Assembly (NCBI GenBank): GCA_963665325.3
Contig: CAXXWS020000004.1
Location: forward strand, 1-64,000
Direction of reading: 5' to 3'
Source of the DNA: Alphaproteobacteria bacterium
GTDB lineage: Bacteria > Pseudomonadota > Alphaproteobacteria > Bin95
Length of the DNA: 64,000 nt
Shown here: in pieces, positions 1 through 64,000 of the stretch
Position numbering within the stretch: the stretch's first letter is position 1
Layout of the letters: every line of letters starts with the position of its first letter
The notes under the pieces: generated by a model
Told to the model about the DNA's origin: nothing
The model's database searches: none
The model's input: only the letters and a program-made list of their open reading frames with translations
Program-made: the position numbers and the translations under genes

Positions 1-270
1 TTTGATATTTTTCTGTCTTCACCGGCCTCCGAACCCTTGACTTCCCGCCAGGCATCGCCTTCAATCGCCCCCGATTTGATGTTGCTCGTATGCGGTTTGA
101 TGACCGATATGCGGGCATTTCGGGGGCGGAGCGCGACGATGCCGGAAAGCGTTCGGTCAAAGGGTGACGATGATGAGGACGACGATGCCAACACCACATT
201 TTGCCGGGCTTCGCCCGCTGTCGCTCTGCGCCATCGTCCCCTCCATCACCGCGTGACCGAACGCTTTCCG

Positions 271-1455
271 ATGCCGAAACGGAGCACCCTCAGGCTGACG
301 AAGAGGATTGTGGACGGGCTCAAACCCGGCGGCAAGGACGCCATCTTCTGGGACCGCGACCTCGCCGGCTTCGGGGTCAGGGTCCATGCCACCGGGCGCA
401 AGCTCTACATCGTCCAGTCGAGGGGGCCGGCGGGCCTGAGGCGGGCGACGCTCGGGCCGGCCGGCGACAGGACCGTCGAGGAGCGCCGCCGCGAGGCCGC
501 GGCGGCCATCGACCGCATCAAGCGGGGCGAGGACCCCATGCCGCCGGAATCGGCGCCCGAGCCCACCGTCGCCGACCTGGCGGCACTCTGTCTGAAGGAC
601 CATGTCGCGGCGCGCTGCAAGCCGAGCACGGCGAAGAACTACCGCATGTCCATCGAGAACCACATCCTGCCGGCGCTGGGGACCAAGGCGCTGAAGGACG
701 TCGCGCCGGAAGACGCGGCGGGGCTTCACCACGGGCTGCGCGACACGCCGGCGGCGGCCAACCAGGCGATCTGGGTGCTCTCGAAGATGTTCTCGCTGGC
801 CGAGAGCTGGGAGATGGTCCCGCCCGGGTGCAACCCGTGCCGGCATGTCCGCCAGTACCGCGACACGCCCCGCGAGCGATTCCTGACACCCGACGAGTTC
901 CGGCGCATCGGCGATACGCTGAAGACCTTCGAGGCCGAGGGCTCGATGCAGCCCTCGGCCATCGCGGCGATCCGCCTGCTGATGCTGACCGGCTGCCGCT
1001 CGGACGAGATCCTGACCCTGCAATGGGACGACATCGACCGCGCGGCGCGGGTCTTGCGGCTCCGCGATTCGAAAACGGGGCCGCGCATGGTGCCGCTGAC
1101 AGGGCCGGTGCTGAAGGTGCTGGACGGCATCGAGCGGGAGGACGGCGTTCCCTGGGTGCTCAGGGGCGCGAAGCCGCGGAGCCGTCTGGCATGCCTGTCC
1201 TGGCACTGGCGGCGGGTCAGGAAGGCGGCCGGGCTCCATGACGTGCGGCTCCACGACTGCCGCCACAGCTACGCCAGCAGGGCGCTGGCGCTGGGCGAGG
1301 GCCTGCCGGTCATCGGGCGCCTGCTCGGCCATGCCCGGGTCGGCACCACCGCGAAATACGCCCACCTGGTGCGCGACGCCGAGAAGGCGGCCGCCGCCAG
1401 GACCGGCGGCAGCATCGCCGCCTGGATCATGCCCGGCGACGCCGAGGCGGCGTGA
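271..1455 (+). CDS. Tyrosine recombinase/integrase with N-terminal arm-binding (DUF4102-like) domain, copy 1
   Basis: N-terminal FWDRDLAGFGVRV. Catalytic residues R (GCRSDE), K (SKTG), HxxR (LHDCRH), H (LLGH) and Y (TAKYAH) are all present. Start placed at ATG 271 (MPKRSTLRLT). Confidence 0.93.
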   Translation: MPKRSTLRLTKRIVDGLKPGGKDAIFWDRDLAGFGVRVHATGRKLYIVQSRGPAGLRRATLGPAGDRTVEERRREAAAAIDRIKRGEDPMPPESAPEPTVADLAALCLKDHVAARCKPSTAKNYRMSIENHILPALGTKALKDVAPEDAAGLHHGLRDTPAAANQAIWVLSKMFSLAESWEMVPPGCNPCRHVRQYRDTPRERFLTPDEFRRIGDTLKTFEAEGSMQPSAIAAIRLLMLTGCRSDEILTLQWDDIDRAARVLRLRDSKTGPRMVPLTGPVLKVLDGIEREDGVPWVLRGAKPRSRLACLSWHWRRVRKAAGLHDVRLHDCRHSYASRALALGEGLPVIGRLLGHARVGTTAKYAHLVRDAEKAAAARTGGSIAAWIMPGDAEAA

Positions 1456-1466
1456 GGGACATCGCG

Positions 1467-2636
1467 ATGCAGCAGAGGACGATCTCCAACCGCGCCGTGG
1501 CCGCGATGACGGTCGAGCGCGACACGGTGTTCTGGGACCGGACCGTGACCGGCTTCGGGGTCCGGGTCTATCCGACCGGCGGCAAGGTCTATATCGCCCA
1601 GGCGCGGGGGCCGGAGGGGCCGAAGCGGGTGACGGTGGGCCGGCACGGCGTGCTCAACGCCGACGAGGCCCGCCGGAGAGCGGCGCTGATCGTCACGCGC
1701 ATCAAGGCGGGCGAAGACCCGGTGCCGCTGCCGCTCGCGGCCCGGGCCAGGGGCGGCCCGACCGTGGCCGACCTTGCGGCGCGCTATCTGGAGGACCATG
1801 TCGAGGTCCGGCTCAAGCCGAGGACGCAGACCAAGCTCCGCGGCGTGCTGCGCCGCCACATCCTGCCCGCGCTCGGCCGGCTGCCGGTCGAGGCGGTGGA
1901 GCGCCGGCAGGTCGTCGAGCTGCACCGCGGGCTGAGCGGCCGCCCGGTGGCGGCCAACCGGGCGGTCAAGACCCTGGCGCACATGTACCGTCTCGGCGAG
2001 GGCTGGGGCCTCGTGCCGGCGGGCTGCAACCCGTGCCGGTCGATCGAGAAGCATCCCGAGCGCGGCCGCGAGCGCTTCCTGACCGACGCCGAGTTCGCCC
2101 GGCTCGGGCGGGCGCTGGACGAGGCCGTGGACGCCGGAACCGTATCGCCCGTGACCGCGGCGGCGATCCGCCTGCTGATGCTGACCGGCTGCCGCAAGGG
2201 CGAGGTCCTCGCGCTGCCCTGGACGGACGTCGATCTCGACGCCGGCGAGCTCCGCCTTCCCGATTCGAAGTCCGGCCCCCGCGCGGTGCAGCTGCCGCCG
2301 CCGGCGGTGCGGCTGCTGGAGGCGCTGCCGCGCCGGGCGGGCAGCCCGTGGGTGTTTCCGGGCAGGGCTCCGGACGGCCGCTGTAGCGAGAGTGCGCTCG
2401 ACAACGCCTGCCGGGTAGTACGCGAGGCGGCGAAGCTGGAGGATGTGCGCATTCATGACCTTCGACACAGCTTCGCTTCCAGGGCGCTGGCACTCGGGGA
2501 AACGCTGCCGGTGATCGGCAAGCTGCTGGGGCACAACGATATCGAGACGACGGCGAGATATGCCCATCTCGCGCAGGATTCCGTCCACGAGGCGGCGGAG
2601 AGAATTGCCTGGAGCATCGCGGCGGATATCTTGTAA
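1467..2636 (+). CDS. Tyrosine recombinase/integrase with arm-binding domain, copy 2
   Basis: Motifs FWDRTVTGFGVRV, GCRKGE, SKSG, IHDLRH, LLGH and TARYAH. Paralog of the upstream integrase. Alternative GTG start at 1452 overlaps the upstream stop. Confidence 0.93.
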   Translation: MQQRTISNRAVAAMTVERDTVFWDRTVTGFGVRVYPTGGKVYIAQARGPEGPKRVTVGRHGVLNADEARRRAALIVTRIKAGEDPVPLPLAARARGGPTVADLAARYLEDHVEVRLKPRTQTKLRGVLRRHILPALGRLPVEAVERRQVVELHRGLSGRPVAANRAVKTLAHMYRLGEGWGLVPAGCNPCRSIEKHPERGRERFLTDAEFARLGRALDEAVDAGTVSPVTAAAIRLLMLTGCRKGEVLALPWTDVDLDAGELRLPDSKSGPRAVQLPPPAVRLLEALPRRAGSPWVFPGRAPDGRCSESALDNACRVVREAAKLEDVRIHDLRHSFASRALALGETLPVIGKLLGHNDIETTARYAHLAQDSVHEAAERIAWSIAADIL

Positions 2637-2744
2637 GCGCCCGATTTGAGAGGTCCATGGTGCCGGGTTCGGAATGGTGTCCGGGATGGACATCGCGGTC
2701 GGCGTTCGTTCATGTTTCACATGAGCGAACCAATTCGGTGTGCA

Positions 2745-3167
2745 ATGGTCGACGATGAACAACTGCGGGAGAAGCTCGCCAAGGTCGAGGCGCTGTTCCG
2801 GCGTGCCGGAAGTCCGGGCGAGCGCACGGCCGCCGCGGCCGCGATGGAACGGCTGCACGGACGGCTGGCCGATCAGGACGGGAGCTGCGAGCCCGAAGTC
2901 GAGCTCCAGTTCTCGTTGCCCGATGCCTGGTCCGTCAGCCTCTTCGTTGCCGTTTGCCGCAAGCACGGCGTGCGGCCCTACCGTTATCGGCGGCAACGGC
3001 GCACCAGCGTCGTCGTCTCCGCGCGGGAGCGGGAGTTCAACCGGGTGGTCTGGCCGGAATACAGCCGGCTTCAGACCGAGCTGGAGAGCTACTTCGAGGA
3101 CGTCACCGACCACCTGGTTTCGCGGGTAATGGGCTCGGACGGCGACGACAGCAGCCTCGACCGGTAG
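2745..3167 (+). CDS. Hypothetical protein, N-terminus resembling DUF2786-type helix pair
   Basis: Sequence LREKLAKVEALFRRAGSPGERTAAAAAMERL and protein-like composition. Start uncertain (2721 or 2745). Confidence 0.6.
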   Translation: MVDDEQLREKLAKVEALFRRAGSPGERTAAAAAMERLHGRLADQDGSCEPEVELQFSLPDAWSVSLFVAVCRKHGVRPYRYRRQRRTSVVVSAREREFNRVVWPEYSRLQTELESYFEDVTDHLVSRVMGSDGDDSSLDR

Positions 3168-3389
3168 CGGGCCGGCGGTGACGTCCGAGGAGGACGCGCG
3201 GATCGGCGCGACCCCGCCGACCTTCGCCAACAAGCCGTACATCACGCCGATGGCGGACGGCGGCCATACGTATGGTCGGCCCGCCGCCATCCGCTGATTT
3301 GGCGGCCCCCGCCGATGGCAACGGAACGATCCCGCCTGTGGACAATCCCGCCTGTCGCCCCCGCCGGGGAAACGTGATAGGGTCTGACC

Positions 3390-3611
3390 ATGAGCAAGGT
3401 GCAGCATGATTCGGGTTCCGTCGCGACGGCCGCCGCGAACGGCCGGCTCGCGGAGGCAGCGCACTTGCAGGCGATCGAGGGCAATCCGCTGACGGCGGAA
3501 GAGATCGCCATGTTCGAGATGTTCGAGCGCGAGGGGTGGTCGCCCGAGCGGCGCCGCGCCCATATCCTCCGCCGGATCGAGGACCGAGGCCGCGCCGCCG
3601 CGGCGGAATGA
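3390..3611 (+). CDS. FicA/VbhA-like antitoxin
   Basis: 73 aa with LQAIEGN, resembling the (S/T)xxxE(G/N) inhibitory motif. Stop overlaps the Fic start (ATGA). Confidence 0.75.
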   Translation: MSKVQHDSGSVATAAANGRLAEAAHLQAIEGNPLTAEEIAMFEMFEREGWSPERRRAHILRRIEDRGRAAAAE

Positions 3612-4174
3612 GCGACCGCGACTACTGCTATCCGCCGGACTACACCGTTCTCCGCAACAGGCTGGACATCCGGGACGCCCCGGCGCTGGAAGCGGCGGAA
3701 CGCGAGCTTGTCGCCCAGCGCCTTGTCGAGCCCGTGCCGGCGGGCGATTTCGATCTTGAGCACCTGAAGGCGATCCACCGCCACCTGTTCCAGGACGTAT
3801 ACGCCTGGGCGGGCGAGATCCGCACCGTCGAGATTGCCAAGGACGGGAGCCGGTTCCAGCCGAGGCGGTTCATCGAAACCGGCATGGCCGACATTCACCG
3901 CCGCATCGTAGCGGCGGGATATTTCCGGGGTCTGGGGCCGGACGGGTTCGCCGGGGGCGCGGGTCCGGTGCTGGGCGACGTCAACCATGTTCACCCGTTC
4001 CGCGAAGGCAACGGGCGCACGCAGCTTCAGTATCTGAAGCAGCTTGCCGCGCGCGCCGGGCACGCCATCGACCTCACCCGGATCGACCGCGCCGACTGGC
4101 TGGCCGCCTCGCGCCGGTCCAACGCGGGCGATCACGCCGCCATGACCCGCTGCATCCGCCAGGCGCTGTCCTAA
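3608..4174 (+). CDS. Fic-domain toxin (class I, FicT-like)
   Basis: N-terminus YCYPPDYTVLRNRL, then IHRHLFQDVYAWAGEIR and Fic motif HPFREGNGRTQL. Confidence 0.92.
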   Translation: MSDRDYCYPPDYTVLRNRLDIRDAPALEAAERELVAQRLVEPVPAGDFDLEHLKAIHRHLFQDVYAWAGEIRTVEIAKDGSRFQPRRFIETGMADIHRRIVAAGYFRGLGPDGFAGGAGPVLGDVNHVHPFREGNGRTQLQYLKQLAARAGHAIDLTRIDRADWLAASRRSNAGDHAAMTRCIRQALS

Positions 4175-4383
4175 CCCCCGATTTTGACGACGGCGTAGAA
4201 GCGCGCTTCTTCGCCGGCCCTGCCGACTCTGGTGTGCCGCGTCGCCTTCCCGCAGCCGTCTCCATCCGCGCGCTTTTCTCCATCGAGAGGAGAGGCATGG
4301 CCGTGAGCGGGGCGGCGGTCGGGGCGTCCGGGGGAGGGCGTCCGGCCGTCGATTTCCCTCATCGGCACGAAGGAGACGGCATC

Positions 4384-4710
4384 ATGACGGCAGCCATGGC
4401 GATACCCGGCAACACGGCGGAGACGTTTCTGGTTCATTTCTTCGGCACCGGCCTGGCCGACGACCGCTACGTCGTCGAGCGGTTCCGGGCCCGCGCGGAC
4501 GGCGACATCGTTCCCGCCCCGGCCGAGGCGCTCGTAGCGAAGAACCGGCGCAAGACGAAGCGCGCCACGGCCACGCTGAAGGCGGTCCGGGAGATGCGCC
4601 CCGCCACCACCGAGATCATCATCTGCACCGGCCTCAAGACCCGCGGCGGCATGCAGGTCTGGGGTTCGATCGCCGCCGGAATCCTGTGCGACCGCAAGCA
4701 GAAGGGCTGA
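4384..4710 (+). CDS. Hypothetical protein (leading region)
   Basis: AAGGAG RBS before ATG 4384; 108 aa with GC3-rich codons. Confidence 0.6.
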   Translation: MTAAMAIPGNTAETFLVHFFGTGLADDRYVVERFRARADGDIVPAPAEALVAKNRRKTKRATATLKAVREMRPATTEIIICTGLKTRGGMQVWGSIAAGILCDRKQKG

Positions 4711-4793
4711 CGCCTCTTTCCGGGACGTCCTGCCGGCCCGATGCCGGCGGGGCGTCCTCCGTCCATTCCCGGATTGGCAGGAAGGGGGCCATT

Positions 4794-6056
4794 GTGGCTT
4801 ACCGCGATATCGACGCCCGACGCAGGAACGATCTTGCGCGCTACCACCGTCGCAACGAGGCTCGGCGCGCGGCCGCCTTGTGCCTGCGGTGCGGCAAAAC
4901 CCAACCCGCGCCCGAGCGCACCCTCTGCAAGCCCTGCAACGACAAGCAGAACCGCGCCAGCCGCGCGCGGGACGCCAGGCTCCGCGCCGAGGGCAAACCC
5001 AGGCGGGACCCGGAACAGGCGAAGCTCTACGAGCGCGAGCGTGGCCGCCGCCAGCACGCCGAGCGCGTCGCCGCCGGCATCTGCACGAAATGCGGCCGGG
5101 CCTCGGCACGCCCGGACCGCACGACCTGCGAGCCCTGCGCGGAGAAGCATCGCGCCCGCGACCGCGCCCGTCACGCCAGGGCCAAGGCCGAGGGGATACC
5201 CTACGGCGGACGCGACCCGGAAGCCCGGCGCCGGGCCGGCCGGAAGCAGAGCCGCCGCCGCAGCGAGCTCCGCAGGGCCGCCGGTTTGTGCATCCGCTGC
5301 GGCGCCGTCCCGCCCGAAGAGGGACGGTCGATGTGCGAGCCATGCCGGGACGACCGGCGGGCCGCGAAACGCGCACTCCACGCCGGGCGCCGGGCGAAGA
5401 GCCTCTGCGTCCAGTGCGCGACGCCCGCGCCGGACGGCAAGGCCTATTGCGAACCCTGCGCCGTGGCCAAGGAAGGGCGGCGGAACCTGAAGGCCAAGCG
5501 GGAGGCCGATCGCCGCAGATATTCCGAGCGGAGAGCCAGGGGCGATTGCACCACCTGCGGCAAGCCGGCCGGCGGGGCGGCCGAGTGCCAGGCCTGCCGC
5601 GACGCCGCCCGTGCCCGCTACGATGCCCGGAGAGCCGCCGGGGTGTGCGTCAAGTGCCAAACCCCCACCTACGGCGGCGCGGCCTACTGCGCGCCCTGCG
5701 CCCTCGTCAAGGAAGGGCGGCGCGACCGCGAGGCGGAGTACGCCGCCCGCCGCCGGCGCTATGCCGACCGGAGGACGAAGGGCCGCTGCGTCGAATGCAA
5801 CACGCCTTCGCCGGGGGTGGCGCGATGCGAGCCCTGTTCGCGCAAGCACCGCGAGGGCTCGGGGGCATTCCGCGGCATCCCGATCTGGGACCCGAGCTGG
5901 ACGGTGATCGAGATCGCCACCGGCCGGGAGCACGGCCCCTATGACAGCGAGGCCGACGTCGCGCTCTGCCTCGCCTTCGCCAGGCTCTCGCGCGACGAGG
6001 TGGAGGTGATCGCGGACGCCAGCCCGATGGCGACGATGACCGCACCGCCCTGGTGA
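4794..6056 (+). CDS. Tandem Cys4 zinc-finger repeat protein (7 modules), Arg-rich
   Basis: Seven CxxC-x9-11-CxxC modules, each preceded by a basic helix (RRAAGLC-like), and an acidic C-terminal domain. GTG start after a GGAAGGGG purine run. Confidence 0.85.
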   Translation: MAYRDIDARRRNDLARYHRRNEARRAAALCLRCGKTQPAPERTLCKPCNDKQNRASRARDARLRAEGKPRRDPEQAKLYERERGRRQHAERVAAGICTKCGRASARPDRTTCEPCAEKHRARDRARHARAKAEGIPYGGRDPEARRRAGRKQSRRRSELRRAAGLCIRCGAVPPEEGRSMCEPCRDDRRAAKRALHAGRRAKSLCVQCATPAPDGKAYCEPCAVAKEGRRNLKAKREADRRRYSERRARGDCTTCGKPAGGAAECQACRDAARARYDARRAAGVCVKCQTPTYGGAAYCAPCALVKEGRRDREAEYAARRRRYADRRTKGRCVECNTPSPGVARCEPCSRKHREGSGAFRGIPIWDPSWTVIEIATGREHGPYDSEADVALCLAFARLSRDEVEVIADASPMATMTAPPW

Positions 6057-6168
6057 GCCGGCAGCGGCGCCATCCCCTGCTGCGCCGCCGGCCCGCCGCC
6101 CGCCGTCCGACATGCGTATGGCCGGCCGTGCGCCCGCCGACCCGGACCACACCGAAGGAGTTTCCATC

Positions 6169-6435
6169 ATGACCGCCTGCCTGCCCGACAACCCCGCGTA
6201 CTGTTTCTACTCCGCCGCCGCCGACGACGGCGAGCCGCCGCAGATTCGCATCCTGGTCGAGGGCTTTCCCTTCGCCATCCCCACCGCGCTGGTCGCCCTG
6301 AACCGGGCCGACGGCCTGGCGGTGTGCGATTCCCTCAACCGGCCGCTCGGCTGGACGCGGGAGACCTGGACCGAGTTCGCCGCGCGCTGCCTGCGCGCCG
6401 GCGCCGGCGACATGAACGGCAGCACCCTGCATTGA
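6169..6435 (+). CDS. Hypothetical protein (leading region)
   Basis: AAGGAG RBS; 88 aa beginning MTACLPDNPAYCFYS. Confidence 0.65.
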   Translation: MTACLPDNPAYCFYSAAADDGEPPQIRILVEGFPFAIPTALVALNRADGLAVCDSLNRPLGWTRETWTEFAARCLRAGAGDMNGSTLH

Positions 6436-6613
6436 CCCGCGCCCGATGCCGGCGCGGCAGCACTCCCCGCCCGTTGCGGTCGGAGCGGGGGCCGCCGATC
6501 CACCGGGGGGTCGGCCGGCCGGGAGGTCGAGAGGGGCTTTCGCCGGGCGAGCGCCCGGTTGGGAGCGAGGGAGGGTTTCCGTCGCGGCCGGGCGCGGCAC
6601 GGGAGATCCCATC

Positions 6614-6769
6614 ATGTTCGCCTTCGACACCGATTACGACCCTGTCGGCCCCGCCACCGACGCCGTCCTCGCCGAGATCGGCCTCGATGCCCGTTCGGTC
6701 AGGGACGCGCTGAGCGAAGACCTTGCCCGGCGCTGCCCCGACCGCGAGGCCCCGGCGGACGGGAGCTAG
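6614..6769 (+). CDS. Small acidic hypothetical protein
   Basis: GGGAG RBS; 51 aa beginning MFAFDTDYDPVGPATDAVLAEIG. Confidence 0.5.
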   Translation: MFAFDTDYDPVGPATDAVLAEIGLDARSVRDALSEDLARRCPDREAPADGS

Positions 6770-6868
6770 AGGAGGGCTTCGAGAAGATGAGTGGACGGGG
6801 CTGGAGAGAGCGTTCTCCGGTCCCGCCGCTCGACCATCGTCAACATCGAGAACTGAAGGAGCATCGCG

Positions 6869-7333
6869 ATGAGCTTCGGAATGAACCGCGTCGAACTGAT
6901 CGGCCGCCTGGGCGCCGACGTCACCGTCAACCAGCTGATGAGCGGGGGCCGCGTGGCCAATCTCAGCATCGCCACCGACGAGTCGTATTTCAACCGCGAC
7001 GGCGAGAAGGTCGACAGGACCGAGTGGCACAGGGTCGTCACCTTCCAGGACGGGCTGATCGACATGCTGGTGCGCCACGCGAAGAAGGGCCGCCTGGTCC
7101 ACGCCGAGGGCAAGTTGCAGACCCGCCGGTGGAAGAAGGACGGCGAGGACTCGGACCGCTTCTCGACCGAGATCCTGGTCGTGCCCGGTCACAGGGTGCA
7201 GTTCCTCGATCGCCCGAACGGGGCCAACGGGAACGGCGCCCGGGCCGCGCAGGAGCCGGCGAACGGCGAGACCGTGTCGGCCGGCGGCGCCCCGGCGCAG
7301 GCCGACGAATTGGGCTCCGAAATTCCCTTTTGA
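6869..7333 (+). CDS. ssb: Single-stranded DNA-binding protein
   Basis: Motifs MNRVELIGRLGAD, TEWHRVV and EGKLQTRRW; acidic C-terminal tip ending EIPF; AAGGAG RBS. Confidence 0.96.
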   Translation: MSFGMNRVELIGRLGADVTVNQLMSGGRVANLSIATDESYFNRDGEKVDRTEWHRVVTFQDGLIDMLVRHAKKGRLVHAEGKLQTRRWKKDGEDSDRFSTEILVVPGHRVQFLDRPNGANGNGARAAQEPANGETVSAGGAPAQADELGSEIPF

Positions 7334-7362
7334 GCCCCGACTGCATCCTCCCTCCCAACTCG

Positions 7363-7392
7363 GGCGGCCGCTTCGACGGCCGCCTTTTTTTC
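7363..7392 (+). terminator. Rho-independent terminator after ssb
   Basis: GGCGGCCG-CTTCGA-CGGCCGCC stem followed by T8. Confidence 0.8.
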
Positions 7393-7476
7393 TGCCGTGG
7401 ATCCGGAGTCCGCCGCCGCGCTCGGAGGGGAGAAGAGCTTGCGAACGGGCAAGCCGTTCGGAGGAGGGAGGGAGTC

Positions 7477-7818
7477 ATGGCCGCCGTCGTCAATCTCAGG
7501 CACGAGCCGAAGCTGCGCGAGCAATTCGAATATGCGCAGGTGGTGAACAACACCGTGCTGATCGACCGCCGCACGAAGTGGGGCAATCCGTTTCGCGTGA
7601 CGGACGGGGTCTCGCATGCCGAGGCGGTCGCCCGCTACCGCGTCCATCTCTGGCGGCAGATAGGCGCGGGCGAGGTGACGCTGGAAGAGCTCGCCGAACT
7701 CGACGGCTGCTGGCTGGCGTGCTGGTGCGTGGGCGACGGACATCCCTGCCACGGCGAGGTGCTCGAACGGGCGGCCGCCTGGGCGGCGCGGGTGCTGGCC
7801 GAGCGGTCAGATGCGTGA
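7477..7818 (+). CDS. DUF4326 family protein
   Basis: Signature IDRRTKWGNPF ... LACWC ... PCHGEVL; GGAG-rich RBS. Confidence 0.85.
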   Translation: MAAVVNLRHEPKLREQFEYAQVVNNTVLIDRRTKWGNPFRVTDGVSHAEAVARYRVHLWRQIGAGEVTLEELAELDGCWLACWCVGDGHPCHGEVLERAAAWAARVLAERSDA

Positions 7819-7898
7819 CGCGCCGCCGTGCTTCCTTTCGAACGCCGTGCCAGGCCGAACCGCCGATGGGGTCCGTGTGGGTGGAGAGATATTCGCCT

Positions 7899-8140
7899 CG
7901 TCGTGAAGTCCCATTGTGATCCACGTGCTCGCTACAGCAACCCTGCGGGTCCTCCGGTCGCTGCGCTCCCTGCGGCCTGGACAAGAAGCTCTAGGGGCGG
8001 ACCGTGAAAGCCGACGACCGTGAAGATCGCTGGCGCGATCTTCCGCACCACTCGCCGACTTTCCGCACCACTCCGCCCCAAGAGCTTCTAGGCCCAGGTG
8101 CTTCCGCTGCGCGCGCGGTTCCCAACAGGACATCACGACG
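7899..8140. promoter_or_regulatory. Large nested inverted-repeat structure, candidate ssDNA (Frpo-like) promoter
   Basis: 7899-7911 pairs with 8128-8140 (12/13). 7976-8000 pairs with 8073-8098 (~25-bp imperfect stem). Internal hairpin GAAGATCGC/GCGATCTTC. Lies directly upstream of the first leading-region gene. Confidence 0.55.
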
Positions 8141-8183
8141 GGGATCGGCCCCGGAACGTGCAACCGATCGCAAGGAGATCGTC

Positions 8184-9104
8184 ATGACACTCATCGACAC
8201 CATCGAGACCGCCGCGCAGTCCGTCACCGCGAACGTCTGCGAACAGGCCCAGCTCTTCGGCGCGACGCCCGAGCGCGGCGAGTTCGACACCCGCGAAGTC
8301 TGGGACGAGGACGACGCCACCGACGCGGTGAGCGAAGCCTTCCGCATCCTGGCCCAGGGCGTCGCACCCGACGGGTTCCAGATCGCCGACGAGCGCGAGA
8401 GCCTGCTCTGGGGCTTCGTCAACATGATCGACGCACAGACCCGGAGACTCGACCGCGCCGCCGACAAGCTGATGCCCGAACTGCGCGACCTCCAGAAGGC
8501 CCAGGACGGCACCGAGATCAAGTCGCTGGAGCTGGAGATGACCACCCACCGGGCGCAGTGCCTCACCGACCGACGCGACGCCTTCGAGACCATGCGCGAC
8601 CACGCCGCCGACGCCTACCGCAACGCGACGGGCAGCGTCTGGCGTCCGAGGCGCGGCAGCCACGTCTCCGAGACCGGCAGGCTGACCAGCGCGGCCATCG
8701 ACGCCCGCGACTACCAGCGTGCGAGGAAGGACCGCAAGACCATGGCGCATCTGCCGCAGGGCACCCTCGTCGCCATCGCCGGCGGCAGGGACGTCGCCGA
8801 CCCGGCCGCGGTGATCCGCATGCTCGACAAGACCCGCGCCAAGCACGCGGACATGGTGCTCGTCCATGGCGGCGGCCCCGGCGTCGAGAAGATCGCGGCA
8901 AGCTGGGCCGAGCGCAACGGCGTCCACCAGGTCGTCTGCAAGCCGGACTGGGACCGCCACGGACGTGCCGCCCCGTTCCGCCGCAACGACGAGCTGCTGA
9001 ACCTCCTGCCGAAGGGCGTCATCGCCTTCCCCGGTTCGGGCATCACCGACAACCTCGTCGACAAGGCGCGCACCCTGGGCATCCCGGTCTGCCGCGCCGG
9101 CTGA
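8184..9104 (+). CDS. DUF2493 (YspA/SLOG-like C-terminal domain) protein typical of alphaproteobacterial conjugative elements
   Basis: N-terminal LLWGFVN and GSVWRPRRGS; C-terminal VLVHGG...CKPDWDRHGRAAPFRRND...GVIAFPGSGITDNL; AAGGAG RBS. Confidence 0.85.
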   Translation: MTLIDTIETAAQSVTANVCEQAQLFGATPERGEFDTREVWDEDDATDAVSEAFRILAQGVAPDGFQIADERESLLWGFVNMIDAQTRRLDRAADKLMPELRDLQKAQDGTEIKSLELEMTTHRAQCLTDRRDAFETMRDHAADAYRNATGSVWRPRRGSHVSETGRLTSAAIDARDYQRARKDRKTMAHLPQGTLVAIAGGRDVADPAAVIRMLDKTRAKHADMVLVHGGGPGVEKIAASWAERNGVHQVVCKPDWDRHGRAAPFRRNDELLNLLPKGVIAFPGSGITDNLVDKARTLGIPVCRAG

Positions 9105-9619
9105 ACCGCAGCGCCTCGCGGGCCGCGTCGTCATCCCGGCATCGGGACGGCGGCGCGGCCCGTTTCGTTTCGACCGACAGTGCTGCGGCGGCGCCATCCT
9201 CGCGCGCGCTTCGCGCCGCGCTCGCCATCGCCGACGGTCGTTGCGACCGTCGCGACGATCATCATGGCAATCGTCATGGTCGCCATCCCCGGCAGGGTGC
9301 TTCGCACCACTGCCGTCGTCGCCGTCGGCGGTGCCGATCGCCGAACCGATCGCCTGCCGATGCACTTGTGCGCGCCCGCTGTTGCGCCCGGCGCGCACCA
9401 CCGCCCGCAGAGCGCGCGGCAATTCCGCCGGTGCTCGTGACGGCGACCGCGCCGCGCCCGCCGTCACTTCGCTCGACACCGCGTCCCTTCGCGGTGTCCG
9501 CACCAGCGGCCACTCAAGCGCCGCGGTGGCTCCCCTCCGCCGGGTTCCCCGGCGTTGATTCCCCCATCGAAATTTCAGCGCCGATTGGCCCTCCGACCGG
9601 CCTTGGCCGGCGGTAAATT

Positions 9620-9643
9620 CCACACCCCACGCATCGGTGATGC
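9620..9643 (-). other. oriT: oriT nick site (MOBF, F-plasmid-like)
   Basis: Minus strand reads GCATC-ACC-GATGCGTGGGGTGT^GG. The 14-mer TGCGTGGGGTGTGG is identical to the F nic core, and the adjacent short inverted repeat ends in TGC as in F. Predicted nick between 9622 and 9621. Confidence 0.8.
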
Positions 9644-9736
9644 CCGTGGCGCATGCGCGCGCAGGGCCCACCTTTTCAATGACTTGGGGGAACTTTGGGC
9701 GCCTTCGGGCGTCCTGTTCTTGTTTGACGGAGTCGC

Positions 9737-9925
9737 TTCTCTGGAGAACCGCGGGGGTTCTCTGGAGAACCGTGACCAAGCCGCTGAAATCGCTGATGTT
9801 TTTTCCTCGCGCTTCTCTGGAGAAGCGCCCCGGCCGACCGAGGGTTCTCCGGAGAACCGCGGAATCCGGCCAAAAGTTCCCTGGAGAACCGTCCAGATCG
9901 CCCGGAAATTCTCTGGAGAACCGCG
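9737..9925. repeat. Six copies of palindromic box TTCTC(T/C)GGAGAA
   Basis: Copies at about 9737, 9758, 9813, 9845, 9877 (TTCCCTGGAGAA) and 9909. Several extend to longer palindromes, e.g. GCGCTTCTC-TG-GAGAAGCGC and GGTTCTCCGGAGAACC. Confidence 0.9.
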
Positions 9926-10012
9926 CCTTCCGGCCCATTGCCGCCGCCTGAATCGTGCCGTCGCGCGCCCGGGCCGGGCCTTCCCGCAGTCCGGCCAGGC
10001 GCGCTGCGGGCG

Positions 10013-10369
10013 TTACTCCGGGCCCTCGCCCAGCAGCTCTTTCTGAAACGCCCGGGCCTCCGCGACCAGCTCGTCCAGCTCCTCTTCGCGGCCCTCGTCG
10101 AGCATGTCGGTGCGCATTTTCGTCACCATGATATGCGCCGCGCGGAAGGCCCTCTCGATCAGCGGGGCGAGACGGTCCCGGGCCGCACCCCCGTCGGCCA
10201 TCGCTTCAAGGGCTGCGAAGCGCACGAACTCGGGCCCCGTGAGGCCGCGCTCGTCGGCATGGACCTCGATCCGGTCCCACTCCGCGTCGAGGAACCGGAT
10301 CGAATGCGGGCTGCGTTTCTCCGCCTTGCCGGCTTCGACCGGCTCCGTTTTCTGGATTTCGCCGTCCAT
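10013..10369 (-). CDS. Ribbon-helix-helix protein, putative relaxosome accessory factor
   Basis: SPHSIRFLDAEWDRIEVHADERGLTGPEFVRFAAL fits the RHH pattern. Lies between the relaxase and oriT. Confidence 0.7.
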   Translation of the reverse strand: MDGEIQKTEPVEAGKAEKRSPHSIRFLDAEWDRIEVHADERGLTGPEFVRFAALEAMADGGAARDRLAPLIERAFRAAHIMVTKMRTDMLDEGREEELDELVAEARAFQKELLGEGPE

Positions 10370-10429
10370 TTCACCCGTTCTCCCTCATCCGTTTCGTCTT
10401 CGCACGCACCCGCAACAGCGCCGGTTGCG

Positions 10430-13400
10430 TCAGAGGCCGAGGTCCATTTCGCCCTTTCCGCGCCCGCGCGACGGCGGTTCCGGTGTCTTCTCGGGGGATT
10501 TTTCCGCCTGCCGGCCCTTCCCGATGCCGTCCCCGGCGCCGCGTTGCGGCCGCGACGGGCCCTCCGGCGCGGGCTTTTGCCGATCTTTCGCAGTCTTCGC
10601 GGACGGGTCTTCCGCCTTGTCGCCGCTCTTTTCCGGTTGCCGCTCGGGCTGTCGGCCCTCCGCGCGGACACCGTCCGCGGCCTTGCCGGGCTTTTCCCGC
10701 ACCATCCCGCCGATGGCTTCGAGCGCGGCGATGCGCTCGCCCGTGACCGCCTCCAGCTGTTCGCGCAGCGCCTTCGCATCGTCGGTGACCAGCTCGGCCC
10801 GGTCGCGGGCGCGGGATATCTCGACATAGAAGCTCTTCTGCGTGGTGAGATGTTTGTGCCGGGCCTCCATCGCCGCGATCACCCTGTCCACGGTGCGGCC
10901 CTGGAAGGCGTGCACGGTCGAGGCCCAGGCATGATCGAGATGTCTGAGCTGCGGGTCGTTCGCCCCGAGTTCGAGCGTCTTGCCGTCCTCCAGGCGGAAG
11001 GTCACGCGCTCGCCCTTCACCGCAACCACCTCGGCGGTGCGGCTGTTGACGAGGCCGAGGCCGGCATCGTTGCGGGTCCAGCGGATGCGGTCGCCGGCCC
11101 GGAGCTGGATATCCTCGACCTTGTAGACCTCGCTGCCGCCCCGGCGCCCGCCGATCTGTTGCGGCTTCCAGGCGACGGACCCGCCCCTGCCATCGTCGAG
11201 CAGCACTTCGCGGGACTTGTAATCGACCCCGATCACCGTCCGCTCGTTCCCTTTCTCGACGCCGATCCGCTTGTACGGGCGGTGGAACGCGACCACGTCT
11301 CCGGGACCGTAGTTGTCCGCGAGCGCCTTCTCGGCATTGGTGTAGCCCTTCGAGACCAGCCGCTCGGACTCCATGGCGGGCCCGTGGATGCGGCCCTCGC
11401 GGGCGAGCCGCTCGCGGATATGGCCATTGATCTGCTGGCGGAGCTCGTGGGAAGGCGCCATCACGCCGGTGTTCTCGCGCTCCTCCCGCGAGAGCCGGAG
11501 CCATCTTGCGGCGACCGCGCCGGCGATATTGTCGGGCTTCACCTCCGCGACATTGTCCCCGAGCCTGTCGAAGGCCCTGCCGATCTCGCCCGCGAGGCTC
11601 GCTTCCACCGCCTCCTTCAGGGCGGGATCGCGCTGGCGCATGATCTCGTCCATGACCGCGGTCTTCATGCCGGCGGCCTGGAGCTGGGCGAAGGGCTTGC
11701 CGGCATCGACCGCGGCGAGCTGCTTCGCGTCTCCCACCAGCACCACACGGGGAATGCGCAGCGCGTTGGCGACCCGGAGCAGGTCGCGGGCCTGCACGGT
11801 GGAGGCGAGCGAGCCCTCGTCGACCACCAGGATGGTCTTCGCGAACGCCGCGCGCATCTCCCTGGCGCCCTTCTTCGTCAATCTGCCTTCGGCGACGCCG
11901 GCATTGCGGGCGAGGAAGCGCTGCAGGGTCTCGGTCGCGATGCCGGCTTCCGAGGCCAGCGTCTCGGCCGCCGAGGCGGACGGCGCGAGCCCCGTCATGC
12001 GCCAGCCCTTCTTCTCCGCCAGCGTTCGGGCCCGGTTCAGCATGGTGGTCTTGCCGGTGCCGGCATAGCCCTGGACGCCGACGGTGCGATCCTTCGCCGA
12101 CAGGATCGTCTTCACCGCGTCCTTCTGCCCGGCCGTGAGCGGTCCCCGGCTGAGATGCCCCTGCACCTGCCAGCCGCGCATGACCGTCCGCCCGCGGCCC
12201 TCGCCGGCACGCATCGACGCCACGGTCTCGCGCTCCTCGGCCACCGTGCGGTCGAGGCTGAGCGAATCCTCCGCGCCGGGCAGGTCGACGGCATGCAGCG
12301 CGCTGGCCTTCTCCAGGGCGGCGACCTCGCGCTCGGCCTCGGAGATCGTGACCGCGCCCGGCGCATGGGCGAGGATGGCGGCGAAGAGATCGCTGCGCGA
12401 GAATACCGCCTGGCGCTCCGAGAGATGCGCCAGCGCCCAGGCGACGGCCTCCGACGCGGGCGACGGAGGCGCGGCTTCGGGCGATAACTCGCGCTCGGGT
12501 GCTTGCCCCGGTCCGTCGAGCGGCAGGTCGGCCTGCCGCATTGCACCGGCAGTCTTGCCCGAAACGACCGACTGCGGCGTGCCGCCGATGTCATGCTGCC
12601 GGGCTCGATCCGCCGCTTCCCGAACCGGCGCAGCGGTCTTCTCTACGGCCTCCGCAACCAGCGTCTTCGTATCGAGGCCGAGATCGGCGGCCTGGTTTGC
12701 CCACACGTCGCGCAGCTCCGCCCGGTCGATGTCGCGCTTCGCGGCCCGCGTCATCAGCGCCGCGCGCTCGGCGAGGCGCGGATTGTCGGCGGAACTGCCG
12801 AGACCGCGCTCCGCCATCGCCGCCTCGATCTCCGCGCGCCGGGTCGAGAAGGCCGCAATCGCCTCGCGCGGCACGCCGGCGATCTCGAACCTGCCGTCGG
12901 CATGGCTCTTCTCGATGCCGTAGCCGAGCCTCGCCAGGCCGGCCGCCAGCTCGTTGCGATAGAGCATGCCGATCAGCTTCTGCTTTTCATAAAGCCCCTC
13001 ATTGGCCATCGAGCGCCACTTGCCGTCTTCGCCCTGCACCATGTTGGCGAGCACGGCATGGGTGTGCAGCTGCGGATCGAGATTGCGCGAGGTGTCATGC
13101 CGGAACGCCGCCGCCACGATCTTCTGGTTGCCGGTGCGGGCGATCTGTCCGGTTTGACCGTCTTTCATCCTCGTCTCGGCGGCGTGATGCTCTACCCAGG
13201 CGAGCGTCGCCGCGACGGCGCGGTCATGCGCCTCGACGATGCGGTCGTCGCCGCCGACCAGGGCTGCGATGGACACGGACTTGGGCGCGCTGAAGGTCAG
13301 GTCGCGGCCGGGCCGATGCAGGACCTCGCCGTCCTTGCCGCGCCGCCCGAGCTGCCGCCCGGAGCCGTCCGGCACCCGGCCTTCGAGAACGGCGCGGAAG

Positions 13401-13561
13401 GTGTCGGGATCGACCGGCCCCTTCAGGCCAAGCTCGTCCGCGCCCCGGCCCACCCAGGCGCTGCCTTCCCTGTGCTCGTCGGAGTCCTTCGCATAGTAGC
13501 CGTCGCGCTCGTAATAGGACGCGCCCTGCGACGCCGAGGACAATGCGCCGATCGACAGCAC
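10430..13561 (-). CDS. traI: MOBF (TrwC/TraI-like) relaxase-helicase
   Basis: N-terminal YY-x4-YY, DLTFSAPKSVS and HUH motif HDTSRNLDPQLHTH. Helicase motifs GYAGTGKT, VVDEGS and TVHAFQG. Confidence 0.97.
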   Translation of the reverse strand: MLSIGALSSASQGASYYERDGYYAKDSDEHREGSAWVGRGADELGLKGPVDPDTFRAVLEGRVPDGSGRQLGRRGKDGEVLHRPGRDLTFSAPKSVSIAALVGGDDRIVEAHDRAVAATLAWVEHHAAETRMKDGQTGQIARTGNQKIVAAAFRHDTSRNLDPQLHTHAVLANMVQGEDGKWRSMANEGLYEKQKLIGMLYRNELAAGLARLGYGIEKSHADGRFEIAGVPREAIAAFSTRRAEIEAAMAERGLGSSADNPRLAERAALMTRAAKRDIDRAELRDVWANQAADLGLDTKTLVAEAVEKTAAPVREAADRARQHDIGGTPQSVVSGKTAGAMRQADLPLDGPGQAPERELSPEAAPPSPASEAVAWALAHLSERQAVFSRSDLFAAILAHAPGAVTISEAEREVAALEKASALHAVDLPGAEDSLSLDRTVAEERETVASMRAGEGRGRTVMRGWQVQGHLSRGPLTAGQKDAVKTILSAKDRTVGVQGYAGTGKTTMLNRARTLAEKKGWRMTGLAPSASAAETLASEAGIATETLQRFLARNAGVAEGRLTKKGAREMRAAFAKTILVVDEGSLASTVQARDLLRVANALRIPRVVLVGDAKQLAAVDAGKPFAQLQAAGMKTAVMDEIMRQRDPALKEAVEASLAGEIGRAFDRLGDNVAEVKPDNIAGAVAARWLRLSREERENTGVMAPSHELRQQINGHIRERLAREGRIHGPAMESERLVSKGYTNAEKALADNYGPGDVVAFHRPYKRIGVEKGNERTVIGVDYKSREVLLDDGRGGSVAWKPQQIGGRRGGSEVYKVEDIQLRAGDRIRWTRNDAGLGLVNSRTAEVVAVKGERVTFRLEDGKTLELGANDPQLRHLDHAWASTVHAFQGRTVDRVIAAMEARHKHLTTQKSFYVEISRARDRAELVTDDAKALREQLEAVTGERIAALEAIGGMVREKPGKAADGVRAEGRQPERQPEKSGDKAEDPSAKTAKDRQKPAPEGPSRPQRGAGDGIGKGRQAEKSPEKTPEPPSRGRGKGEMDLGL

Positions 13562-13564
13562 GGG

Positions 13565-15817
13565 TCAGAACCAGTCGGGCGTTGCGGAAGCTTCCCTGGA
13601 CCCTGCGCTTTCATTGGTACGGGCGCTATTCTGCGGCTCCGATCCGGCCTCCGCCTCGCCGGCATCGGGAGCAGGGACAGCGGTTTCGTCCGGTTTCGGT
13701 GCCGCTTCCGAGGGCTGGGCCACGGTTTCACCGTCATGATCTTCGCCGCGGCGATCCTCGATGTCGCAGTCTGTTTTCGCCTGAGCGTCGGTTTCCGCCG
13801 GCGATTCATCCGGTTCGTCCCGGAGGGACGCGGGCTCCGGTTGCGCATTCTCCGTCTTGGGCTCGTCGTCCTTGCAATGGCTGTTCCCATTGCCGACGGC
13901 CGCATCCTCGCCGCCATCACGGCATGACGATGCGATGCCCGTCTCCGCCGCCACCGTCTCTCCCGGCAGCGGGATCGGGTCCAGCTCGCCCTGCCGGAAC
14001 GCCGGCCCGGCAGTCCCCGGCACGTCTTCGAGCAGCTCTTCAACGGCCGCTTCCCGAGTACTTTCGGCTCCTTCCTTTCGCGGCACGAACCGCTCGGCCG
14101 ATGCGGCGCGTTGGATATAACGGAGCCGTATGGAGGCGACCGGGAAGGGGCCGGGGAACTTGAGATAGCCTTCCAGGTTGGGCAGCCGCATGATCTCCGA
14201 GGGCAGCGCCAGGGCCCGCAGCTCGCGTCTCGGCGTCAGGCTCACCCCGTCGCGGATGGTGTTGGCGCCGTAGGAGTAGCCCTCGGCCACCTCCTCGACC
14301 TCGCTTCGGCCGAGGCTGTCGGCCGACCACTGCGCCGTGTCGCGGTCGGGCGCGGCCAGCACCACCCGCGTGCCGCAGAGGCCCGATATCGTCTCCGCGC
14401 CGTTCCGGCCGTAGAGGTCGCGCAGCGCCGAGGCGACCTGCACGCCGAGCACGAAGCAGCCGCCGAACTGCCGGGACTCCGCGAGGCCGGGCTGCAAGGA
14501 CGGCACCTGGTGCAGCGTCGGCAGCTCGTCGAGGATCACCCAGATGCGCCGCCCGTCGCTTTGGGCGAGCGACAGCATGGCGTTGACCGCGATCTCCAGC
14601 CAGGTCGAGATCAGCCCCCTGAGGCTGGCATGCTGGTCGCCGCGCGAGGTGAGGAACAGGAACCCGTCCTGCCGCTCCCGGGAGATCCATTCCCGGATCG
14701 AGAACGGTTTTCCCTCGTCGGGCAGGAACTCGAAGGCGGCGAGATTGGCGGTCAGCATGGCGCGCACGCTGAGCGCCGTTTTCGGGTTCTCGGGATCGAC
14801 GATCGACTGCGCGACCGTGCCCTCCATCGCCTGGGCGAGCGCCGTAAGATCGGTCTTCAGCAGATGCTCGACCAGCACCCGGTTTTGCGTGACGCCCTTC
14901 TCGCGCAGCACGCCCGCGCCGTTGGCGAAGAGCTGGCGGGCGGCGGTGACCCAGAACGGATCGACGGTGTCCTTCTGCTGCGGGATCAATGCCGCGGCCA
15001 TCATGTCGAAGTCGCGGGGACCCCTTGCCTCCAGGAAGGGCGACCAGCGGGGCGCCCTGGCATCGAGCGGGTTCATCAGCACGTCGCGGGCCGGATCGAA
15101 GAAGGTCGCGGTGTAGGAGCCCATCTTGTCGTAGATCACGCAGCGCTCGCCGCGGGCGCGGATCTGGGCCACCAGGTCGGAGATCAGCACAGTCTTGCCC
15201 GAGCCCGTGGTGCCGGAGACGATCGTGTGCTGGGTCTCGGTCCTCTCCGGATACGGGATGCCGGCAATGCGGTACGGCCGGAGCCTCTTCCCGCCCGGCG
15301 CGCGGTCGAGCAGGCGCAGAGGGAGGGGCCGCACCCGGCGATGCAGTTCGGAAGCGGTGACGAGTTCGGCGCCCCTGATGCGCTTCTGCCGCCCGAGCTG
15401 CACGCCGCGATACCAGAAGACGGCGAGGAAGAGCGCGATCAGCCCGGCGCCGGTCTTGAGGCCCAGCCAGGCGCTGGCGAACGTCTCCGCCTTGATCCGC
15501 TCGCGCGCCTCGAGCGCGGGCGCCGAGGCGGCGATGTCGCGGATCCGGAGCGTCCGGCGCGTGCCGTCGGCGAAGCGTATTTCCTGGCCCGAGTCCGGTG
15601 CGTAGCCGAGCGCGAGCTTGGTCTCGGCCAATGTCGCCATGCCGGCGGCGTACCACTCCGCGCCCGAGGTCGAATGCCAGAGGTTCCAGGCCGGCACCGC
15701 GACCGTGGTGAAGGCGGCGAACAGCAGCGCGGCCTGGAACAGCTGGCCCCACATGCGGATGCCGTGGAAGACGGTCTGGCCGCCCCGGAGCGTCGAGCCG
15801 CCGACGCCCCGGATCAT
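13565..15817 (-). CDS. traD: F-type type IV coupling protein
   Basis: Two N-terminal TMs, Walker A GTTGSGKT, ILDELPTL, and a long acidic C-terminal tail ending PDWF. Start at ATG 15817 (MIRGVGG). Confidence 0.93.
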   Translation of the reverse strand: MIRGVGGSTLRGGQTVFHGIRMWGQLFQAALLFAAFTTVAVPAWNLWHSTSGAEWYAAGMATLAETKLALGYAPDSGQEIRFADGTRRTLRIRDIAASAPALEARERIKAETFASAWLGLKTGAGLIALFLAVFWYRGVQLGRQKRIRGAELVTASELHRRVRPLPLRLLDRAPGGKRLRPYRIAGIPYPERTETQHTIVSGTTGSGKTVLISDLVAQIRARGERCVIYDKMGSYTATFFDPARDVLMNPLDARAPRWSPFLEARGPRDFDMMAAALIPQQKDTVDPFWVTAARQLFANGAGVLREKGVTQNRVLVEHLLKTDLTALAQAMEGTVAQSIVDPENPKTALSVRAMLTANLAAFEFLPDEGKPFSIREWISRERQDGFLFLTSRGDQHASLRGLISTWLEIAVNAMLSLAQSDGRRIWVILDELPTLHQVPSLQPGLAESRQFGGCFVLGVQVASALRDLYGRNGAETISGLCGTRVVLAAPDRDTAQWSADSLGRSEVEEVAEGYSYGANTIRDGVSLTPRRELRALALPSEIMRLPNLEGYLKFPGPFPVASIRLRYIQRAASAERFVPRKEGAESTREAAVEELLEDVPGTAGPAFRQGELDPIPLPGETVAAETGIASSCRDGGEDAAVGNGNSHCKDDEPKTENAQPEPASLRDEPDESPAETDAQAKTDCDIEDRRGEDHDGETVAQPSEAAPKPDETAVPAPDAGEAEAGSEPQNSARTNESAGSREASATPDWF

Positions 15818-15939
15818 CGCCGCAGCGCGGGCCGCGCCGCAAGGAGCCGGAGGCCGGCGGAGGGCGGGGCGAAGGCGGCGGGGCCGAAGGGAGGCTTCGG
15901 GAATTCTCCTTGCCCGTCCCGGCGGTATGATCGGAGACC

Positions 15940-16305
15940 ATGGACATGACACAAACGCACAATCGGCGGGGCAGCGGCGCCGATGCGCCCCGGACCACCT
16001 GGATCGAGCGCCTCATCGTGCTCGGCGGGTTCGCCGTCGCGGCGCTCTACACGCCGGTCGCCGCAATCCTCGGAACCGGTATGGAGTCCATCGGCCCGCT
16101 CTGGCTGGCGGCCGTCGTCTGGACCGTGCCGTCCTCTCTCGCCGTGGCGCTGCGGCGCGGCTTCGTCCACCGTGACTGGTCGGCCTTCGGCGATTACGAG
16201 CTGCCGGACGGTAGCGAGGAGAGATTCGACTGGGATACTCGTTCCGGCCGGTATGCCTACAAGCGCATTGCCGAGGAACAGGAAAGACTCCTGCTCGGGA
16301 ACTGA
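15940..16305 (+). CDS. Small inner-membrane protein convergent on traG, putative entry exclusion (Eex-like)
   Basis: Two hydrophobic segments then a charged C-terminus; GGAG RBS. It is the only + strand gene in the tra block and ends 15 bp from the traG stop. Confidence 0.6.
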   Translation: MDMTQTHNRRGSGADAPRTTWIERLIVLGGFAVAALYTPVAAILGTGMESIGPLWLAAVVWTVPSSLAVALRRGFVHRDWSAFGDYELPDGSEERFDWDTRSGRYAYKRIAEEQERLLLGN

Positions 16306-16319
16306 AGGCGTCATTGCCG

Positions 16320-19226
16320 TCACGGCGAGGCATCCCCCCAACCTCTTTCGTCGGACGTCCGTCCGGTCCTGTCCGTGCTGTCCGGCACGGCGTTCTTCGC
16401 GCTGCCGAAGAGCTGCCCGGCGAGCCAGCCGCCGATGAAGGGCAGGTTCTCCGTCGCATGCTCTTCGAAGGGTCGGCGCGTCTCGGCCGCGACTCCGGCC
16501 CGGCCTTCCGCCGCCTCGTCCCGCGTCACGCGCTGCCGGGCCTCGCGGGCAGAGCCCTTCACGATCGTGTCGGTCTTCGTTTCCACCCGCTCGGTGCGGG
16601 CCGCGGCTTCGGTCTCGCCCGGCCGGGGCGTACCCGCCGCGGCGGCCCGATCCCGCACCCCCGCCGACCAGCCGGCATGGGCCGCCGCGGTCTCGCGGGC
16701 GTAGTCCGCGCGCAGTTGCCCGGTTGCGGCACCGTATTCGTCCGCGCCGCCGACCGTCGAAGGATCGGGTCCGGCGGGCGCGGGGAACTTCTCGGCGACG
16801 AAGGCGGCGGCATGTTCGCGGAGCTGCTCGGCATCCTCCGCCGATTGCGGCGAGGCGATACGCATGGCGCCCGCGGCGCCGATCGCGCGCCCGTCCGTGC
16901 CCTCCCGCTCCGACAGCCAGGCGAAGAAGGGCTGACCGAGTTCGCGCTCGATCGCCTGGGCATCGCTGCGCACCTGCGCCGCCTGCTCCGACCAGCTCTC
17001 GGATTCCTGCCGGGCCAGCGATGCCCGCTCGTGAAAGCTGCGCATGCGGGTGAGGTTGGCCGACAGGCTCTCGTCGAGGCTGGCGAGCTCGCTGTCGCCG
17101 GTGCTGGTCGAGTAGCGCCTCGACGCCTCCGACACCTTCGACCAGGTCTCGGTGACGCCATGCTGGCGGTCGTATTCCTTCACCCGGTTCCATGTGTCGG
17201 ATTCGAAGGTCTCGCCACGCCAGGCAGCGGACCCGTCGGCGCCCAGCTTCGCGATCATGTTCCAGCCGCCACCGATACTGGCCTGCCCGGTGAGCACCGC
17301 CGCCTGGTTCTTCGATATGCCTGCGATCTCGGACAGCTTCTCGACATGGGAGTCGAGCTGCTGCGCCTGGCTGCTTTCGGACTCGGTGACGCCCCTTGCA
17401 TGGGCCTCGCCGGTCGAGACGTCGTGGCTGTAGCGCTCCATCAGCGCCGTCGCGTCGGTGACGGCGGCGTTGCGCGCCTGTCCGGCCTCGGCCGACCAGT
17501 GGCGCGAGAGGCCGCGGGCATGGGCCGCGCGCTGCTCATGGCTGGTCGCCAGGGACTCCGACAGCCTTATGCCGGCGGCGGGGGTCCGGCTGGTGGCGGC
17601 GCCGGCATCGGCCACCGCCGTCCCGTCGCCGGTCACCGTCATGGCGGCGCCCGCCGGCGCATAGCCGGTGTAGCGGTCGGTGTCGACATGGGCCGAGGTG
17701 CGGATCTGGCGGCCTTCCAGCGTCGCAAAGCGGTGCGTGTCGTAGCCGGTGTTGGCGAGCGAGAGATTGCCGGTCGTCCCCTCATGCGCCGCCGACGAGG
17801 CCGCGTCCTGGCCGACCGCCAGCACCGAAGTAGCCAGCACCGTCGCCTTGGAGAGCCCGTAGGCCAGCGCGGCGGCGAGGAACGGCACCGACATCGACAG
17901 GTATCCCGACATCACCGCGACGTCGGCGGCGACGGCCCTGATGCCGGCCTGGGCGACCAGGGAGATGCCGATCTCCCCGTTCGGCATCGCGGCTGCAGCC
18001 GACATCCTCTCCGCGGCCTCCCCCATGCTGATCCGGTGCAGCACGGCGTAGAGCGGGCCCCAGCTCTGGAGCCAGACCAGCCCCGTCACATACGACCGGA
18101 AGATCGTCGCGCCCGCCGGGGTCAGCATCAGCAGCACCGCCATCGGGAAGGCGCCGACATAGAGGCACTCGAACACGATGCGGAGCAGTGGCACCCAGGT
18201 CTCGGCCTGGCGCCCGATGGCGCGGTAGGCCGAGACGGTCTGCGCCTCGGCCCTGGCCTCGGTATAGGCCCTGAGCGCCGCCGCGTTGCCGGCTTCCGCC
18301 GCCCATTGCTCGCCGGCGTCGTGGACGGCGTTCAGCACCATCTGCTGGCGCATGATCTCACCCGCCGAGCGCGAGGCCCCTATGAGGAAGTCGTGCGCGG
18401 CGGGCAGCGAGGCCAGCAGCTCGGCCCGGGCCAGCGCGTCCGTCCTTGCGTCGGGGAAGATGCGCCGCCCGAAGATCGTGCCGGCGCGGGCGATCTCGGC
18501 GTTCCACTGCGCGTTCAGCCTGCCCGCCGCGTCGCGGCAGGTGACGATGGTGCGGTCCACGGTCGTGGCGCCCGTGCCCGAGGCCGCCTGCCTTGTGGCG
18601 AACTCGACCATGCGCGCCGGCGAGGCCCCGGCGGACGGCGTGCCGGTCGCCGTCACCAGCCCCCAGATGTCGGTGCTCTCCCGGAGATCGTCCGCCGAGA
18701 CATGGCCCAGCAGCAACGCCGGGAACACGCATTGCCTGGCATAGTTGCGGATGTTCCTAGCGAACACCGCGTCGGTCACTTCCAGCCGGGTCGCCTTGCC
18801 CGCCAGCCGCGCCCCGAAGATCAGCCCGTGGCGCCGGTAGGCGAGATCGTTCGGCAGCGCGAAGGCCTGCTCGGTCAGGCGCGTCAACCCGTCGCCGACC
18901 TGGCTGGTCAGGGATGCGAACAGGGCGAGGCCGATGGGGACGTTGGCCACCACGGCGGGCGCCAGCGCCGGATCGAGCCGGTCGACCACCCGCACCGTCG
19001 CCTTCGGCACGATCATCGCGCCCCAGACGGCGGCGAACAGCAGCATCCACTTGGCGTTGTCTTTCCACGAGCCGCCGAAGGCGGTGCGGAACAGGACCCA
19101 GGCGAGACCGGCCATGCCGGCGAGCTGCGCGAGGTTGACGAAGGCCCCGCCGCCGGTAATGGCCGCCACCGCGTTCAGCAGGTCGACCAGGTAGGCGCCG
19201 CCGCCGAGGGTGAAGAGCTCGTACAT
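16320..19226 (-). CDS. traG: F-type mating pair stabilisation protein TraG
   Basis: Canonical N-terminus MYELFTLGGGAYLVDLLNAVAA; VANVPIGLALFASLTS; WLQSWGPLYAVL. Confidence 0.93.
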   Translation of the reverse strand: MYELFTLGGGAYLVDLLNAVAAITGGGAFVNLAQLAGMAGLAWVLFRTAFGGSWKDNAKWMLLFAAVWGAMIVPKATVRVVDRLDPALAPAVVANVPIGLALFASLTSQVGDGLTRLTEQAFALPNDLAYRRHGLIFGARLAGKATRLEVTDAVFARNIRNYARQCVFPALLLGHVSADDLRESTDIWGLVTATGTPSAGASPARMVEFATRQAASGTGATTVDRTIVTCRDAAGRLNAQWNAEIARAGTIFGRRIFPDARTDALARAELLASLPAAHDFLIGASRSAGEIMRQQMVLNAVHDAGEQWAAEAGNAAALRAYTEARAEAQTVSAYRAIGRQAETWVPLLRIVFECLYVGAFPMAVLLMLTPAGATIFRSYVTGLVWLQSWGPLYAVLHRISMGEAAERMSAAAAMPNGEIGISLVAQAGIRAVAADVAVMSGYLSMSVPFLAAALAYGLSKATVLATSVLAVGQDAASSAAHEGTTGNLSLANTGYDTHRFATLEGRQIRTSAHVDTDRYTGYAPAGAAMTVTGDGTAVADAGAATSRTPAAGIRLSESLATSHEQRAAHARGLSRHWSAEAGQARNAAVTDATALMERYSHDVSTGEAHARGVTESESSQAQQLDSHVEKLSEIAGISKNQAAVLTGQASIGGGWNMIAKLGADGSAAWRGETFESDTWNRVKEYDRQHGVTETWSKVSEASRRYSTSTGDSELASLDESLSANLTRMRSFHERASLARQESESWSEQAAQVRSDAQAIERELGQPFFAWLSEREGTDGRAIGAAGAMRIASPQSAEDAEQLREHAAAFVAEKFPAPAGPDPSTVGGADEYGAATGQLRADYARETAAAHAGWSAGVRDRAAAAGTPRPGETEAAARTERVETKTDTIVKGSAREARQRVTRDEAAEGRAGVAAETRRPFEEHATENLPFIGGWLAGQLFGSAKNAVPDSTDRTGRTSDERGWGDASP

Positions 19227-19249
19227 ATAAGGTGTCACCCGTTCACGGG

Positions 19250-20722
19250 TCAGCGGGACCCGGCCCCGGCGCCGCCGCGTGCGAACGCCAATGCGGCGCG
19301 GAGATCGGCGGAGAGCGCCCCGGCGAGCTCGGTCTCGATCAGGCGCAGCTTCTCGACCACGGCGAGCGCGGTGTTGAAGCGGGCGAGCCCCTCGTTGCGG
19401 TGCCGCGCCAGCGCTATGCGGTTCCGGCGCAATCCCTCCCGCCAGCGCTGGAGCTGCTCGCCGTCGGCGATGTCGAGGGTGCCGGCGCGTTCCTCGACCG
19501 TGCGGTGCAGGTCCGAGAGCCAGACCTGCATCACGTCGAGCGCGACCGCCTCGGCCAGCACATCCATCTCCTGGTCCACCACCGCGCCGCGATAGGCGGC
19601 AGCCGCATTGGCGACCCGGTAGACCGGCAGCGTGGTGAGATTGACCAGACCGAGCGCGGCGGCCGGCGGCGCGGTATCGTTCCGGACCGCATCGACCAGG
19701 TCGCGCAACAGCTCCGCCACCCGCGCCCGGAAGCCCCGGTCGGCGGGGATCGATACCGTGCCCAGCGTGGGGTTGAGGCAGAGGGTACTGGTGTCGCAGC
19801 GATAGACGGGAAGGCTGCCGCCGCCCTCCATCAGCACTTCCGTCACCCGGCGATCCAGCGCCAGCGGCTCCAGGATGCGCACCCGCGGTCCCGACGTGTC
19901 GCCGTCCGAGGTGGGCGCGGTCACGATCAGCGTGCCGGTCACCGCCATGGCGAACTCGGCAAGCTGCGTGTCGCCCGCGAGGAAGGACGACGCCCTTATC
20001 GCCTTCCAGGCGTAGTTGACATTGACCGGCACCTGGTCGGCCATCGCCCCGGAGGCCGAGGCCAGCGTGCTGTTCCTCTTGCCGTCGGCGCCGCAGCCGT
20101 GCTTCGCGGCGGCATAGTCGGAGAAGATGCCCTGCGAGGTGCCGATGGCGGCGCAGATCGACGCGCTCGCCCGGTCGTTCTTCGACCAGAGCGCGCCGAC
20201 CAGCGCCTGGGCGGTCTCGCAGGAGTTGAGGTTCTGCCCGTTCACCCATTGCGCCAGCGCCCTGAGCTTCGCCATGGTCTCGGCGATCACCGGCGAGATG
20301 GTCTCCAGCGCCAGCTCGAAGGCGAAGCCGGCGGCGTTCTGGGCGACCGCCCGGCCGAAGGCGATCAGCTGGTCGGAGTCGATGAACGAGAAGGCGCCGG
20401 CAAACGCGTCGATGCCGCCACAGCCGGCGCGGAAGCTCGGCAGGCTCACCGTCGCGACCTGCTCCGAGCGCACCGGCGCGCGGAGATAGAGATTGCCGAG
20501 CGTCCAGTGGCCGGAGGCCTGGCCGTTGAACGCGGTCGGGCCGGTCGCGTTCACCGCCGCGCCCTGCCAGAAGCGGTTCATCTCCGACAGGACGTCCGCG
20601 TTCGCCGGCGCGGTGGCGAACACGGTCGCGGCTATCATGGCGTGCGGCAGCATGCCGAGAGCGATCCGGCGCAGCCGAAGCCGGAAACAGTCGATATGCG
20701 GGCAAGCGTTCTCAGTAATCAT
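19250..20722 (-). CDS. traH: F-type pilus assembly protein TraH
   Basis: Motifs PSFRAGCGGIDAFAGAFSFI and NSCETAQALV; signal peptide. Confidence 0.93.
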   Translation of the reverse strand: MITENACPHIDCFRLRLRRIALGMLPHAMIAATVFATAPANADVLSEMNRFWQGAAVNATGPTAFNGQASGHWTLGNLYLRAPVRSEQVATVSLPSFRAGCGGIDAFAGAFSFIDSDQLIAFGRAVAQNAAGFAFELALETISPVIAETMAKLRALAQWVNGQNLNSCETAQALVGALWSKNDRASASICAAIGTSQGIFSDYAAAKHGCGADGKRNSTLASASGAMADQVPVNVNYAWKAIRASSFLAGDTQLAEFAMAVTGTLIVTAPTSDGDTSGPRVRILEPLALDRRVTEVLMEGGGSLPVYRCDTSTLCLNPTLGTVSIPADRGFRARVAELLRDLVDAVRNDTAPPAAALGLVNLTTLPVYRVANAAAAYRGAVVDQEMDVLAEAVALDVMQVWLSDLHRTVEERAGTLDIADGEQLQRWREGLRRNRIALARHRNEGLARFNTALAVVEKLRLIETELAGALSADLRAALAFARGGAGAGSR

Positions 20723-21560
20723 GTCCGGGCTCCAGGGCGGTGAGGGCGAAGATGCGCTCGGCCATCTCGTCCTCGGCCATGACGCCGAAGCCGACCGGCA
20801 GCACGCGCTTTGTGGCGGTGTCGAACAGCGCCAGCGCCGGCACCGGGGCATTGCCGAGGCCGAGCCGGGCCGCCCTTCCATTGTCGGCCACCGCCTCGGG
20901 CCAGCCCTCCAGCGCCGCGCCGGTGAGCGAGACCGCGAGCACGTCGAGGCCGTGGCGCATGGCGAAGGCGCGCAAGAGCGGGCCGAACACCTTGCATCCC
21001 GCGCAGCCGGCGTGGCCGAGATAGATCAGGCCGTAGCGGTCCTTCAGGCTCGACAATGCCCGGTCGCGGGCCTGCCGCCGTTCGTCCGACCAGACCTGCT
21101 TGGCGAGCGCGCCGACCGGGCGTTTCAGCGTGTAGTCGAGCGCCGGCGTCGACCAGACGGTGCGCCGGAAAGCGTCGGAGAAGACGGCGGCCCGTTGCAG
21201 CGTCTCCTGCTGAAGCCGCAGATAGGCGGTCACCTTCTCCGGCGTCGGGTCGAGGATCGCCTCCGCGCGGGCCTCCTCCAGCGTCCGGCGCAATTCCAGA
21301 ATCCGGTCCGTCGCGGAGGTGGTCTGTTCAGGGGAATGCGGCACCGGCTGCGGTTCGGCTTCCTGCCCTTCCTCCCGCCGGTCGCAGTAGAAATGCCAGC
21401 CGAGCGACGAAGCCGATCCACGATCCTCGCACCAGGACCGCCATTCTCCGGCACGAGTGTCCCCGCCCGCCGCCGGGGCGCCGAGCACCGCCCAGACGCC
21501 GACCGCCGCGAGGACGCGTTTCAAGGCGCGTTGGAGAGCAGGGTTCGCGTTGCAAACCAT
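20712..21560 (-). CDS. traF: F-type pilus assembly protein TraF (thioredoxin-like)
   Basis: Motifs LGWHFYCD, AILDPT, CAGC and VLAVSLTG; lies between traN and traH. Confidence 0.88.
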   Translation of the reverse strand: MVCNANPALQRALKRVLAAVGVWAVLGAPAAGGDTRAGEWRSWCEDRGSASSLGWHFYCDRREEGQEAEPQPVPHSPEQTTSATDRILELRRTLEEARAEAILDPTPEKVTAYLRLQQETLQRAAVFSDAFRRTVWSTPALDYTLKRPVGALAKQVWSDERRQARDRALSSLKDRYGLIYLGHAGCAGCKVFGPLLRAFAMRHGLDVLAVSLTGAALEGWPEAVADNGRAARLGLGNAPVPALALFDTATKRVLPVGFGVMAEDEMAERIFALTALEPGHDY

Positions 21561-22705
21561 CACGGTTGCCGTCCGTAGAAATCGCGCACCCGCTCCCGCA
21601 TGACCGACTGGGTGTCGCCCGCCTCGGGGAGTGTCACCGCCGGCTCCTTCGAGCCGTCCATCAGGTCCTGCGTGAACTCCGAGAGATCGAGGCGCGCGAA
21701 GTCGATGCGTTCGACCTCGGCCACAGAGAAGCCCCGGCAGCTGCCCCAGCCGATCCCGAGCTGCGGCCTTGCCTGCTGGTGCAGGATGCGCCCGAGCTTC
21801 GAGCCGAACACGCACCAGGCCCGCGAGCGGCGGATGCAGACGCCGAAGATGCGCTTCGAGCAGTATCTGCCGAGATAGTGGGTGTTGCCGGCGTTGCGCT
21901 CCTTCGCGAGCTCGCGTTCCGAGGCCGAGCAGTTGGCCAATCCGACCAGGAGGCCCGAGTTTTTGCAGCAGTTCGCCAGCCCCCCGAAATGGATGTGGCA
22001 GCGCCGGCGCTTGCCGGCGAAGAAGCGCAGGTTCTCGCGGTCGAACTCCTCGCCGCCGAGCTCCAGCGCCATGTTGAGCCGGGTCGTCGCCTCGACGAAG
22101 CCCGTATTGGCCTCCGGCGCCACCGTCTCGCAGCCGGCGCCGACGCACCAGCGCACGGCGCCGCAACTCCCGCCGTCCCGCGCGTCCTGCAATCCCGCGC
22201 CGCAGTCCGCCACGCTGCCCGAGGCGAGATTGTCGGCGCCATGGGCGGCATTGCCCGGATCGGCGGCGATCGCCTTGCCTCGCGCGACGCCGGGATCGCT
22301 CACCGTCACGGGCACGTACGGGCGGACGGTCACGCCCTCGACGACGCTGCGACCGGCCTGCCCGCCGGGATCGTCCGGGTCGGCGAGCCGGGCCCGGCCT
22401 TCGTTCTCCAGCGCATTCGCGCTGATGTTCCGCTCCGGGACATTCGTGCCGGCATAGCCCGGCACGGTGGCGGGGTTCGAGGCGTCTCTTGCAATAGCTC
22501 GCGCCGCTGCCGCGCCCGCATTGCCGACGGCACGCGCTTCCGCCTTCGGGCCTGCCCCGGACAACGATCCGGGGTCGCCCGCATGGGCAGTTCCGCCCAG
22601 CACAATCCACAGAAGGAAGCCCAGGACCGCCGCCATGAGCGCCCAGCCCACCGCGCGCGTCAGCAAGGGAGCGCGCACTTTCCGGAAAATCGGCCTCCGG
22701 GTCAT
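21560..22705 (-). CDS. traN: TraN mating pair stabilisation protein (short form)
   Basis: Cys-rich C-terminus: NCCK, YCSKRIFGVC, WCVFGSKLGRILHQQAR, CRGF, IDFARLDLSE. Confidence 0.88.
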   Translation of the reverse strand: MTRRPIFRKVRAPLLTRAVGWALMAAVLGFLLWIVLGGTAHAGDPGSLSGAGPKAEARAVGNAGAAAARAIARDASNPATVPGYAGTNVPERNISANALENEGRARLADPDDPGGQAGRSVVEGVTVRPYVPVTVSDPGVARGKAIAADPGNAAHGADNLASGSVADCGAGLQDARDGGSCGAVRWCVGAGCETVAPEANTGFVEATTRLNMALELGGEEFDRENLRFFAGKRRRCHIHFGGLANCCKNSGLLVGLANCSASERELAKERNAGNTHYLGRYCSKRIFGVCIRRSRAWCVFGSKLGRILHQQARPQLGIGWGSCRGFSVAEVERIDFARLDLSEFTQDLMDGSKEPAVTLPEAGDTQSVMRERVRDFYGRQP

Positions 22706-23454
22706 GGCCCGTTTCCCTCTCTCAGCCGTTCGAGATGCCTTTTCGAGACCTCACGTCCGACATCGCCTTCCACGGCGACGGCCTCCAGCGCGGCGACGAG
22801 GCCGATATTGCCGGCGACGAGATCGTGCGGCGGGGCCGGATCGCCTGAGCAGCCCCGGCTCTCGCAGGGCGGCACCCCGCCCGGCACGACGACCATCGCC
22901 GGCACGCGGTCGATGCCGAACAGCCGGAACAGGCGCGGATCGATGGCGATGCCCGCCTTGTGTTCACCAAGACGGTCGCGGATCGCCCCGGCTGTCTGCC
23001 GCAGACCGCCCACGCCGACGCCGCGCAGCACCAGGGGCACGCGCAGCGCGTCTGCATTGCGCGCCCACTGCCGCCAGCTCGCCGCCGGCACCGAAAGGCT
23101 GGTGAAGACGAGGATTTCTGCCGCCGCGGGGCGTCCGGCCGGTCCGCCGGCAATTCGGGCGGCATGGCGTTCGGCCGGAAGGGGCGTGGCCTGTCCAGGG
23201 CCTGCCCCGGACCCCGATCCGGGGACCGTCTGCCGCGCGGTTTCTCCCGCGCGGTTCAGAGCGCGGTCGATCACTCCACGGCTCCACTCGCCGAGCGAGT
23301 CTTCGCCTTCGCCGCCCGCCTTGCGCATGACCTCCTCGACCAGGCGCGATGCCTCGGCTTCCGGGCTTGCGGTGGGTATTTCATCGGCCCTTGCCGGACA
23401 GACGGCAAGCAACATGAAGCCGGCGATCCCGAGCCGGTTCAGAGCAAACAGCAT
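22702..23454 (-). CDS. trbC: F-type pilus assembly protein TrbC
   Basis: Motifs ILVFTSLSVP, LVLRG and IAIDPRLFRLFGIDRVPAMVV. Confidence 0.88.
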   Translation of the reverse strand: MLFALNRLGIAGFMLLAVCPARADEIPTASPEAEASRLVEEVMRKAGGEGEDSLGEWSRGVIDRALNRAGETARQTVPGSGSGAGPGQATPLPAERHAARIAGGPAGRPAAAEILVFTSLSVPAASWRQWARNADALRVPLVLRGVGVGGLRQTAGAIRDRLGEHKAGIAIDPRLFRLFGIDRVPAMVVVPGGVPPCESRGCSGDPAPPHDLVAGNIGLVAALEAVAVEGDVGREVSKRHLERLREGNGP

Positions 23455-24440
23455 GATTTTTTCCGCCACAGCAGGTAGCCGAAGCTCTCGCCGGAGACCG
23501 GCAGCTCGCGCAGGGTTTCCCACAGCACCGAGGAACGCCCGGTCGGGTTGCAGCCGGTCGCGGGCGTCGTCGCCGGCACCGGCTCGGTCATCTGCCAGCG
23601 GTACTGGCTCTTCTTCATCACCGGCATCGGATAGCGACCGCACAGCGCCCGAGAACCCGAGGTGCCCCAGGCGAGACCGGCGCGGTGGAGGCGGTAGACC
23701 AGCCGCTGGGCCGCCAGCAGCGACGCCTGCACCCCGCCGACATGGGCCGCCACGTTGCCTGTCAGCGGATACATCCCGCCCTGGCAGCCCGCGCACCAGA
23801 ACAGACCGTCCTGGGGCAGTCCCACCGAGGCCGCCGCGCAGTCGGCCGCGCAGGCCGCCTGCGCCGGCAGGTTGGCGAACAGCGCCGCTTCCGGGTTCAG
23901 CAGGAAGGACAGTTCGTCGTCGAGCCAGGCCGGGTCGAGTTCCGAGACCCAGGCGATGTCGAGGCTTCCGCCCTCCAGGCAGCCGAGCTCGAGCAGCACC
24001 CCGATCCAGGACAAGAGCGGATACATGTAGTAATGCGCATGCCAGACCGAGCCCTTCGCGCCGTCCCCGCCGGAAGACCCGGTGCGCCCTCTGGCGGCGG
24101 GCAGGCCGGGGTCGATGGTGAGGCCGCCGAGATTGGGGAAGCACCAGGGGGTCCGGGTGACATCGACCAGCCGCGCCGGCTCCCAGACCCCCAGGGACAA
24201 CCCGATGCGGGGGATGGGGGAGCCGCAGAAGCAGATCGGCGAAGAGGGGTTGGGAGTGTCGGTCACGCCGCCGGTGCTGCCGATGGTGAGCGGGCCGATC
24301 GAGATCGGGAACAGGCACTCCCAGCAGACGTCCGAGATCGGGTTCACGAACCGGCCGGTGCAGGACTGCGCCGAGGCCGGGCCCGACCAGAAAAGCGTCG
24401 CGAGCGCGAAGGCGGCAAGGAGGAGGAAACGATGCTTCAT
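23439..24440 (-). CDS. traU: F-type TraU
   Basis: Motifs CTGRFVNPISDVCWECLFPISIG and FWCAGCQG; ends WRKKSCC. Confidence 0.95.
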   Translation of the reverse strand: MKHRFLLLAAFALATLFWSGPASAQSCTGRFVNPISDVCWECLFPISIGPLTIGSTGGVTDTPNPSSPICFCGSPIPRIGLSLGVWEPARLVDVTRTPWCFPNLGGLTIDPGLPAARGRTGSSGGDGAKGSVWHAHYYMYPLLSWIGVLLELGCLEGGSLDIAWVSELDPAWLDDELSFLLNPEAALFANLPAQAACAADCAAASVGLPQDGLFWCAGCQGGMYPLTGNVAAHVGGVQASLLAAQRLVYRLHRAGLAWGTSGSRALCGRYPMPVMKKSQYRWQMTEPVPATTPATGCNPTGRSSVLWETLRELPVSGESFGYLLWRKKSCCLL

Positions 24441-24838
24441 TCCGGGGGCTCCGACGCGCCGCCGGCCGTCCCGGACGCATCGGCATCCTCCCGACGCCGC
24501 CCGGCGAGGACATTCACCATGCCCTGCGGCCCGGCGACGACGATCTCGGTGACGGTGCGTTCGTTGTCGTCCCGGTCACGGTATTGCCGGGTCGCGATGC
24601 GGCCCTCGACCATGACCGGATCGCCCTTGCGGAGCATGGTGCCGACGATCTCGACGGCGGCGCCATAGACGACCACCCGTTGCCAGTCGGTAGCCTCCGC
24701 GGGCTTTCCTTCGCGGTCGGTCCATTTTTCGACGGTGGCGAGCGAGAAGCTCGCCGCCCTGCCGCCGTTCTTCAATTCGCGGATCTCGGGGTCGCGCCCG
24801 GCATGGCCCACCAGGGTCGCGCGGTTGACGGTCAGCAT
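24437..24838 (-). CDS. Second SSB-like protein lacking the acidic PF tip, inside the tra operon
   Basis: OB-fold motifs VNRATLVGHAGRDPEIR, TDWQRVV and VEGRIATRQY; ends GASEPPE. Confidence 0.88.
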   Translation of the reverse strand: MLTVNRATLVGHAGRDPEIRELKNGGRAASFSLATVEKWTDREGKPAEATDWQRVVVYGAAVEIVGTMLRKGDPVMVEGRIATRQYRDRDDNERTVTEIVVAGPQGMVNVLAGRRREDADASGTAGGASEPPE

Positions 24839-24842
24839 GGGT

Positions 24843-25553
24843 TCAGTCCTCCCGCTTGTTGCTTGTCCCGGACACCCCCGGCTCGGAGGCCGGGGCAGGC
24901 GAACCGGAATTCTCGACCGGGATTTCGGTAAGGCGCAGCATTGCGCCGTCCTGTTCGACCAGCGTGGGCGTCGCGGCGATGGCGAATCGCGCGGCGAGCC
25001 TTCCGCCGGTGTCGAAGAAGAAGGGCCGGCGATGGCGGCGCATGAGATCGAGCGGACGCCCGGCCAGCAGCACGATCTTCGCGGGCCGCCCGCTTTCCCT
25101 TTCCCTGGCGAGTGCCCAGGCGGTCTCGGCCGCGCGCCGGCCGTCGACGAAGATCAGGGCGCGGGTGAGCGGCAGGCGCTCCAGCGGGTTGATCCTGGTC
25201 CCGGCGGCGGCGATGAGGGCGCCGTCGGGCGTGCGGATATCCCGTGCCACCGTGAGCGAGGGATCGAACAGTCGGCTGCGTTGCTCCCGAGCCGGCGCAA
25301 TGCCCGGCACCGGTTCGGGCTCTTCCAGACTGCGCCGGGCGCGGGTGCGGGCCTCGTCTTCCAGCCGCGCCAGGTCGCCCGAGCGCTGCATTGCCAGAAG
25401 CCGCGCCTCGATTTCGACCAGCAGGTCGGGTTCCGCCACCGGCCAGGTCGCGCCGCGCACGCCCAGGTCCTTCGCCCATGCCTCGGGCGTAATGCCGGCG
25501 ACCGGCAAGGCGGCAATGGCGGCGGCAAGCATCATGGCGGCTGTGCGCGTCAT
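24843..25553 (-). CDS. traW: F-type TraW
   Basis: Motifs KDLGVRGATWPVAEPD, FDPS, GTRINPL and FFFDTGG. Confidence 0.93.
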   Translation of the reverse strand: MTRTAAMMLAAAIAALPVAGITPEAWAKDLGVRGATWPVAEPDLLVEIEARLLAMQRSGDLARLEDEARTRARRSLEEPEPVPGIAPAREQRSRLFDPSLTVARDIRTPDGALIAAAGTRINPLERLPLTRALIFVDGRRAAETAWALARERESGRPAKIVLLAGRPLDLMRRHRRPFFFDTGGRLAARFAIAATPTLVEQDGAMLRLTEIPVENSGSPAPASEPGVSGTSNKRED

Positions 25554-26137
25554 CGCCGCGCCTCCGGTTCCGCGCCCGGCCGGACATCTTCCGGCTCGAC
25601 GAGCGGCCCCTTCAGTCCGAGCCAGGGAATGTCCGGCAGGGCGACGGCGCGGCCGAGAATGCGGGCTCGCGGCACCAGGCCGATCTCCGCGTAACGGCTG
25701 TCGTGGCTGTCGGGATGATCGGCGTGCAGGAAGTAATGGCCGGGCGGGATGACCCCCGGTTCGATCGCTTCCAGCGGCCGCCCGTCGAGCGCATGGGTCT
25801 TGGCGCGTCCGACCGCAACGCCATCGATAAAGGCCGTACCGTCCTGCCCGACGGTCACCGCCATCCCCGGCACGCCGCGCACGGTCTTCAGATACGGCAC
25901 CCGGGATGCCAGCGCTTCGGGAGGATCGAACAGCACCCGGTCGCCGATCTTCGGGTCTTCGCCGAACAGCGGGAAGGCGGCGTAGCCCCAGGCTTCGTCG
26001 GACCAGCTGGTATTGACATGCACCCGCGAGGCGAGGCCAAGCCACAGCGCCGCCAGGGCGATCATGACCGCCTGGCCGACATGGCGGCGGCGCGGCCTGT
26101 CCGCTCGCAGGTTGAATACCGGGCGCGGCGCGCTCAC
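25550..26137 (-). CDS. trhF: S26 family pilin-processing peptidase (TrhF-like)
   Basis: Motifs VNTSWS, YLKTVRGVPG and DSHDSRYAEIGLVP. Start may be ~26066. Confidence 0.85.
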   Translation of the reverse strand: MSAPRPVFNLRADRPRRRHVGQAVMIALAALWLGLASRVHVNTSWSDEAWGYAAFPLFGEDPKIGDRVLFDPPEALASRVPYLKTVRGVPGMAVTVGQDGTAFIDGVAVGRAKTHALDGRPLEAIEPGVIPPGHYFLHADHPDSHDSRYAEIGLVPRARILGRAVALPDIPWLGLKGPLVEPEDVRPGAEPEARR

Positions 26138-26535
26138 CGGACCCCTCCTTGCGGTGCGCCGGTGTCCTCATGCGGTTTCCGTGCAAGGATTTCGGCGAGC
26201 ACATCCTCGACCTGCCGCGTCATGTCCGGCGCTCCGGCGGCGATCGCCCGGGCCGGCAGCAGCACGACGCCATGATCGTGCGCCACCCGGTCGAGAGCAG
26301 TCTCCAGCGCCGCGCCCCAGGCGCGCACCTCCGCCGCCGACCGGCCTTCGCTTGCCGCCCGCGTCGTCCAGGCCGCCGTGATCTGGGCAAGACGGACACT
26401 GCCAATGCGCGGCGGCGGCTCCGGCCCGTAGCCCGGAACGAGGTCCGGGCCAAGCCGCAGCACGGCCGCCGCAACCGCCGCCGCCATGCCGCCGGAGAGC
26501 AGCAGCGCGCAGGCCAGCAGGCGGAGATCACTCAT
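26134..26535 (-). CDS. trbI: F-type TrbI
   Basis: N-terminal TM and HGVVLLPARAIAAGAPDMT; position between traC and trhF. Confidence 0.75.
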   Translation of the reverse strand: MSDLRLLACALLLSGGMAAAVAAAVLRLGPDLVPGYGPEPPPRIGSVRLAQITAAWTTRAASEGRSAAEVRAWGAALETALDRVAHDHGVVLLPARAIAAGAPDMTRQVEDVLAEILARKPHEDTGAPQGGVR

Positions 26536-26774
26536 GCCGGACCTCCCGCCCGACGTATCGGCATGCTCGCATAGGCGCGCGTGTCCCTGTGCTTGAACCG
26601 GGCCGCGCCGTCCCCGTCGTGGAACATGTAGAAGTAATGGCCGGCCCAGTTGCGGGCGCCCGGCTCCACCGACAGCACGCCCGCGGCAACCGCCGCGCGA
26701 AACACCGCCCCGGCATCCTTCTCGACGGTGATGCCGGACAGCACAGGTCGGCGGCGGTCACGATGCGCTTGCAT
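26532..26774 (-). CDS. Small hypothetical protein in the tra operon
   Basis: 80 aa with NWAGHYFYMFHDGDGAARFKHRDTRAY; translationally overlaps its neighbours. Confidence 0.55.
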   Translation of the reverse strand: MQAHRDRRRPVLSGITVEKDAGAVFRAAVAAGVLSVEPGARNWAGHYFYMFHDGDGAARFKHRDTRAYASMPIRRAGGPA

Positions 26775-27438
26775 CGGCCGCTCCTCGATCGCCGCTTTCC
26801 CTGCCGGGCGATTCCCGGTCGCCCGCAAGCGCCCGGAAGCGGGCGAGCCAGGCCTCGGCGGCCTTGTCCGGCATGACCGGACGGATGCGCCGCTTCAGCG
26901 GCGGGAACGCGACGCCGGCGCCCGCGGGGGCATGGTCCATGATGTCCCGGCGCTCGGTCGCGGCCGCCATGCGGGTGACGAACCGGAGGAGTTCGCCATG
27001 ATCCTCTTCCAGCACGGCATCGAGGCCGGCCGCTTCGCGCACCGCGCTCTCGATCCCTGAGGCAAGTCGCCCGGCGCGTCCTGGCCCCCCGGCTCGCGGG
27101 CCGGGACCGGCTCCCCGCGATCCGGGCTCGGCGGCGCGCTGGGAGTCGGGCCAACGCGCCCTGAGCCAGGCCGAAGGTGCGTCCGCGACCAGCGCATGGA
27201 GCGCGAGCGTCCGCCTGTCCTCGTCCGCCAGGCCGTCGAGCGCCGCGATTTCTTCCGACACGACCACCGCATGCGCCGCGACCGAGTGGTACTGCCGGCA
27301 GCAGCCGCCCCGGCGGCAGGTATTGGCCAGCACATGCGCCAGCGCCTCGAAGTCGATATCGGCCGCAGTCACGGTCTCCGGGTCGTCCGGCCAGTTCAGC
27401 GGGCGTCGGGTATCGGCATTCGCGGTTCTTGCCGTCAT
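26758..27438 (-). CDS. YfbR/YfdR-like HD-domain protein with degenerate active site
   Basis: IDFEALAHVLANTCRRGG..YHSVAAHAVVVS matches the family pattern. The expected ALLHDAxEAY reads ALVADAPSAW. Confidence 0.75.
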   Translation of the reverse strand: MTARTANADTRRPLNWPDDPETVTAADIDFEALAHVLANTCRRGGCCRQYHSVAAHAVVVSEEIAALDGLADEDRRTLALHALVADAPSAWLRARWPDSQRAAEPGSRGAGPGPRAGGPGRAGRLASGIESAVREAAGLDAVLEEDHGELLRFVTRMAAATERRDIMDHAPAGAGVAFPPLKRRIRPVMPDKAAEAWLARFRALAGDRESPGRESGDRGAADASAS

Positions 27439-30044
27439 TCGTTGCCTCCCTTCGGTTCGGCGGTTTCGGTATGTCCGGCAGCGGCAGGCGCAACGCTTCC
27501 AGCGGGACGAGCGTCGTCCGCGGAGTGTCCGTCCCCCGCGAGCCGGTCGATGGCCTCGACGGTGGAGAGCCCCTCGGCCTTGAGCGCCTCGACCGCCGCG
27601 AATGCCGGCCCGCGCGAGGAGAACAGCGCCACCGACCAGGCATCGAGCACGAGGCGGGCGACGCGCCAGCCGTCGGGGCCGTGCAGCACCAGCTCGGCAT
27701 AGCGGCCGTCGGCGGTGGTCAGGCTCTTGAGCGCGCGCTCCATGCCGGGATCGCAGTGGATGCGCTTCTCGGACTTGAGCAGCTCGACGGATTCGTCCTT
27801 CTGGGCGAGGAAGATCACCCAGTCCGAGTTCTCCCAGGCCGCCCGCGCGGCCGGGTTGGCGTAATAGTCGTTGACGCTCTGGGTGCCGGTGATGAGGGAG
27901 CCCCGGTACTTGCGCGCGCGTCTCGCGGCGCCTTCGAGGAAGGCCTTGCTGTCCTCGCCGGAGAGCAGGTCCCAGGCCTCGTCGATGACGATCGCCTTCG
28001 CCCTTGTGCGGGGGCCGTGATACATGCGCTGGGTCGCCAGGAAGACCACCAGCATCAGCACCACCGCCTGCACGTCGCCGCGGCCCTTGAGCTCGGCGAG
28101 CTCGAACACCGTCATGGCGTTGTCCAGGTCGGGGACGTTCGAGCCGGCGAAGAGCCGCCCCATGGCGCCGCCCGGGCACCAGGGGCCGAGCGCGGTCGCC
28201 ATGTCCTTCGCGCGCCGGTCGTCCCTCGATTCCAGGTTCTTGCGGACCGTGCCGAGATCGGCGTCGTTGCCGGCCTCGTCCCAGGCAGCCGCGATGGCTT
28301 CGGCGATCAGCGCCGCCTCGATGTCGTCGATCCCGCCCCGGCGCCTCGCCATCCGCCCGATCACGCCCGCGAGCATGGCGAAGCACTCCTCGCGGTAGTC
28401 GCCGTCGCGATTGGCGGTCCCGGCGTCGATCATGGCGAAGGGGTTGAGACAGGCCGGGTCCTTGCCGAAGGCGATGAAGGCGCCGCCGAGAGCCTCGGCG
28501 GTGTGCTGGAACGAGCGCCCGTCGTCGATCACTACCGCCTCGCCGCCGGCCCCGATCAGGCCGGTGACCAGCTCCTGCATCAGCACCGACTTGCCCGAGC
28601 CGGACTTCCCCGTGACGGCGGTGTTGTAGTTGCCCGCCTCGTTGGCGAAAGGCGACCAGCAGGCCGGCTGGCCACGGCGGCCTATGAGAAAGAGCGCGGG
28701 TGGGTTGTCGGGGTTCATCGGCTGTCCCCGCCACTCGCCGTGGATCGGCGCGAGATTGACCGCCGAGGCGGTCAGCAGGGTCTTCATCCGGCCCATGCGT
28801 TCGAGATCGGCGTCGAGCCCGCCGGCCGAGGCCATGGGCAGGCAGGCGAGCCAGGAGGGCAGCTGCATGTAGCGCTCGGCGTTCACCCGCCAGCCCTGGC
28901 CGTGATAGATCGCGCGCACCGCCTGCTCGGCCTCGTCCAGCGCATCGAGCGGCGCATAGACGGCGGCCATGTAGCAGGCGTGGACCAGCCGCTCGCCGTC
29001 CTTGAGCCGTTCGGTGACGGTCTGCCAGTCTCTGGCTTTCTCGGGGAGGCCGGGCAGGTAGCGGGCAATCCCGGTGCCGGCCTGCTGGGTCGCGCGGGCC
29101 GATTTGAGGAACGCCTTCTCGCCCGCCGCCTCGTCGCCTGTCATGACGGTGAGGCAGGTCAGCACCGGGCAGCCGGGTTGGAGGAAGTCGCGGTGGAAGT
29201 CGCCGATCAGCGCGTTGCCGCGCCAGCCCGGCCACACCTCGGGAAAGGCGATGGCGGAGAGCACCCGGACGGCGATGTCCTCGCCGTCGGGGTGATGGAA
29301 GGTGAGCCCCGTGGGATGGACCGTGAGTGCGCGCCCCGGGGCGATGCACTGTTCGTGGAGCGGATCGCGCGGCGCCCAGCGCCGGGGAGGGCGTTCGGTG
29401 CCGCCGTCGCGATACCCGCCGATGTCGGGCGCGGTCAGCTCGGCCGCGAGCGACAGCAGCCCGTCGGGCTCCAGCCGGCGGGTCTGCGCCCCGGCCGAGG
29501 CCAGCGTACCCTCCAGCGCCCGGCGGAACGCGCCGAGCGCGGTCTCCGCGGCCGGGCCGGGCAGGCCGGCGATACAGGCGGTGACGAGCACCCGGTAGTC
29601 CGAGAGGGTGAAGGGCGGTCCGCCCGCATGCAGACGCCGCCAGCCGCCCGGGGCGAGCAGGTTCCGGCGCCCGCTTCCCATGCGGGCGAGCGCGCCGCCG
29701 CGGTGTGCGTCGCTCCCGACGCGCGGCTCGGCCCAGGCGCGCATGGCGGCGCCGAAGCGCGGGCTCGCCCAGTGGATCACCTGGATGGTGCAGCGCTCCG
29801 GCGCGGCGTCGGCCAGCGTGCCCGAAAGCGCCCCCAGCGTCTCGGCGTCGATGCCGGCGAAGGGTGGGAGTTCCAGCACGAAGCCGACGGAGCCCGCGTT
29901 GACATAGAGCTCGCTCGACTCGTCGAAGGCGCGCCAGGGCAGCAGCGCGTGCAGCGCGGCCGGCATCGCCGGCGGCGACCACGGCCCCGGCGCCTCCGGC
30001 CCCTCGAACATCTCCAGCAGCCGTCCGAGCGCTCCGGCCGCCAT
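27435..30044 (-). CDS. traC: F-type VirB4 ATPase TraC
   Basis: Motifs NYNTAVTGKSGSGKS, VIDDGRSF, IVIDEAW and RRARKY. Confidence 0.96.
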   Translation of the reverse strand: MAAGALGRLLEMFEGPEAPGPWSPPAMPAALHALLPWRAFDESSELYVNAGSVGFVLELPPFAGIDAETLGALSGTLADAAPERCTIQVIHWASPRFGAAMRAWAEPRVGSDAHRGGALARMGSGRRNLLAPGGWRRLHAGGPPFTLSDYRVLVTACIAGLPGPAAETALGAFRRALEGTLASAGAQTRRLEPDGLLSLAAELTAPDIGGYRDGGTERPPRRWAPRDPLHEQCIAPGRALTVHPTGLTFHHPDGEDIAVRVLSAIAFPEVWPGWRGNALIGDFHRDFLQPGCPVLTCLTVMTGDEAAGEKAFLKSARATQQAGTGIARYLPGLPEKARDWQTVTERLKDGERLVHACYMAAVYAPLDALDEAEQAVRAIYHGQGWRVNAERYMQLPSWLACLPMASAGGLDADLERMGRMKTLLTASAVNLAPIHGEWRGQPMNPDNPPALFLIGRRGQPACWSPFANEAGNYNTAVTGKSGSGKSVLMQELVTGLIGAGGEAVVIDDGRSFQHTAEALGGAFIAFGKDPACLNPFAMIDAGTANRDGDYREECFAMLAGVIGRMARRRGGIDDIEAALIAEAIAAAWDEAGNDADLGTVRKNLESRDDRRAKDMATALGPWCPGGAMGRLFAGSNVPDLDNAMTVFELAELKGRGDVQAVVLMLVVFLATQRMYHGPRTRAKAIVIDEAWDLLSGEDSKAFLEGAARRARKYRGSLITGTQSVNDYYANPAARAAWENSDWVIFLAQKDESVELLKSEKRIHCDPGMERALKSLTTADGRYAELVLHGPDGWRVARLVLDAWSVALFSSRGPAFAAVEALKAEGLSTVEAIDRLAGDGHSADDARPAGSVAPAAAGHTETAEPKGGNE

Positions 30045-30616
30045 CAGCGGAGCCTCCAGCCGGCGGGCTCCAGCACGATCCGGACATGGGACGCCTCGCG
30101 ATAGACGCCGTCGCCATCGACGAAGGGCGCGATCCAGATGCGCGCCACGACCTCGCCGGTGCGCAGATCGTCGGCTTGCGCGGCGTCATGGCCGGAGGCG
30201 GGACTGGCCGGAAGAGCGGAGGCGGCGGAATCGACCCTTGCCGGTTCGGCACTACCGTCGCCGGGGCGGTCGTCGTCATCGCTGCCGTCGAGCAGCCGCG
30301 CGAGCCAGGAGAACGGATCGAAGCCGCAGTCCGCCTCGCAGGAGCGCGTCTCCATCGTCGGCAGATCGGCGCGTTTGGTTTCCATCTTTCCAGGCAGCAG
30401 CCGGATCGGCTGTCCGGTCGCCCCTGCCCGCATGGAACCCGTCTTCGGCACCGCCGGGTCGGCCGCGGCGACGCTGGCGCAGGACCCGCCCTTCGCCAGC
30501 GGGCACTGCCAGTCCTCGCCGATATGCCCCGACGAGCAGCCCGCGAGCAGCAGGGCTGCCACGGCGGCCGCCGGTATTGCCGTCATGCGCGGTGCGCGGT
30601 TTTTCCCCGCCGTCAT
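30044..30616 (-). CDS. traV: F-type lipoprotein TraV
   Basis: Lipobox LLAGC, WQCP..GSC and RIWIAPFVDGDG. Confidence 0.9.
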   Translation of the reverse strand: MTAGKNRAPRMTAIPAAAVAALLLAGCSSGHIGEDWQCPLAKGGSCASVAAADPAVPKTGSMRAGATGQPIRLLPGKMETKRADLPTMETRSCEADCGFDPFSWLARLLDGSDDDDRPGDGSAEPARVDSAASALPASPASGHDAAQADDLRTGEVVARIWIAPFVDGDGVYREASHVRIVLEPAGWRLR

Positions 30617-30617
30617 G

Positions 30618-31913
30618 TCATTTCCCTTTCTTGCTGGATTGCGGTTTCGGTGCCCGCCCGTCGATGCGGGCGCCTTCGAGGAAGACGAGCGTCACCTTCG
30701 TGCCGGCCTGGAGCTGGATCACCGGCTGGTACTGCTCGGCGCGGCGGATCATGTAGTCGGCAACCTTCTGCCCCGCCGAGGACGCCCCGGCGCCGAGACC
30801 GGCACGGCCGATGTCGCCGAGCCCGGTGTTGGCGACCGCCGCCCCGCCCGCGCCGGTCGCCACCGCCTGGGGCTGGAAGGCCTGCGCCGCGCCCTGGCCG
30901 ACGCCGGAGACCACGCCGGCGAGGAACGCCTTCTCGACCAGCGCGCCCTCGCGGCTCACCACGGGCCCGCGCACGCCGGTCTTGCCCGATCCCGCCACGA
31001 ACCCCGCCACCGGGGTCTCGACCACCGTGCCCGGACGCGGCCCGGCGCAGGTCATGGTCTGGAGCCGCGCATAGACCTTCTCGGAGGAAAGATCGCCATG
31101 GGCCGCTCCGGTGACGGTGCAGCCGTCGATATCGACCTGCATCGCCGCGCCGTCCCCCGAACCCGATGGGGCCGCGGTCCATGCGGGGCCGGTAATGCGC
31201 AGCAGCACGGGACGGGGATCGCCCTGCGACGAGATGCCGGCCGAGGCGTCGACGCCGGCCAGAACCACGGCTTGGGCATGCGCCCCCGCCGGCAGCCAGG
31301 ACCCGACCGGCTTCGCCACCGAATCTGCCACCAGTTCGGGACCGCTGCGGGAATCGTTCAATGAGGATTGCGAACTGCCGTCGAGTTCAAAGGTCTCGAT
31401 CATGCGCACGGGCGCGGCCGGCTGCGTCTGCCCGCCATTACCGGACGACGGCGTCGCGCCCGGCACCCGGAAATACCCGTCATTGCCCTGGCCGCCCTGC
31501 GGGACGGACGATGCGCCGTCCGGCTGTGCCGGCGCCTGAAGCCGGCGTTCGAGATCGGCGATCATGGCCGCCTGCCGGTCGATGACGGTGCGGGCGTCGG
31601 CCGCGTCCTTCTCCAGCCTGGCCCGGAGTTGCGCGTTCTCGTCCCGGACCGTCCGCGCCTCGCGCTCGACCGTATTGAGCCGGGTCTCGAGACCGCCGAG
31701 CCTCGCCTCGGAGCGCCTTGTCCAGACCTTCTCGGCCATGTCGGGCTCGACGATCCCGGCCTCGATGCCGCCGGGCGCGGACGGCGCCTTGCCGCCGCCG
31801 GCGCCCAACCAGAGCGCCACCGCCACCAGCACCGCCGCCGCGACGACCGAGAACAGCAGCAGCTGGCGACGGCGCACCGCGCCGGCATCCGAAGTGTCCT
31901 GCCGCGCGCTCAT
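30618..31913 (-). CDS. traB: F-type TraB (VirB10-like)
   Basis: N-terminal TM and coiled coil; GCTVTGAAHGDLSSEK; AEQYQPVI. Confidence 0.93.
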   Translation of the reverse strand: MSARQDTSDAGAVRRRQLLLFSVVAAAVLVAVALWLGAGGGKAPSAPGGIEAGIVEPDMAEKVWTRRSEARLGGLETRLNTVEREARTVRDENAQLRARLEKDAADARTVIDRQAAMIADLERRLQAPAQPDGASSVPQGGQGNDGYFRVPGATPSSGNGGQTQPAAPVRMIETFELDGSSQSSLNDSRSGPELVADSVAKPVGSWLPAGAHAQAVVLAGVDASAGISSQGDPRPVLLRITGPAWTAAPSGSGDGAAMQVDIDGCTVTGAAHGDLSSEKVYARLQTMTCAGPRPGTVVETPVAGFVAGSGKTGVRGPVVSREGALVEKAFLAGVVSGVGQGAAQAFQPQAVATGAGGAAVANTGLGDIGRAGLGAGASSAGQKVADYMIRRAEQYQPVIQLQAGTKVTLVFLEGARIDGRAPKPQSSKKGK

Positions 31914-32674
31914 CGCGGGTTCTCCATGCGGGCAGTCTCCACGACCGCCACGGCCAGCCGCCCGCCGCTCGGTCCGCTGCCGGGCGCCGCCAGCCAGAGC
32001 GCGGCGAGGCGGCCCGGAGCCAGGCTGTCCCCGATGGTCCCGGCGAGGCCCGCGGGGCCGTCGACGGAAGCAGAGGGGAGGCGGTCCGCTTCCAGCACGA
32101 GCGCCCGGAAGCGCGGGCCCCGCCAGGTCTCGATCAGGGTGAGGCCGGCAACGAACGAACCGCCGCCGGCGAGGATTTCGTAGCCGGGCAGAGGCTGGCG
32201 CCGCGCCACCGCGCGCACCAGCCTGACCAGCGCCGCCACATGGGGCGTGCCCGCGAGCGGGGAAGCGGCAGCCGCCGCATCGCTCGACAGCGCGTCGGCA
32301 TTGCGGATCAGGATCTGCGCCGCGTCGCGCCCGGAGGGCGTCAGCGTCAGCCGGTAGGTGAAGCCCTTCTCCGTGCCGAGGAACAGCGTGACCGGCGATC
32401 CGTCGGCAGGCCCTTCGTCAACGCGCCTCAGCCAGATATCTCCCGTGGCAGCGTCGTGCTCGACCGCGAAGCCGTCCGGCGCGCGCACCACCCTGGCGAT
32501 CCGGTCGCCCAGAAGCGCGATCCGGTTGACCGCCGCCGCCGAGATCTCCGCCGCGAGCTCGGCATGGTCGACCGCCTCCAGAAGCTGCATCGCGGCAGCA
32601 GGCGGGGGCAGGGCGAGCGCGCCCATGACCATGAGGAATGCCGCCGTGAGCACCCGTCGAATGTTCCGTGTCAT
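31910..32674 (-). CDS. traK: F-type TraK (VirB9-like)
   Basis: Signal peptide; EISAAAVNRIAL and VTLFLGTEKGFTY; lies between traE and traB. Confidence 0.85.
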   Translation of the reverse strand: MTRNIRRVLTAAFLMVMGALALPPPAAAMQLLEAVDHAELAAEISAAAVNRIALLGDRIARVVRAPDGFAVEHDAATGDIWLRRVDEGPADGSPVTLFLGTEKGFTYRLTLTPSGRDAAQILIRNADALSSDAAAAASPLAGTPHVAALVRLVRAVARRQPLPGYEILAGGGSFVAGLTLIETWRGPRFRALVLEADRLPSASVDGPAGLAGTIGDSLAPGRLAALWLAAPGSGPSGGRLAVAVVETARMENPR

Positions 32675-33243
32675 TCTCGATCCTCCATCTGTTCGAAGCG
32701 CAGCAGGCCGATGCGCCCGGCCTCGATGCGGAAGGCGAGCCGGTAGCGCCGGTCCTCGCGCGCGGCCTCCTCGCGGCCGATCCAGGTCACCAGCTCGCCC
32801 GCGATCTCCGCCGTAAGACGCGCCGGGTCGGCCTCGATGCTGTCGGGATAGAACGCGCTGGCCAGATCGCGCCCGGCCATGCGGGACGCCTCGGTCTCGA
32901 CCCAGGCGCCGATCGCGCCGCGGGCGGAGGCGTGGCTCATCCGCGCCGCCGCCAGCCGCACATGGGCCGCGTTCTCCGGGGTCAGGGTGAGCAGCGTCAC
33001 CGCCACCGTGCGCGCCATGTCTTCCAGATAGCGGGCGCCGGCGGGACCCATGCCCGCGCCGCCGCTGCCGAGTTCCCATGCCGGACCCGCCGTTGCCGGG
33101 AGCAGCACGGTCACGGTCTCGCGCCCGGCGAAGCCCAGGGTCAGCGTCAGGTTGGCGGTCATCGACAGGACCAGCAGCCCGGCAAGCGCCAGGCGGATGT
33201 CCCGCACCCGGCGGACGGCAAGATCGAGGTCCGGACGCCGCAT
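32671..33243 (-). CDS. traE: F-type TraE
   Basis: N-terminal TM; YLEDMARTVAVTLLTLTPEN; synteny. Confidence 0.88.
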   Translation of the reverse strand: MRRPDLDLAVRRVRDIRLALAGLLVLSMTANLTLTLGFAGRETVTVLLPATAGPAWELGSGGAGMGPAGARYLEDMARTVAVTLLTLTPENAAHVRLAAARMSHASARGAIGAWVETEASRMAGRDLASAFYPDSIEADPARLTAEIAGELVTWIGREEAAREDRRYRLAFRIEAGRIGLLRFEQMEDRE

Positions 33244-33253
33244 CCTTCCCGCC

Positions 33254-33547
33254 TCAGCCGGCGAAGCGCCGGAGATGGCTCGGCGGCGTCGCCTTGAGAC
33301 GCAGCACGAAGTCCGGCAGGAACCAGTAGAGGGCGTAGCGCGCGATGTTGGCCCCGCCGCCGCGCTTGACCCGGCGCAGCGCGAGCCAGCCGCCGATGCC
33401 CGCGACCAGCCCGGTCACGAACTGGTTGGCGGCCAATCCGAGCAGGGCCGGGCCCATCAGCGCGGCGGCCTCGTCGACGGTCCAGAACAGCCAGCGCTCC
33501 GGGTCGTCGAGACGCCGGGGGATGGTGTGGCGGGCGGTGTCGTTCAT
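33254..33547 (-). CDS. traL: F-type TraL
   Basis: Motifs IPRRLDDPERWLFWTVDE and LYWFLP. Confidence 0.93.
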   Translation of the reverse strand: MNDTARHTIPRRLDDPERWLFWTVDEAAALMGPALLGLAANQFVTGLVAGIGGWLALRRVKRGGGANIARYALYWFLPDFVLRLKATPPSHLRRFAG

Positions 33548-33558
33548 CGGACGATCCC

Positions 33559-33906
33559 TCAGACGATCGCCGTGCCGACCAGGCCGGTGACGATGCCGGT
33601 GCCGGCGCCCGCGGCGATGCCGACGCCGACCGCGCCCATCAGCTGCATGGCGTTGAAGCGCAGCACCGAGCCGACCAGCGCGGCGCCGACGGCAAGCGCC
33701 GCCGCGAGCTGCCCGCCGCTGCCGCCGACGATGTCCTGCACCGTGTCGAGCGGGGCGTCGAAGGTCGTGTCCGTGGTCGCCAGCGCGATCTCCGGTCCCG
33801 CCAGCACGGCCGCCGCGGCGAGCGCCATGACCGCGACCCCGCGCGTCGCGGCATTCGAACCGCTCATGCCGCCGCCGCCGGGAATCGAATTCGCCGCCGC
33901 GCTCAT
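33559..33906 (-). CDS. traA: Conjugative pilin
   Basis: Signal peptide followed by two hydrophobic helices; first tra gene before traL. Start may be ~33867. Confidence 0.8.
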   Translation of the reverse strand: MSAAANSIPGGGGMSGSNAATRGVAVMALAAAAVLAGPEIALATTDTTFDAPLDTVQDIVGGSGGQLAAALAVGAALVGSVLRFNAMQLMGAVGVGIAAGAGTGIVTGLVGTAIV

Positions 33907-34235
33907 CGGGACGCCCCCGGATCGTTGGTTTCGGCCTGCCTCTTCCCCCGCTTACGGCCCGCCTTCCCGGATCTCGGGCCGGGAGAGGGGGAGCCGGGGG
34001 CGTCCGGGGCCGGCAGCGCCGGGCGTTCGCCGGTGCCGTCGTCCGAGGTCGACTTGCGCCGCCGCGTCCTGGCCCATTCGTCCAGGTCCTCGCGCAGATA
34101 GCGCACCCGCCCGCCGAAGCGCAGGAACACCGGCCCCTCGCCCGACACCCGGTAGCGGTCCAGCGTGCGCGTCGACAGCCCGAGATGGAGCGCCGCCTCG
34201 CGCGTCGTCAGATAGATCGTCCCCCTGTCCGTCAT
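33903..34235 (-). CDS. Excisionase/recombination directionality factor (HTH_17, RdfS-like)
   Basis: YLTTREAALHLGLSTRTLDRYRVSGEGPVFLRFGGRVRYLREDLDEWA; strong AAGGAGG RBS; heads the tra operon. Confidence 0.88.
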   Translation of the reverse strand: MTDRGTIYLTTREAALHLGLSTRTLDRYRVSGEGPVFLRFGGRVRYLREDLDEWARTRRRKSTSDDGTGERPALPAPDAPGSPSPGPRSGKAGRKRGKRQAETNDPGASR

Positions 34236-34329
34236 CCGCTTCTCCTCCTTCTCCCGAATTCACGGCCGGCCCCGGGTCGATCCGGGGCGCATGTGCGGGC
34301 ATCGGAGCGAAGAAGGGGGATTCGGGATA

Positions 34330-34360
34330 GGGGCGATTTTCAGGCGTCGAAAAACGCCCC
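34330..34360. promoter_or_regulatory. Inverted repeat upstream of the xis-tra operon, candidate activator box
   Basis: GGGGCG-A-TTTTC-N7-GAAAA-A-CGCCCC, ~95 bp upstream of the xis start. Confidence 0.4.
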
Positions 34361-35079
34361 TCAGTTTGGCCGCCAGACGTCGCCATGCGCCGCCGGCCGG
34401 CGCCGGGCGCGAGAATTCGCGTGCGCCCGGCTGCCGGTCCTGCCGGCCGGGCAGAACCGGACCGCCCCTCCATGGAGCCGTCGGGCGGTCCGGCGCAGGG
34501 AATATCGGCGGGGGGGGCGATTCGGCCCGGACGGTTCCGTCCGGCAACCGTGGGACACCCGGCGGCGGCGATCGGGAACCGCCGGCTACATTGAGAATCG
34601 GCAGTCGATGCCCGGCGCCGGACATGACGCGACGGAAGGGTCATGCGAATTCGACGGCGCATCCCGCGGTGCGCATCCCGCCGCCCGTGCCGGCGGCGGG
34701 CGCGGACGTTCATGGCGCCGCCGTCATCCTGCCGTCCCCGGTCACCGCGCCGCGCAGCGCGCCCGCCCGCCGTCCCGGAACCGGAGCGATGTCCGCGGTG
34801 ACCCGCCCGGCGGGGACCGTAATGCGTGACGGTGACGTTCGACGGGCCCGGACGAGGCAAGACGGCAATGCATTGCCGATGACGGCCGTCAGCGGCGATC
34901 GCGTCGATCCGGGAGCGCAGGCATGCGGCAGGGAAGACGGACGGCAGGGGTCCGCCTCCCGGTCGCTTGCGATCCCGGCGGTGGCCATCTTCGCCGGCTG
35001 GCGATTCCGTCTCAAGGGCAGACGAAAACCCGACCTTGCACACCGTCACCACCGGAAGGGCGATGGCGCGGCCCGCGGA

Positions 35080-35786
35080 CTACGCCCCGGCGGCCATGTC
35101 GCGGTACCGCTTCAGGATGCGCCTTGCCGAGGCGAAGCGGCGCTTGACGCGCTCATGCATCCAGCTGCCGGTGTAGTAGTCTTCCTCGACCTTCTTCGGC
35201 TTCCAGAAGCGCAGCGCGTAGTCGCGCTGCGTGAGTCCTTCGGCCTCCATCTCCAGCGCCAGCAGAAGCTCACCGTCCCCGTCCCCCGTGCCCGCCCCGG
35301 TCGAGGGGCCGGGAACCCCGACCAGACGTCCTCGATGCGCGCCACCTCGCGCTCCAGCACGAGACGCAGCCCGCCGTCATCGGGAAACACCGTACCGGCC
35401 GGCAGACGGACCGGGACCGACACGCCCGGCCGCTCGATCCTGAGCAGCAGCGCGCCGTCGGCGAGACGCAGCCCGGAGAGCGTGGCGTCTCCCTCGGCGG
35501 CAAGCCGCACCAGCGGCGGCGTATCCCGCGTCACCCGTCCCTCGACCACGCCGGCCCGGGCCCAGAAGGGCGCGAGCGGCAGCGCCGCATGGGGATCCTC
35601 CCACGCCGCCATGCCCCAGGACATGGCGGCGAGGTCGGCCGGGGTCTGGAGCCGCACCGGGAACGGTGCGCGTTCCGGCAGCCCGGGCTGCGGCCGGCGC
35701 CGCTTCCATGCATTGCGATACGCCTTGCTCGCGCGGATGAAGCGCCAGGCGCGCAAGGCATCCCATCCGCCGACCCGCCGCGCCAC
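35080..35786 (-). CDS. FseA-like transcriptional activator (DUF6499 + DUF2285), split by a -1 frameshift near 35280
   Basis: N-terminal AWRFIRASKAY and WGMAAWEDP resemble Msi172-type motifs. The C-terminal HTH-like segment ELLLALEMEAEGLTQRDYALRFW...RVKRRFASARRILKRYRDM lies in the -1 frame, open from 35376 to 35080. Confidence 0.65.
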
Positions 35787-35902
35787 GGTCAGCCGCTCCC
35801 GGATCGGGTCCGGGACAGGCTGCCGCCGGGCGCCGCCGCCGGACCGGAGGCCGTGTCGGCCGGTCTCCGGTCCGGGGCGCAGTCATCGGCCCATGCCATG
35901 GC

Positions 35903-38900
35903 TCACCAACGCGCGGTAATCTCGACCCCGACCGTGTGTTCCGGCGCCTGCGCGTCGCTCTCCCTGCGGGTTGCCCTGAGGCCGAAGGAGAAGTCGGGCG
36001 CGTTGGCTTCCGGCGTCAGCCGCCAGCCGACGCTGTAGTCGCGCGCGCCCGTCGCAAGCCCCAGGCCCACATGCGGGCTGCCGGTCCAGCGCCCGCCGAA
36101 GGCCGGGAAGCCGTACGCGGCTTCGGCCGCCCAGCGGCTCGCCGCCACGCCGCCCGTGCGATCCTCCAGCGTCGCCGGCTGGAACAGCGCGTCCAGCCCG
36201 CCGCTGGCCTGACCGCCGAACTCCTGGCGCAGGCTCAGCGACGGACCCCGCTGCGTCCCCGGAGCGGGATCGAAGGCGAGCGAGGCCGCATAGCCCCGGT
36301 CCTTCAGGTCGTCGTTCTCGTGCGCCAGCAGCGTGCGGCCCGAGACGTCGAGCGAGAGACCGAGCGCCGGGTCGCTCCACGCGATCCCGCCGCCGAGCTC
36401 GACCCCGAAGCCGGTCTCGGCATCGCCGCCGTCATGGCGCGCGCCGATCTCCAGCTTCGGCACCAGAGACCCGCCGCCCTCCATCGCGAACCGCCAGCTG
36501 CCCTCCAGCCCGAGCCTGAGCCGGGTCGCGTCGGAGTCCGAGGCCGCGAGGTCGCGGGTCTTCTCAGACGAGGTCCGCGTCCACAGGGCGTCCGAAGTGA
36601 GCGCCAGCGCCGGGCCGCCGCCTTCCGCGGGGGGCGCCAGCAGGTCGCCCCTGAGCCCCGCCGCCGCCATGCTCCAGGCGGTGTCGGAGCTGTAGCTGTC
36701 GCCCAGCGCGGTCTTCAGCGTCACCTCGCCCGTGCCGTAGCCCGCCGCGCCCCAGAGCTTCAGGCGCTCCGAGGCCTGCAACGCCGCATAGGGGATCGCC
36801 GCCGTCAGCGACGCCTCCACCTTGCCGTCGCCCGCGCGCACGGCGCCGCCGCACAGTTCGGCGTCCACGCCGTCGGGACAGGTCTGGCCGTCGGGACGGG
36901 GACTGACCCCGGTGTCGCGGTAGTCGCCCTCGCCCGCGCTCTGCGCGAGCGCCAGGCCGACCAGCCACTTGCCGCGCGCATAGTCCGCGCCGAGCATGCC
37001 CGTGGTGACCGTGCCGTCGAGCGAGAACGTCCCCTCGCGGCCGTCGAAGCTCCCCTGCGACGCCCGGCCCCAGAACGCCAGGCTGCCGCCCGAGCCGTCC
37101 GCCGCGCCGGTCAGCGAGAAACTCGATCCGAGCAGCGCGTCGCGCGCCGTCATCGACCGCGATTGCGCCAGGGACGCGCCGGCACGGGCGTCGCCGAACC
37201 GGTCGCCCGCGCCGCCCGGCGATACCGCGGCGGGCGCATCCGCACCGAAGCCGCGCGCGATGTCGGCCATGGCCAGCGCCGTATCGCGGTCCGCCGGCGT
37301 TGCGCCGGGCGTTGCGCCCGCTGCCGGCCGGCCGGCGGCGGGGTCGAAGTTGAGCGCCTGCCCGGCAACCGTGCCCTGCATGCCGGGCGTGCGCGGGGCC
37401 GCCATGCGCCCCGCGATGCCGTCCAGCGCCTGCTCCGCCACCGTGCGCCCGAAGCGCGCCAGGAACGCCGCCGGCAGCGGGTCGTCGTTCACGATCGTCC
37501 CCACCGCCACGCCGTCCGCGATCGGCACCACCGTCGCCTCCGTCAGCACGAACTCGAACGTCTCCGGGTCCTCGTCATGGCTGTCGTCGTAGACCCAGAC
37601 CCACACCCGCTTCTCGGTCTCGCCCGGCTGGAAGTAGAGATGCCAGCCGGCGGCAAGGTAGTCCCGGCCCTGCCGCGCCGACACCGGGCTCGACTCCCGG
37701 GTCCGGTACGACACCCGCACCGCCCGCTCCGACGGCGCGCTCAGCCGGAGCGTGAACCACATCAGCCCCGCGCCTTCCTTCACCGTCGCGTCGTCCACCG
37801 AGAGCGACGCCCCGGTGGCCGCCGCGTCGTTGTCGGCCACCGCGACCGAGGCCGTATCCCCCGGAGACGCCGCCACCGTGTAGCCCGCGCCGGCATCCAC
37901 CGCCGCGCTCACCGAGCCGTCGGGCTCGTCCGCCGCGTCGTCGTCCGTCGCCACGGTGAGCGCAACCCCGGTCGTGCCGGCCGGGATGGTCACCGTGCGA
38001 CCGCCCTCGTCGCCCGCGGCCACGAAGTCGCTGCCCGCTTCCTCCGAGACCGTGAGCCGCACCGCAAGCGCCGCATCCGGCGCCCGGTCCGCCGTCACCG
38101 TGAACACCGCGCCCGCCCCCTCGGTAATGGAGCCGGCCTTCGCCGTCACCGAGACCACCGGCGGCGGCAGGTCGTCGTCCGTCACGGCGACGGCGCCCGA
38201 TGCCGGGGAACCGACCGTGTAGCCGTCGCCGCCGTTCAGGGTCACGCTCACCGAGCCGTCCGGCTCGTCCGTACCGTCATCGACCGTCGCCAGGGTCAGC
38301 ACGAGGCTGCCGCTCGTCGGAACGGTCACCGTCCGCGCGCCGGCGGCAATGCCGAAGTCGCCCTCGGCGCCAACCGTCACCTCGACCGCCAGCGGCGATG
38401 CCGGGGCCGGCGCCGCCGTGAGCGTGAACACCGCGCCGCCGCCTTCGGAGACCGCCTCCCCGGCCGCGACGCTCACCGCCGGCGGGATTACGGGCTGCGG
38501 CTCCGGCTCGGGCGCCGCTTCCAGCGCCGCGATCGCCACGACCACCGGGTCCCAGCGTGTCCAGCCCCGGTCGGCATAGGTCCGCGCCTCCGCCGCCGTC
38601 ATCGGCGCACGGCCGTTGTCTTCGCCGAAAGCCGCGAGCACGCGCATCCAGCGTTCCACATGCGCCGCGCCGTTATGGGTCTCCGCCGCGTAGCTCCTGA
38701 CCAGCGCAACCAGCGCCGGGTCCACCGCCGGTGCGGCCTGCTGCGTCGCGGCCTGCTGCGGCGCGGGGTCGCTCCCCGCCGCCCCGATCGCCCCGATCGC
38801 CTCCGCGATCCGGGGCCAGAGCGGGCTGCTGTAGCGACGGGCATTCGCCTCGGCTTGCGCCGCCGTCATCGCCGTCACGCCCGGATACGCCTCCACCCCG

Positions 38901-41900
38901 AACGCCACCAGCACCCGCCGCCAGCGCAGGACATGCGCCGCGCCGTTATGGGTCTGCCCCGCAAGTATTCTGACCTGCGCCACCAGCGACGGGTCCAGCG
39001 CCGGCGCGTCGTCGTCGAGCAGGGCCACGGTGACCGTCGACGGCGTGCCCGCCGTGTAGCCGTCGCCCGGCTTGATCCGGGCCACCACCGTGCCGTCGGC
39101 GCGCTGCTTGTCGTCCGACCAGGTCGTGACCGTCCAGGCCGCCGAGGTCGCGCCCGCCGGGATCGTCACCGTGCGGGCCCGTTCGAGCCCGATATAGTCC
39201 AGGCCCGCGCCCATCTCCTCCGACGCGCCCAGGTGCACCGGGAGGTCGTAGCCCGGCGCCGGGGCGGCCGTGACCGTGAAGGTCACCTCGCCGCCCTCCG
39301 TCACCGAAGCCGCATCGGCGCCGAGCGTCAGCGTCGAGGGCGTGGCCAGCATCTGCGCCCGCGTGTTGTCGTCTATGTTCGTGACCGGGTCCGCGTCCTG
39401 GACCGTGAGCGTCAGCTTGCCCGTGCTGGTCGCATAGTCCCTGCCGCCCAGCAGGATGACCTCCACCTTGCTGTCGCCATCGAGGTCGGGGCTCGCCACG
39501 GTCGGTATGTGAATGACCGTAGCGGAATGCCCGGCCCCGATCTCGATGCTCCGGGGGTTGGGGTCCCGATCCCGCTTCGGATCCGTGAGGCTCGGCCCCC
39601 GGACCACACGCTCGCCGTGGTAGTCGGCGAGGTAGTAGTTCACGATGACCGGAGTGGCCAGCCTGAACCAGGGATCCATCTTCACCCGGAGGTTGAACGC
39701 ACCCCCCTCCGTGACGGTATGCGGGGTCGGGGAAACCACGTTGCCGGGATTGGTGCCGACAACCGCTTCGAGGCTGACGAACGGCAGGGGCGACCTGTCG
39801 TCGAGCGCGATGACGGCCGTCCTGGTCCTGCTGGTGTCGGTCGAATCCTCGAACGTCACCGTGAGGCTTTCGTTCTCGGCCACGCCGTCGGCCACCACGG
39901 TCAGCGTCAGCCTGTACGCGACGCCGTCCCAATGCCCCCGGGTGCGGGTGCCGTCGGCCAGGCCGACGCAGACATCGAGGTTGTTACCAGAGTTGGACAG
40001 CCCGTCAGTCACATGGTCGCACCTGAGCGACGTCGTGGCGCCGGCAAGGGACCTTATCCGGGGCGCGCCCCAGCTGGACGGAAAACCGGTGACGGTGACA
40101 AAGCTGACACCCCCCTCGCGTACCGTGGACGGCCTGGCGGCGAGCGAAGCCGCGACGCCGTCGTTCACGACCACGGTGAAAGCGTTGGCCGTGCCATGCG
40201 GGTCCGCGCCGCCGCCCACATCGGTGCCGAGCGCGGCGGCGTCGAAGGCGGTGTTCGAGCCGAGCGCGATGGTGAAGGTCTCCGCGCCCTCCGTCGTGCC
40301 TTCATTCGCCGGCGTCAGCTCCAGCGTCGCCGTCCGCGCGCCCGCACCGGAAAAGCGCACCTTCGGGGCCGCCGTGCCGACATCGCGCAGGCCGACGCCC
40401 GTGTTGGCCGCACCGGACTTCGCCGCCAGGCTCCAGTCGCCGGTGGTCACCCCTGTGCCGGAGATCGACAGCGGCACGTCGATCGTCTCGCCCACCACCA
40501 GCGCGCGGCCCAGCGTCACCGTGAACTCGACCTGGCCGCCCTCGGTCACCGCGCCGCTGCCCACGCGGGCAAGGCTTGCGACCGTCGGGTCGTCGTCGCG
40601 GATGGTGACCGTGTCGCTCACGTTGATCGGGGCGACCCCGGCAGGACGTGCAGTGTTCGGGTCGTCGGTGACAGTTATCGTCACCACTTCGTCCGGCTCG
40701 TCGGTGGAGTCGGGTGTCCCCCATACGGTGAATGAGAAGGCAGAAAAGCCACTAGATATGTCGCTGTCTAAACAGCCGTTCGTCAAAGTGATTGGGACGA
40801 CGCCGCTCCTGACGCTGAAACTCGGACTGGTGAAGGAACTGGAAAAGCAGGCCCGGAATGGAACATGGGACGTCTGAATCGCGGACAATGTCACAGCCTC
40901 TATAACAACGTTAGTGCCCTGCTCATCGGCATAGCCGCCCGGCAGCGGGCTTCCCCCGGAAACGATCGACACCGTTGCGTCCGGCGGCGCCGCCACCGTG
41001 AATACCGGGGAGAGGCCGAACAAATGTCGGGTAAAAGAGGGGGGGGTAGTGCCAGCAGATATCGGATCAGCACCACTCTGAACGACGCCATTTCTAATCG
41101 CGGCGCTGTGGCCGAAATGCGCGTTATGCTTGGTGCCGTCGGTGTTGCTGCCCGTAAACACAGAAACGTTGCCCGAAAGGCCACCTCCGCTCTCGAGCTT
41201 CACGCTGTAACTGTCCCAGGTTCCGTCGTAGAAGTCGGCGTAGTTGTCGGCGAGCTTGCTGCCGGTCAGCCAGTAGATGGGGACGCCCGTGCCGGTGGTC
41301 CCGGTGTTGTCGCGGGCATCGACGGCGGAGGTCGAGCCGACGACGGTGAAGCGGTTGCCGCAGCTGTCGGTGATCGCGCTGTGGCCGGCCTTGGCGCGGG
41401 TCTGCACGTACGTGTTGTAGGTGGCGATGTCGGTCGCCGAGCCGTCGCGTTGGGTGGAGGTCACGAACAGCAACCGGAACTGGGCCCCGGCGGCGAGCCC
41501 CGAGGGCTTCAGCGCCCAGTCGTTCGGCACCGGGTACGAGCCGTCGGTATTGGCCGTCGTGCATTCGACCGCCGTTTGCGCGGCGGCCCCGGTCGGAAGG
41601 CCCGCCAGGAGCGGCAGGGCGAGCAGAGCGGCGGCAAGGGCGGGACGCAGGCCGCGCCGCAGGCGAAGGGCCGCAGAAGATCCGAAACTACCGGAGGAAG
41701 AAGCGGGCCGGCGGGACGAACCACCCCCGCCGGCGGAACGAGAAGACTCAGGCGGGGAGGACGGACGACCCGGCCGGCGCAGCCATGCGGGCGCCTTCAT
41801 GGCCGGCATGCGGACGCAGCAAGCGCGACCCGGCGACCCGGCGACCCGGCGACCCGGCGACCCGGCGACCCGGCGACCCGGCGACCCGGCGACCCGGCGA

Positions 41901-42220
41901 CCCGGCGACCCGGCGACCCGGCGACCCGGCGACCCGGCGACCCGGCGACCCGGCGACCCGGCGACCCGGCGACCCGGCGACCCGGCGACCCGGCGACCCG
42001 GCGACCCGGCGACCCGGCGACCCGCGACCCGGCGACCCGGCGACCCGGCGACCCGGCGACCCGGCGACCCGGCGACCCGGCGACCCGGCGATCCGGCGAT
42101 TATAGCGGGAATCTCAGGGATAAGCAGGAACGGATTTGTCAACCCCGAAACGCGGATGACGCGGATGGTGTCGACGGGCGCCATCAGCGCCGCCCGGATC
42201 CTGCCCGTAAATCCCGTCAT
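35903..42220 (-). CDS. Giant surface adhesin/autotransporter-like protein (lectin-like domain, Calx-beta repeats, C-terminal beta-barrel)
   Basis: Signal peptide ALAAALLALPLLAGLPTGAAAQ; repeated EG...F.V...DD..DE.DG motifs; C-terminal beta-strands ending GVEITARW. ATG 42220 has a GGAG RBS; alternative start ~41810. Confidence 0.85.
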   Translation of the reverse strand: MTGFTGRIRAALMAPVDTIRVIRVSGLTNPFLLIPEIPAIIAGSPGRRVAGSPGRRVAGSPGRRVAGRRVAGSPGRRVAGSPGRRVAGSPGRRVAGSPGRRVAGSPGRRVAGSPGRRVAGSPGRRVAGSPGRACCVRMPAMKAPAWLRRPGRPSSPPESSRSAGGGGSSRRPASSSGSFGSSAALRLRRGLRPALAAALLALPLLAGLPTGAAAQTAVECTTANTDGSYPVPNDWALKPSGLAAGAQFRLLFVTSTQRDGSATDIATYNTYVQTRAKAGHSAITDSCGNRFTVVGSTSAVDARDNTGTTGTGVPIYWLTGSKLADNYADFYDGTWDSYSVKLESGGGLSGNVSVFTGSNTDGTKHNAHFGHSAAIRNGVVQSGADPISAGTTPPSFTRHLFGLSPVFTVAAPPDATVSIVSGGSPLPGGYADEQGTNVVIEAVTLSAIQTSHVPFRACFSSSFTSPSFSVRSGVVPITLTNGCLDSDISSGFSAFSFTVWGTPDSTDEPDEVVTITVTDDPNTARPAGVAPINVSDTVTIRDDDPTVASLARVGSGAVTEGGQVEFTVTLGRALVVGETIDVPLSISGTGVTTGDWSLAAKSGAANTGVGLRDVGTAAPKVRFSGAGARTATLELTPANEGTTEGAETFTIALGSNTAFDAAALGTDVGGGADPHGTANAFTVVVNDGVAASLAARPSTVREGGVSFVTVTGFPSSWGAPRIRSLAGATTSLRCDHVTDGLSNSGNNLDVCVGLADGTRTRGHWDGVAYRLTLTVVADGVAENESLTVTFEDSTDTSRTRTAVIALDDRSPLPFVSLEAVVGTNPGNVVSPTPHTVTEGGAFNLRVKMDPWFRLATPVIVNYYLADYHGERVVRGPSLTDPKRDRDPNPRSIEIGAGHSATVIHIPTVASPDLDGDSKVEVILLGGRDYATSTGKLTLTVQDADPVTNIDDNTRAQMLATPSTLTLGADAASVTEGGEVTFTVTAAPAPGYDLPVHLGASEEMGAGLDYIGLERARTVTIPAGATSAAWTVTTWSDDKQRADGTVVARIKPGDGYTAGTPSTVTVALLDDDAPALDPSLVAQVRILAGQTHNGAAHVLRWRRVLVAFGVEAYPGVTAMTAAQAEANARRYSSPLWPRIAEAIGAIGAAGSDPAPQQAATQQAAPAVDPALVALVRSYAAETHNGAAHVERWMRVLAAFGEDNGRAPMTAAEARTYADRGWTRWDPVVVAIAALEAAPEPEPQPVIPPAVSVAAGEAVSEGGGAVFTLTAAPAPASPLAVEVTVGAEGDFGIAAGARTVTVPTSGSLVLTLATVDDGTDEPDGSVSVTLNGGDGYTVGSPASGAVAVTDDDLPPPVVSVTAKAGSITEGAGAVFTVTADRAPDAALAVRLTVSEEAGSDFVAAGDEGGRTVTIPAGTTGVALTVATDDDAADEPDGSVSAAVDAGAGYTVAASPGDTASVAVADNDAAATGASLSVDDATVKEGAGLMWFTLRLSAPSERAVRVSYRTRESSPVSARQGRDYLAAGWHLYFQPGETEKRVWVWVYDDSHDEDPETFEFVLTEATVVPIADGVAVGTIVNDDPLPAAFLARFGRTVAEQALDGIAGRMAAPRTPGMQGTVAGQALNFDPAAGRPAAGATPGATPADRDTALAMADIARGFGADAPAAVSPGGAGDRFGDARAGASLAQSRSMTARDALLGSSFSLTGAADGSGGSLAFWGRASQGSFDGREGTFSLDGTVTTGMLGADYARGKWLVGLALAQSAGEGDYRDTGVSPRPDGQTCPDGVDAELCGGAVRAGDGKVEASLTAAIPYAALQASERLKLWGAAGYGTGEVTLKTALGDSYSSDTAWSMAAAGLRGDLLAPPAEGGGPALALTSDALWTRTSSEKTRDLAASDSDATRLRLGLEGSWRFAMEGGGSLVPKLEIGARHDGGDAETGFGVELGGGIAWSDPALGLSLDVSGRTLLAHENDDLKDRGYAASLAFDPAPGTQRGPSLSLRQEFGGQASGGLDALFQPATLEDRTGGVAASRWAAEAAYGFPAFGGRWTGSPHVGLGLATGARDYSVGWRLTPEANAPDFSFGLRATRRESDAQAPEHTVGVEITARW
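41825..42100. repeat. Simple sequence repeat, ~34 x 8-bp unit GCGACCCG
   Basis: 25 perfect units, one 7-nt unit (42025-42031), 7 perfect units and one GCGATCCG variant. Confidence 0.97.
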
Positions 42221-42530
42221 GACCTGCTCCAATCCCTTGACCGCGATGCACACGCCGCCGAAGCGTAAAGCCCTCCGGGAAGTGTGCCCGATAACCTCCC
42301 GTGACCCATAACAAAATTACCGCCGCAGGGAAAGGGCGATTCGATTCGGCCGCCACGCAGTACTTCGCCGGCGGATCCGCGGAACCGATGCGGCGGGGCA
42401 TGGGGTATGGGCCGCCGCATCTTGCATGAGGAGACGCGGCGATGGCGGTTTCGATCCGAACCGTGGTGGAGCGGCATGCAACCCGGCGCGTGGCGTCGTC
42501 GCCTGCGTGGCGAGCGCGCACACGCTCAAC

Positions 42531-43487
42531 TCACTGGCGGTCCGACCTGGAAGCGCCGAACGACCCGACGAGCGGCCCCGACCTGAACACGCCGCCGGCC
42601 TCCTCGTGGTAACCGCCGTAGAACGTCCCCGCGACATGCTCGCCGTCCCAGTGCGCGCCCTTCGAGAACGCCCCGTCCTTCACCGCGATGCCGGTCCACG
42701 CCATCCTGTGGCCCGCGCCGGCGCCGGTCCTCAGATTGACGAAATTGTCGAGCGTGACATCGACCGAGGAGGCGCCGAAGTCGTAGACGATCCCGGCATC
42801 CCCCTGCAGCATGTCGGGAGCGGGGAACAGCCGGTTCAGGTCCGTGCCCACCGCGACGCCGGTCCACGACGCCGATCCCGATACCGGATTCGTGCCCGAA
42901 GCCCGGCCGATCGAATAGGGCGCCGCCTCAACCAAGTCGGGCGCGCGCTTGTCGGGATGGAAGCCGATCTGCACGAGGAAGGTGTTGTAATGCATCCAGG
43001 CCCCGTAGCCGGTGAAGAGCTGGGGCCTGTCGGGATTGGATGTCGCATCGTAGAAGATCTGGCCGAGCCGGATGCCCCTGCGTTCCATGACCGGCTGGTA
43101 TTCATCATCGAAAGAGAAACCGTCCAGGTTCCCTTCCCCGCTCGTGCCGTACCTGCAGGCGCGTCCCGTGCACGCCGCCCCATAGACGTGGCCGGGAAAC
43201 TCTCCGGGGGAGCGATAGAGGCCGCCGAGTATCCAGGTGTCGGCGCTGGCGACGATCTTCTCGTTGAGCGCTGAAAGTTCGTCCGAGGTCATGTCGTACG
43301 CCGTGCTTCCGGCAACATTCCCCGACGCGGTCCCGGCGTCCAGCAGCCAGTCCGGCGGGCCTGATTCCGTGCTCTCAGCGCTGGAACCGGCGGCCGTCTC
43401 CGCCATGTTCTCCGGACTCCCGGCGCACCCGGAAAGGGCCAGGGCGACGACCATCGCGAACGACACGATCATGGTGTGCATGCTCAT
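42531..43487 (-). CDS. Surface lipoprotein with TbpB-like C-terminal beta-barrel
   Basis: Lipobox LSGC; GSASWTGVAVG and VAGTFYGGYHEEAGGVF..GSFGASR. Confidence 0.75.
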   Translation of the reverse strand: MSMHTMIVSFAMVVALALSGCAGSPENMAETAAGSSAESTESGPPDWLLDAGTASGNVAGSTAYDMTSDELSALNEKIVASADTWILGGLYRSPGEFPGHVYGAACTGRACRYGTSGEGNLDGFSFDDEYQPVMERRGIRLGQIFYDATSNPDRPQLFTGYGAWMHYNTFLVQIGFHPDKRAPDLVEAAPYSIGRASGTNPVSGSASWTGVAVGTDLNRLFPAPDMLQGDAGIVYDFGASSVDVTLDNFVNLRTGAGAGHRMAWTGIAVKDGAFSKGAHWDGEHVAGTFYGGYHEEAGGVFRSGPLVGSFGASRSDRQ

Positions 43488-43979
43488 TACCCCGCGTGTC
43501 TGGACGAACCCGAACAGTGCCCCGCCCCCGGCCCGGGGTCAACGCGCCACCGCGTCACTGAGAGGGCGCTCTCTCACCCGGAGAGACGGCCGGCGGGCAG
43601 GAGCCCGCCACGAACGCCGCCTGAGCGAGCCCGCCCTCCCCCGGTCCGGTCCGCGGCATTGCGCGCCGCAGCCCCGGCGACGTCACTGTGGCGGATTGAG
43701 TCCCGGGCGAAGACTGCGTGCGCGGGCAACGCCCGGTAGGCCGGGCCGTCTCACACGGCGGCTTCGACGATGGCGCCGGCCTTCTCCGAGATCCCGACAG
43801 GACGGGCACCGGCAAGGTGAACGCACCCGCCGCGGTCCGGGCAGCCTGACAGCCGGCGGCATCCCGCCGAAGGCCCGCAGGATACGCACGGTCTTGTGTC
43901 ATGCGCCCCCGGGGTTCGCGGTGGGAATTGCAGCGCCGAAGACTTGGGACGACCGCACAATGCCGGAGGAACTCCGGCG

Positions 43980-44419
43980 ATGGCAGATTCAATCCGCACG
44001 GCTCCGGAGCGATGGGCGACCCTGCGCGTGGCGCTCGCGGCGCTGGCCGGCGTCGCCGCCTGCGTGGCGGGACTCCTCTGGCGCCAGGACCGGCCGGACA
44101 GCCTGCCCCTTCTCGACAGCCGCACCTCGTACACGCCCGCCGACGCGGCGGCGCCGTTCGAGGCGCTCGACCGGCTCGACGCGAATGCGCGGGCGGTCTA
44201 CGCGGCGACCGGCCTCACGATCGACATGGTATTCCCGGCGGCCTGCGGGCTGCTGTTCGCTAACCTGCCGGTCCGCCTTTTCCGTGGGAGAGGGCGCCGT
44301 TCTTCCTGCTGCCGCTCGCGACAGCAGCTGCGGACGTGCTGGAGAACGCGACCGTCGCCGTGCTGGCGCTGGACTACGCCGGCGTCCGCTGGCTGTGGGT
44401 GCGGGTGCGCCGGCGCTGA
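43980..44419 (+). pseudogene. Frameshifted membrane protein gene
   Basis: MADSIRT...LDSRTSYTP...DMVFP continues in another frame near 44290 as APFFLLPLATAAADVLENATVAVLAL. Confidence 0.55.
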
Positions 44420-44592
44420 CCGGCCGGGGCGGGCCCTCTGGCGGGAACGCAGCCGGACGCGCGGGGAGACCGGCACGGACGGCGATCCGGCAAACGACGG
44501 CCCGGGGCGGCACGACAGTCTGCAACCGCCGCCGGCAACACAGCTGCGGACCGTTCCATGGCCGGATGCCGCCAGGAGCCGCCCGGAACTGA

Positions 44593-45345
<753 letters not shown>

Positions 45346-45554
45346 AAAACAACACAGTCGCTCATCCCCCGGGACCCGAACGGTTACCCTCGGAATCGGT
45401 AATCCAGCGTCAAGGCCCGCCGCCGCCCGACCCCGTTTTGAAAAAAACTGCATTCGATTTGATGACTGATCCCGCAACTCGACCCCCAAGACTTCGACTC
45501 AAGATTTTTTCTTCCATGATTACTGTTAGTTATGAGATTCGAGCATAAAATGCT

Positions 45555-45631
45555 CCGACCTTGATCCGGGCATCCGTTTCCGCCGCCGCGACGACCCCGA
45601 GGGAGATGGCCGGAACGAGTCCGGCCATGAC
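45555..45631. repeat. Degenerate REP-like palindromic element
   Basis: Ends GATGGCCGGAACGAGTCCGGCCATGAC, same family as 46611 and 55966. Confidence 0.65.
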
Positions 45632-45638
45632 GGGAAGT

Positions 45639-45746
45639 GTCATGAAACGTCATGCTCTGTCATGAGGGGGCCGGGCGATGTCATGAAACGTCATGTTTTG
45701 TCATGCGGGGGCCGCGCGATGTCATGATGTGTCAAGTTTCGTCATG
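45639..45746. repeat. 3x3 array of GTCATG with 10-bp spacing and 41-bp period
   Basis: GTCATG at 45639/49/59, 45680/90/700 and 45721/31(GTCAAG)/41. Confidence 0.9.
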
Positions 45747-46108
45747 GTCCGGCGGCTGGCGGCCGGCGCTCCGGGTCTTCCGTCCGGTTTCCTGTTTTCG
45801 CCATGGTCTCTCCTTTCCGTCCGTCTTCGCTCCGTCCTCCCCTCCGCCGCGCTGAACGCGGCGGACATTGCAGATGGCGGCGTTTGCGCCGCCGCCCGGC
45901 CCTGCGCGGCGGGACCCTGTTTCGCGCGTATTACGCGCCTGCCCGCGCGCCCGTCAGCGCGCGTTACGCGCCGGCGCGGTTCGCGCGCCTGATTGCGCGC
46001 GCGGGCCGGACGCAGGGCGCACTTCGCCCGTCGGCTGAATCGGGGCTTTGTTTCCGCGCCGGCGCCGGCGCGGGCGGAAGCGGCCTCCGGATGCCTCTTC
46101 CTATATTT

Positions 46109-46147
46109 GTTCCCTTTTTATTCTAGTGATGCCACGCCGAAATGCAA
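46109..46147 (-). promoter_or_regulatory. Sigma70-like promoter overlapped by an alpha-type LexA-like box
   Basis: Minus strand TTGCAT-16 bp-TAGAAT. Plus strand GTTC-N7-ATTC (46109-46123) versus consensus GTTC-N7-GTTC. Confidence 0.5.
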
Positions 46148-46254
46148 GTCTTTCCAGCGGAATTTTTCGCAATTTCCTGCCAGAAGGTTGATTTTCAAGG
46201 AAACATTACCTCGATACATGGCCGCCGTTCGCCTGCTTTTCGGGGGCCGGCGAA

Positions 46255-46497
46255 GTGCTGCCGCCCTTCGGCTGGGACGAGGACCGGCGGCTGCGGCTGC
46301 GCGCGAAGCTGGATGCGCTCTATTTCCACCTCTACGGCGTCACCGACCGCGACGACATCCGCTACATCTACTCCACCTTCCCCATCGTCGAGCGCGAGGA
46401 GATGAAGGTGTGGGGCCGCTATCGCTCGCGCGACCTCTGCCTCGCCTGGACGAGCGCGCTCGCCGCCGGCGATCCCGATGCGGAGATCGACCTGTAG
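46255..46497 (+). pseudogene. C-terminal fragment of a type IIG (Eco57I-like) restriction-modification enzyme
   Basis: PPFGWDEDRRLRLRAKLDALYFHLYG..DDIRYIYSTFPIV..GRYRS, with no upstream remainder of the gene. Confidence 0.7.
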
Positions 46498-46610
46498 GGA
46501 GGCTCCGCCGGAAAGGCCGCGCCCCCGGAAACTGCCGGGTTCACACATCTGTATCGGGCCGCTCCCGTTCTGTGCCCTCATCCGCCACTCCGGCCTCCGA
46601 GCCTCTTCCC

Positions 46611-46694
46611 GTCATGGCCGGACTTGTTCCGGGCATCTTTCTCGGGGCAGTCGCGATGGCGGAAATGGATGGCCGGAACAAGTCCGGCCATGAC
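46611..46694. repeat. REP-like palindromic repeat (alphaproteobacterial type)
   Basis: GTCATGGCCGGACTTGTTCCGGGCATC...GATGGCCGGAACAAGTCCGGCCATGAC; inverted near-copy at 55966-56049. Confidence 0.85.
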
Positions 46695-46902
46695 GACATG
46701 GGGGCCGGACAGGAGGCGGACAGGAGATGCCGCGCGCTGGACAAGCCGGTCCGCATTCCCCAGAGTGGGGCGGCTACTACGCGGTGGACGCAGGGAAAAT
46801 GCCTGCAACGGCAGTCTGGCGGCGCTTGGGAGCGCGCTGGCGGATTGAGGCGTTCATTGCGTTGCGGCGACGTTGTTTCGCCTCAACAGAGGGAGGATAC
46901 TC

Positions 46903-48549
46903 ATGAGGTCGAGAAGACAATTTTCACTTCGTAACCTAGCGATCGGAGCGGCGGCGGCCATCTTGCTCGCCGGCACCGTCTCGGCTCCGGCGCGGGCCGG
47001 CGGCACGCTCAGGGTCGGCATGACCGCCGCGGACATTCCGCTTTCCTGGGGCCAGCCCGACCAAGGCTTCGAGGGTTTCCGCTTCATGGGGCTGATGCTC
47101 TATGACGGGCTCATCAACTGGGACATGAGCTCCGCCGACAAGGCGTCCGGCCTCATTCCCGGGCTCGCCGAAAGCTGGTCGGTGGACGAGGGCGACAAGA
47201 CCAAGTGGACCTTCAAGCTGCGCAAGGGCGTGAAGTTCCATGACGGCTCGGACTTCGACGCCGATGCGGTGCTCTGGAATTTCGACCGGCTGTTCGACAA
47301 GGACTCGCCGCAATACAGCGCGCGCATGGCCTCGCTGGTGAACTTCCGCATTCCCTCGCTCGTCTACGATCCGGACACCAACACGAAGGGATGGAAGAAG
47401 ATCGACTCGCACACGGTCGAGTTCACCACCAAGTCTCCGGACAGCTTCTTCCCCTACCAGATCTGCTACATCCTGCTGTCGAGCCCGGCGCAATTCGAGG
47501 CGACCGGCAGCGACTGGAACAAGTTCGCCCAGAACCCCTCCGGCACGGGGCCGTGGAAGCTGACCCAGATCGTGCCGCGCGAGCGCGCCGAGTTCGTGCC
47601 GTTCAAGGAGCACTGGGACGAGACGCGCCAGCCGAAGCTCGACAAGGTCGTCACGATTCCGATCCCGGACCCGAACGCGCGCACCGCAGCCCTGCTCTCG
47701 GGCCAGGTGGACTGGATCGAGGCGCCGGCGCCGGATGCGATCCCCAGGCTGAAAGAGCGCGACATGGTGATCTCGTCCAACCTCTACCCGCATGTCTGGT
47801 CGTGGCATCTCAGCCGCGTCGAGGGCTCGCCCTGGAACGACATCCGGGTGCGCAAGGCGGCCAACCTCGCCATCGACCGCGACGGCATCCTCTCGCTGCT
47901 CGGCGGCTACGCCGTCAAGGCGAGCGGGCATGTGTCGCCGGCCGACCCGTGGTACGGCTCGCCCAGCTTCGAGCTCCGCTACGATCCCGACGCGGCGAAG
48001 GCGCTGCTGGCGGAAGCCGGCTTCGGGCCCGACAACCCGGTCCAGGTGAAGATGATGATTTCGGCCAGCGGCTCCGGGCAGATGCTGCCCCTGCCGATGA
48101 ACGAATACATGCAGCAGAACCTGAAGGAAGTCGGCATCGAGGTCGAGTTCGAGGTCATGGAGTGGCAGAGCCTGCTGGACCGCTGGCGCGCCGGCGCCAA
48201 GGCCGAACAGGCACAGGGCGCCAATGGCATCAATGTCAGCTACACGACGCAGGATCCCTATAGCAGCTTCACCCGCTTCCTGCGGTGCGACCTGCACGCG
48301 CCGTCCGGCGTGAACTGGGGCTACCACTGCGACGAGGAGATGGACGCCCTGCTCGCCAAGGCGTCGCTCGCCTTCGACGCGAAAGAGCGCGATGAGTGGC
48401 TGGCGAAGGTCCACGCGCGCGAGGTGGACAACGCCCTCTTCCTCTGGGTGGTCCACGATGTGGCGCCGCGGGCGATGACGAAGCAGGTCAAGGGCTTTAT
48501 CCAGGCCCGGAACTGGTTCCAGTCGCTCACCCCGGTCACCATGGACTAG
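46903..48549 (+). CDS. Peptide/nickel ABC transporter substrate-binding protein (family 5)
   Basis: Signal peptide; PGLAESW, LRKGVKFHDG and GTGPW. Confidence 0.95.
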   Translation: MRSRRQFSLRNLAIGAAAAILLAGTVSAPARAGGTLRVGMTAADIPLSWGQPDQGFEGFRFMGLMLYDGLINWDMSSADKASGLIPGLAESWSVDEGDKTKWTFKLRKGVKFHDGSDFDADAVLWNFDRLFDKDSPQYSARMASLVNFRIPSLVYDPDTNTKGWKKIDSHTVEFTTKSPDSFFPYQICYILLSSPAQFEATGSDWNKFAQNPSGTGPWKLTQIVPRERAEFVPFKEHWDETRQPKLDKVVTIPIPDPNARTAALLSGQVDWIEAPAPDAIPRLKERDMVISSNLYPHVWSWHLSRVEGSPWNDIRVRKAANLAIDRDGILSLLGGYAVKASGHVSPADPWYGSPSFELRYDPDAAKALLAEAGFGPDNPVQVKMMISASGSGQMLPLPMNEYMQQNLKEVGIEVEFEVMEWQSLLDRWRAGAKAEQAQGANGINVSYTTQDPYSSFTRFLRCDLHAPSGVNWGYHCDEEMDALLAKASLAFDAKERDEWLAKVHAREVDNALFLWVVHDVAPRAMTKQVKGFIQARNWFQSLTPVTMD

Positions 48550-48564
48550 ACCGGACCCGCGCGC

Positions 48565-48596
48565 GGGGCGGGCGGCCCGCAACGGCCGCCCGCCCC
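48565..48596 (+). other. Intercistronic stem-loop after the SBP gene
   Basis: GGGGCGGGCGGCC-CGCAAC-GGCCGCCCGCCCC with no U tail. Confidence 0.6.
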
Positions 48597-48613
48597 GGCG
48601 TTTGCCGGACCCC

Positions 48614-49567
48614 ATGCTCGAATACATCATCCGCCGCGTCCTCTACGTCATCCCGATCGGCCTCGGGGTGACGGTGCTCGTCTTCGCGCTGGTGCACATG
48701 TCGCCGGGCGACCCGCTGAGCGCGGTCGTGCCGCCGGATGCGCCGGAAGAGATGGTGCAGGAGCTGCGCAAGGCCTACGGTTTCGACAAGCCGCTGCCGA
48801 TCCAGTACTTCACCTGGCTCGGACGGGTGGTGACGGGCGATCTCGGGGTTTCCGTCGCCCGCGGCCGCGAGGTCGTGGACGAGCTTCGCATCGCAGTGCC
48901 CAACACCTTCATCCTGGCGGCGGGGGGAACGCTGCTCGGATTCACCCTCGGCGCGATATTCGGCGGCATCGCCGGCTACTTCCAGGGACGCTGGATCGAC
49001 AAGCTCGCCACCGCCATCGCCATCACCGGGGTCAGCGTGCCGCATTACTGGCTGGGCCTCGTCCTGGTCATCATTTTCTCGGTCGAGATGAACGTGCTGC
49101 CATCCATAGGCATGGGGCCCGGAGGCTCGACCGCCTGGGCGTGGGACGCCGAGCACATGCGCCACCTGGTGCTGCCGGTCGTCACGCTCGCCGTCATCCC
49201 GATGGGGCTGATTACCCGCACGGTGCGCGCCACCGTCGCCGAAATCCTCAACCAGGAATTCGTCCAGGCGCTGCACGCCAAGGGCCTGTTCCAGCGCCAG
49301 GTGCTCATGCATGTGGTGCGCAACGCCGCGCCGACGACGCTGGCGGTGATGGGCCTCCAGCTCGGCTACCTGCTCGGCGGCTCCATCCTGGTCGAGACCG
49401 TGTTCCAGTGGCCGGGCACGGGCTCGCTGCTCAACAGCGCCATCTTCGAGCGCGACCTGCCGCTGCTGCAGGGCACCATCCTGGTGCTCGCCATGTTCTT
49501 CGTGCTGCTGAACCTGCTGGTGGACATCGTCCAGTCGGCCATCGACCCCAGGATGTCGCGCCAGTGA
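48614..49567 (+). CDS. ABC transporter permease (DppB-like)
   Basis: Motifs PGDP, GDLGVS and VETVFQWPG. Confidence 0.95.
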   Translation: MLEYIIRRVLYVIPIGLGVTVLVFALVHMSPGDPLSAVVPPDAPEEMVQELRKAYGFDKPLPIQYFTWLGRVVTGDLGVSVARGREVVDELRIAVPNTFILAAGGTLLGFTLGAIFGGIAGYFQGRWIDKLATAIAITGVSVPHYWLGLVLVIIFSVEMNVLPSIGMGPGGSTAWAWDAEHMRHLVLPVVTLAVIPMGLITRTVRATVAEILNQEFVQALHAKGLFQRQVLMHVVRNAAPTTLAVMGLQLGYLLGGSILVETVFQWPGTGSLLNSAIFERDLPLLQGTILVLAMFFVLLNLLVDIVQSAIDPRMSRQ

Positions 49568-50472
49568 CGAACGCCCGGCCCCTCGACAGCAAGCAGCAGG
49601 CGGTCGTCGATGCCGCCCAGGTCGCGGTGCAGTCGCGCGGCTACTGGACCACGGTGGGAGGGCGCATCCGCGACGACAAGGTGACGATCGTGTGCGGGCT
49701 CGTCGTGCTGCTCATCATCTTCTCCGCCGTGTTCGCGGACCTGATCGCGCTCGCCGACCCCTACAAGGCGAGCATGCTGAAGCGCCTCGCCGAGATCGGC
49801 GCGCCCGGATATCCGCTCGGCGCGGACGAGATGGGCCGGGACATGATGACCCGCCTGCTCTATGGCGGGCGGCTCTCGCTGTTCATGGGCATCAGCCCCA
49901 TCGTCATCGCGCTGGCCATCGGCGGCACCCTCGGCCTCATCGCAGGCTTCCTCGGGGGCCGGGTGAACATGCTCATCATGCGCCTGATGGACGTGTTCTA
50001 CGCCTTCCCCTCCGTGCTGCTGGCGGTCGCTATCTCGGGCGCGCTGGGCGCCGGTATCGGCAACGCCATCGTGTCACTGACGCTGGTATTCATTCCGCCG
50101 ATCACGCGCGTGACCGAGAGCGTCACCACCCAGGTGCGCTCGCTGGACTATGTGGAGGCGGCCCGCGCGAGCGGCGCCGGCAGCCTCACCATCATCCGGG
50201 TGCATGTGCTGAGCAACGTGCTGGGGCCGGTCTTCATCTATTCGACGAGCCTCATCAGCGTCAGCATCATCCTGGCATCGGGCTTGAGCTTCCTCGGCCT
50301 CGGCACCGAGCCGCCGGAGCCGGAATGGGGGCTCATGCTCAACACCCTCAGGCAGTCGATCTACGTCAATCCCTGGGTCGCGGCCCTGCCCGGCGTAATG
50401 ATCTTCTTCACCTCGCTGTCCTTCAACCTGCTGAGCGACGGGCTCAGAGGCGCCATGGACGTGCGGCTGTGA
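49564..50472 (+). CDS. ABC transporter permease (DppC-like)
   Basis: Motifs LGADEMGRD, YVEAARASGA and LSFLGLG. Confidence 0.95.
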   Translation: MTNARPLDSKQQAVVDAAQVAVQSRGYWTTVGGRIRDDKVTIVCGLVVLLIIFSAVFADLIALADPYKASMLKRLAEIGAPGYPLGADEMGRDMMTRLLYGGRLSLFMGISPIVIALAIGGTLGLIAGFLGGRVNMLIMRLMDVFYAFPSVLLAVAISGALGAGIGNAIVSLTLVFIPPITRVTESVTTQVRSLDYVEAARASGAGSLTIIRVHVLSNVLGPVFIYSTSLISVSIILASGLSFLGLGTEPPEPEWGLMLNTLRQSIYVNPWVAALPGVMIFFTSLSFNLLSDGLRGAMDVRL

Positions 50473-51527
50473 ACGCGCGCCCGGACAATGCGGGCGGCGG
50501 CGCTACCGCGCTGCTCGAAGTCCGCGACCTCCGGAAATATTTCCCGGTGCGCGGCGGCATCCTCAACCGCGCCGTGGCCTGGGTGCAGGCGGTGGACGAT
50601 ATCGACCTCGACGTGCTGCCGGGCGAGGTGCTGGGCATTGTCGGCGAGTCGGGCTGCGGGAAATCGACGACGGCGCGCCTGCTCATGCACCTCATCCGCG
50701 CCGATGCCGGCCGCATCGTCTTCGACGGCGAGCCCGTCCAGCCGGACGACGCGGCGGGCCTGCGCGAGCTCCGCCGCCAGATGCAGATGGTGTTCCAGGA
50801 CTCCTACTCCTCCCTCAACCCGCGCCTGCCCATCGAGGACACGATCATGTTCGGGCCGAAGGTCCACGGCGTGTCGTCGGCCGAAGCGCGCGAGCGGGCG
50901 CGGGAGCTGTTCTCGCTGGTGGGGCTGGACCCGGCGCAGTTCATCCGGCGCTACCCGCACGAGCTTTCCGGCGGGCAGCGCCAGCGGGTGAATATCGCCC
51001 GCGCGCTCGCGCTGGAACCCAGGCTGCTCATCCTCGACGAGGCGGTCTCCGCGCTCGACAAGTCGGTGGAGGCGCAGGTGCTGAACCTGCTGCTGACGCT
51101 TCGCCGCGAGCTCGGCCTCACCTACATCTTCATCTCGCACGACCTCAATGTCGTGCAGTATATGAGCGACCGGGTGCTGGTGATGTATCTCGGCAAGGTG
51201 GTCGAGATCGGCCCGACGGCCGAAATCTACCGGCGCATGCAGCATCCCTATACCGAGGCGCTGCTCTCCGCCATGCCGTCGATGGACCCCGACCGGCGCA
51301 CCGAGACCCCGCCGCTGGTGGGCGACCCGCCGAACCCCATCGACCCGCCGCCCGGATGTCGTTTCCACACGCGATGCCGCTTCGCAGAGGATGTCTGCCG
51401 CCGCGCCGAGCCGCCCCTCGGGCCGGCGGCCGGGCAGGAAGCGGCGAACGGGCAGGGAGCGGATCATCTCGTCGCCTGCCACATGCGCGTGGCGGCCTCC
51501 GGTCACAGCCTTGCGCCGGCCGGGTAG
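50469..51527 (+). CDS. ABC transporter ATP-binding protein (DppF-like)
   Basis: Motifs GESGCGKS, YPHELSGGQRQR and GCRFHTRC. Confidence 0.95.
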   Translation: MNARPDNAGGGATALLEVRDLRKYFPVRGGILNRAVAWVQAVDDIDLDVLPGEVLGIVGESGCGKSTTARLLMHLIRADAGRIVFDGEPVQPDDAAGLRELRRQMQMVFQDSYSSLNPRLPIEDTIMFGPKVHGVSSAEARERARELFSLVGLDPAQFIRRYPHELSGGQRQRVNIARALALEPRLLILDEAVSALDKSVEAQVLNLLLTLRRELGLTYIFISHDLNVVQYMSDRVLVMYLGKVVEIGPTAEIYRRMQHPYTEALLSAMPSMDPDRRTETPPLVGDPPNPIDPPPGCRFHTRCRFAEDVCRRAEPPLGPAAGQEAANGQGADHLVACHMRVAASGHSLAPAG

Positions 51528-51531
51528 CGCG

Positions 51532-52509
51532 ATGACGGCGCCCGCAGCAGCCGAACCCGTCGTCCGCGCCGAGGACGTGGCCGTCAGCTTCGTCGGCCGC
51601 GACGCCACCGTGAACGCGGTGAACGGCGTGTCCTTCACGCTCGACCCCGGCGAGGTGCTCTGCATTCTCGGCGAATCGGGCTCCGGCAAGAGCGTTACTT
51701 TGCGCGCGCTCATGCGCCTCCTCCCCTCCCGCCGGGCGCGGCTCTCCGGAAGCATCGAAATCTCGGGGCTGGACGTGATGGCGATGAGCGACCGGGCGCT
51801 CGCGGACCTGCGCGGCACCGAGGTCGGCATGATCTTCCAGGAGCCGATGGTGGCGTTCGACCCGGTCTATACGGTCGGCACGCAGATCACCGAAACCATC
51901 GTCCGCCACGAGGGGGTGAGTCGCGAACAGGCCCGGCGCCGCGCGCTCGACCTGCTCGACCGGGTGCGTATCCCCTCGCCCGAGCGGCGGCTGCGCGCCT
52001 ATCCGCACGAGCTTTCGGGCGGGATGCGCCAGCGCGCGATGATCGCGCTCGCGCTCAGCTGCCAGCCGAGGCTGCTGCTGGCCGACGAGCCGACGACCGC
52101 GCTCGATGCGACGGTGCAGATCCAGATACTCCTGCTGCTGCGCGAGTTGCAGCGGGAACTCGGCATGGCCGTCATCTTCGTCACCCACGATGTGGGCGTG
52201 GCGGTCGAGATCGCCGACCGGATCGCAGTGATGTATGGCGGCAAGTTCGTCGAGACCGGCCCGGTGCGCGAGATCATGGGCAATCCCCGGCACCCCTATA
52301 CCCAGGGGCTGCTGGCCTCGACCGTCCACAGCGCATCTCGCGGCCAGACGCTGGAGGCCATTCCGGGATCGCCGCCGGACATGACGCAGCTTCCGCCGGG
52401 CTGCGCTTTCGCGCCCCGCTGCCGTTTCGCCGAGCCCGCGTGCGAGTCCCCGCCCGCCGCCACCCAACTATCGCCGGACCACATGGTGCGCTGCATCCGC
52501 GCGGCGTAA
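51532..52509 (+). CDS. ABC transporter ATP-binding protein (DppD-like)
   Basis: Motifs GESGSGKS, LSGGMRQR and DEPTTALD. Confidence 0.95.
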   Translation: MTAPAAAEPVVRAEDVAVSFVGRDATVNAVNGVSFTLDPGEVLCILGESGSGKSVTLRALMRLLPSRRARLSGSIEISGLDVMAMSDRALADLRGTEVGMIFQEPMVAFDPVYTVGTQITETIVRHEGVSREQARRRALDLLDRVRIPSPERRLRAYPHELSGGMRQRAMIALALSCQPRLLLADEPTTALDATVQIQILLLLRELQRELGMAVIFVTHDVGVAVEIADRIAVMYGGKFVETGPVREIMGNPRHPYTQGLLASTVHSASRGQTLEAIPGSPPDMTQLPPGCAFAPRCRFAEPACESPPAATQLSPDHMVRCIRAA

Positions 52510-52575
52510 AGCGCGGCGCGGCCCAGCTTATCGCAAGCCTTCGGCGCAGGCCGTGACCCTGGTGAGAAATGCCGG

Positions 52576-53403
52576 CTAGTGGTAGGGGCGATCACCCTTG
52601 ATGGTCACGCGCACCCCGCTTCTCGTCTCGGGATAGTAGTCCCAGGTCGCATGGTGCTGCGTGCAACGGTTGTCCCACATGGCGATCGAGTTCTTCTGCC
52701 ACCGGAACCGGCACTGGAACTCCGGCTTGGCGTTGTGCGCATAGAGGAACTCGAGCAGCGCATTGCTCTCCGTCTGCGTCATGCCCACGATATTCTGCGT
52801 GAAGGGCTGGTTCACATAGATGAGCTTGCGGCCGGTTTCGGGATGGGTGCGGATCACCGGGTGTATAGCGTGCGGATGCTCCTCCCGGCGCAGGCCGCCG
52901 CCGATCTGCTCGTAGCGGTTGCGATGCACCTCGGCGGTGTGCAGCGCCTGCAATGGGTCGAGGACGTTCTTCATGGTGTCGGAGAGAGCATCGTAGGCGG
53001 CGTACATGTTTGCGAACAACGTGTCGCCGCCGACCGACGGCACCGTGCTCAGGTGCAGGATGCTCGCCATCGGAGGCTCTTCGTCCGCGCTCACGTCGGT
53101 GTGCCAGGCGGTGCCCTCGGCGAAGGGCGAGGTCCCATCGGCGTGGATCTTCATGAGTTCCTGCCGATCGTCCACGCATGGCGCGGAGGGGTGGATGTGG
53201 AGTTCGCCGAAGCGGCGGCCGAACGCCACATGCTGTTCGTGGTCGATGTCCTGGTCGCGGAAGAAGAGCACGAGGTGCTCGAGCAGCCCTCCGTGCAGCG
53301 TGCGGAACGCCTCGTCGTCGAGCGGCTCCCGCAGGTCCACGCCATGCACTTCTGCACCGATATGGCGGGTGAGCGGCCTGAACTCGATCGTGTCGTTTCT
53401 CAT
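52576..53403 (-). CDS. TauD/TfdA family Fe(II)/2-oxoglutarate dioxygenase
   Basis: Motifs WHTD, GGDTLF, HPVIRTHPETG and WDNRCTQH. Confidence 0.93.
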   Translation of the reverse strand: MRNDTIEFRPLTRHIGAEVHGVDLREPLDDEAFRTLHGGLLEHLVLFFRDQDIDHEQHVAFGRRFGELHIHPSAPCVDDRQELMKIHADGTSPFAEGTAWHTDVSADEEPPMASILHLSTVPSVGGDTLFANMYAAYDALSDTMKNVLDPLQALHTAEVHRNRYEQIGGGLRREEHPHAIHPVIRTHPETGRKLIYVNQPFTQNIVGMTQTESNALLEFLYAHNAKPEFQCRFRWQKNSIAMWDNRCTQHHATWDYYPETRSGVRVTIKGDRPYH

Positions 53404-53480
53404 TCTTTCCTCCCTTTGCGAACGGACACACCGGTGCCCGCAATCATGCGCAAGCCCGCATGCATGCGTCAATCCGGATT

Positions 53481-54908
53481 TCAGCCCGCGTGTATGGACG
53501 GGCGGCGATGGGCCCAGGGCGCGGCCTGCTCCAGCGCCGAGGCGACCCGGAACAGGGCCGCTTCGTCGCCGTAGGGCGCGACGAACTGGACGCCGATGGG
53601 CAGACCGTCCCCGTTCCAGTGCAGCGGAACGGAGGCGGCCGGATTGCCGGATGCATTGAACACCGAGGTGAAGGCGATGGTGCGCATGACATCGCGCCAT
53701 TGCGCCTCGGCGTCTTCGCGCGAGGGCGAGAGCAGCCCGAGCGGCATGGGAGGAACAGGCATGGTGGGCGTGATGAGAAGGTCGAAATCCACGAAGAACC
53801 GCGCCACGAGCCGGCCGAGCGCATGGATACCGTTGAGGGCGCGCACATAGTCGGCGCCGGTGCTGCGGTCGCGCCGCGCCATTGCGAGGTTGTTCTTCTC
53901 CACATCCTCCCCGGTTGCCGGGCGGCCGAGGCCTTGCTCGACCAGTTCCACCGTCTCGCGCGTATTGCTGTAGATGATCTGCATGTCGGCATCGAGCAGC
54001 GCACGGGGAATCGGAAGGCTCGCCTCCTCTACCTCGAGGCCCAGTCCCCGGCACAGGCCCGCCGCTCTGTCGACGGCCTCCAGGCAGTCGGGATGCGTCC
54101 CGACGCCGAACCAGGCCTCGCGGACGACCGCGACCTTCATTCCGGCGACATCCCTGCCCAGTTCTTCCACAAACGGCCGCTGCGGCGGCTCGGCCCAGTA
54201 GGGCGCGCCGACATCGGGGCCCGCCGTGCAGTCGAGAAGCAAAGCGCTGTCGCGCACACTCCTCGAAACGGCGTGAACGGTCGCGAGGCCGGACCAGCCC
54301 TCGCCAACGAGGGGACCCATGGGATTGCGGCCGCGCGACGGCTTCAGCCCGAACAGCCCCGTGCAGGACGCGGGCACGCGGATCGAGCCGCCGCCGTCGG
54401 AGGCATTCGCGATCGGCAGCACGCCAGCCGCCACCATGCTGGACGCCCCGCCCGACGAGCCTCCCGACGTCAGCTCCGGGTTCCAGGGGTTGCGCGTCAT
54501 GCCGTGGAGCGCGGATTCCGTGGTCGTGGAGAGGCCGAATTCCGGCGAGGCCGTCCGCCCGAATATGCTGAGTCCGGCGGCCTTGTAGCGGCTGACCATC
54601 TCGCCGTCCTGCCCGGCGACCTTTCCCGCCAGCGCGCGGCAGCCATTGCTCTGCTTCTGCCCTTCATAGTCCTGGTAGAGGTCCTTAAGGAGGAACGGGA
54701 CGCCGTGCAGGGGGCCACGGGGCAAGCCCTCGCGGGCGCGGACCCTGGCGTGGTCGTACCACGGATAGACGAGCGCATTGAGCCGGGGATTGACGCGCTC
54801 GGCCCGCTCGATCGCCTCCTCCAGAACTTCCGGAGCCGAAACTTCTCCACGAGCGACCAGATCTGCAAGATCCGTCGCATCGAGATCGGCATAACCCTGA
54901 ATCGCCAT
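53481..54908 (-). CDS. Amidase (amidase-signature family)
   Basis: Motifs GVPFLLKD, GGSSGG and SDGGGSIRVPAS. Confidence 0.95.
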   Translation of the reverse strand: MAIQGYADLDATDLADLVARGEVSAPEVLEEAIERAERVNPRLNALVYPWYDHARVRAREGLPRGPLHGVPFLLKDLYQDYEGQKQSNGCRALAGKVAGQDGEMVSRYKAAGLSIFGRTASPEFGLSTTTESALHGMTRNPWNPELTSGGSSGGASSMVAAGVLPIANASDGGGSIRVPASCTGLFGLKPSRGRNPMGPLVGEGWSGLATVHAVSRSVRDSALLLDCTAGPDVGAPYWAEPPQRPFVEELGRDVAGMKVAVVREAWFGVGTHPDCLEAVDRAAGLCRGLGLEVEEASLPIPRALLDADMQIIYSNTRETVELVEQGLGRPATGEDVEKNNLAMARRDRSTGADYVRALNGIHALGRLVARFFVDFDLLITPTMPVPPMPLGLLSPSREDAEAQWRDVMRTIAFTSVFNASGNPAASVPLHWNGDGLPIGVQFVAPYGDEAALFRVASALEQAAPWAHRRPSIHAG

Positions 54909-54971
54909 CGGTCTCTCCCGCTAAAGCACGGTCCGTTCGAGTTGAAACGAAGTCGAACGTGCAGTCTCAAC

Positions 54972-55075
54972 TGTCACCCCGGACGGAGCGCAGCGGAGAT
55001 CCGGGGCCCAGCCTACCGGGACTTCACCAGGTTTCGAAGGCGGTTCTGGACCCCGGCTCGTGGGCCGGGGTGACG
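54972..55075. repeat. REP-like palindromic element, second family
   Basis: GTCACCCCGG...CCGGGGCCCAG and CTGGACCCCGGC...GCCGGGGTGAC arms. Confidence 0.6.
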
Positions 55076-55251
55076 GTTTTGGGTTCGGTCCCGATTGCAA
55101 TTCAATCCGGATGGATTCCGCTCTAAAGACACCGGTTGCGTCGGCGCGATTGTAGCGCGGCGAGGTGCGGCATCCGAAGATTGTCAGGCAAGTCGGGACC
55201 CCGGAGCAAACACCGCTATAGTGCCGCCGCCATCGAGGGGAGGCGCTTCGC

Positions 55252-55896
55252 ATGAGGCTCAAGGGACAAGTCGTTCCCGTTACGCCGTTCCAGCAGAACT
55301 GCTCGATCGTCTGGTCGGAGGCGACCATGACGGGCGCAGTTATCGATCCCGGCGGGGACCTGCCGCGCATCCGCGCCGCCGTCGAGGAGCAGGGCGTGAC
55401 GGTCGAGAAGATCCTGCTGACCCACGGCCATGTCGATCACGCCGCCGGCGCAGGCACGCTCGCTGCCGAGCTGGGCGTGCCCATCGAGGGTCCGCACGAG
55501 GCCGACCGGTTCCTGATCGAGGGCCTGCCGGAGCAGGCGGAGCAGTTCGGCTTCGGGCCCGCCATTGCGTTCGAGCCGGCGCGTTGGCTCGACGAGGGCG
55601 ATGAGGTGACGGTCTCCGACCTGGTGCTGGAAGTGCGCCACTGCCCCGGCCACACGCCGGGCCATGTGATCTTCTTCCACCGCCCGTCGAACCTGGCCGT
55701 GGTGGGCGACGTGCTGTTTCAGGGCTCCATCGGGCGCACCGACCTGCCCGGCGGCGACCATGCCGCGCTGATCCGCTCGATCCGCACCAGGCTCTGGCCG
55801 CTCGGCTCTGATATCACCTTCCTGCCGGGGCACGGGCCGATGTCCACTTTCGCTGCCGAAAGGGCCGGAAACCCCTTCGTCGGCGACGGCGTCTAG
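55252..55896 (+). CDS. MBL-fold metallo-hydrolase (YcbL/GloC-like)
   Basis: Motifs THGHVDH, PGHTPGH and GDVLFQGSIGRTD. Confidence 0.92.
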   Translation: MRLKGQVVPVTPFQQNCSIVWSEATMTGAVIDPGGDLPRIRAAVEEQGVTVEKILLTHGHVDHAAGAGTLAAELGVPIEGPHEADRFLIEGLPEQAEQFGFGPAIAFEPARWLDEGDEVTVSDLVLEVRHCPGHTPGHVIFFHRPSNLAVVGDVLFQGSIGRTDLPGGDHAALIRSIRTRLWPLGSDITFLPGHGPMSTFAAERAGNPFVGDGV

Positions 55897-55965
55897 TGTC
55901 CCGTTTCCGGAGTTCGCGGGCCGTTGCCCGAGGCTCCCCATCCCGTCTCGGCCGGTCCCCATGTC

Positions 55966-56049
55966 GTCATGGCCGGACTTGTTCCGGCCATCCACTTTCG
56001 CCACCGCAACTGCCCCGAGGGAGATGCCCGGAACAAGTCCGGGCATGAC
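55966..56049. repeat. REP-like palindromic repeat
   Basis: Inverted near-copy of 46611-46694, between convergent genes. Confidence 0.85.
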
Positions 56050-56072
56050 GGAGGAGCGGCCGGTCCGGGCTG

Positions 56073-56594
56073 CTATTCCTCCAGCTTGAGGCCGGGGATG
56101 CCGAGCTTCCCGGTGCGCTCGATCTTGGCCACGATGCGCGCATCGTGGCGGAACCACTGGCCCGCCTCCTTGTCCGGATTGGCCTTGGCCCATTCCTTAA
56201 CGAACCAGTTGCCGCGCGCCCACTTGCCGTCCGGGTCTGCCGATTTCTTGAACTGGACGGCGAACATGGGCAGCTTCGGGTTCTCGATCAGCAGGCCGTC
56301 CACCACCGTCTTCTGGCCACAGAAGGGCAGCAGGTCGGCCTGCGTGCCGGCGAAGGGGTCGAAGTTCTTGGCTGCCGGGATAAGGCGGCCTTCTTCGGTG
56401 AGCAATCCAAGCTGGCGCTTGCCGCCGCCGCAATTGTCGGGGCAGTCGTCGGTCAGCTCGCAGACGATATCGACGACGGTCACAGTCAACCGCGCCTTCT
56501 CCTCATATTCGATGCCCCACTCCTCTGCGGCAACAGCGGGACCGGCCATCATCGCAAGGCCCAAAAGGGCGGACAGAATACGCATAGCGTTCAC
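56073..56594 (-). CDS. Exported Cys-containing hypothetical protein
   Basis: Signal peptide; VDIVCELTDDCPDNCGGG; overlaps the upstream stop. Confidence 0.8.
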   Translation of the reverse strand: MNAMRILSALLGLAMMAGPAVAAEEWGIEYEEKARLTVTVVDIVCELTDDCPDNCGGGKRQLGLLTEEGRLIPAAKNFDPFAGTQADLLPFCGQKTVVDGLLIENPKLPMFAVQFKKSADPDGKWARGNWFVKEWAKANPDKEAGQWFRHDARIVAKIERTGKLGIPGLKLEE

Positions 56595-57007
56595 TCCCCG
56601 AACGGCATGATGCCGTATTCTTCGTGGGTCAGGTTGACGACGCCGCCGTCCTCGGCGACCTGCGTCACGATCAGGTAGTTGACGCCGTCGCGCTTGTAGA
56701 GGTCGCCGTCCACCGTCACCTTGTGGGACTGGATGTCGATGACGCGCGGATTGTCCACCGGGTCCTCGTCCTCGATGCGCAGCACCATATAGACCTGCCC
56801 GTCATCGCCCTTGATGGAGACCGGGATGCCGCCCACCGCGCACCAGACCGCGCACTGGTGATGCGCGGTACCTTCCGCGAACATAATCTCCGTGACATAG
56901 CACCAGGTGTCGATGACCTCGCCGGCGACGCGGACGCGCTCCGGCGTGGCGGCTTGCGCCCCGGAAACGCAGGCGAGCGCCAGAATTCCCGCCAGCAATG
57001 CCTTCAT
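56591..57007 (-). CDS. Exported Cys/His-containing hypothetical protein
   Basis: Signal peptide; GEVIDTWCY...HHQCAVWCAVGGIP. Confidence 0.8.
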   Translation of the reverse strand: MKALLAGILALACVSGAQAATPERVRVAGEVIDTWCYVTEIMFAEGTAHHQCAVWCAVGGIPVSIKGDDGQVYMVLRIEDEDPVDNPRVIDIQSHKVTVDGDLYKRDGVNYLIVTQVAEDGGVVNLTHEEYGIMPFGE

Positions 57008-57378
57008 TGAACCGCACTCCTCAGATAAGCGATGACGGCAGCGCGCTGCCCGGCCTTCCTGAAGCCCGGAAACGCCATGCGCGTGCCCTTTGCGAACGCC
57101 CTCGGCTTGGTCAACCAGGCGTCGAGATTTTCCTCGGTCCAGGTCTTGCCCTTGTGCCTGCCGAGCCCCTTGGAATATTTGAAACCCGGCGCCGAGGCGA
57201 TGGGACGCCCGACCACGCCCCAGAGGTTCGGGCCGACCTTCTTCTTTCCGGTCTCGTCGAGGCGGTGGCAGACCGTGCATTTCTTCTTGAAGAGCTTTGC
57301 GCCGTCGACATCCGCTGCCGGCGCCGCACCGATACCGCCGACGAGCACGGCCGCAACGGCGATTGCGATGATTCGCAT
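57004..57378 (-). CDS. Cytochrome c, class I (c2-like)
   Basis: Signal peptide; CTVCH heme motif, VGPNLWGVVGR and GTRMAFPG. Confidence 0.93.
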   Translation of the reverse strand: MRIIAIAVAAVLVGGIGAAPAADVDGAKLFKKKCTVCHRLDETGKKKVGPNLWGVVGRPIASAPGFKYSKGLGRHKGKTWTEENLDAWLTKPRAFAKGTRMAFPGFRKAGQRAAVIAYLRSAVQ

Positions 57379-57532
57379 GACCCGGAGACCCTCCCGTTGC
57401 GTGGCGCCCAGCATCAAATTACAGCCCGAAAGATACCGGCGCCAGCGTTCCGGCCGGCGCAATCTTCACTTTTCCGTGTGCATCAGGGGCGCTTTTGCGC
57501 TAAGCTGAAAGTTCGGTCATAGCGACCGTGAC

Positions 57533-57548
57533 CCACAAGATATAGCGT
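57533..57548. promoter_or_regulatory. NrdR box
   Basis: CCACAAGATATAGCGT versus consensus acaCwAtATaTwGtgt, ~45 bp upstream of nrdA. Confidence 0.6.
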
Positions 57549-57592
57549 GTATCGTTGGAAAGATGCGCACTGATTGTGGTTGGAGGCAGGAG

Positions 57593-59473
57593 ATGGACGG
57601 TTCCGGCGAACTACGACTCCGCGACCGCGATGCCGACAGCACGGCGCCGCTGCTGCCCCATCTGCATGCCGACGAGGTCTATCAGAACGAGCGCGGCATC
57701 CGCGTCGTGCTCGACCGCGGCCGCGACGGTCTGCTGACCCGCTTCGGCAAGGAGACGCTGGAAGACCGCTACCTGATGCCGGGCGAGTCCTACCAGGACC
57801 TGTTCGCCCGCGTCGCCGGCCATTTCGCCGACGACAGCGCGCACGCCCAGCGGCTCTACGATTACATCTCGAAGCTCTGGTTCATGCCGGCAACGCCCGT
57901 GCTGTCCAATGGCGGTACGAAGCGCGGCCTCCCGATCTCCTGCTTCCTGAACGAGGCCGACGACAGCCTGGAGGGGATTGTCGGGCTCTGGACGGAGAAT
58001 GTGTGGCTGGCGGCGCGCGGCGGTGGAATCGGCAGCTATTGGGGCAATCTGCGCTCCATCGGCGAGAAGGTCGGCCAGAACGGGCGAACCTCCGGCGTCA
58101 TCCCCTTCGTGCGCGTCATGGATTCGCTCACCCTCGCCATCAGCCAGGGCAGCCTCCGGCGCGGCTCGGCGGCGGTGTATATGCAGGCGAGCCACCCGGA
58201 GATCGAGGAGTTCGTGGAACTGCGCCGGCCGACCGGTGGCGACCCCAACCGCAAGGCGCTCAACCTGCATCACGGCGTGCTGGTGCCGGATGCCTTCATG
58301 CGCGCGGTCGAGGCGGACGAGGAATGGGCGCTCATCAGCCCGCGCGACCACAGCGTGCAGAACCGCATCCGCGCCCGCGACCTCTGGATTCGCATTCTCA
58401 CGGCCCGGATCGAGACCGGCGAGCCTTATCTCATCTTCATCGACCATGTGAACCGCGCCCGGCCCGAACACCACAAGCTGGCGGGCCTGGAGGTGAAGAC
58501 CTCGAACCTCTGCGCCGAGATCGTGCTGCCGACCGGCCCCGACCATCGCGGCGGCGAGCGCACGGCCGTGTGCTGCCTCTCCTCGCTCAATCTCGAGCGC
58601 TATCTGGAATGGGAGCGCGCGCCGGGCTTCATCGAGGACGTGATGCGCTTCCTCGACAATGTATTGCAGGACTTCATCGAGAATGCGCCGGACTCCATGC
58701 ACACGGCCGCCTATGCGGCGATGCGCGAGCGCTCGGTGGGGCTCGGCGTCATGGGCTTCCACAGCTTTCTGCAGAGCCTGAATGTGCCGCTCGAGTCCGT
58801 CATGGCGTCGGTCTGGAACCGGCGCATGTTCTCGCGCATCCAGACGGATGCCGATGCTGCGTCGAAGCGGCTGGCGGACGAGCGCGGCCCCTGCCCCGAT
58901 GCCGCCGATTTCGGCATGGACGAGCGTTTCTCCAACAAGACCGCGATTGCGCCGACGGCCTCCATCTCGATCATCTGCGGCGGCGCCTCGCCCGGCATCG
59001 AGCCGGTGGCGGCCAACGCCTATACCCACAAGACGCTCTCCGGCTCCTTCGCGGTGCGCAACCGCTATCTGGAGGCCCTGCTGGAGAAGGCGGGCCGCAA
59101 CGATGAGGACACCTGGTCGTCGATCACGGTCAACGAAGGCTCGGTGCAGCATCTCGACTTCCTGACCGACGACCAGAAGGCCGTGTTCAAGACCGCGTTC
59201 GAGCTGGACCAGCGCTGGATCGTGGACCTCGCCGCGGAGCGGGCGCCGATGGTGGACCAGGCCCAGTCGGTCAACCTCTTCCTGCCGGCTGACATCCACA
59301 AGCGGGACCTGCACGGCCTGCACACGATGGCCTGGAAGCGCGGCCTGAAGAGCCTCTATTACTGCCGCTCGAAGTCGCTCCAGCGCGCGGAGGCGGTGGG
59401 CGGCAAGCGCGTCGCGCGGCAGGCCGAAGCCCTGCTCAAGGTCGATTACGAGGAATGCCTCGCATGCCAGTGA
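57593..59473 (+). CDS. nrdA: Class I ribonucleotide reductase alpha subunit (no ATP cone)
   Basis: Motifs ATPVLSN, SCF, SNLCAEI, APTASIS and KSLYY; C-terminal CLACQ. Confidence 0.95.
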   Translation: MDGSGELRLRDRDADSTAPLLPHLHADEVYQNERGIRVVLDRGRDGLLTRFGKETLEDRYLMPGESYQDLFARVAGHFADDSAHAQRLYDYISKLWFMPATPVLSNGGTKRGLPISCFLNEADDSLEGIVGLWTENVWLAARGGGIGSYWGNLRSIGEKVGQNGRTSGVIPFVRVMDSLTLAISQGSLRRGSAAVYMQASHPEIEEFVELRRPTGGDPNRKALNLHHGVLVPDAFMRAVEADEEWALISPRDHSVQNRIRARDLWIRILTARIETGEPYLIFIDHVNRARPEHHKLAGLEVKTSNLCAEIVLPTGPDHRGGERTAVCCLSSLNLERYLEWERAPGFIEDVMRFLDNVLQDFIENAPDSMHTAAYAAMRERSVGLGVMGFHSFLQSLNVPLESVMASVWNRRMFSRIQTDADAASKRLADERGPCPDAADFGMDERFSNKTAIAPTASISIICGGASPGIEPVAANAYTHKTLSGSFAVRNRYLEALLEKAGRNDEDTWSSITVNEGSVQHLDFLTDDQKAVFKTAFELDQRWIVDLAAERAPMVDQAQSVNLFLPADIHKRDLHGLHTMAWKRGLKSLYYCRSKSLQRAEAVGGKRVARQAEALLKVDYEECLACQ

Positions 59474-60210
59474 GCGGCGGGCCGCTTTCCGGAAAGACCG
59501 CCCTCGTCACCGGCGCCAGCCGCAATATCGGCCGCGAAGTCTGCCTGCGCCTTGCGCGCGACGGCGCTCATGTCTGCGTCAACACCCGCCGGGCCGAGGA
59601 CGCCGCCCGCGCGGTCGTCGCGGAGGTCGAGGCTGCCGGCGGGTCGGCCTCGCTGCACATGGCGGATGTAACCGACGAGGCGGCGGTCGCCGCGATGGCG
59701 GAAGCGGCGGGTCCGGTCGATATCCTGGTCAACAATGCCGCCATCCGCCGCCATGTCCCCTTTCTCGAGTCGACGCTCGCCGACTGGCGTGAGGCGCAGG
59801 CGGTCGTCCTCGAAGGCGCTTTTCTCTGCACCCGCGCGGTGCTGGCATCCATGCGGGTGAAAAGCTGGGGGCGGATCGTCAATATGGGCGGTGTCTCGGC
59901 CCATATGGGCATGTCCGAGCGCGCCCATGTCAGCGCCGCCAAGGCGGGGCTGATCGGCTTCACCAAGGGGCTCGCAAAGGAATTCGGCCTCGACGGCATC
60001 ACCGTCAATTGCGTGGTACCGGGCGTGATCGACACGGTGCGCGACGCCGGCGGGCTCCGGCCCGAACAGGCCAGCGCCGTGCCCATCGCCGTCGGCCGCC
60101 AGGGCCGCCCGGAGGAAGTCGCCGAGACGGTTGTGCATCTCTGCCGGCCGGAAAGCGCCTACATCACCGGCGCGACGATCCATGTGAACGGGGGCGCCTA
60201 CCTGCCCTGA
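59470..60210 (+). CDS. Short-chain dehydrogenase/reductase
   Basis: Motifs TGASRNIG and NNAA; the catalytic YxxxK position reads VSAAK. Confidence 0.9.
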   Translation: MSGGPLSGKTALVTGASRNIGREVCLRLARDGAHVCVNTRRAEDAARAVVAEVEAAGGSASLHMADVTDEAAVAAMAEAAGPVDILVNNAAIRRHVPFLESTLADWREAQAVVLEGAFLCTRAVLASMRVKSWGRIVNMGGVSAHMGMSERAHVSAAKAGLIGFTKGLAKEFGLDGITVNCVVPGVIDTVRDAGGLRPEQASAVPIAVGRQGRPEEVAETVVHLCRPESAYITGATIHVNGGAYLP

Positions 60211-60257
60211 CCGACAGCGACGTTCGGCCGGAACGGGCAAAGGATCGCTACGGCAAG

Positions 60258-61457
60258 ATGCGAACGGCCGACCGCCCCCCGCTTCGTCTCGGCGAATTCG
60301 TGCCGCTCATCGCGCTGTTGATGTCTCTCGTCGCGCTCGCCATCGACGCGATGCTGCCCGCTCTGCCCGCGATCGGCCGCGACCTTGAGGCGGCGCGCCC
60401 GAACGATGTCCAGTTCGTGATCACGGCCGCCTTTCTGGGGCTCGGCCTCGGCCAGATGATCTTCGGCCCGCTCTCCGACCGCATAGGGCGCAGACCGGCC
60501 ATCCACGCCGGTCTTGCGCTGTTCGCTGTCGGATGCCTCATGAGCATCTTCGCGCCCGACTTCGAGACGATGATCGCGGGCCGCGTGCTGCAGGGCTTCG
60601 GGGCGGCGGGGCCGCGGGTCGTTGTCATGGCGCTGGTGCGCGACCGGTACAAAGGCGACCGGATGGCGCGCATCCTGTCGTTCACGATGGCTGTTTTCAT
60701 ACTCGTTCCGGCAGTCGCCCCGGCGCTCGGACAGGGCATCCAGTGGCTCGGCGGCTGGCGCGCGATATTCGTCGCCTTCCTTGCGGTAGCCGGAGTGGCA
60801 TTCGCATGGTTCGCACTTCGCCTGCCGGAAACGCTCCCGCCCGCCCGCCGCCGGTCGTTTTCCCCGCGGGCCATCGGCGGAGGCGTTCTCGAAGTGCTGA
60901 GGATCCGGGCGTCTCTCGGCTATACGCTGGCCACCGGTTTCGTGTTCGCGGCGTTCGTCACCTATCTGAGCTGCGCCCAGCAGGTCTTCCAGGAGGCCTA
61001 CACGACCGGAGCGCTCTTCCCGCTCTATTTCGCCGTGCTCGCGCTCGCCATCGGGGCCGCTTCGCTCGCAAACGGCCGTCTCGTGATGAAATACGGCATG
61101 CAGCGGCTCGTCAGGGCGGCGACAATAACGCTTGCGCTCGTCTCGGCGGCCGCGTGGGCGGTGGCGTTCGCCTTCGAGGGGCTTCCTCCGTTCTGGCTTT
61201 TCATCGCCTGCCTGCTTGCCGTTTTTCTCTGCAACGGCCTCCTCTTCGGCAACCTCATCGCTCTTGCAATGGAGCCCCTCGGCCATATCGCCGGCGTCGG
61301 TTCGGCGGTAGTCACTTCGCTCTCCACCTTTATCTCGATACCGTTCGGGGCGGCGGTGGCCCTGAGTTTCGACGGCACGATATACCCACTGACCGCAGCC
61401 TTCGCGGTCTTCGGAGCCGCGGCGTTCGCCGCAATCCGGTGGGCCGGGAGACGCTGA
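60258..61457 (+). CDS. Bcr/CflA family MFS efflux transporter
   Basis: Motifs IDAMLPALP, GPLSDRIGRRP and LPETL; ~12 TMs. Confidence 0.92.
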   Translation: MRTADRPPLRLGEFVPLIALLMSLVALAIDAMLPALPAIGRDLEAARPNDVQFVITAAFLGLGLGQMIFGPLSDRIGRRPAIHAGLALFAVGCLMSIFAPDFETMIAGRVLQGFGAAGPRVVVMALVRDRYKGDRMARILSFTMAVFILVPAVAPALGQGIQWLGGWRAIFVAFLAVAGVAFAWFALRLPETLPPARRRSFSPRAIGGGVLEVLRIRASLGYTLATGFVFAAFVTYLSCAQQVFQEAYTTGALFPLYFAVLALAIGAASLANGRLVMKYGMQRLVRAATITLALVSAAAWAVAFAFEGLPPFWLFIACLLAVFLCNGLLFGNLIALAMEPLGHIAGVGSAVVTSLSTFISIPFGAAVALSFDGTIYPLTAAFAVFGAAAFAAIRWAGRR

Positions 61458-61477
61458 GCCGGGGCCTTCGGCGGAGG

Positions 61478-62713
61478 CTATTTCCTTTGGGCGGCGGCGG
61501 CCTGCCCCGGCCGGTAGAGCCGGTACCAGACCCAGGCGAGGAACTGGAAGGCGAGCAGGCCGCCGAAGGCGACCCGGTAAGCCTCTTCCGGATAGAGGCC
61601 GTCCCGGGCCGTCCAGAAGTCGAGCACGCTGCCTACGGCATATTGAATGGCGAAGGCGCCGAGGAAGACCAGCAGGTTGAGCGCGGTATGGGCGCGGCCC
61701 GCCAGTACGGAGCCGAAATAGGCCGAGAGGTGGGCATAGGAGAGGATCGTCATCTGGCCGGTCATGGCGAACACCGCCCAGAACGCCGTCGCCGGTGTCC
61801 AGATGCCAAGCACGATGGCGAGGAGGGAGGCGAAGAAGACGACCGCAATGACCTCCACCACGGTCATCAGCGAGATGCCGCGCCGGTTCGCCCAGTCGCC
61901 GAGCAAGCCCGAGAGCAGGATGCCGACAATGAAGGCTATCGCCATGAGGAAGAGCGCCGAGGCGACCCCTTGCGGGTCCAAGCCGCCGACATCGCGCAGC
62001 CAGGGCGCGGCCCAGAGCGTCTGGAGCGCGATATGGGTGCCGCAGGTCCCCGCGATCATGGGCGCAAGGCTCCAGAACAGGCGGTCGCGATAGACATGGG
62101 CGATGCCGCCAAGCTGGACGCCGAAGCCGCCCCGGCTCAGCATGTCCGGCCGCTCGCGCGGCGCCAGCAGGAAAATCGACGATGCCGCGAGGGCAACCGC
62201 GCCGCCGAGCCCGACGAACACGATCCGCCAGCCATAGGCGGCGACGGCCATATGGGCAGGCTCGGTGGCAGCCAGCACGCCGAAGCCGCCGAACACCATC
62301 ACCAGCGCGTTGAACAGCGGCACGCGCTGCGGCGGCGCCCAGAGCACCACGGCCTTGAAGGACGCCATCAGCCCGCCCGCAAAGCCGAGCCCGATCAGCA
62401 GCCGCGCCGCCACCAGCGCTTCCACCGATCCGCCCGCCGCGAACAGGAACGAGCCGACGGCCGAGACCATGAGCAGGCAGGCCTGCACCCGGCGCGGCCC
62501 GAACCGGTCCAGCAGCAGGCCGAGCGGAAGCTGGAACGCACCGAAGCCGAACAGGTAGGCGGCGGTAATCAGCCCGAGCCCCTCGGCCGTCACGCCGACA
62601 TCGCGCTCCAGGTCCCCCACCACCACGGCGTTCACCGCGCGCAGCAGGTAGGACATGAAGTAGCCGAGGCCGAAGGGTGCTACGACGGCAGCCCAAAGGC
62701 GCCAGGGGCTCAC
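61478..62713 (-). CDS. MFS transporter
   Basis: MFS motif A GLLLDRFGPRR; ~12 TMs. Confidence 0.9.
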   Translation of the reverse strand: MSPWRLWAAVVAPFGLGYFMSYLLRAVNAVVVGDLERDVGVTAEGLGLITAAYLFGFGAFQLPLGLLLDRFGPRRVQACLLMVSAVGSFLFAAGGSVEALVAARLLIGLGFAGGLMASFKAVVLWAPPQRVPLFNALVMVFGGFGVLAATEPAHMAVAAYGWRIVFVGLGGAVALAASSIFLLAPRERPDMLSRGGFGVQLGGIAHVYRDRLFWSLAPMIAGTCGTHIALQTLWAAPWLRDVGGLDPQGVASALFLMAIAFIVGILLSGLLGDWANRRGISLMTVVEVIAVVFFASLLAIVLGIWTPATAFWAVFAMTGQMTILSYAHLSAYFGSVLAGRAHTALNLLVFLGAFAIQYAVGSVLDFWTARDGLYPEEAYRVAFGGLLAFQFLAWVWYRLYRPGQAAAAQRK

Positions 62714-62723
62714 CGACGGTCTC

Positions 62724-63500
62724 TCACATCGCAGCTATGCCGCCGTCCACGAAGAGTTCCGAGCCCGTGGTGAAGCTGCTCTCGTCGGAGGCCAGGTAGA
62801 GGATCGCATAGGCGACCTCCTCCGCCTGCCCGACCCGCCCGATGGGCACCTGGCGGGCCAGCTTGCGCAGCGCCTCCTCGGTGCCGAAATGCTCCTTGTA
62901 GCGGTCGAGGATCGGGGTATCGATGAAGGTCGGATGCACGGAGTTGCAGCGGATCGGCATGCCCTGCCGCGCGCAATGCAGCGCCACCGACTTGCTGAGG
63001 TGGCGCACGCCCGCCTTGGCGGAGTTGTAGGCGGCCATGTTGTGCCCGGCGATGACGCCGGCAATTGATGAGATATTTACGATGGAGCCCGCGCCGTCGG
63101 TCTCCCGGCAATGGGCGGCGATGGCGGGGATGGCGTGCTTGCAGCCGAGGAACACGCCGTCGAGGTCGATGGCGTGCACGAGGCGCCATTCCTCCAGTTC
63201 GATCTCGGTCACGGGCTTGGTGAGGCCGATGCCGGCGCTCTGCACCAGGATGTTGAGCCCGCCGAAACGTTCGACCGTCTCCGCAACTGCTGCCTGCCAC
63301 GCCGCTTCGTCGGTCACATCGTGGCGAATGAAGGCCGCGTCGGCCCCGAGCTCCGCCGCGAGGGCACTGCCCCTCGCCTCATCGATATCGGTTATCGCAA
63401 CGCACGCGCCCTCGCGCACGAACATGGCCGCCGTCGCCGCGCCCAGCCCCGAGGCGCCGCCGGTAATCAGCGCCACCTTGCCTTCGATCCGTCCGGTCAT
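62724..63500 (-). CDS. Short-chain dehydrogenase/reductase
   Basis: Motifs TGGASGLG, NISS and YNSAK. Confidence 0.93.
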   Translation of the reverse strand: MTGRIEGKVALITGGASGLGAATAAMFVREGACVAITDIDEARGSALAAELGADAAFIRHDVTDEAAWQAAVAETVERFGGLNILVQSAGIGLTKPVTEIELEEWRLVHAIDLDGVFLGCKHAIPAIAAHCRETDGAGSIVNISSIAGVIAGHNMAAYNSAKAGVRHLSKSVALHCARQGMPIRCNSVHPTFIDTPILDRYKEHFGTEEALRKLARQVPIGRVGQAEEVAYAILYLASDESSFTTGSELFVDGGIAAM

Positions 63501-63549
63501 GTCAAACTTTCTCTCTCTCCTGTCCGCGCATGGCGGCTACCCGCCCTAG

Positions 63550-63999
63550 TCAACCGATGTCTTCATCTTCCGGAACGAGCGTCCAGATACGCTGCAATGG
63601 CAATTCGGCGCGTATCTCTTCCGGCAAGTCGTCGTAAACAGCCAACAGATTGTCGACAAGTTCCTGCCTGCCCCACAAGCGCACTCGAAAGAAGAGTTCA
63701 TTGCGGCGGCTTTCGACATCTTTCGTGAAGCCGCCCCAACTGACGATTAAGCCGTAGTCTGCCTGTGTATCCTGCACACTGCCAATCAACGCCTGTAGAA
63801 CGGGTTGATCGACGACTTGTTTGCCGGATTTCACCTGAACCGTGACCCGTGGGCTTTCCAATCCCAACCGACCGCTGCCGGCAACAATGTCCACACCCCT
63901 GTCCTTACCGGGCGGCGAGACTCTCGTTCGATAACCCTGTACCTCCAGCACAGCCGCGACCAGACCGGTAAAATCGTGCGCTGAAAACCTAGCTGCGAT
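63550..63999 (-). CDS. Mrr-like restriction endonuclease, partial (5' end beyond the window)
   Basis: HDFTGLVAAVLEVQGY and DRGVD...VQVK (PD-QxK); lower GC; frame open to the window edge. Confidence 0.82.
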   Translation of the reverse strand: MAARFSAHDFTGLVAAVLEVQGYRTRVSPPGKDRGVDIVAGSGRLGLESPRVTVQVKSGKQVVDQPVLQALIGSVQDTQADYGLIVSWGGFTKDVESRRNELFFRVRLWGRQELVDNLLAVYDDLPEEIRAELPLQRIWTLVPEDEDIG

Positions 64000-64000
64000 T

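Follow-up and report, generated by a model that had tools for sequence, protein, structure and literature searches.

The leading regions of conjugative elements have come to be seen as stores of functions for establishment and anti-defence, a picture drawn mostly from plasmids of cultured Proteobacteria and Firmicutes. In these regions, single-strand DNA-binding proteins (SSBs) and anti-defence genes are encoded in an orientation that allows transcription from the transferred strand (T-strand), the named plasmid members including ssb, psiB, ardA/ardC and methylases (PMC11541004, Samuel et al., 2024). The word zinc does not occur in the main text of that survey, and its supplementary file 4 names other Cys-rich and zinc-ribbon families (PMC11541004). 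As for the site at which transfer begins, the oriT core of the F plasmid is given as 5'-TTTGCGTGGGGTGT^GGTGCTTT, with cleavage by TraI at the caret (PMC2504302).

The locus described here lies in a window of 64,000 nucleotides (the whole stretch of DNA analysed) from an uncultured member of the Alphaproteobacteria, in a predicted integrative conjugative element (ICE). It encodes a protein whose large, unannotated family is marked by an unusual seven-fold zinc architecture and by its constant position next to ssb, in the DNA predicted to enter a recipient first. The genes and signals of this region are the following:

37..2636, plus strand: tandem pair of tyrosine integrases, closing the leading region at its far end (the start of the window is a contig end)
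4234..4710, plus strand: h158, conserved upstream partner of no known family, with a conserved core of ~108 aa and a probable start at 4384
4794..6056, plus strand: gene (P0001) of the seven-module Cys4/Arg-helix protein, 420 aa, stop codon included
6112..6435, plus strand: h107, conserved downstream gene of no known family, found at 13 of 24 loci
6869..7333, plus strand: island-borne SSB
7362..7395, plus strand: terminator-like hairpin (9 pairs) followed by a T-run after ssb, from a consensus scan only
7477..7818, plus strand: DUF4326 gene, with its ATG at 7477
8004..9104, plus strand: YAcAr (YspA-related SLOG) domain protein, first gene after the nic-like site
9430..9660, no strand assigned: conserved non-coding block just after YspA, conserved in 9 loci, candidate oriT core
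9620..9632, minus strand: nic-like site GCGTGGGGTGT/GG, with the predicted nick between 9622 and 9621
9737..9920, no strand assigned: six palindromes TTCTCYGGAGAA
10013..10369, minus strand: h118, NikA-like ribbon-helix-helix candidate for a relaxosome accessory protein (sub-threshold, E 6.4e-4, 20.2 bits against a cut-off of 27)
10430..13561, minus strand: TrwC-family (MOBF) relaxase-helicase
13565..15952, minus strand: TrwB/TraD-type coupling protein

The gene of the zinc protein occupies an open frame listed at 4686-6056 on the plus strand, and its start was taken as the GTG at 4794, five bases 3' of GGAAGGGGG. GC content by codon position in this frame is 0.70/0.64/0.89. Against six relatives, dN/dS is 0.21-0.35 in all six pairs and not above that of the neighbouring genes, which is ordinary purifying selection with no arms-race signature. 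At least 782 homologs were found at E<=1e-3 (8000 scored), the family comprises 1780 cluster representatives, and 4-8 modules are present per homolog; the seven-module protein is encoded by a real, conserved gene. Inside it no DNA-level repeat exceeds 28 nt, indicating that the modules are old duplications and not the outcome of recent slippage. The stretch that carries the gene is present in sponge metagenome runs, and there is no RNA run among the sequencing runs listed as containing it. Within the protein, the following parts were delimited:

4881..4937, plus strand: zinc module 1, residues 30-48, CLRC...CKPC
5082..5138, plus strand: zinc module 2, residues 97-115, CTKC...CEPC
5289..5345, plus strand: zinc module 3, residues 166-184, CIRC...CEPC
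5406..5459, plus strand: zinc module 4, residues 205-222, CVQC...CEPC
5547..5597, plus strand: zinc module 5, residues 252-268, CTTC...CQAC
5646..5699, plus strand: zinc module 6, residues 285-302, CVKC...CAPC
5787..5837, plus strand: zinc module 7, residues 332-348, CVEC...CEPC
5859..6053, plus strand: acidic C-terminal beta-beta-alpha-beta domain, residues 356-420, net -6, with a conserved ...TAPPW tip

The seven modules, which an earlier sequence-only reading of this DNA had spelled from CLRC..CKPC to CVEC..CEPC, were all found exactly. They follow the pattern CxxC-x(9-13)-CxxC, each preceded by an Arg-rich helix, and take in 28 of the 29 Cys of the protein; among 20000 shuffled versions none reached seven modules, the maximum being 2. 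The motif RRAxGxC, said in that reading to precede each module, does so in its exact form in three of the seven cases, whereas a relaxed form, R[RV][AT][AKR][AGS]xC, stands before all of them. In an alignment of 46 modules from 7 genes no column but those of the four Cys is invariant, and the two CxxC pairs with their 9-13-residue spacing, invariant among homologs, correspond to a Cys4 zinc ribbon or knuckle. Residues 1-355 carry a net charge of +52, the whole protein having 100 Arg and Lys against 54 Asp and Glu (net +46), and a median net charge of +0.11 per residue was obtained for 120 homologs. As to the acidic end domain of about 60 residues, it is real (65 aa, net -6, pI 4.3) but only mildly acidic; its C-terminal Trp is kept in 102 of the 106 homologs that have the domain. 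In the AlphaFold model (mean pLDDT 84, pTM 0.35) the pattern helix, zinc knuckle, helix occurs seven times, with helical hairpins between modules 1-3, so modelled the architecture reads as beads on a string.

Searches for relatives agree with the earlier view that the family is an unrecognised one. No matches to the zinc protein were obtained in NCBIfam or PADLOC (defence systems), and none that were significant in PHROGs (one row, E 0.023) or in Pfam, where the sole scoring families, DZR_2 (PF18912, 17.3 bits against a gathering cut-off of 27) and DZR (PF12773, 15.1 bits against 27.3), stayed below threshold. Sequence searches of the PDB returned 4h9d as the best row, both with a whole-protein profile (E 0.52) and with the 46-module profile (E 0.096). 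Foldseek found nothing in the PDB at E<=1e-3 for the whole model or the end-domain model, and the best scores of a wide fold search with VIA-align (Z 4.2 and 3.7, respectively) lie below the noise level stated for the tool; no fold match supports nucleic-acid binding. In the ESM Atlas the protein fell in its own unnamed cluster (0.97), followed by viral clusters bearing DZR_2 (0.87), with no usable named match for residues 350-420. By tblastn with the low-complexity filter on, no homolog was detected in 72,556 plasmid records or in 50,697 phage records, and a description of the zinc-module family was not found in searches of the literature on zinc ribbons, conjugative leading regions and ICEs of sponge symbionts. 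The protein represents a zinc-module family without a described function, seated in predicted leading regions.

The phage-type HNH endonuclease of Geobacter metallireducens (PDB 4h9d) shares with each module a basic helix that runs into R-G-x-C-x-x-C-G. It was rejected as a relative: the spacers of the modules (GKTQPAPERTL, GRASARPDRTT and others) contain no His, their 9-13 residues leave no space for the catalytic beta-beta-alpha-metal motif, and the E-values of 0.52 and 0.096 are non-significant.

The position of the gene relative to the start of transfer was approached through the conserved non-coding block. What is new here is this block, a candidate oriT that combines a 13-base identity to the F nic core with a place beside a TrwC relaxase gene and a NikA-like gene. 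Its minus strand contains GCGTGGGGTGTGG, a sequence with a single occurrence in the window where 0.04 would be expected, and the nic-like site is identical over 13 nt to the nic core of the F plasmid. The short motif by itself is weak (9 copies in the genome against ~5.9 expected from composition), and the case rests on position, flank and orientation. In the same genome, six copies that adjoin TrwC share a longer flank, and the motif points at YspA in 5/5 zinc-protein loci with full context; among the 17 fetched loci whose downstream sequence extends for 6 kb or more, a relaxed form of it is present downstream on the minus strand in ten and on the plus strand in none. For the minus strand of 9105-9700 the fold has z = -6.9, and among the segments folded strong structure was seen only in the oriT region, the hairpin beside the nic motif being no more stable than shuffles (z -0.04). 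The six palindromes, present only in the two closest of 31 loci, are likely binding sites of a relaxosome accessory protein.

On this basis we infer that the nic-like motif is the nick site of the island. If nicking occurs there, YspA/SLOG, DUF4326, SSB, h107, the zinc protein and h158 would enter first, with the transferred strand as their template. The zinc-protein gene lies 3.6-4.8 kb 3' of the motif on the nicked strand, that is, within the first kilobases that make up a leading region if the motif is the true nick site, and it is encoded on the plus strand, the nicked strand being the minus. The early-transferred, T-strand-transcribable position proposed from sequence is in this manner supported, by way of the putative nic site at 9620-9632. 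The hairpin at 7362..7395 is likely the end of an h158-ZnF-h107-ssb transcription unit. At the opposite side of the question, that of promoters, no excess of structure of the single-stranded DNA promoter type was found relative to shuffles (minus-strand fold z +0.5 for 6436-6868 and -1.3 for 3168-3389), no Frpo-like hairpin was detected in these two segments, and a consensus scan found no sigma-70-like promoter. Rfam at the gathering threshold gave no matches, and there were no tRNAs.

The surroundings of the gene are conserved as well. As first noticed, it stands among ssb and DUF genes, with SSB, DUF4326 and YAcAr/SLOG downstream on the same strand, and a survey of homologs, in addition to the range of module numbers, showed h158 at most 600 bp upstream in 22 of 25 loci and SSB at most 4.5 kb downstream in 12 of 18. 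The association with conjugative elements also held, the homolog genes occupying the same accessory cluster of MOBF/F-type ICEs. In the genome of origin the family is represented by at least 8 loci, beside 17 TrwC-like matches; in the 5/5 zinc-protein loci with full context the gene order is TraD, TrwC, h118, nic motif, YspA, (DUF4326), SSB, (h107), ZnF, h158. Two related ICEs of this genome keep nic, YspA, DUF4326 and SSB and lack both the zinc protein and h158, evidencing that the zinc protein is dispensable for transfer as such. For a pair formed by h158 and a short ZnF gene (G000 C1, ~1.183 Mb), the queries used gave no match to SSB, TrwC or an integrase within 12 kb.

It is tentatively proposed, with somewhat less than an even chance of being right, that the zinc protein is an establishment protein of the ICE which binds incoming island DNA largely without sequence specificity and is made with SSB, its end domain serving as dock or damper. 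Judging from the sequence, it most likely binds nucleic acid during island establishment; what suggests this is the charge together with the Cys4 modules. In the proposed mechanism zinc and nucleic-acid binding are predicted, as are the moment at which the gene is expressed and the part played by the end domain. The protein would be a flexible chain in which Arg-rich helices clamp each of the seven Cys4 zinc modules and the small acidic domain, with its conserved C-terminal Trp, forms the cap. Its gene appears to form a single co-directional unit with the ssb of the ICE, and the protein would be produced together with SSB soon after island entry; its polycationic modules may then bind the incoming DNA, as single strand or as fresh duplex, largely non-specifically. 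The acidic domain and its Trp tip could be the docking point of a partner, be it h158, h107, SSB or a protein of the host, or could fold back and so moderate binding.

Among the alternatives, the one that survives best, still unlikely, is that of an anti-defence factor blocking a nuclease or nucleic-acid sensor of the recipient, either with the basic array, which would cover the target DNA, or with the acidic end domain, offered as decoy to a DNA-binding defence protein. Surveys find anti-defence genes in leading regions (PMC11541004), and the place of the gene and its T-strand template are in keeping with this, as are the 4-8 range in module number and a Fic gene 0.6 kb upstream in the window. 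The slot of the zinc-protein gene is also variable: upstream of the h107 homolog, relatives in the same genome that lack the zinc protein encode a 1498-aa protein combining a methyltransferase with a strawberry-notch helicase, and close to it lies a Gp49/HTH_37 pair. The DNA mimics p56 and AcrIIC5 appear among the fold rows of the end domain (Z 3.3-3.4), but these are non-significant, within noise by the tool's own note. Against this function stand a dN/dS no higher than that of the neighbours and the outcome of the PADLOC search, and no defence target is known.

Less probable again is a sequence-reading regulator, in which each module would read a few base pairs in the manner of tandem eukaryotic zinc fingers in order to repress or activate ICE genes, or to make the many related ICEs that share a genome immune to or incompatible with one another. 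A modular protein with a variable number of modules suits this role, and the many family and TrwC-like loci of the genome make an interplay between islands plausible. The six-palindrome array 3.7 kb downstream might be taken for its target, but it adjoins the NikA-like ribbon-helix-helix gene, whose product is the more ordinary candidate binder, and it is confined to two loci whereas the zinc protein is far wider spread. In addition, orthologs agree well in the module residues beyond Cys and Arg and show no sign of a switch in specificity, and the charge of +52 suggests backbone binding.

Doubtful, and placed below the regulator, is an extension of the establishment reading in which h158 and the zinc protein would form an undescribed two-gene leading-region system. 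Here a polycationic zinc "clamp chain" of adjustable length, with 4-8 modules, would be loaded on the entering strand beside SSB and, like protamine, shield it from recipient nucleases or sensors; the Trp-tipped end domain would recruit a host or island partner, and phages would use versions with 2-4 modules in the same way.

It is very unlikely that the protein binds RNA or RNA polymerase, as ribosomal zinc-ribbon proteins or the DksA/TraR proteins (coiled coil plus C4 finger) do, and boosts early expression of the island. F-like plasmids carry TraR, the model has its helical hairpins between modules 1-3, and DksA (E 3) and the ribosomal proteins eL43 and eL42 appear as weak sequence rows; these rows are far from significant, Pfam zf-dskA_traR gave no match at E<=0.1, and no fold match was found. 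Finally, a shadow ORF or decaying repeat in GC-rich DNA, to which an overlapping antisense ORF of 574 aa (common in 70% GC DNA) and the interruption of several relatives by mobile elements might point, has practically no chance and is refuted by GC3 (0.89), dN/dS (0.21-0.35), the invariant Cys pattern, hundreds of full-length homologs and a locally confident fold model.

With the establishment protein as the preferred reading, the known systems can be compared in turn. DZR_2 and DZR share with the zinc protein tandem CxxC...CxxC zinc ribbons, yet their models span one ribbon pair and not a helix-flanked seven-fold array or the end domain. The C-terminal tandem Cys4 zinc ribbons of bacterial topoisomerase I hold single-stranded DNA, and the likeness to them, several Cys4 modules in a row, is one of concept only: zf-C4_Topoisom gave no Pfam match at E<=0.1, topoisomerase I appeared in no row of the PDB sequence searches, and it is absent among the fold matches listed for the whole model.

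Closest in grammar are multi-zinc-ribbon proteins of uncultured tailed phages (BFVD A0A8S5SE21, named "double zinc ribbon protein", A0A8S5SE27 and B6CXI6; in IMG/VR e.g. L033:2989-3552), which likewise are carried by mobile elements and consist of a basic helix, G-x-C-x-x-C-G, a short loop, C-x-x-C and a helix. Foldseek matched 8 BFVD entries at E 1.9e-5 to 9.5e-4 (best local fit TM 0.59, rmsd 3.6 over 96 columns, 35% identity), and 47 viral-contig loci encode proteins of 2-4 modules at 26-38% identity, with one 26-residue match at 69%, the E-values of this last comparison being relative to the candidates only. They differ in having 2-4 modules and in lacking the acidic C-terminal domain, the Trp tip and the h158/SSB context. 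Being themselves uncharacterised, they give no clue to function, and they are the only resemblances to the zinc protein, and weak ones. If the zinc protein does bind the incoming strand, a function would be suggested also for these small phage proteins.

The named leading-region proteins of plasmids have no sequence or fold relation to the zinc protein, and its host is an ICE of uncultured Alphaproteobacteria, where ICEs with the zinc protein occur in many copies, as opposed to the plasmids treated in the survey (PMC11541004). Binding of the entering strand, if true, would add a new type of SSB partner to conjugative establishment, and the nic-site assignment provides a testable oriT for this ICE group. 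The likeness to ssb, psiB, ardA/ardC and the methylases (PMC11541004) is one of place: the gene stands beside ssb, on the first-transferred side of the nic-like site, with its coding strand complementary to the strand predicted to be transferred.

The zinc-protein gene takes up the 3' 1263 bases of a plus-strand open frame beginning at 4686; its GTG start at 4794 lies five bases 3' of GGAAGGGGG and the product has 420 residues. The frame is a real gene, with GC contents of 0.70/0.64/0.89 by codon position and a dN/dS of 0.21–0.35 against six relatives, equal to or below that of neighbour genes. A pattern search for CxxC-x(9-13)-CxxC found exactly seven modules (residues 30–48, 97–115, 166–184, 205–222, 252–268, 285–302 and 332–348), spelled as the sequence-only reading had given them; they contain 28 of the 29 cysteines, and 20,000 shuffled versions of the protein reached a maximum of two modules and never seven. 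The same reading had placed a basic helix ending RRAxGxC before each module: an Arg-rich stretch terminating R-[RV]-[AT]-x-[AGS]-x-C does precede all seven, but the exact RRAxGxC stands before only three. Arg and Lys total 100 residues and Asp and Glu 54, with a net charge of +52 over residues 1–355. The C-terminal domain, previously described as acidic and of about 60 residues, corresponds to the last 65 (net −6, pI 4.3), a mild acidity for which the term is fair.

In an AlphaFold2 model built from 45 homologs (mean pLDDT 84, pTM 0.35) one unit is repeated sevenfold: a helix leads into a short knuckle bearing the first CxxC, and after a loop the second CxxC opens the next helix. Two-helix hairpins are modelled between modules 1–2 and 2–3, whereas the later modules are joined by one or two shorter helices totalling ~20–30 residues. 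The predicted architecture reads as rigid beads that lack a fixed mutual arrangement. Residues 309–420, modelled separately (pLDDT 84.4), gave a strand-strand-helix-strand end domain followed by a low-confidence tail, and 102 of the 106 homologs possessing this domain carry a Trp within their last four residues. The modules are old; they share only 27–55% identity with module 1, the four Cys are the only invariant columns, and no DNA repeats longer than 28 nt were found inside the gene.

A word-indexed search (8000 candidates scored) returned 782 homologs at E<=1e-3, the best 120 being 44–88% identical to the zinc protein and, in the few cases that are named, labelled "hypothetical protein" from MAGs of Rhodospirillaceae or Alphaproteobacteria. 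An exhaustive search matched 1780 cluster representatives at E<=1e-3, 337 at 1e-10 and 83 at 1e-30. Module number, surveyed in the query and the best 120 homologs, ranges from four to eight with seven the most frequent (4 in 7 proteins, 5 in 12, 6 in 20, 7 in 55 and 8 in 27), counts in which fragments may be among the shorter homologs.

The element in the window, which begins at a contig end, is an integrative conjugative element (ICE), and the zinc-protein gene lies in its plus-strand series.

Features from the opening of the window to the transfer genes
Opening of window, +, two tyrosine integrases, the first genes of the series
After the integrases, +, small unnamed genes
3536–4174, +, Fic-domain gene
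4234–4710, +, h158, partner gene of an unnamed family
4794–6056, +, zinc-protein gene
6112–6435, +, h107, of an unnamed family
6614–6769, +, small conserved ORF of ~51 aa
6869–7333, +, SSB gene
7477–7818, +, DUF4326 gene
8004–9104, +, YspA, encoding the YAcAr (SLOG) protein
9620–9632, −, nic-like site
9737–9920, six palindromes TTCTCYGGAGAA, between the nic-like site and the NikA-like gene
10013–10369, −, h118, NikA-like ribbon-helix-helix candidate (sub-threshold)
Beyond h118, −, TrwC relaxase, TrwB/TraD coupling protein and F-type transfer set (TraH, N, U, C, V, B, E and L)

A terminator-like hairpin directly follows the SSB gene, and 0.9 kb separates the plus-strand genes ending with YspA from those of the minus strand. 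A second SSB gene (24437–24838, −) is located within the F-type transfer operon. The Fic gene, in the predicted leading region, is overlapped by an upstream 73-aa ORF (3390–3611) that could be its antitoxin-like partner; a Fic family is among the gene families in supplementary file 4 of PMC11541004. Elsewhere, ~34 tandem copies of the 8-nt GCGACCCG (41777–42111) sit in the 5' part of a 2116-aa Calx-beta/LapA-like ORF (35903–42253, −); since eight is not divisible by three, a change in copy number would shift the frame, and the tract is possibly one of phase variation. Three TGTCATG-rich 41-nt tandem units adjoin a 79-nt repeat found twice more in the window (45555–45763, 46618–46696, 55973–56051).

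That the zinc-protein gene is transferred early and templated by the T-strand, a premise of the sequence-only reading, is well supported by inference, short of proof, from the position, flank and orientation of the nic-like motif. In a comparison with related loci, two non-coding stretches proved conserved, the 120 bp directly after YspA and a block at ~9430–9660. Within this block the minus strand at 9620–9632 reads GCGTGGGGTGTGG, the sole match in the window (0.04 expected). TraI and TrwC belong to the same relaxase family, and the relaxase of the window has a Pfam match to TrwC. The F-plasmid oligonucleotide bound and cleaved by TraI is 5'-TTTGCGTGGGGTGT^GGTGCTTT-3', with ^ the nick (PMC2504302), and is identical to all 13 bases of the motif and the T preceding it. 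As the relaxase remains attached to the 5' end made at nic (PMC3074121), the DNA on the 3' side of the nick is the first to enter; entry would then run leftwards on the minus strand through YspA, DUF4326, SSB, h107, the zinc protein, h158, Fic and the integrases. The minus strand is the template of these genes, which matches how SSB and anti-defence genes are reported to be oriented in the leading regions of plasmids (PMC11541004).

By itself the short motif is weak evidence, with nine copies in the genome where base composition predicts about 5.9. The case rests on six genome copies that lie 0.3–1.8 kb past a TrwC gene with a longer flank in common, on a constant gene order and on strand bias. 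The order TraD, TrwC, h118, motif, YspA, (DUF4326), SSB, (h107), zinc protein, h158 is found in 5/5 full-context loci of the own genome, placing these homologs in conjugative elements, and the motif is directed at YspA in all five; of the 17 fetched loci whose downstream flank reaches 6 kb or more, 10 have a relaxed motif there on the minus strand and none has one on the plus strand. The predicted fold of the minus strand of 9105–9700 is far more stable than those of shuffled sequences (z −6.9), in keeping with an oriT, and the hairpin directly beside the motif is no more stable than shuffles (z −0.04). With one mismatch allowed on both strands, TTCTCYGGAGAA has 11 matches against 0.19 expected, and among the related loci only L001 and L002, the two closest, have these palindromes. 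In L001, a near-identical public record, an insertion of ~3.8 kb (15100–18900; cf. window 9865–10030), including a distant tyrosine-integrase-like match, is located within the palindrome array and separates the oriT block from the NikA-like gene.

Eight loci of the family occur in the own genome (5 contigs, 5.58 Mb); among them are one identical copy, which lies at a contig end, two copies at 89%, and paralogs that are diverged or in tandem. With 17 TrwC-like matches, the genome is densely populated by MOBF islands, at which the assembly breaks; the first 9.1 kb of the window (integrases to YspA) is repeated identically at the start of contig C3 (1–9394). In an even class-wide sample, 8/401 genomes (6/307 genera) match at E<=1e-10, mostly several times per genome. 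In two sponge-metagenome runs 75–78% of the words sampled from this stretch were present, and no RNA run was among the matches listed. Among 30 fetched loci with a match, counted where the flank suffices, h158 is the most faithful neighbour (<=600 bp upstream in 22/25); SSB is present within 4.5 kb in 12/18, YspA within 9 kb in 11/17 and h107 downstream in 13/24.

Two related ICEs of the same genome (C1:528000–547000 and C4:806000–836000) keep the motif, YspA, DUF4326 and SSB and are without h158 and the zinc protein, which is therefore exchangeable leading-region cargo and not part of the transfer machine. In the C1 element a 1498-aa methyltransferase and strawberry-notch helicase protein, adjoined by a Gp49/HTH_37 pair, lies upstream of the h107 homolog; the C4 element encodes a homologous large protein, with its C-terminal end alone inside the region read. 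An ORF similar to the 51-aa one adjoins ssb in the former (C1:539574–539822). The zinc-protein genes are themselves interrupted in places: a ~3.4-kb element encoding a 707-aa large serine recombinase and a 152-aa helix-turn-helix protein is inserted in two different ones of a single MAG (L019:6579–10001 and L023:5717–9115), and other insertions occur in L030 and L011.

Its charge, its Cys4 modules and its fixed place beside ssb, in one unit of shared direction within the DNA predicted to enter first, make a nucleic-acid binder that would act on incoming island DNA alongside SSB the likeliest reading of the zinc protein, though a tentative one. The acidic, Trp-tipped end domain is an obvious candidate for partner contact or self-inhibition. 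A role as an anti-defence factor would fit the leading-region location and the exchangeable slot, but no arms-race signal is seen in the dN/dS values and this role is considered unlikely; a sequence-reading regulator is improbable, and a binder of RNA or RNA polymerase very improbable.

The sequence-only reading did not recognise the family, and no significant match emerged from Pfam, NCBIfam, PHROGs, PADLOC or PDB sequence and fold searches. NCBIfam and PADLOC returned no match, Pfam only sub-threshold ones (DZR_2, 17.3 bits, cut-off 27; DZR, 15.1 bits, cut-off 27.3) and PHROGs a single row (E 0.023). Profile searches of PDB sequences retrieved only the HNH endonuclease 4h9d (E 0.52 with the whole protein, 0.096 with a 46-module profile), in an alignment spanning the basic helix leading into GxCxxCG; an HNH site is excluded because the spacers between Cys pairs contain no His. 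With neither the whole nor the end-domain model did Foldseek return a PDB structure at E<=1e-3, and the top hits of an exhaustive VIA-align search (Z 3.7 and 4.2) are noise by the tool's own rating. A relationship to the topoisomerase I zinc ribbon was unsupported by sequence and fold searches. The family is genuine and undescribed, of unusual architecture and in a biologically interesting place.

Homologs were not found in 72,556 plasmid and 50,697 phage records, and matches above noise are limited to structure predictions for small multi-zinc-ribbon proteins, all unnamed, from uncultured tailed phages. In BFVD, eight entries match at E<=1e-3 (best local fit TM 0.59, 35% identity, 96 columns), and 47 IMG/VR loci encode 2–4-module proteins of 26–38% identity, one short match of 26 residues reaching 69%; one relative, of 187 aa and three modules, again scores only sub-threshold with DZR. 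The module type is thus one that mobile elements share, in members without assigned function. The phage proteins and the zinc protein have it in common and differ in number, two to four modules against seven, and in kind the zinc protein is akin to zinc-ribbon nucleic-acid-binding and leading-region proteins.

Follow-up and report, generated by a model that had tools for sequence, protein, structure and literature searches.

An octamer repeat array that probably switches a conjugative-element autotransporter adhesin and may modulate the adjoining FseA-like activator gene

The window (the whole stretch of 64,000 nucleotides that was analyzed) carries an element with two tyrosine integrases, a TrwC relaxase, a TrwB-type coupling protein, and TraL/E/K/B/V/C/U/N/H, which by its gene content is classifiable as an F-type integrative conjugative element (ICE) with an ~32-kb co-directional transfer cluster, of which a giant adhesin is the predicted first gene (Table 1). 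The adhesin is followed on the same strand by an FseA-like gene and, 844 nt past the stop of the latter, by an excisionase-type HTH_17 gene, beyond which lie the transfer genes, namely, those for a pilin-like ORF, TraL, a TraE-like protein, TraK, TraB, TraV, TraC, an S26 peptidase, SSB, TraU, TraN, TraH, the coupling protein, the TrwC relaxase, and a NikA-like protein. Homology to other copies ends between ~42.4 and 44.4 kb, and a megablast search of 33000-36500 against the PLSDB plasmids gave no match.

Table 1. Features of the adhesin-FseA-xis-tra region, in window coordinates
Feature	Position	Strand	Basis
Shine-Dalgarno GGAG (42230-42227) and leader start ATG (42220-42218)	42218..42230	-	Read from sequence
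Leader peptide ORF MTGFTGRIRAALMAPVDTIRVIRVSGLTNPFLLIPEIPAII, continuing into the array	42100..42220	-	Open frame, GC1/2/3
TTGACA (42142-42137) and TATAAT (42104-42099), 32 nt apart, in the leader; TATAAT abuts the array	42099..42142	-	Sequence read
Octamer simple-sequence repeat (SSR), sense-strand unit GTCGCCGG, translated as (AGSPGRRV)n, 91 residues	41825..42099	-	34.5 units, including one of 7 nt
Post-array junction, main frame ACCVRMPAMKAPAWLRR	41751..41824	-	Motif conserved in paralogues
Ser/Pro/Arg-rich linker, then signal-peptide-like n/h/c region (LRLRRGLRPALAAALLALPLLAGLPTGAAA/Q)	41579..41750	-	Translation, by eye
Endostatin-fold head domain of the passenger	40940..41542	-	AlphaFold2 mean pLDDT 92.6; Foldseek
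Passenger with LapA-type and Calx-beta domains	37100..40939	-	Pfam PF03160 E 2.1e-15, PF20579 E 4.1e-8
Autotransporter beta-domain and stop (35905-35903); C terminus ...EITARW	35903..37099	-	PF03797
Adhesin-to-FseA gap	35787..35902	-	Two hairpins, 36-codon bridging ORF
FseA-like gene in two frames	35080..35786	-	GC3 phase change near 35350; translations
FseA-like N part, AWRFIRASKAYRNAW motif	GTG 35786 to ~35331	-	Translation
FseA-like C part (DUF2285), -1 frame	35376-35083, stop 35082-35080	-	Translation, profile search
Excisionase-type HTH_17 gene, heading the xis-tra block	33903..34235	-	PF12728 E 2.8e-12, TIGR01764 E 1.2e-5
Co-directional transfer genes	10013..33906	-	Pfam scans

The domain architecture of the adhesin identifies it as a predicted type Va autotransporter, with the C-terminal beta-barrel that defines this class and a putative signal peptide recognized by eye (AAA/Q), which begins ~190 residues from the ATG at 42220. 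The PF03797 match (E 1.8e-10; 41.4 bits against a cutoff of 26; terminal residue W) was recovered when the C-terminal 398 aa were scanned alone and was missed by Pfam on the whole 2,116-aa protein; comparison of the beta-barrel with PDB sequences by phmmer returned nothing meaningful. The head domain of the passenger, which has no Pfam match, is on the strength of its predicted structure an endostatin-like, host-matrix-type domain, the five best Foldseek matches all being endostatins (E 4.5e-6 to 1.7e-5; TM 0.6-0.7). Matches of this domain to PPR repeats in phmmer were set aside as spurious, as they cover just a short TYNT..AKAG motif. An N-terminal extension of this length ahead of the signal-peptide h-region is unusual and counts against the switch model considered below.

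At the 5' end of the adhesin gene, Tandem Repeats Finder reports an array of period 8 with 34.5 copies, 98% matches, and a score of 536 (41825-42099). It is composed of two perfect runs, 41825-42024 and 42024-42091, meeting at the one 7-nt unit, and its first unit is of the GATCGCCG type. The array is far above chance expectation: period-8 arrays with at least four perfect copies number six in the whole 5.58-Mb genome, and all six lie in the same gene context. A G-quadruplex on the sense strand (GGG once per 8 nt) was considered and dropped, the interchangeable GATCGCCG units having only GG. The original prediction had placed ~34 octamers at the 5' end of an ~2,100-aa adhesin and had held that the frame from ATG 42220, with its GGAG ribosome-binding site, stays open across a tract that includes one 7-nt unit and would be broken if one or two units were added or removed. 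The sequence agrees on each of these points; the frame from GTG 42253 or ATG 42220 is open as far as the stop at 35903-35905 (2,116 aa), the 275 nt of the array leave a remainder of 2 on division by three, and a one- or two-unit change, of 8 or 16 nt, takes the gene out of frame. By its composition, the leader frame shows the periodicity of coding sequence, with GC1/2/3 of 0.58/0.58/0.88 in the window copy and 0.60/0.55/0.74 in the pooled leaders of relatives (1,169 codons), along with a conserved peptide pattern, and GGAG or GGAGG also precedes the leader ATGs of the paralogues. Past the array, frame +1 stops after 25 nt at a TGA overlapping ATG 41800 (ATGA), and frame +2 stops after 74 nt, beyond that ATG. 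The database gene call for the adhesin begins at 41800 (1,965 aa), and the sequence ahead of this ATG contains no Shine-Dalgarno motif.

The six paralogous arrays of this genome (14 to 38 units) share one architecture, and their leaders all enter the array in a common reading frame. Arrays of 4-, 5-, 7-, or 8-nt units are carried by 25 of 79 related autotransporter loci; the 27 perfect arrays found upstream of barrels at the 79 loci have periods of 8 (20 arrays), 5 (three), 7 (three), and 4 (one), and none has a period of 3, 6, 9, or 12. Copy numbers in the family range from 7 to 50, and at least eight different unit sequences occupy the same position. Two copies from different genomes (G000 C1:576867 and G011 L032) have arrays of 118 and 174 nt, seven units apart, between 300-nt flanks of 100% identity on either side, and one and the same upstream leader sequence is found with arrays of 14.75 and 38, 13.2 and 10, or 29.6 and 13.6 units. 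The arrays are points where leaders and adhesins have been exchanged into new combinations and where assemblies break. Where both flanks are available (35 arrays), eight leaders share the frame of the main ORF and 27 do not, and chance alone would also give about eight in frame, were the frame irrelevant. Intact ORFs of 5 to 8 kb are retained at out-of-frame loci; in five of the 27 “off” loci, the main ORF is truncated, which may be simple decay. Both alternative frames meet stops just past the array. Each of the six G000 loci has an ATG behind the array, as do several relatives; seven others (L056, L064, L066, L067, L069, L075, and L082) have no usable start codon between array and signal peptide, the sole candidate in L075 being a TTG inside the h-region, and their main ORFs are intact over 5.3 to 6.2 kb after the array.

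The array changes length and frame among related copies and is therefore probably a random on/off switch acting by translational slipped-strand phase variation. What characterizes such systems is predicted or seen here, namely, a non-triplet unit, an array within the putatively translated region, and a unit number and frame that vary among alleles. Two earlier expectations are likewise supported: that the repeat lies inside the translated 5' region, where its length sets the frame, by leaders open into the array and the seven relatives without a later start; and that the repeat number varies from locus to locus, by the arrays of different length between identical flanks.

The leaders also carry near-perfect promoter-like hexamers beside the arrays in a genome of 67% G+C, with TTGACA in 30 and TA[TC]AAT in 25 of 36 unique leaders, and these are formed from rare codons (TTG, 3% of Leu; ACA, 2.8% of Thr; ATA, 10.7% of Ile). 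The spacer between them is 20 nt in 10 leaders, 23 nt in nine, and 32 nt in the window, and never 16 to 18 nt. The spacing led us to reject an ordinary sigma-70 promoter, and the promoter scan finds none there. Conservation of TTGACA...TATAAT next to the array hints at a signal acting at the DNA level; the switch model makes no use of it, and it counts against that model.

FseA-type proteins activate ICE excision and transfer. The assignment of the gene downstream of the adhesin to this FseA/DUF2285 type is upheld by a profile of 11 C-terminal pieces that matches RovC (6xz5) at E 1.2e-10 and by PF10074 (DUF2285), which matches seven of 11 relatives (best E 2.4e-11), the window copy falling below the cutoff (E 0.023). 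The N part gave no Pfam or NCBIfam domain at cutoff; DUF6499 (PF20109) was not found in the window copy and appears in two of nine N pieces at E 0.4-0.5 only, and an AWEFLRRN-like stretch, LRAWRFIRASKAYRNAW, can be read in it by eye. The frame changes between the middle and DUF2285 domains, by -1 (+2) in the window, in G000 copies E1, E2, and E4, and in nine of 11 relatives, and by +1 in E5, E7, and L066; no canonical -1 slippery heptamer is discernible by eye at this point. The FseA of ICEMlSymR7A (msi172/msi171) is a DUF6499-DUF2285 activator of the excisionase gene rdfS, a conserved +1 programmed frameshift site follows DUF6499 in ~61% of FseA homologues, and quorum sensing, not a surface-protein gene, drives FseA expression in ICEMlSymR7A in the available part of the published account (PMC10359603). 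Going by that part, the published and the present activator are alike in several ways: both end in DUF2285, both have, putatively in the present case, an AWEFLRRN-like helix close to the N terminus, both are encoded in two frames and lie ahead of an HTH excisionase gene of an ICE, and both are apparently transcribed by read-through from the preceding gene. They differ in that the published site is not used here, the split falling instead before DUF2285 and being mostly -1, in that the upstream gene is a putatively SSR-switched adhesin here and traI2 there, and in the F-type T4SS found here. FseA-like genes can, it appears, split at a second, non-canonical position, and the homologue database of that study may already list such cases.

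The FseA-like ORF starts at GTG 35786, 116 nt past the adhesin stop. Within this gap lie a 36-codon bridging ORF, running from ATG 35899 (3 nt past the adhesin stop) to TGA 35791-35789 (2 nt ahead of the GTG), and two hairpins at 35875-35839 and 35822-35790 (-84.9 kcal/mol; z -4.7), the second of which holds in its 3' arm a GGGAG located 9 nt ahead of the GTG. The gaps of relatives are mostly 17 to 27 nt and without GGAG, GAGG, or AGGA (~12 distinct gaps, counted by eye); for comparison, such a motif is present ahead of 13 of the 21 ATG-start ORFs in the window. No T-tract terminator or sigma-70-like promoter was found in 34800-36300, and over the final 400 nt of the adhesin gene and the 200 nt that follow, none of 19 linked loci and none of four G000 copies yielded a promoter-like match, in scans that are consensus-based and that a promoter within the adhesin 3' end could escape. 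The hairpins and the bridging ORF suggest translational coupling no less than they suggest Rho polarity. Independent initiation of the window copy via the GGGAG is possible, and the hairpins could be a terminator or insulator instead of a coupling device.

The FseA-like gene adjoins the adhesin in six of the seven barrel copies of this genome and, by profile HMM, in 19 of the 79 related loci, and the adjacency is kept while adhesin alleles, leaders, and the downstream distance to xis-tra vary. About 60 of the 79 loci have no FseA-like gene downstream, and the adhesin family is therefore not generally tied to the activator. The arrangement that the original prediction described around this junction largely holds: the distance on the same strand (~115 bp as given there) is as measured; the FseA-like gene is followed by an excisionase-type gene and then by TraL/E/K/B/V/C and others; and as to two of the three findings that it named as refuting, the consensus-based scan matched no independent promoter directly upstream of 35786, and the SSR-adhesin-FseA-like linkage recurs in related elements. 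Its statement that the gap has no obvious terminator stands as regards a T-tract terminator and falls short in having overlooked the two strong hairpins.

Reading these features jointly, we consider it somewhat probable that the octamer array is a contingency switch of the first-gene adhesin that modulates the supply of the FseA-like activator. Ribosomes would start at the leader ATG behind its Shine-Dalgarno sequence, translate the array into (AGSPGRRV)n, and go on to make the signal peptide and passenger only when the array length preserves the frame. Gain or loss of units would divert the ribosome to one of the two other frames: in that with the ATGA overlap, re-initiation at the internal ATG 41800 would be possible, and the other, ending beyond this ATG, would be off, so that the switch may have three states. 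The FseA-like gene would most likely depend on RNA polymerase and ribosomes coming through from the adhesin gene, because no promoter or terminator is matched, the gaps of relatives are short and lack a Shine-Dalgarno sequence, and the window copy has the bridging ORF and a hairpin sequestering the GGGAG; if so, the switch would therefore modulate activator supply, with the activator additionally needing a ribosomal frameshift. That switching is reversible within a population, that the genes are co-transcribed and coupled, and that excision or transfer is affected is what we infer from the sequence, and gating of the activator by the switch is plausible on this basis. A bolder version, which we offer tentatively and hold to be doubtful, makes the repeat a master stochastic gate of transfer competence: only cells in the productive frame would translate through the 6-kb adhesin and bring ribosomes and transcript to the frameshift-dependent activator, the six copies of this genome would flip independently between silent and donor-capable states, donor cells would be those that display the endostatin-like adhesin, and TTGACA-N20/23-TATAAT would form a second layer of control. 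That adhesive cells become donors is one reading only, because the head domain is endostatin-like and of a host-matrix type.

The part of this proposal that reaches the activator has to be weighed against an unlikely alternative, by which the array switches the adhesin only, the FseA-like gene has its own promoter in the adhesin 3' end or the gap, the hairpins insulate or terminate, and the adjacency stems from common descent of an ICE end module, not from regulation. The strong hairpins and the GGGAG of the window copy would fit such independence, as would the ~60 adhesin loci without an FseA-like neighbor and, in the available text on ICEMlSymR7A, an FseA under quorum sensing with no surface-protein gene involved (PMC10359603). 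Against this stand the tight gaps of most relatives, just 17 to 27 nt and lacking a Shine-Dalgarno motif, the 19 linked loci, all without a promoter-like match, and an adjacency that persists although alleles, leaders, and the distance to xis-tra vary.

Two further explanations concern the array itself. It might act on the transcript in the manner of Haemophilus HMW, with TTGACA...TATAAT as a true promoter, a transcription start in the first units, the array as a 5' UTR that tunes expression gradually, and translation from ATG 41800. The conserved hexamers of rare codons in a G+C-rich genome, the ATG behind the array in every G000 locus and several relatives, the database gene call, and the published precedent, in the portions available, for SSRs between promoter and start codon (PMC12721329, PMC8262952) all agree with this, but the spacers are never of promoter length and the promoter scan is empty, seven relatives lack a post-array start codon, ATG 41800 lacks a Shine-Dalgarno sequence, the unit periods are never a multiple of three, and the leader frame has coding periodicity and a conserved peptide pattern, which together make it quite improbable. 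Still further from the evidence, in our view highly improbable, is that the arrays are hypermutable, recombination-prone DNA of no regulatory role, tolerated at gene starts, with most out-of-frame copies being decaying pseudogenes. The preponderance of out-of-frame loci (27 of 35, five with truncated ORFs), the reshuffling of leaders and adhesins, and the assembly breaks at arrays would be expected on that account; the intact 5- to 8-kb ORFs at out-of-frame loci, the at least eight unit sequences at one position family-wide with no triplet period, and the stops of both alternative frames just past the array speak against it.

Non-triplet SSRs drive slipped-strand phase variation, which is textbook for surface proteins of pathogens. 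Repeat-slippage phase variation is little documented in uncultured animal symbionts, and our literature search found no report of it in sponge symbionts; neither that search nor the accessible part of a 2025 review offered a mobile element that governs its own transfer by a repeat switch. The candidate switch opens a transfer cluster, has been retained in several element copies and species, and has directly behind it a member of an ICE-excision activator family; were the coupling true, it would give a simple genetic reason why only a subpopulation becomes donors. Three observations stand without the coupling, namely, a large, horizontally spread autotransporter family with convergent 4-, 5-, 7-, and 8-nt putative switches; an endostatin-fold domain, unrecognized by Pfam, that is common in proteins of sponge-associated metagenomes; and the split of FseA-like genes at a second position.

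The nearest parallel is with the Opa proteins of Neisseria, which have CTCTT repeats in the leader-peptide coding region and several paralogues, each with its own frame state and mostly off, whose loci recombine. Both systems have a non-triplet SSR translated ahead of the mature protein, multiple paralogues with individual frame states of which most are off, and inter-locus recombination. Unlike in Opa, the unit here is of 8 nt (4, 5, or 7 nt in relatives) in 7 to 50 copies, the array precedes the signal-peptide h-region within an ~190-residue extension that includes a conserved leader peptide, and the product is a 2,000-aa autotransporter from loci heading conjugative elements of an uncultured bacterium from sponge metagenomes. 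The lic1 operon of Haemophilus influenzae, in which CAAT repeats in licA control downstream genes of the same pathway, offers a precedent for an SSR in a first operon gene that sets the expression of what lies behind, as proposed here, where the gene controlled would be a mobile element's master activator rather than a member of the same pathway. Among SSR-switched autotransporters of Haemophilus and Neisseria, Lav (GCAA), NalP/MspA (homopolymers), and AutB are likewise type Va proteins turned on or off by intragenic repeat length and mostly off in isolates, but these are chromosomal genes of pathogens with, in the available parts of the reports, no link to a transfer regulator and no conserved promoter-like element abutting the tract (PMC9022572, PMC3723659, PMC5118866). 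Finally, HMW1A/HMW2A of Haemophilus influenzae have 7-bp repeats between promoter and start codon (PMC12721329, PMC8262952), and the present loci resemble them in a long non-triplet array directly downstream of promoter-type hexamers and ahead of a giant adhesin; the HMW array, as far as those accounts extend, is untranslated and exerts graded control, whereas the evidence here favors translation through the array.

The octamer array foreseen in the original prediction is present in the window, with the sense-strand unit GTCGCCGG, a single 7-nt unit near 42024, and a first unit of the GATCGCCG type. The adhesin frame indeed remains open through it, and since the two alternative frames meet stops 25 and 74 nt beyond the array, gain or loss of one or two units would break the frame. 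The database gene call for this adhesin begins at ATG 41800 (1,965 aa), which reflects gene-finder habit and is no evidence for the start site. In the window and in the paralogue at C1:576867 (contig C1 of the same genome), the TGA of one out-of-frame reading overlaps the main-frame ATG (ATGA; 41800 in the window), while in other paralogues the same TGA lies 5 nt upstream of that ATG. Hence, where an internal ATG exists, the switch may have three states: a fused precursor is made, translation re-initiates from the internal ATG, or the gene is off.

Features of the window, with positions, strand, and basis of assignment
Feature	Positions	Strand	Basis or content
Octamer array	41825-42099	minus-strand sense	Tandem Repeats Finder: period 8, 34.5 copies, 98% matches
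TTGACA and TATAAT hexamers	42099-42142	minus	32-nt spacer
Leader start ATG	42220	minus	Sequence reading
GGAG upstream of leader start	42230-42227	minus	Sequence reading
Adhesin ORF	35903-42253	minus	Open across the array
Adhesin head domain	40940-41542	minus	AlphaFold2 mean pLDDT 92.6; Foldseek
FseA-like gene	35080-35786	minus	Two-frame split between middle and DUF2285 domains
Gene order, first half		minus	Adhesin, FseA-like, 844-nt gap, HTH_17 excisionase-type, pilin-like ORF, TraL, TraE-like, TraK, TraB
Gene order, second half		minus	TraV, TraC, S26 peptidase, SSB, TraU, TraN, TraH, coupling protein, TrwC relaxase, NikA-like
Two adjacent tyrosine integrase genes	37-2636		

The phenomenon is much broader than could be seen from the window. 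The genome (5.58 Mb in five contigs, C1 to C5, the window being the first 64 kb of C5) contains six arrays of the octamer GGTCGCCG or GATCGCCG, each with 14 to 38 units. All six are entered from a leader, a short ORF of 25-50 codons with an SD sequence and ATG, and on the 3' side of each come a conserved post-array motif, a stretch rich in Ser, Pro, and Arg, a signal peptide, and finally an autotransporter (1,650-1,970 aa); in most, TTGACA and TATAAT lie directly upstream of the array. One adhesin copy is truncated after 105 residues: the array and first 105 codons are at C1:452788-453365, and a barrel remnant about 55 kb away (C1:507565-508758) is still upstream of an FseA-like gene, an excisionase-type gene (xis), and transfer (tra) genes, a split that may stem from a rearrangement or an insertion within the gene. 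The assembly broke at an array where contig C2 begins, 9 nt upstream of the post-array motif. Arrays also occur at contig ends in the draft genomes G010 (C8 and C168), G007 (C158), and G015 (C334). Three heptamer arrays are additionally present in the genome holding the window: AGAGCCG (x14.3; C1:1337013-1337112, minus strand) at the head of another autotransporter ORF of 9.2 kb, GCGCCGT (x22.9; C1:1244758-1244917, plus strand) after TTGACG-N20-TATAAT and without a long ORF downstream, and a third at C3:709149-709276 without a clear gene.

A five-unit array pattern was found in six of the other species of the genus (16 searched), and in none of 20 genomes from two other genera of the family or of 24 other families of the class. 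Alignment of the autotransporter barrel domain retrieved 79 loci from metagenome-assembled genomes, 49 of them with at least 7 kb of upstream sequence; in 25 of the 79, a perfect non-triplet array lies at the 5' end of the gene, 2.7-7.4 kb ahead of the barrel. Several different octamers serve as units, as do pentamers (GCCGA [x40], AGCCG, and AGCCA), heptamers (AGCCAAG, AGCGCCG, and GCCGGAC), and the tetramer GCAA. Many phyla are named in the record titles of the 79 loci, and several of these genomes were binned in sponge studies; the sequencing runs containing the window stretch are likewise labelled sponge metagenome. The members L037 to L115 of this barrel family (52-95% identity) are titled Alpha- and Gammaproteobacteria, Nitrospirales, Acidobacteria, Binatia, Gemmatimonadota, and others, a range that implies either wide horizontal spread or binning or label errors.

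Four lines of comparative evidence argue that the array is translated. When periods of 1 to 15 were scanned, 27 arrays had periods of 8 (20 arrays), 5 (3), 7 (3), and 4 (1), and none had a period of 3, 6, 9, or 12, so that no unit period is divisible by three. All six leaders of the window's genome, differing in sequence and length, enter the array in one common reading frame (…AGSPGRR or …AGSPDRR). At six related loci (L056, L064, L066, L067, L069, and L082), the main frame has no ATG, GTG, or TTG from the array to the signal peptide, whereas at L075 the only start codon there is a TTG within the h-region; the main ORFs of these seven are nevertheless intact (5.3-6.2 kb) and could be produced only from the leader ATG. 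Finally, G+C content in the leader frame varies by codon position as it does in coding DNA (0.58/0.58/0.88 in the window and 0.60/0.55/0.74 over 1,169 pooled codons). The leader peptides have in common the loose pattern M-T-x-F/T-x-x-x-R-x-x-L/I-R-A-L.

The array edge itself raises a rival possibility, namely, that the array acts at the level of the transcript. TTGACA is found in 30 of 36 unique leaders and TA[TC]AAT in 25 of 36, mostly ending within 2 nt of the array. These hexamers translate as rare codons (in five of the window's genes, TTG accounts for 3% of Leu, ACA for 2.8% of Thr, and ATA for 10.7% of Ile), and TATAAT occurs in the genome at 0.016 per kb per strand; their conservation suggests that the DNA itself is under selection. 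The obvious candidate is an internal promoter whose spacer is non-standard, but the promoter scan rejects the pair; 10 leaders have a spacer of 20 nt, 9 have one of 23 nt, and single leaders have 19, 27, 29, and 32 nt, with none of 16-18 nt among the leaders examined. A second class of leaders has the palindrome TTGATTAAnATCAA in place of the hexamers.

Array length changes on an evolutionary time scale. Between the locus at C1:576867 and L032, from another species of the genus (G011), the 300-nt flanks on either side are 100% identical, yet the arrays measure 118 and 174 nt and so differ by seven units. Likewise, loci with the same upstream leader sequence differ in units: 14.75 versus 38 at two loci of the window's genome, 13.2 versus 10 (L037 and L033), and 29.6 versus 13.6 (L064 and L067). 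The leader flank of the window matches L031 and L035 (99%), whereas on the other side of the array the match is to L033 (100%), a locus of 10 units with a different leader; the arrays are therefore points at which leaders and adhesin alleles are reshuffled. Among 35 arrays having both flanks (the ambiguous L061 being excluded and L047, identical in sequence to L036, being counted once), eight have a leader that shares the frame of the main ORF, distributed as two of six in the window's genome, one of five in G011, none of one in G001, and 5 of 23 at other loci. The main ORF is also truncated in 5 of the 27 out-of-frame loci (C1:452788, L032, L034, L039, and L114). Taking these comparisons together, we regard translational phase variation of the adhesin as well supported and probable.

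The product has a signal-peptide-like stretch (…LRRGLRPALAAALLALPLLAGLPTGAAA|Q) 3' of the array, about 190 residues from ATG 42220, Calx-beta and LapA-type domains in the passenger, and a Pfam autotransporter beta-domain (PF03797; E = 1.8e-10) in the last 398 residues. The head domain had no match in Pfam; its predicted structure has an endostatin (collagen XV/XVIII NC1) fold, the best five Foldseek matches all being endostatins of collagens XVIII and XV (E = 4.5e-6 to 1.7e-5). It recurs in more than 1,374 database proteins, often repeated three to five times in tandem alongside fibronectin-III, cadherin, and Calx-beta domains.

The gene following the adhesin is FseA-like, as predicted. A profile of 11 C-terminal pieces matched RovC (PDB 6xz5; E = 1.2e-10), and PF10074 matched 7 of the 11 (best E = 2.4e-11; E = 0.023 for the window copy alone), which identifies the C-terminal part at the profile level as a DUF2285 domain. 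The N-terminal part contains LRAWRFIRASKAYRNAW, resembling the AWEFLRRN motif that defines DUF6499 in FseA (PMC10359603); Pfam detected no DUF6499 in it. Third-position G+C follows one frame from GTG 35786 to about 35350 and then the -1 frame to the stop at 35082-35080. This split recurs at the same place in all paralogues and in 10 of 11 relatives, -1 in most and +1 in three copies. The exception, L055, has a single frame with an internal deletion and a stop. Split genes lie at C1:508878-509581, from C1:582432, C3:1025881, C4:47135, and C2:6052, and at loci L037 to L078. By eye, the C pieces lack a start codon that would yield a complete domain, and together with the split this implies a putative programmed frameshift. 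The published FseA site is a +1 shift after DUF6499 in about 61% of 4,709 homologues (PMC10359603), whereas the present split differs in position and mostly in direction. Membership in the FseA family is thus supported for the DNA-binding domain and the position ahead of xis-tra, and the canonical frameshift site was not found.

Of the seven barrel copies that this subfamily has in the genome, six have an FseA-like N part starting less than 200 nt from the barrel end; by profile HMM, the same is true of 19 of the 79 related loci (four weakly, E = 7e-5 to 6e-4). Two further loci have the gene about 5 kb from the barrel, and the rest lack such a neighbor. With tra genes within 10 kb at only 3 of 79 loci, the adhesin-FseA junction is more constant than the content downstream of it. 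The gap measures 17-27 nt in most relatives, and GGAG, GAGG, and AGGA are absent from about a dozen distinct gap sequences counted by eye, compared with a motif in 13 of 21 ATG-start ORFs of the window and strong ones at the leader ATGs. In the window the gap is 116 nt and holds a 36-codon ORF starting 3 nt after the adhesin stop and ending 2 nt before GTG 35786; related bridging ORFs (M-A/V-R/W-A-D-D start) were seen by eye at L039, C1:582k, C3:1025k, and L037. Consistent with the original prediction, 34800-36300 contains no T-tract terminator; nor did consensus-based scans find a sigma-70-like pair there. Over the final 400 nt of the adhesin and the 200 nt after it, pairs matching at 9 or more of 12 positions were found in 0 of 19 linked loci, 0 of 4 copies in the window's genome, and 4 of 57 unlinked loci.

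Such an arrangement agrees with an activator gene dependent on transcription and translation from the adhesin gene, without proving dependence. Under such a scheme, the FseA-like gene would be reached by termination-reinitiation from adhesin translation, and a leader ORF stopping early would expose about 6 kb of untranslated RNA to Rho polarity, a phenomenon established for enteric bacteria and inferred for this host. The window gap RNA is also predicted to form two hairpins (-84.9 kcal/mol against an average of -66.7 for shuffles; z = -4.7), the second enclosing the GGGAG preceding GTG 35786, and these could insulate the FseA-like gene from the adhesin. Array-set gating of the activator is a reasonable reading, one we hold tentatively and rate somewhat below an even chance; the combined explanation of adhesin switch plus activator gating, whose core is the switch, we favor by a small measure.

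All genes from 42253 (adhesin) to 10013 (NikA-like) are on the minus strand, with transporter and metabolic genes past about 46 kb. The 844 nt that separate the excisionase-type gene from the FseA-like stop (34236-35079) contain no convincing ORF but several palindromes (e.g., 34329-34361 and 34457-34493), and are a candidate promoter/operator region for xis-tra. Positions 1-4000 are 99.98% identical to C3:5518-9516, and therefore the window contig starts inside a repeat. The genome has six adhesin-FseA-xis-TraL/E/K/B/V modules (C5, two on C1, C3, C4, and C2); a seventh tra set (C4:850-853 kb) lacks the adhesin. Stretches of 99-100% identity to G011 loci suggest recent transfer.

Several parallels are offered by known systems. 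Opa is a multicopy family with repeats in the leader-coding region, and the lic1 repeat has operon-level effects. Autotransporters switched by simple sequence repeats (SSRs) include Lav, NalP, MspA, and AutB, and the HMW adhesins have SSRs between promoter and start codon. FseA and its frameshift have been described (PMC10359603), and phase-variable loci are known as ICE cargo from a 2025 review (PMC11868660) and literature searches. Neither passages of that review nor searches of the open-access literature showed a repeat switch upstream of a transfer activator, and the searches likewise gave no match for sponge symbionts with phase variation or with endostatin, although absence is not thereby proven. 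The kinds of system seen here, an SSR contingency locus and FseA-type ICE control, are thus familiar; what is unusual is their wiring, the conserved DNA element at the array edge, and the non-canonical frameshift site.
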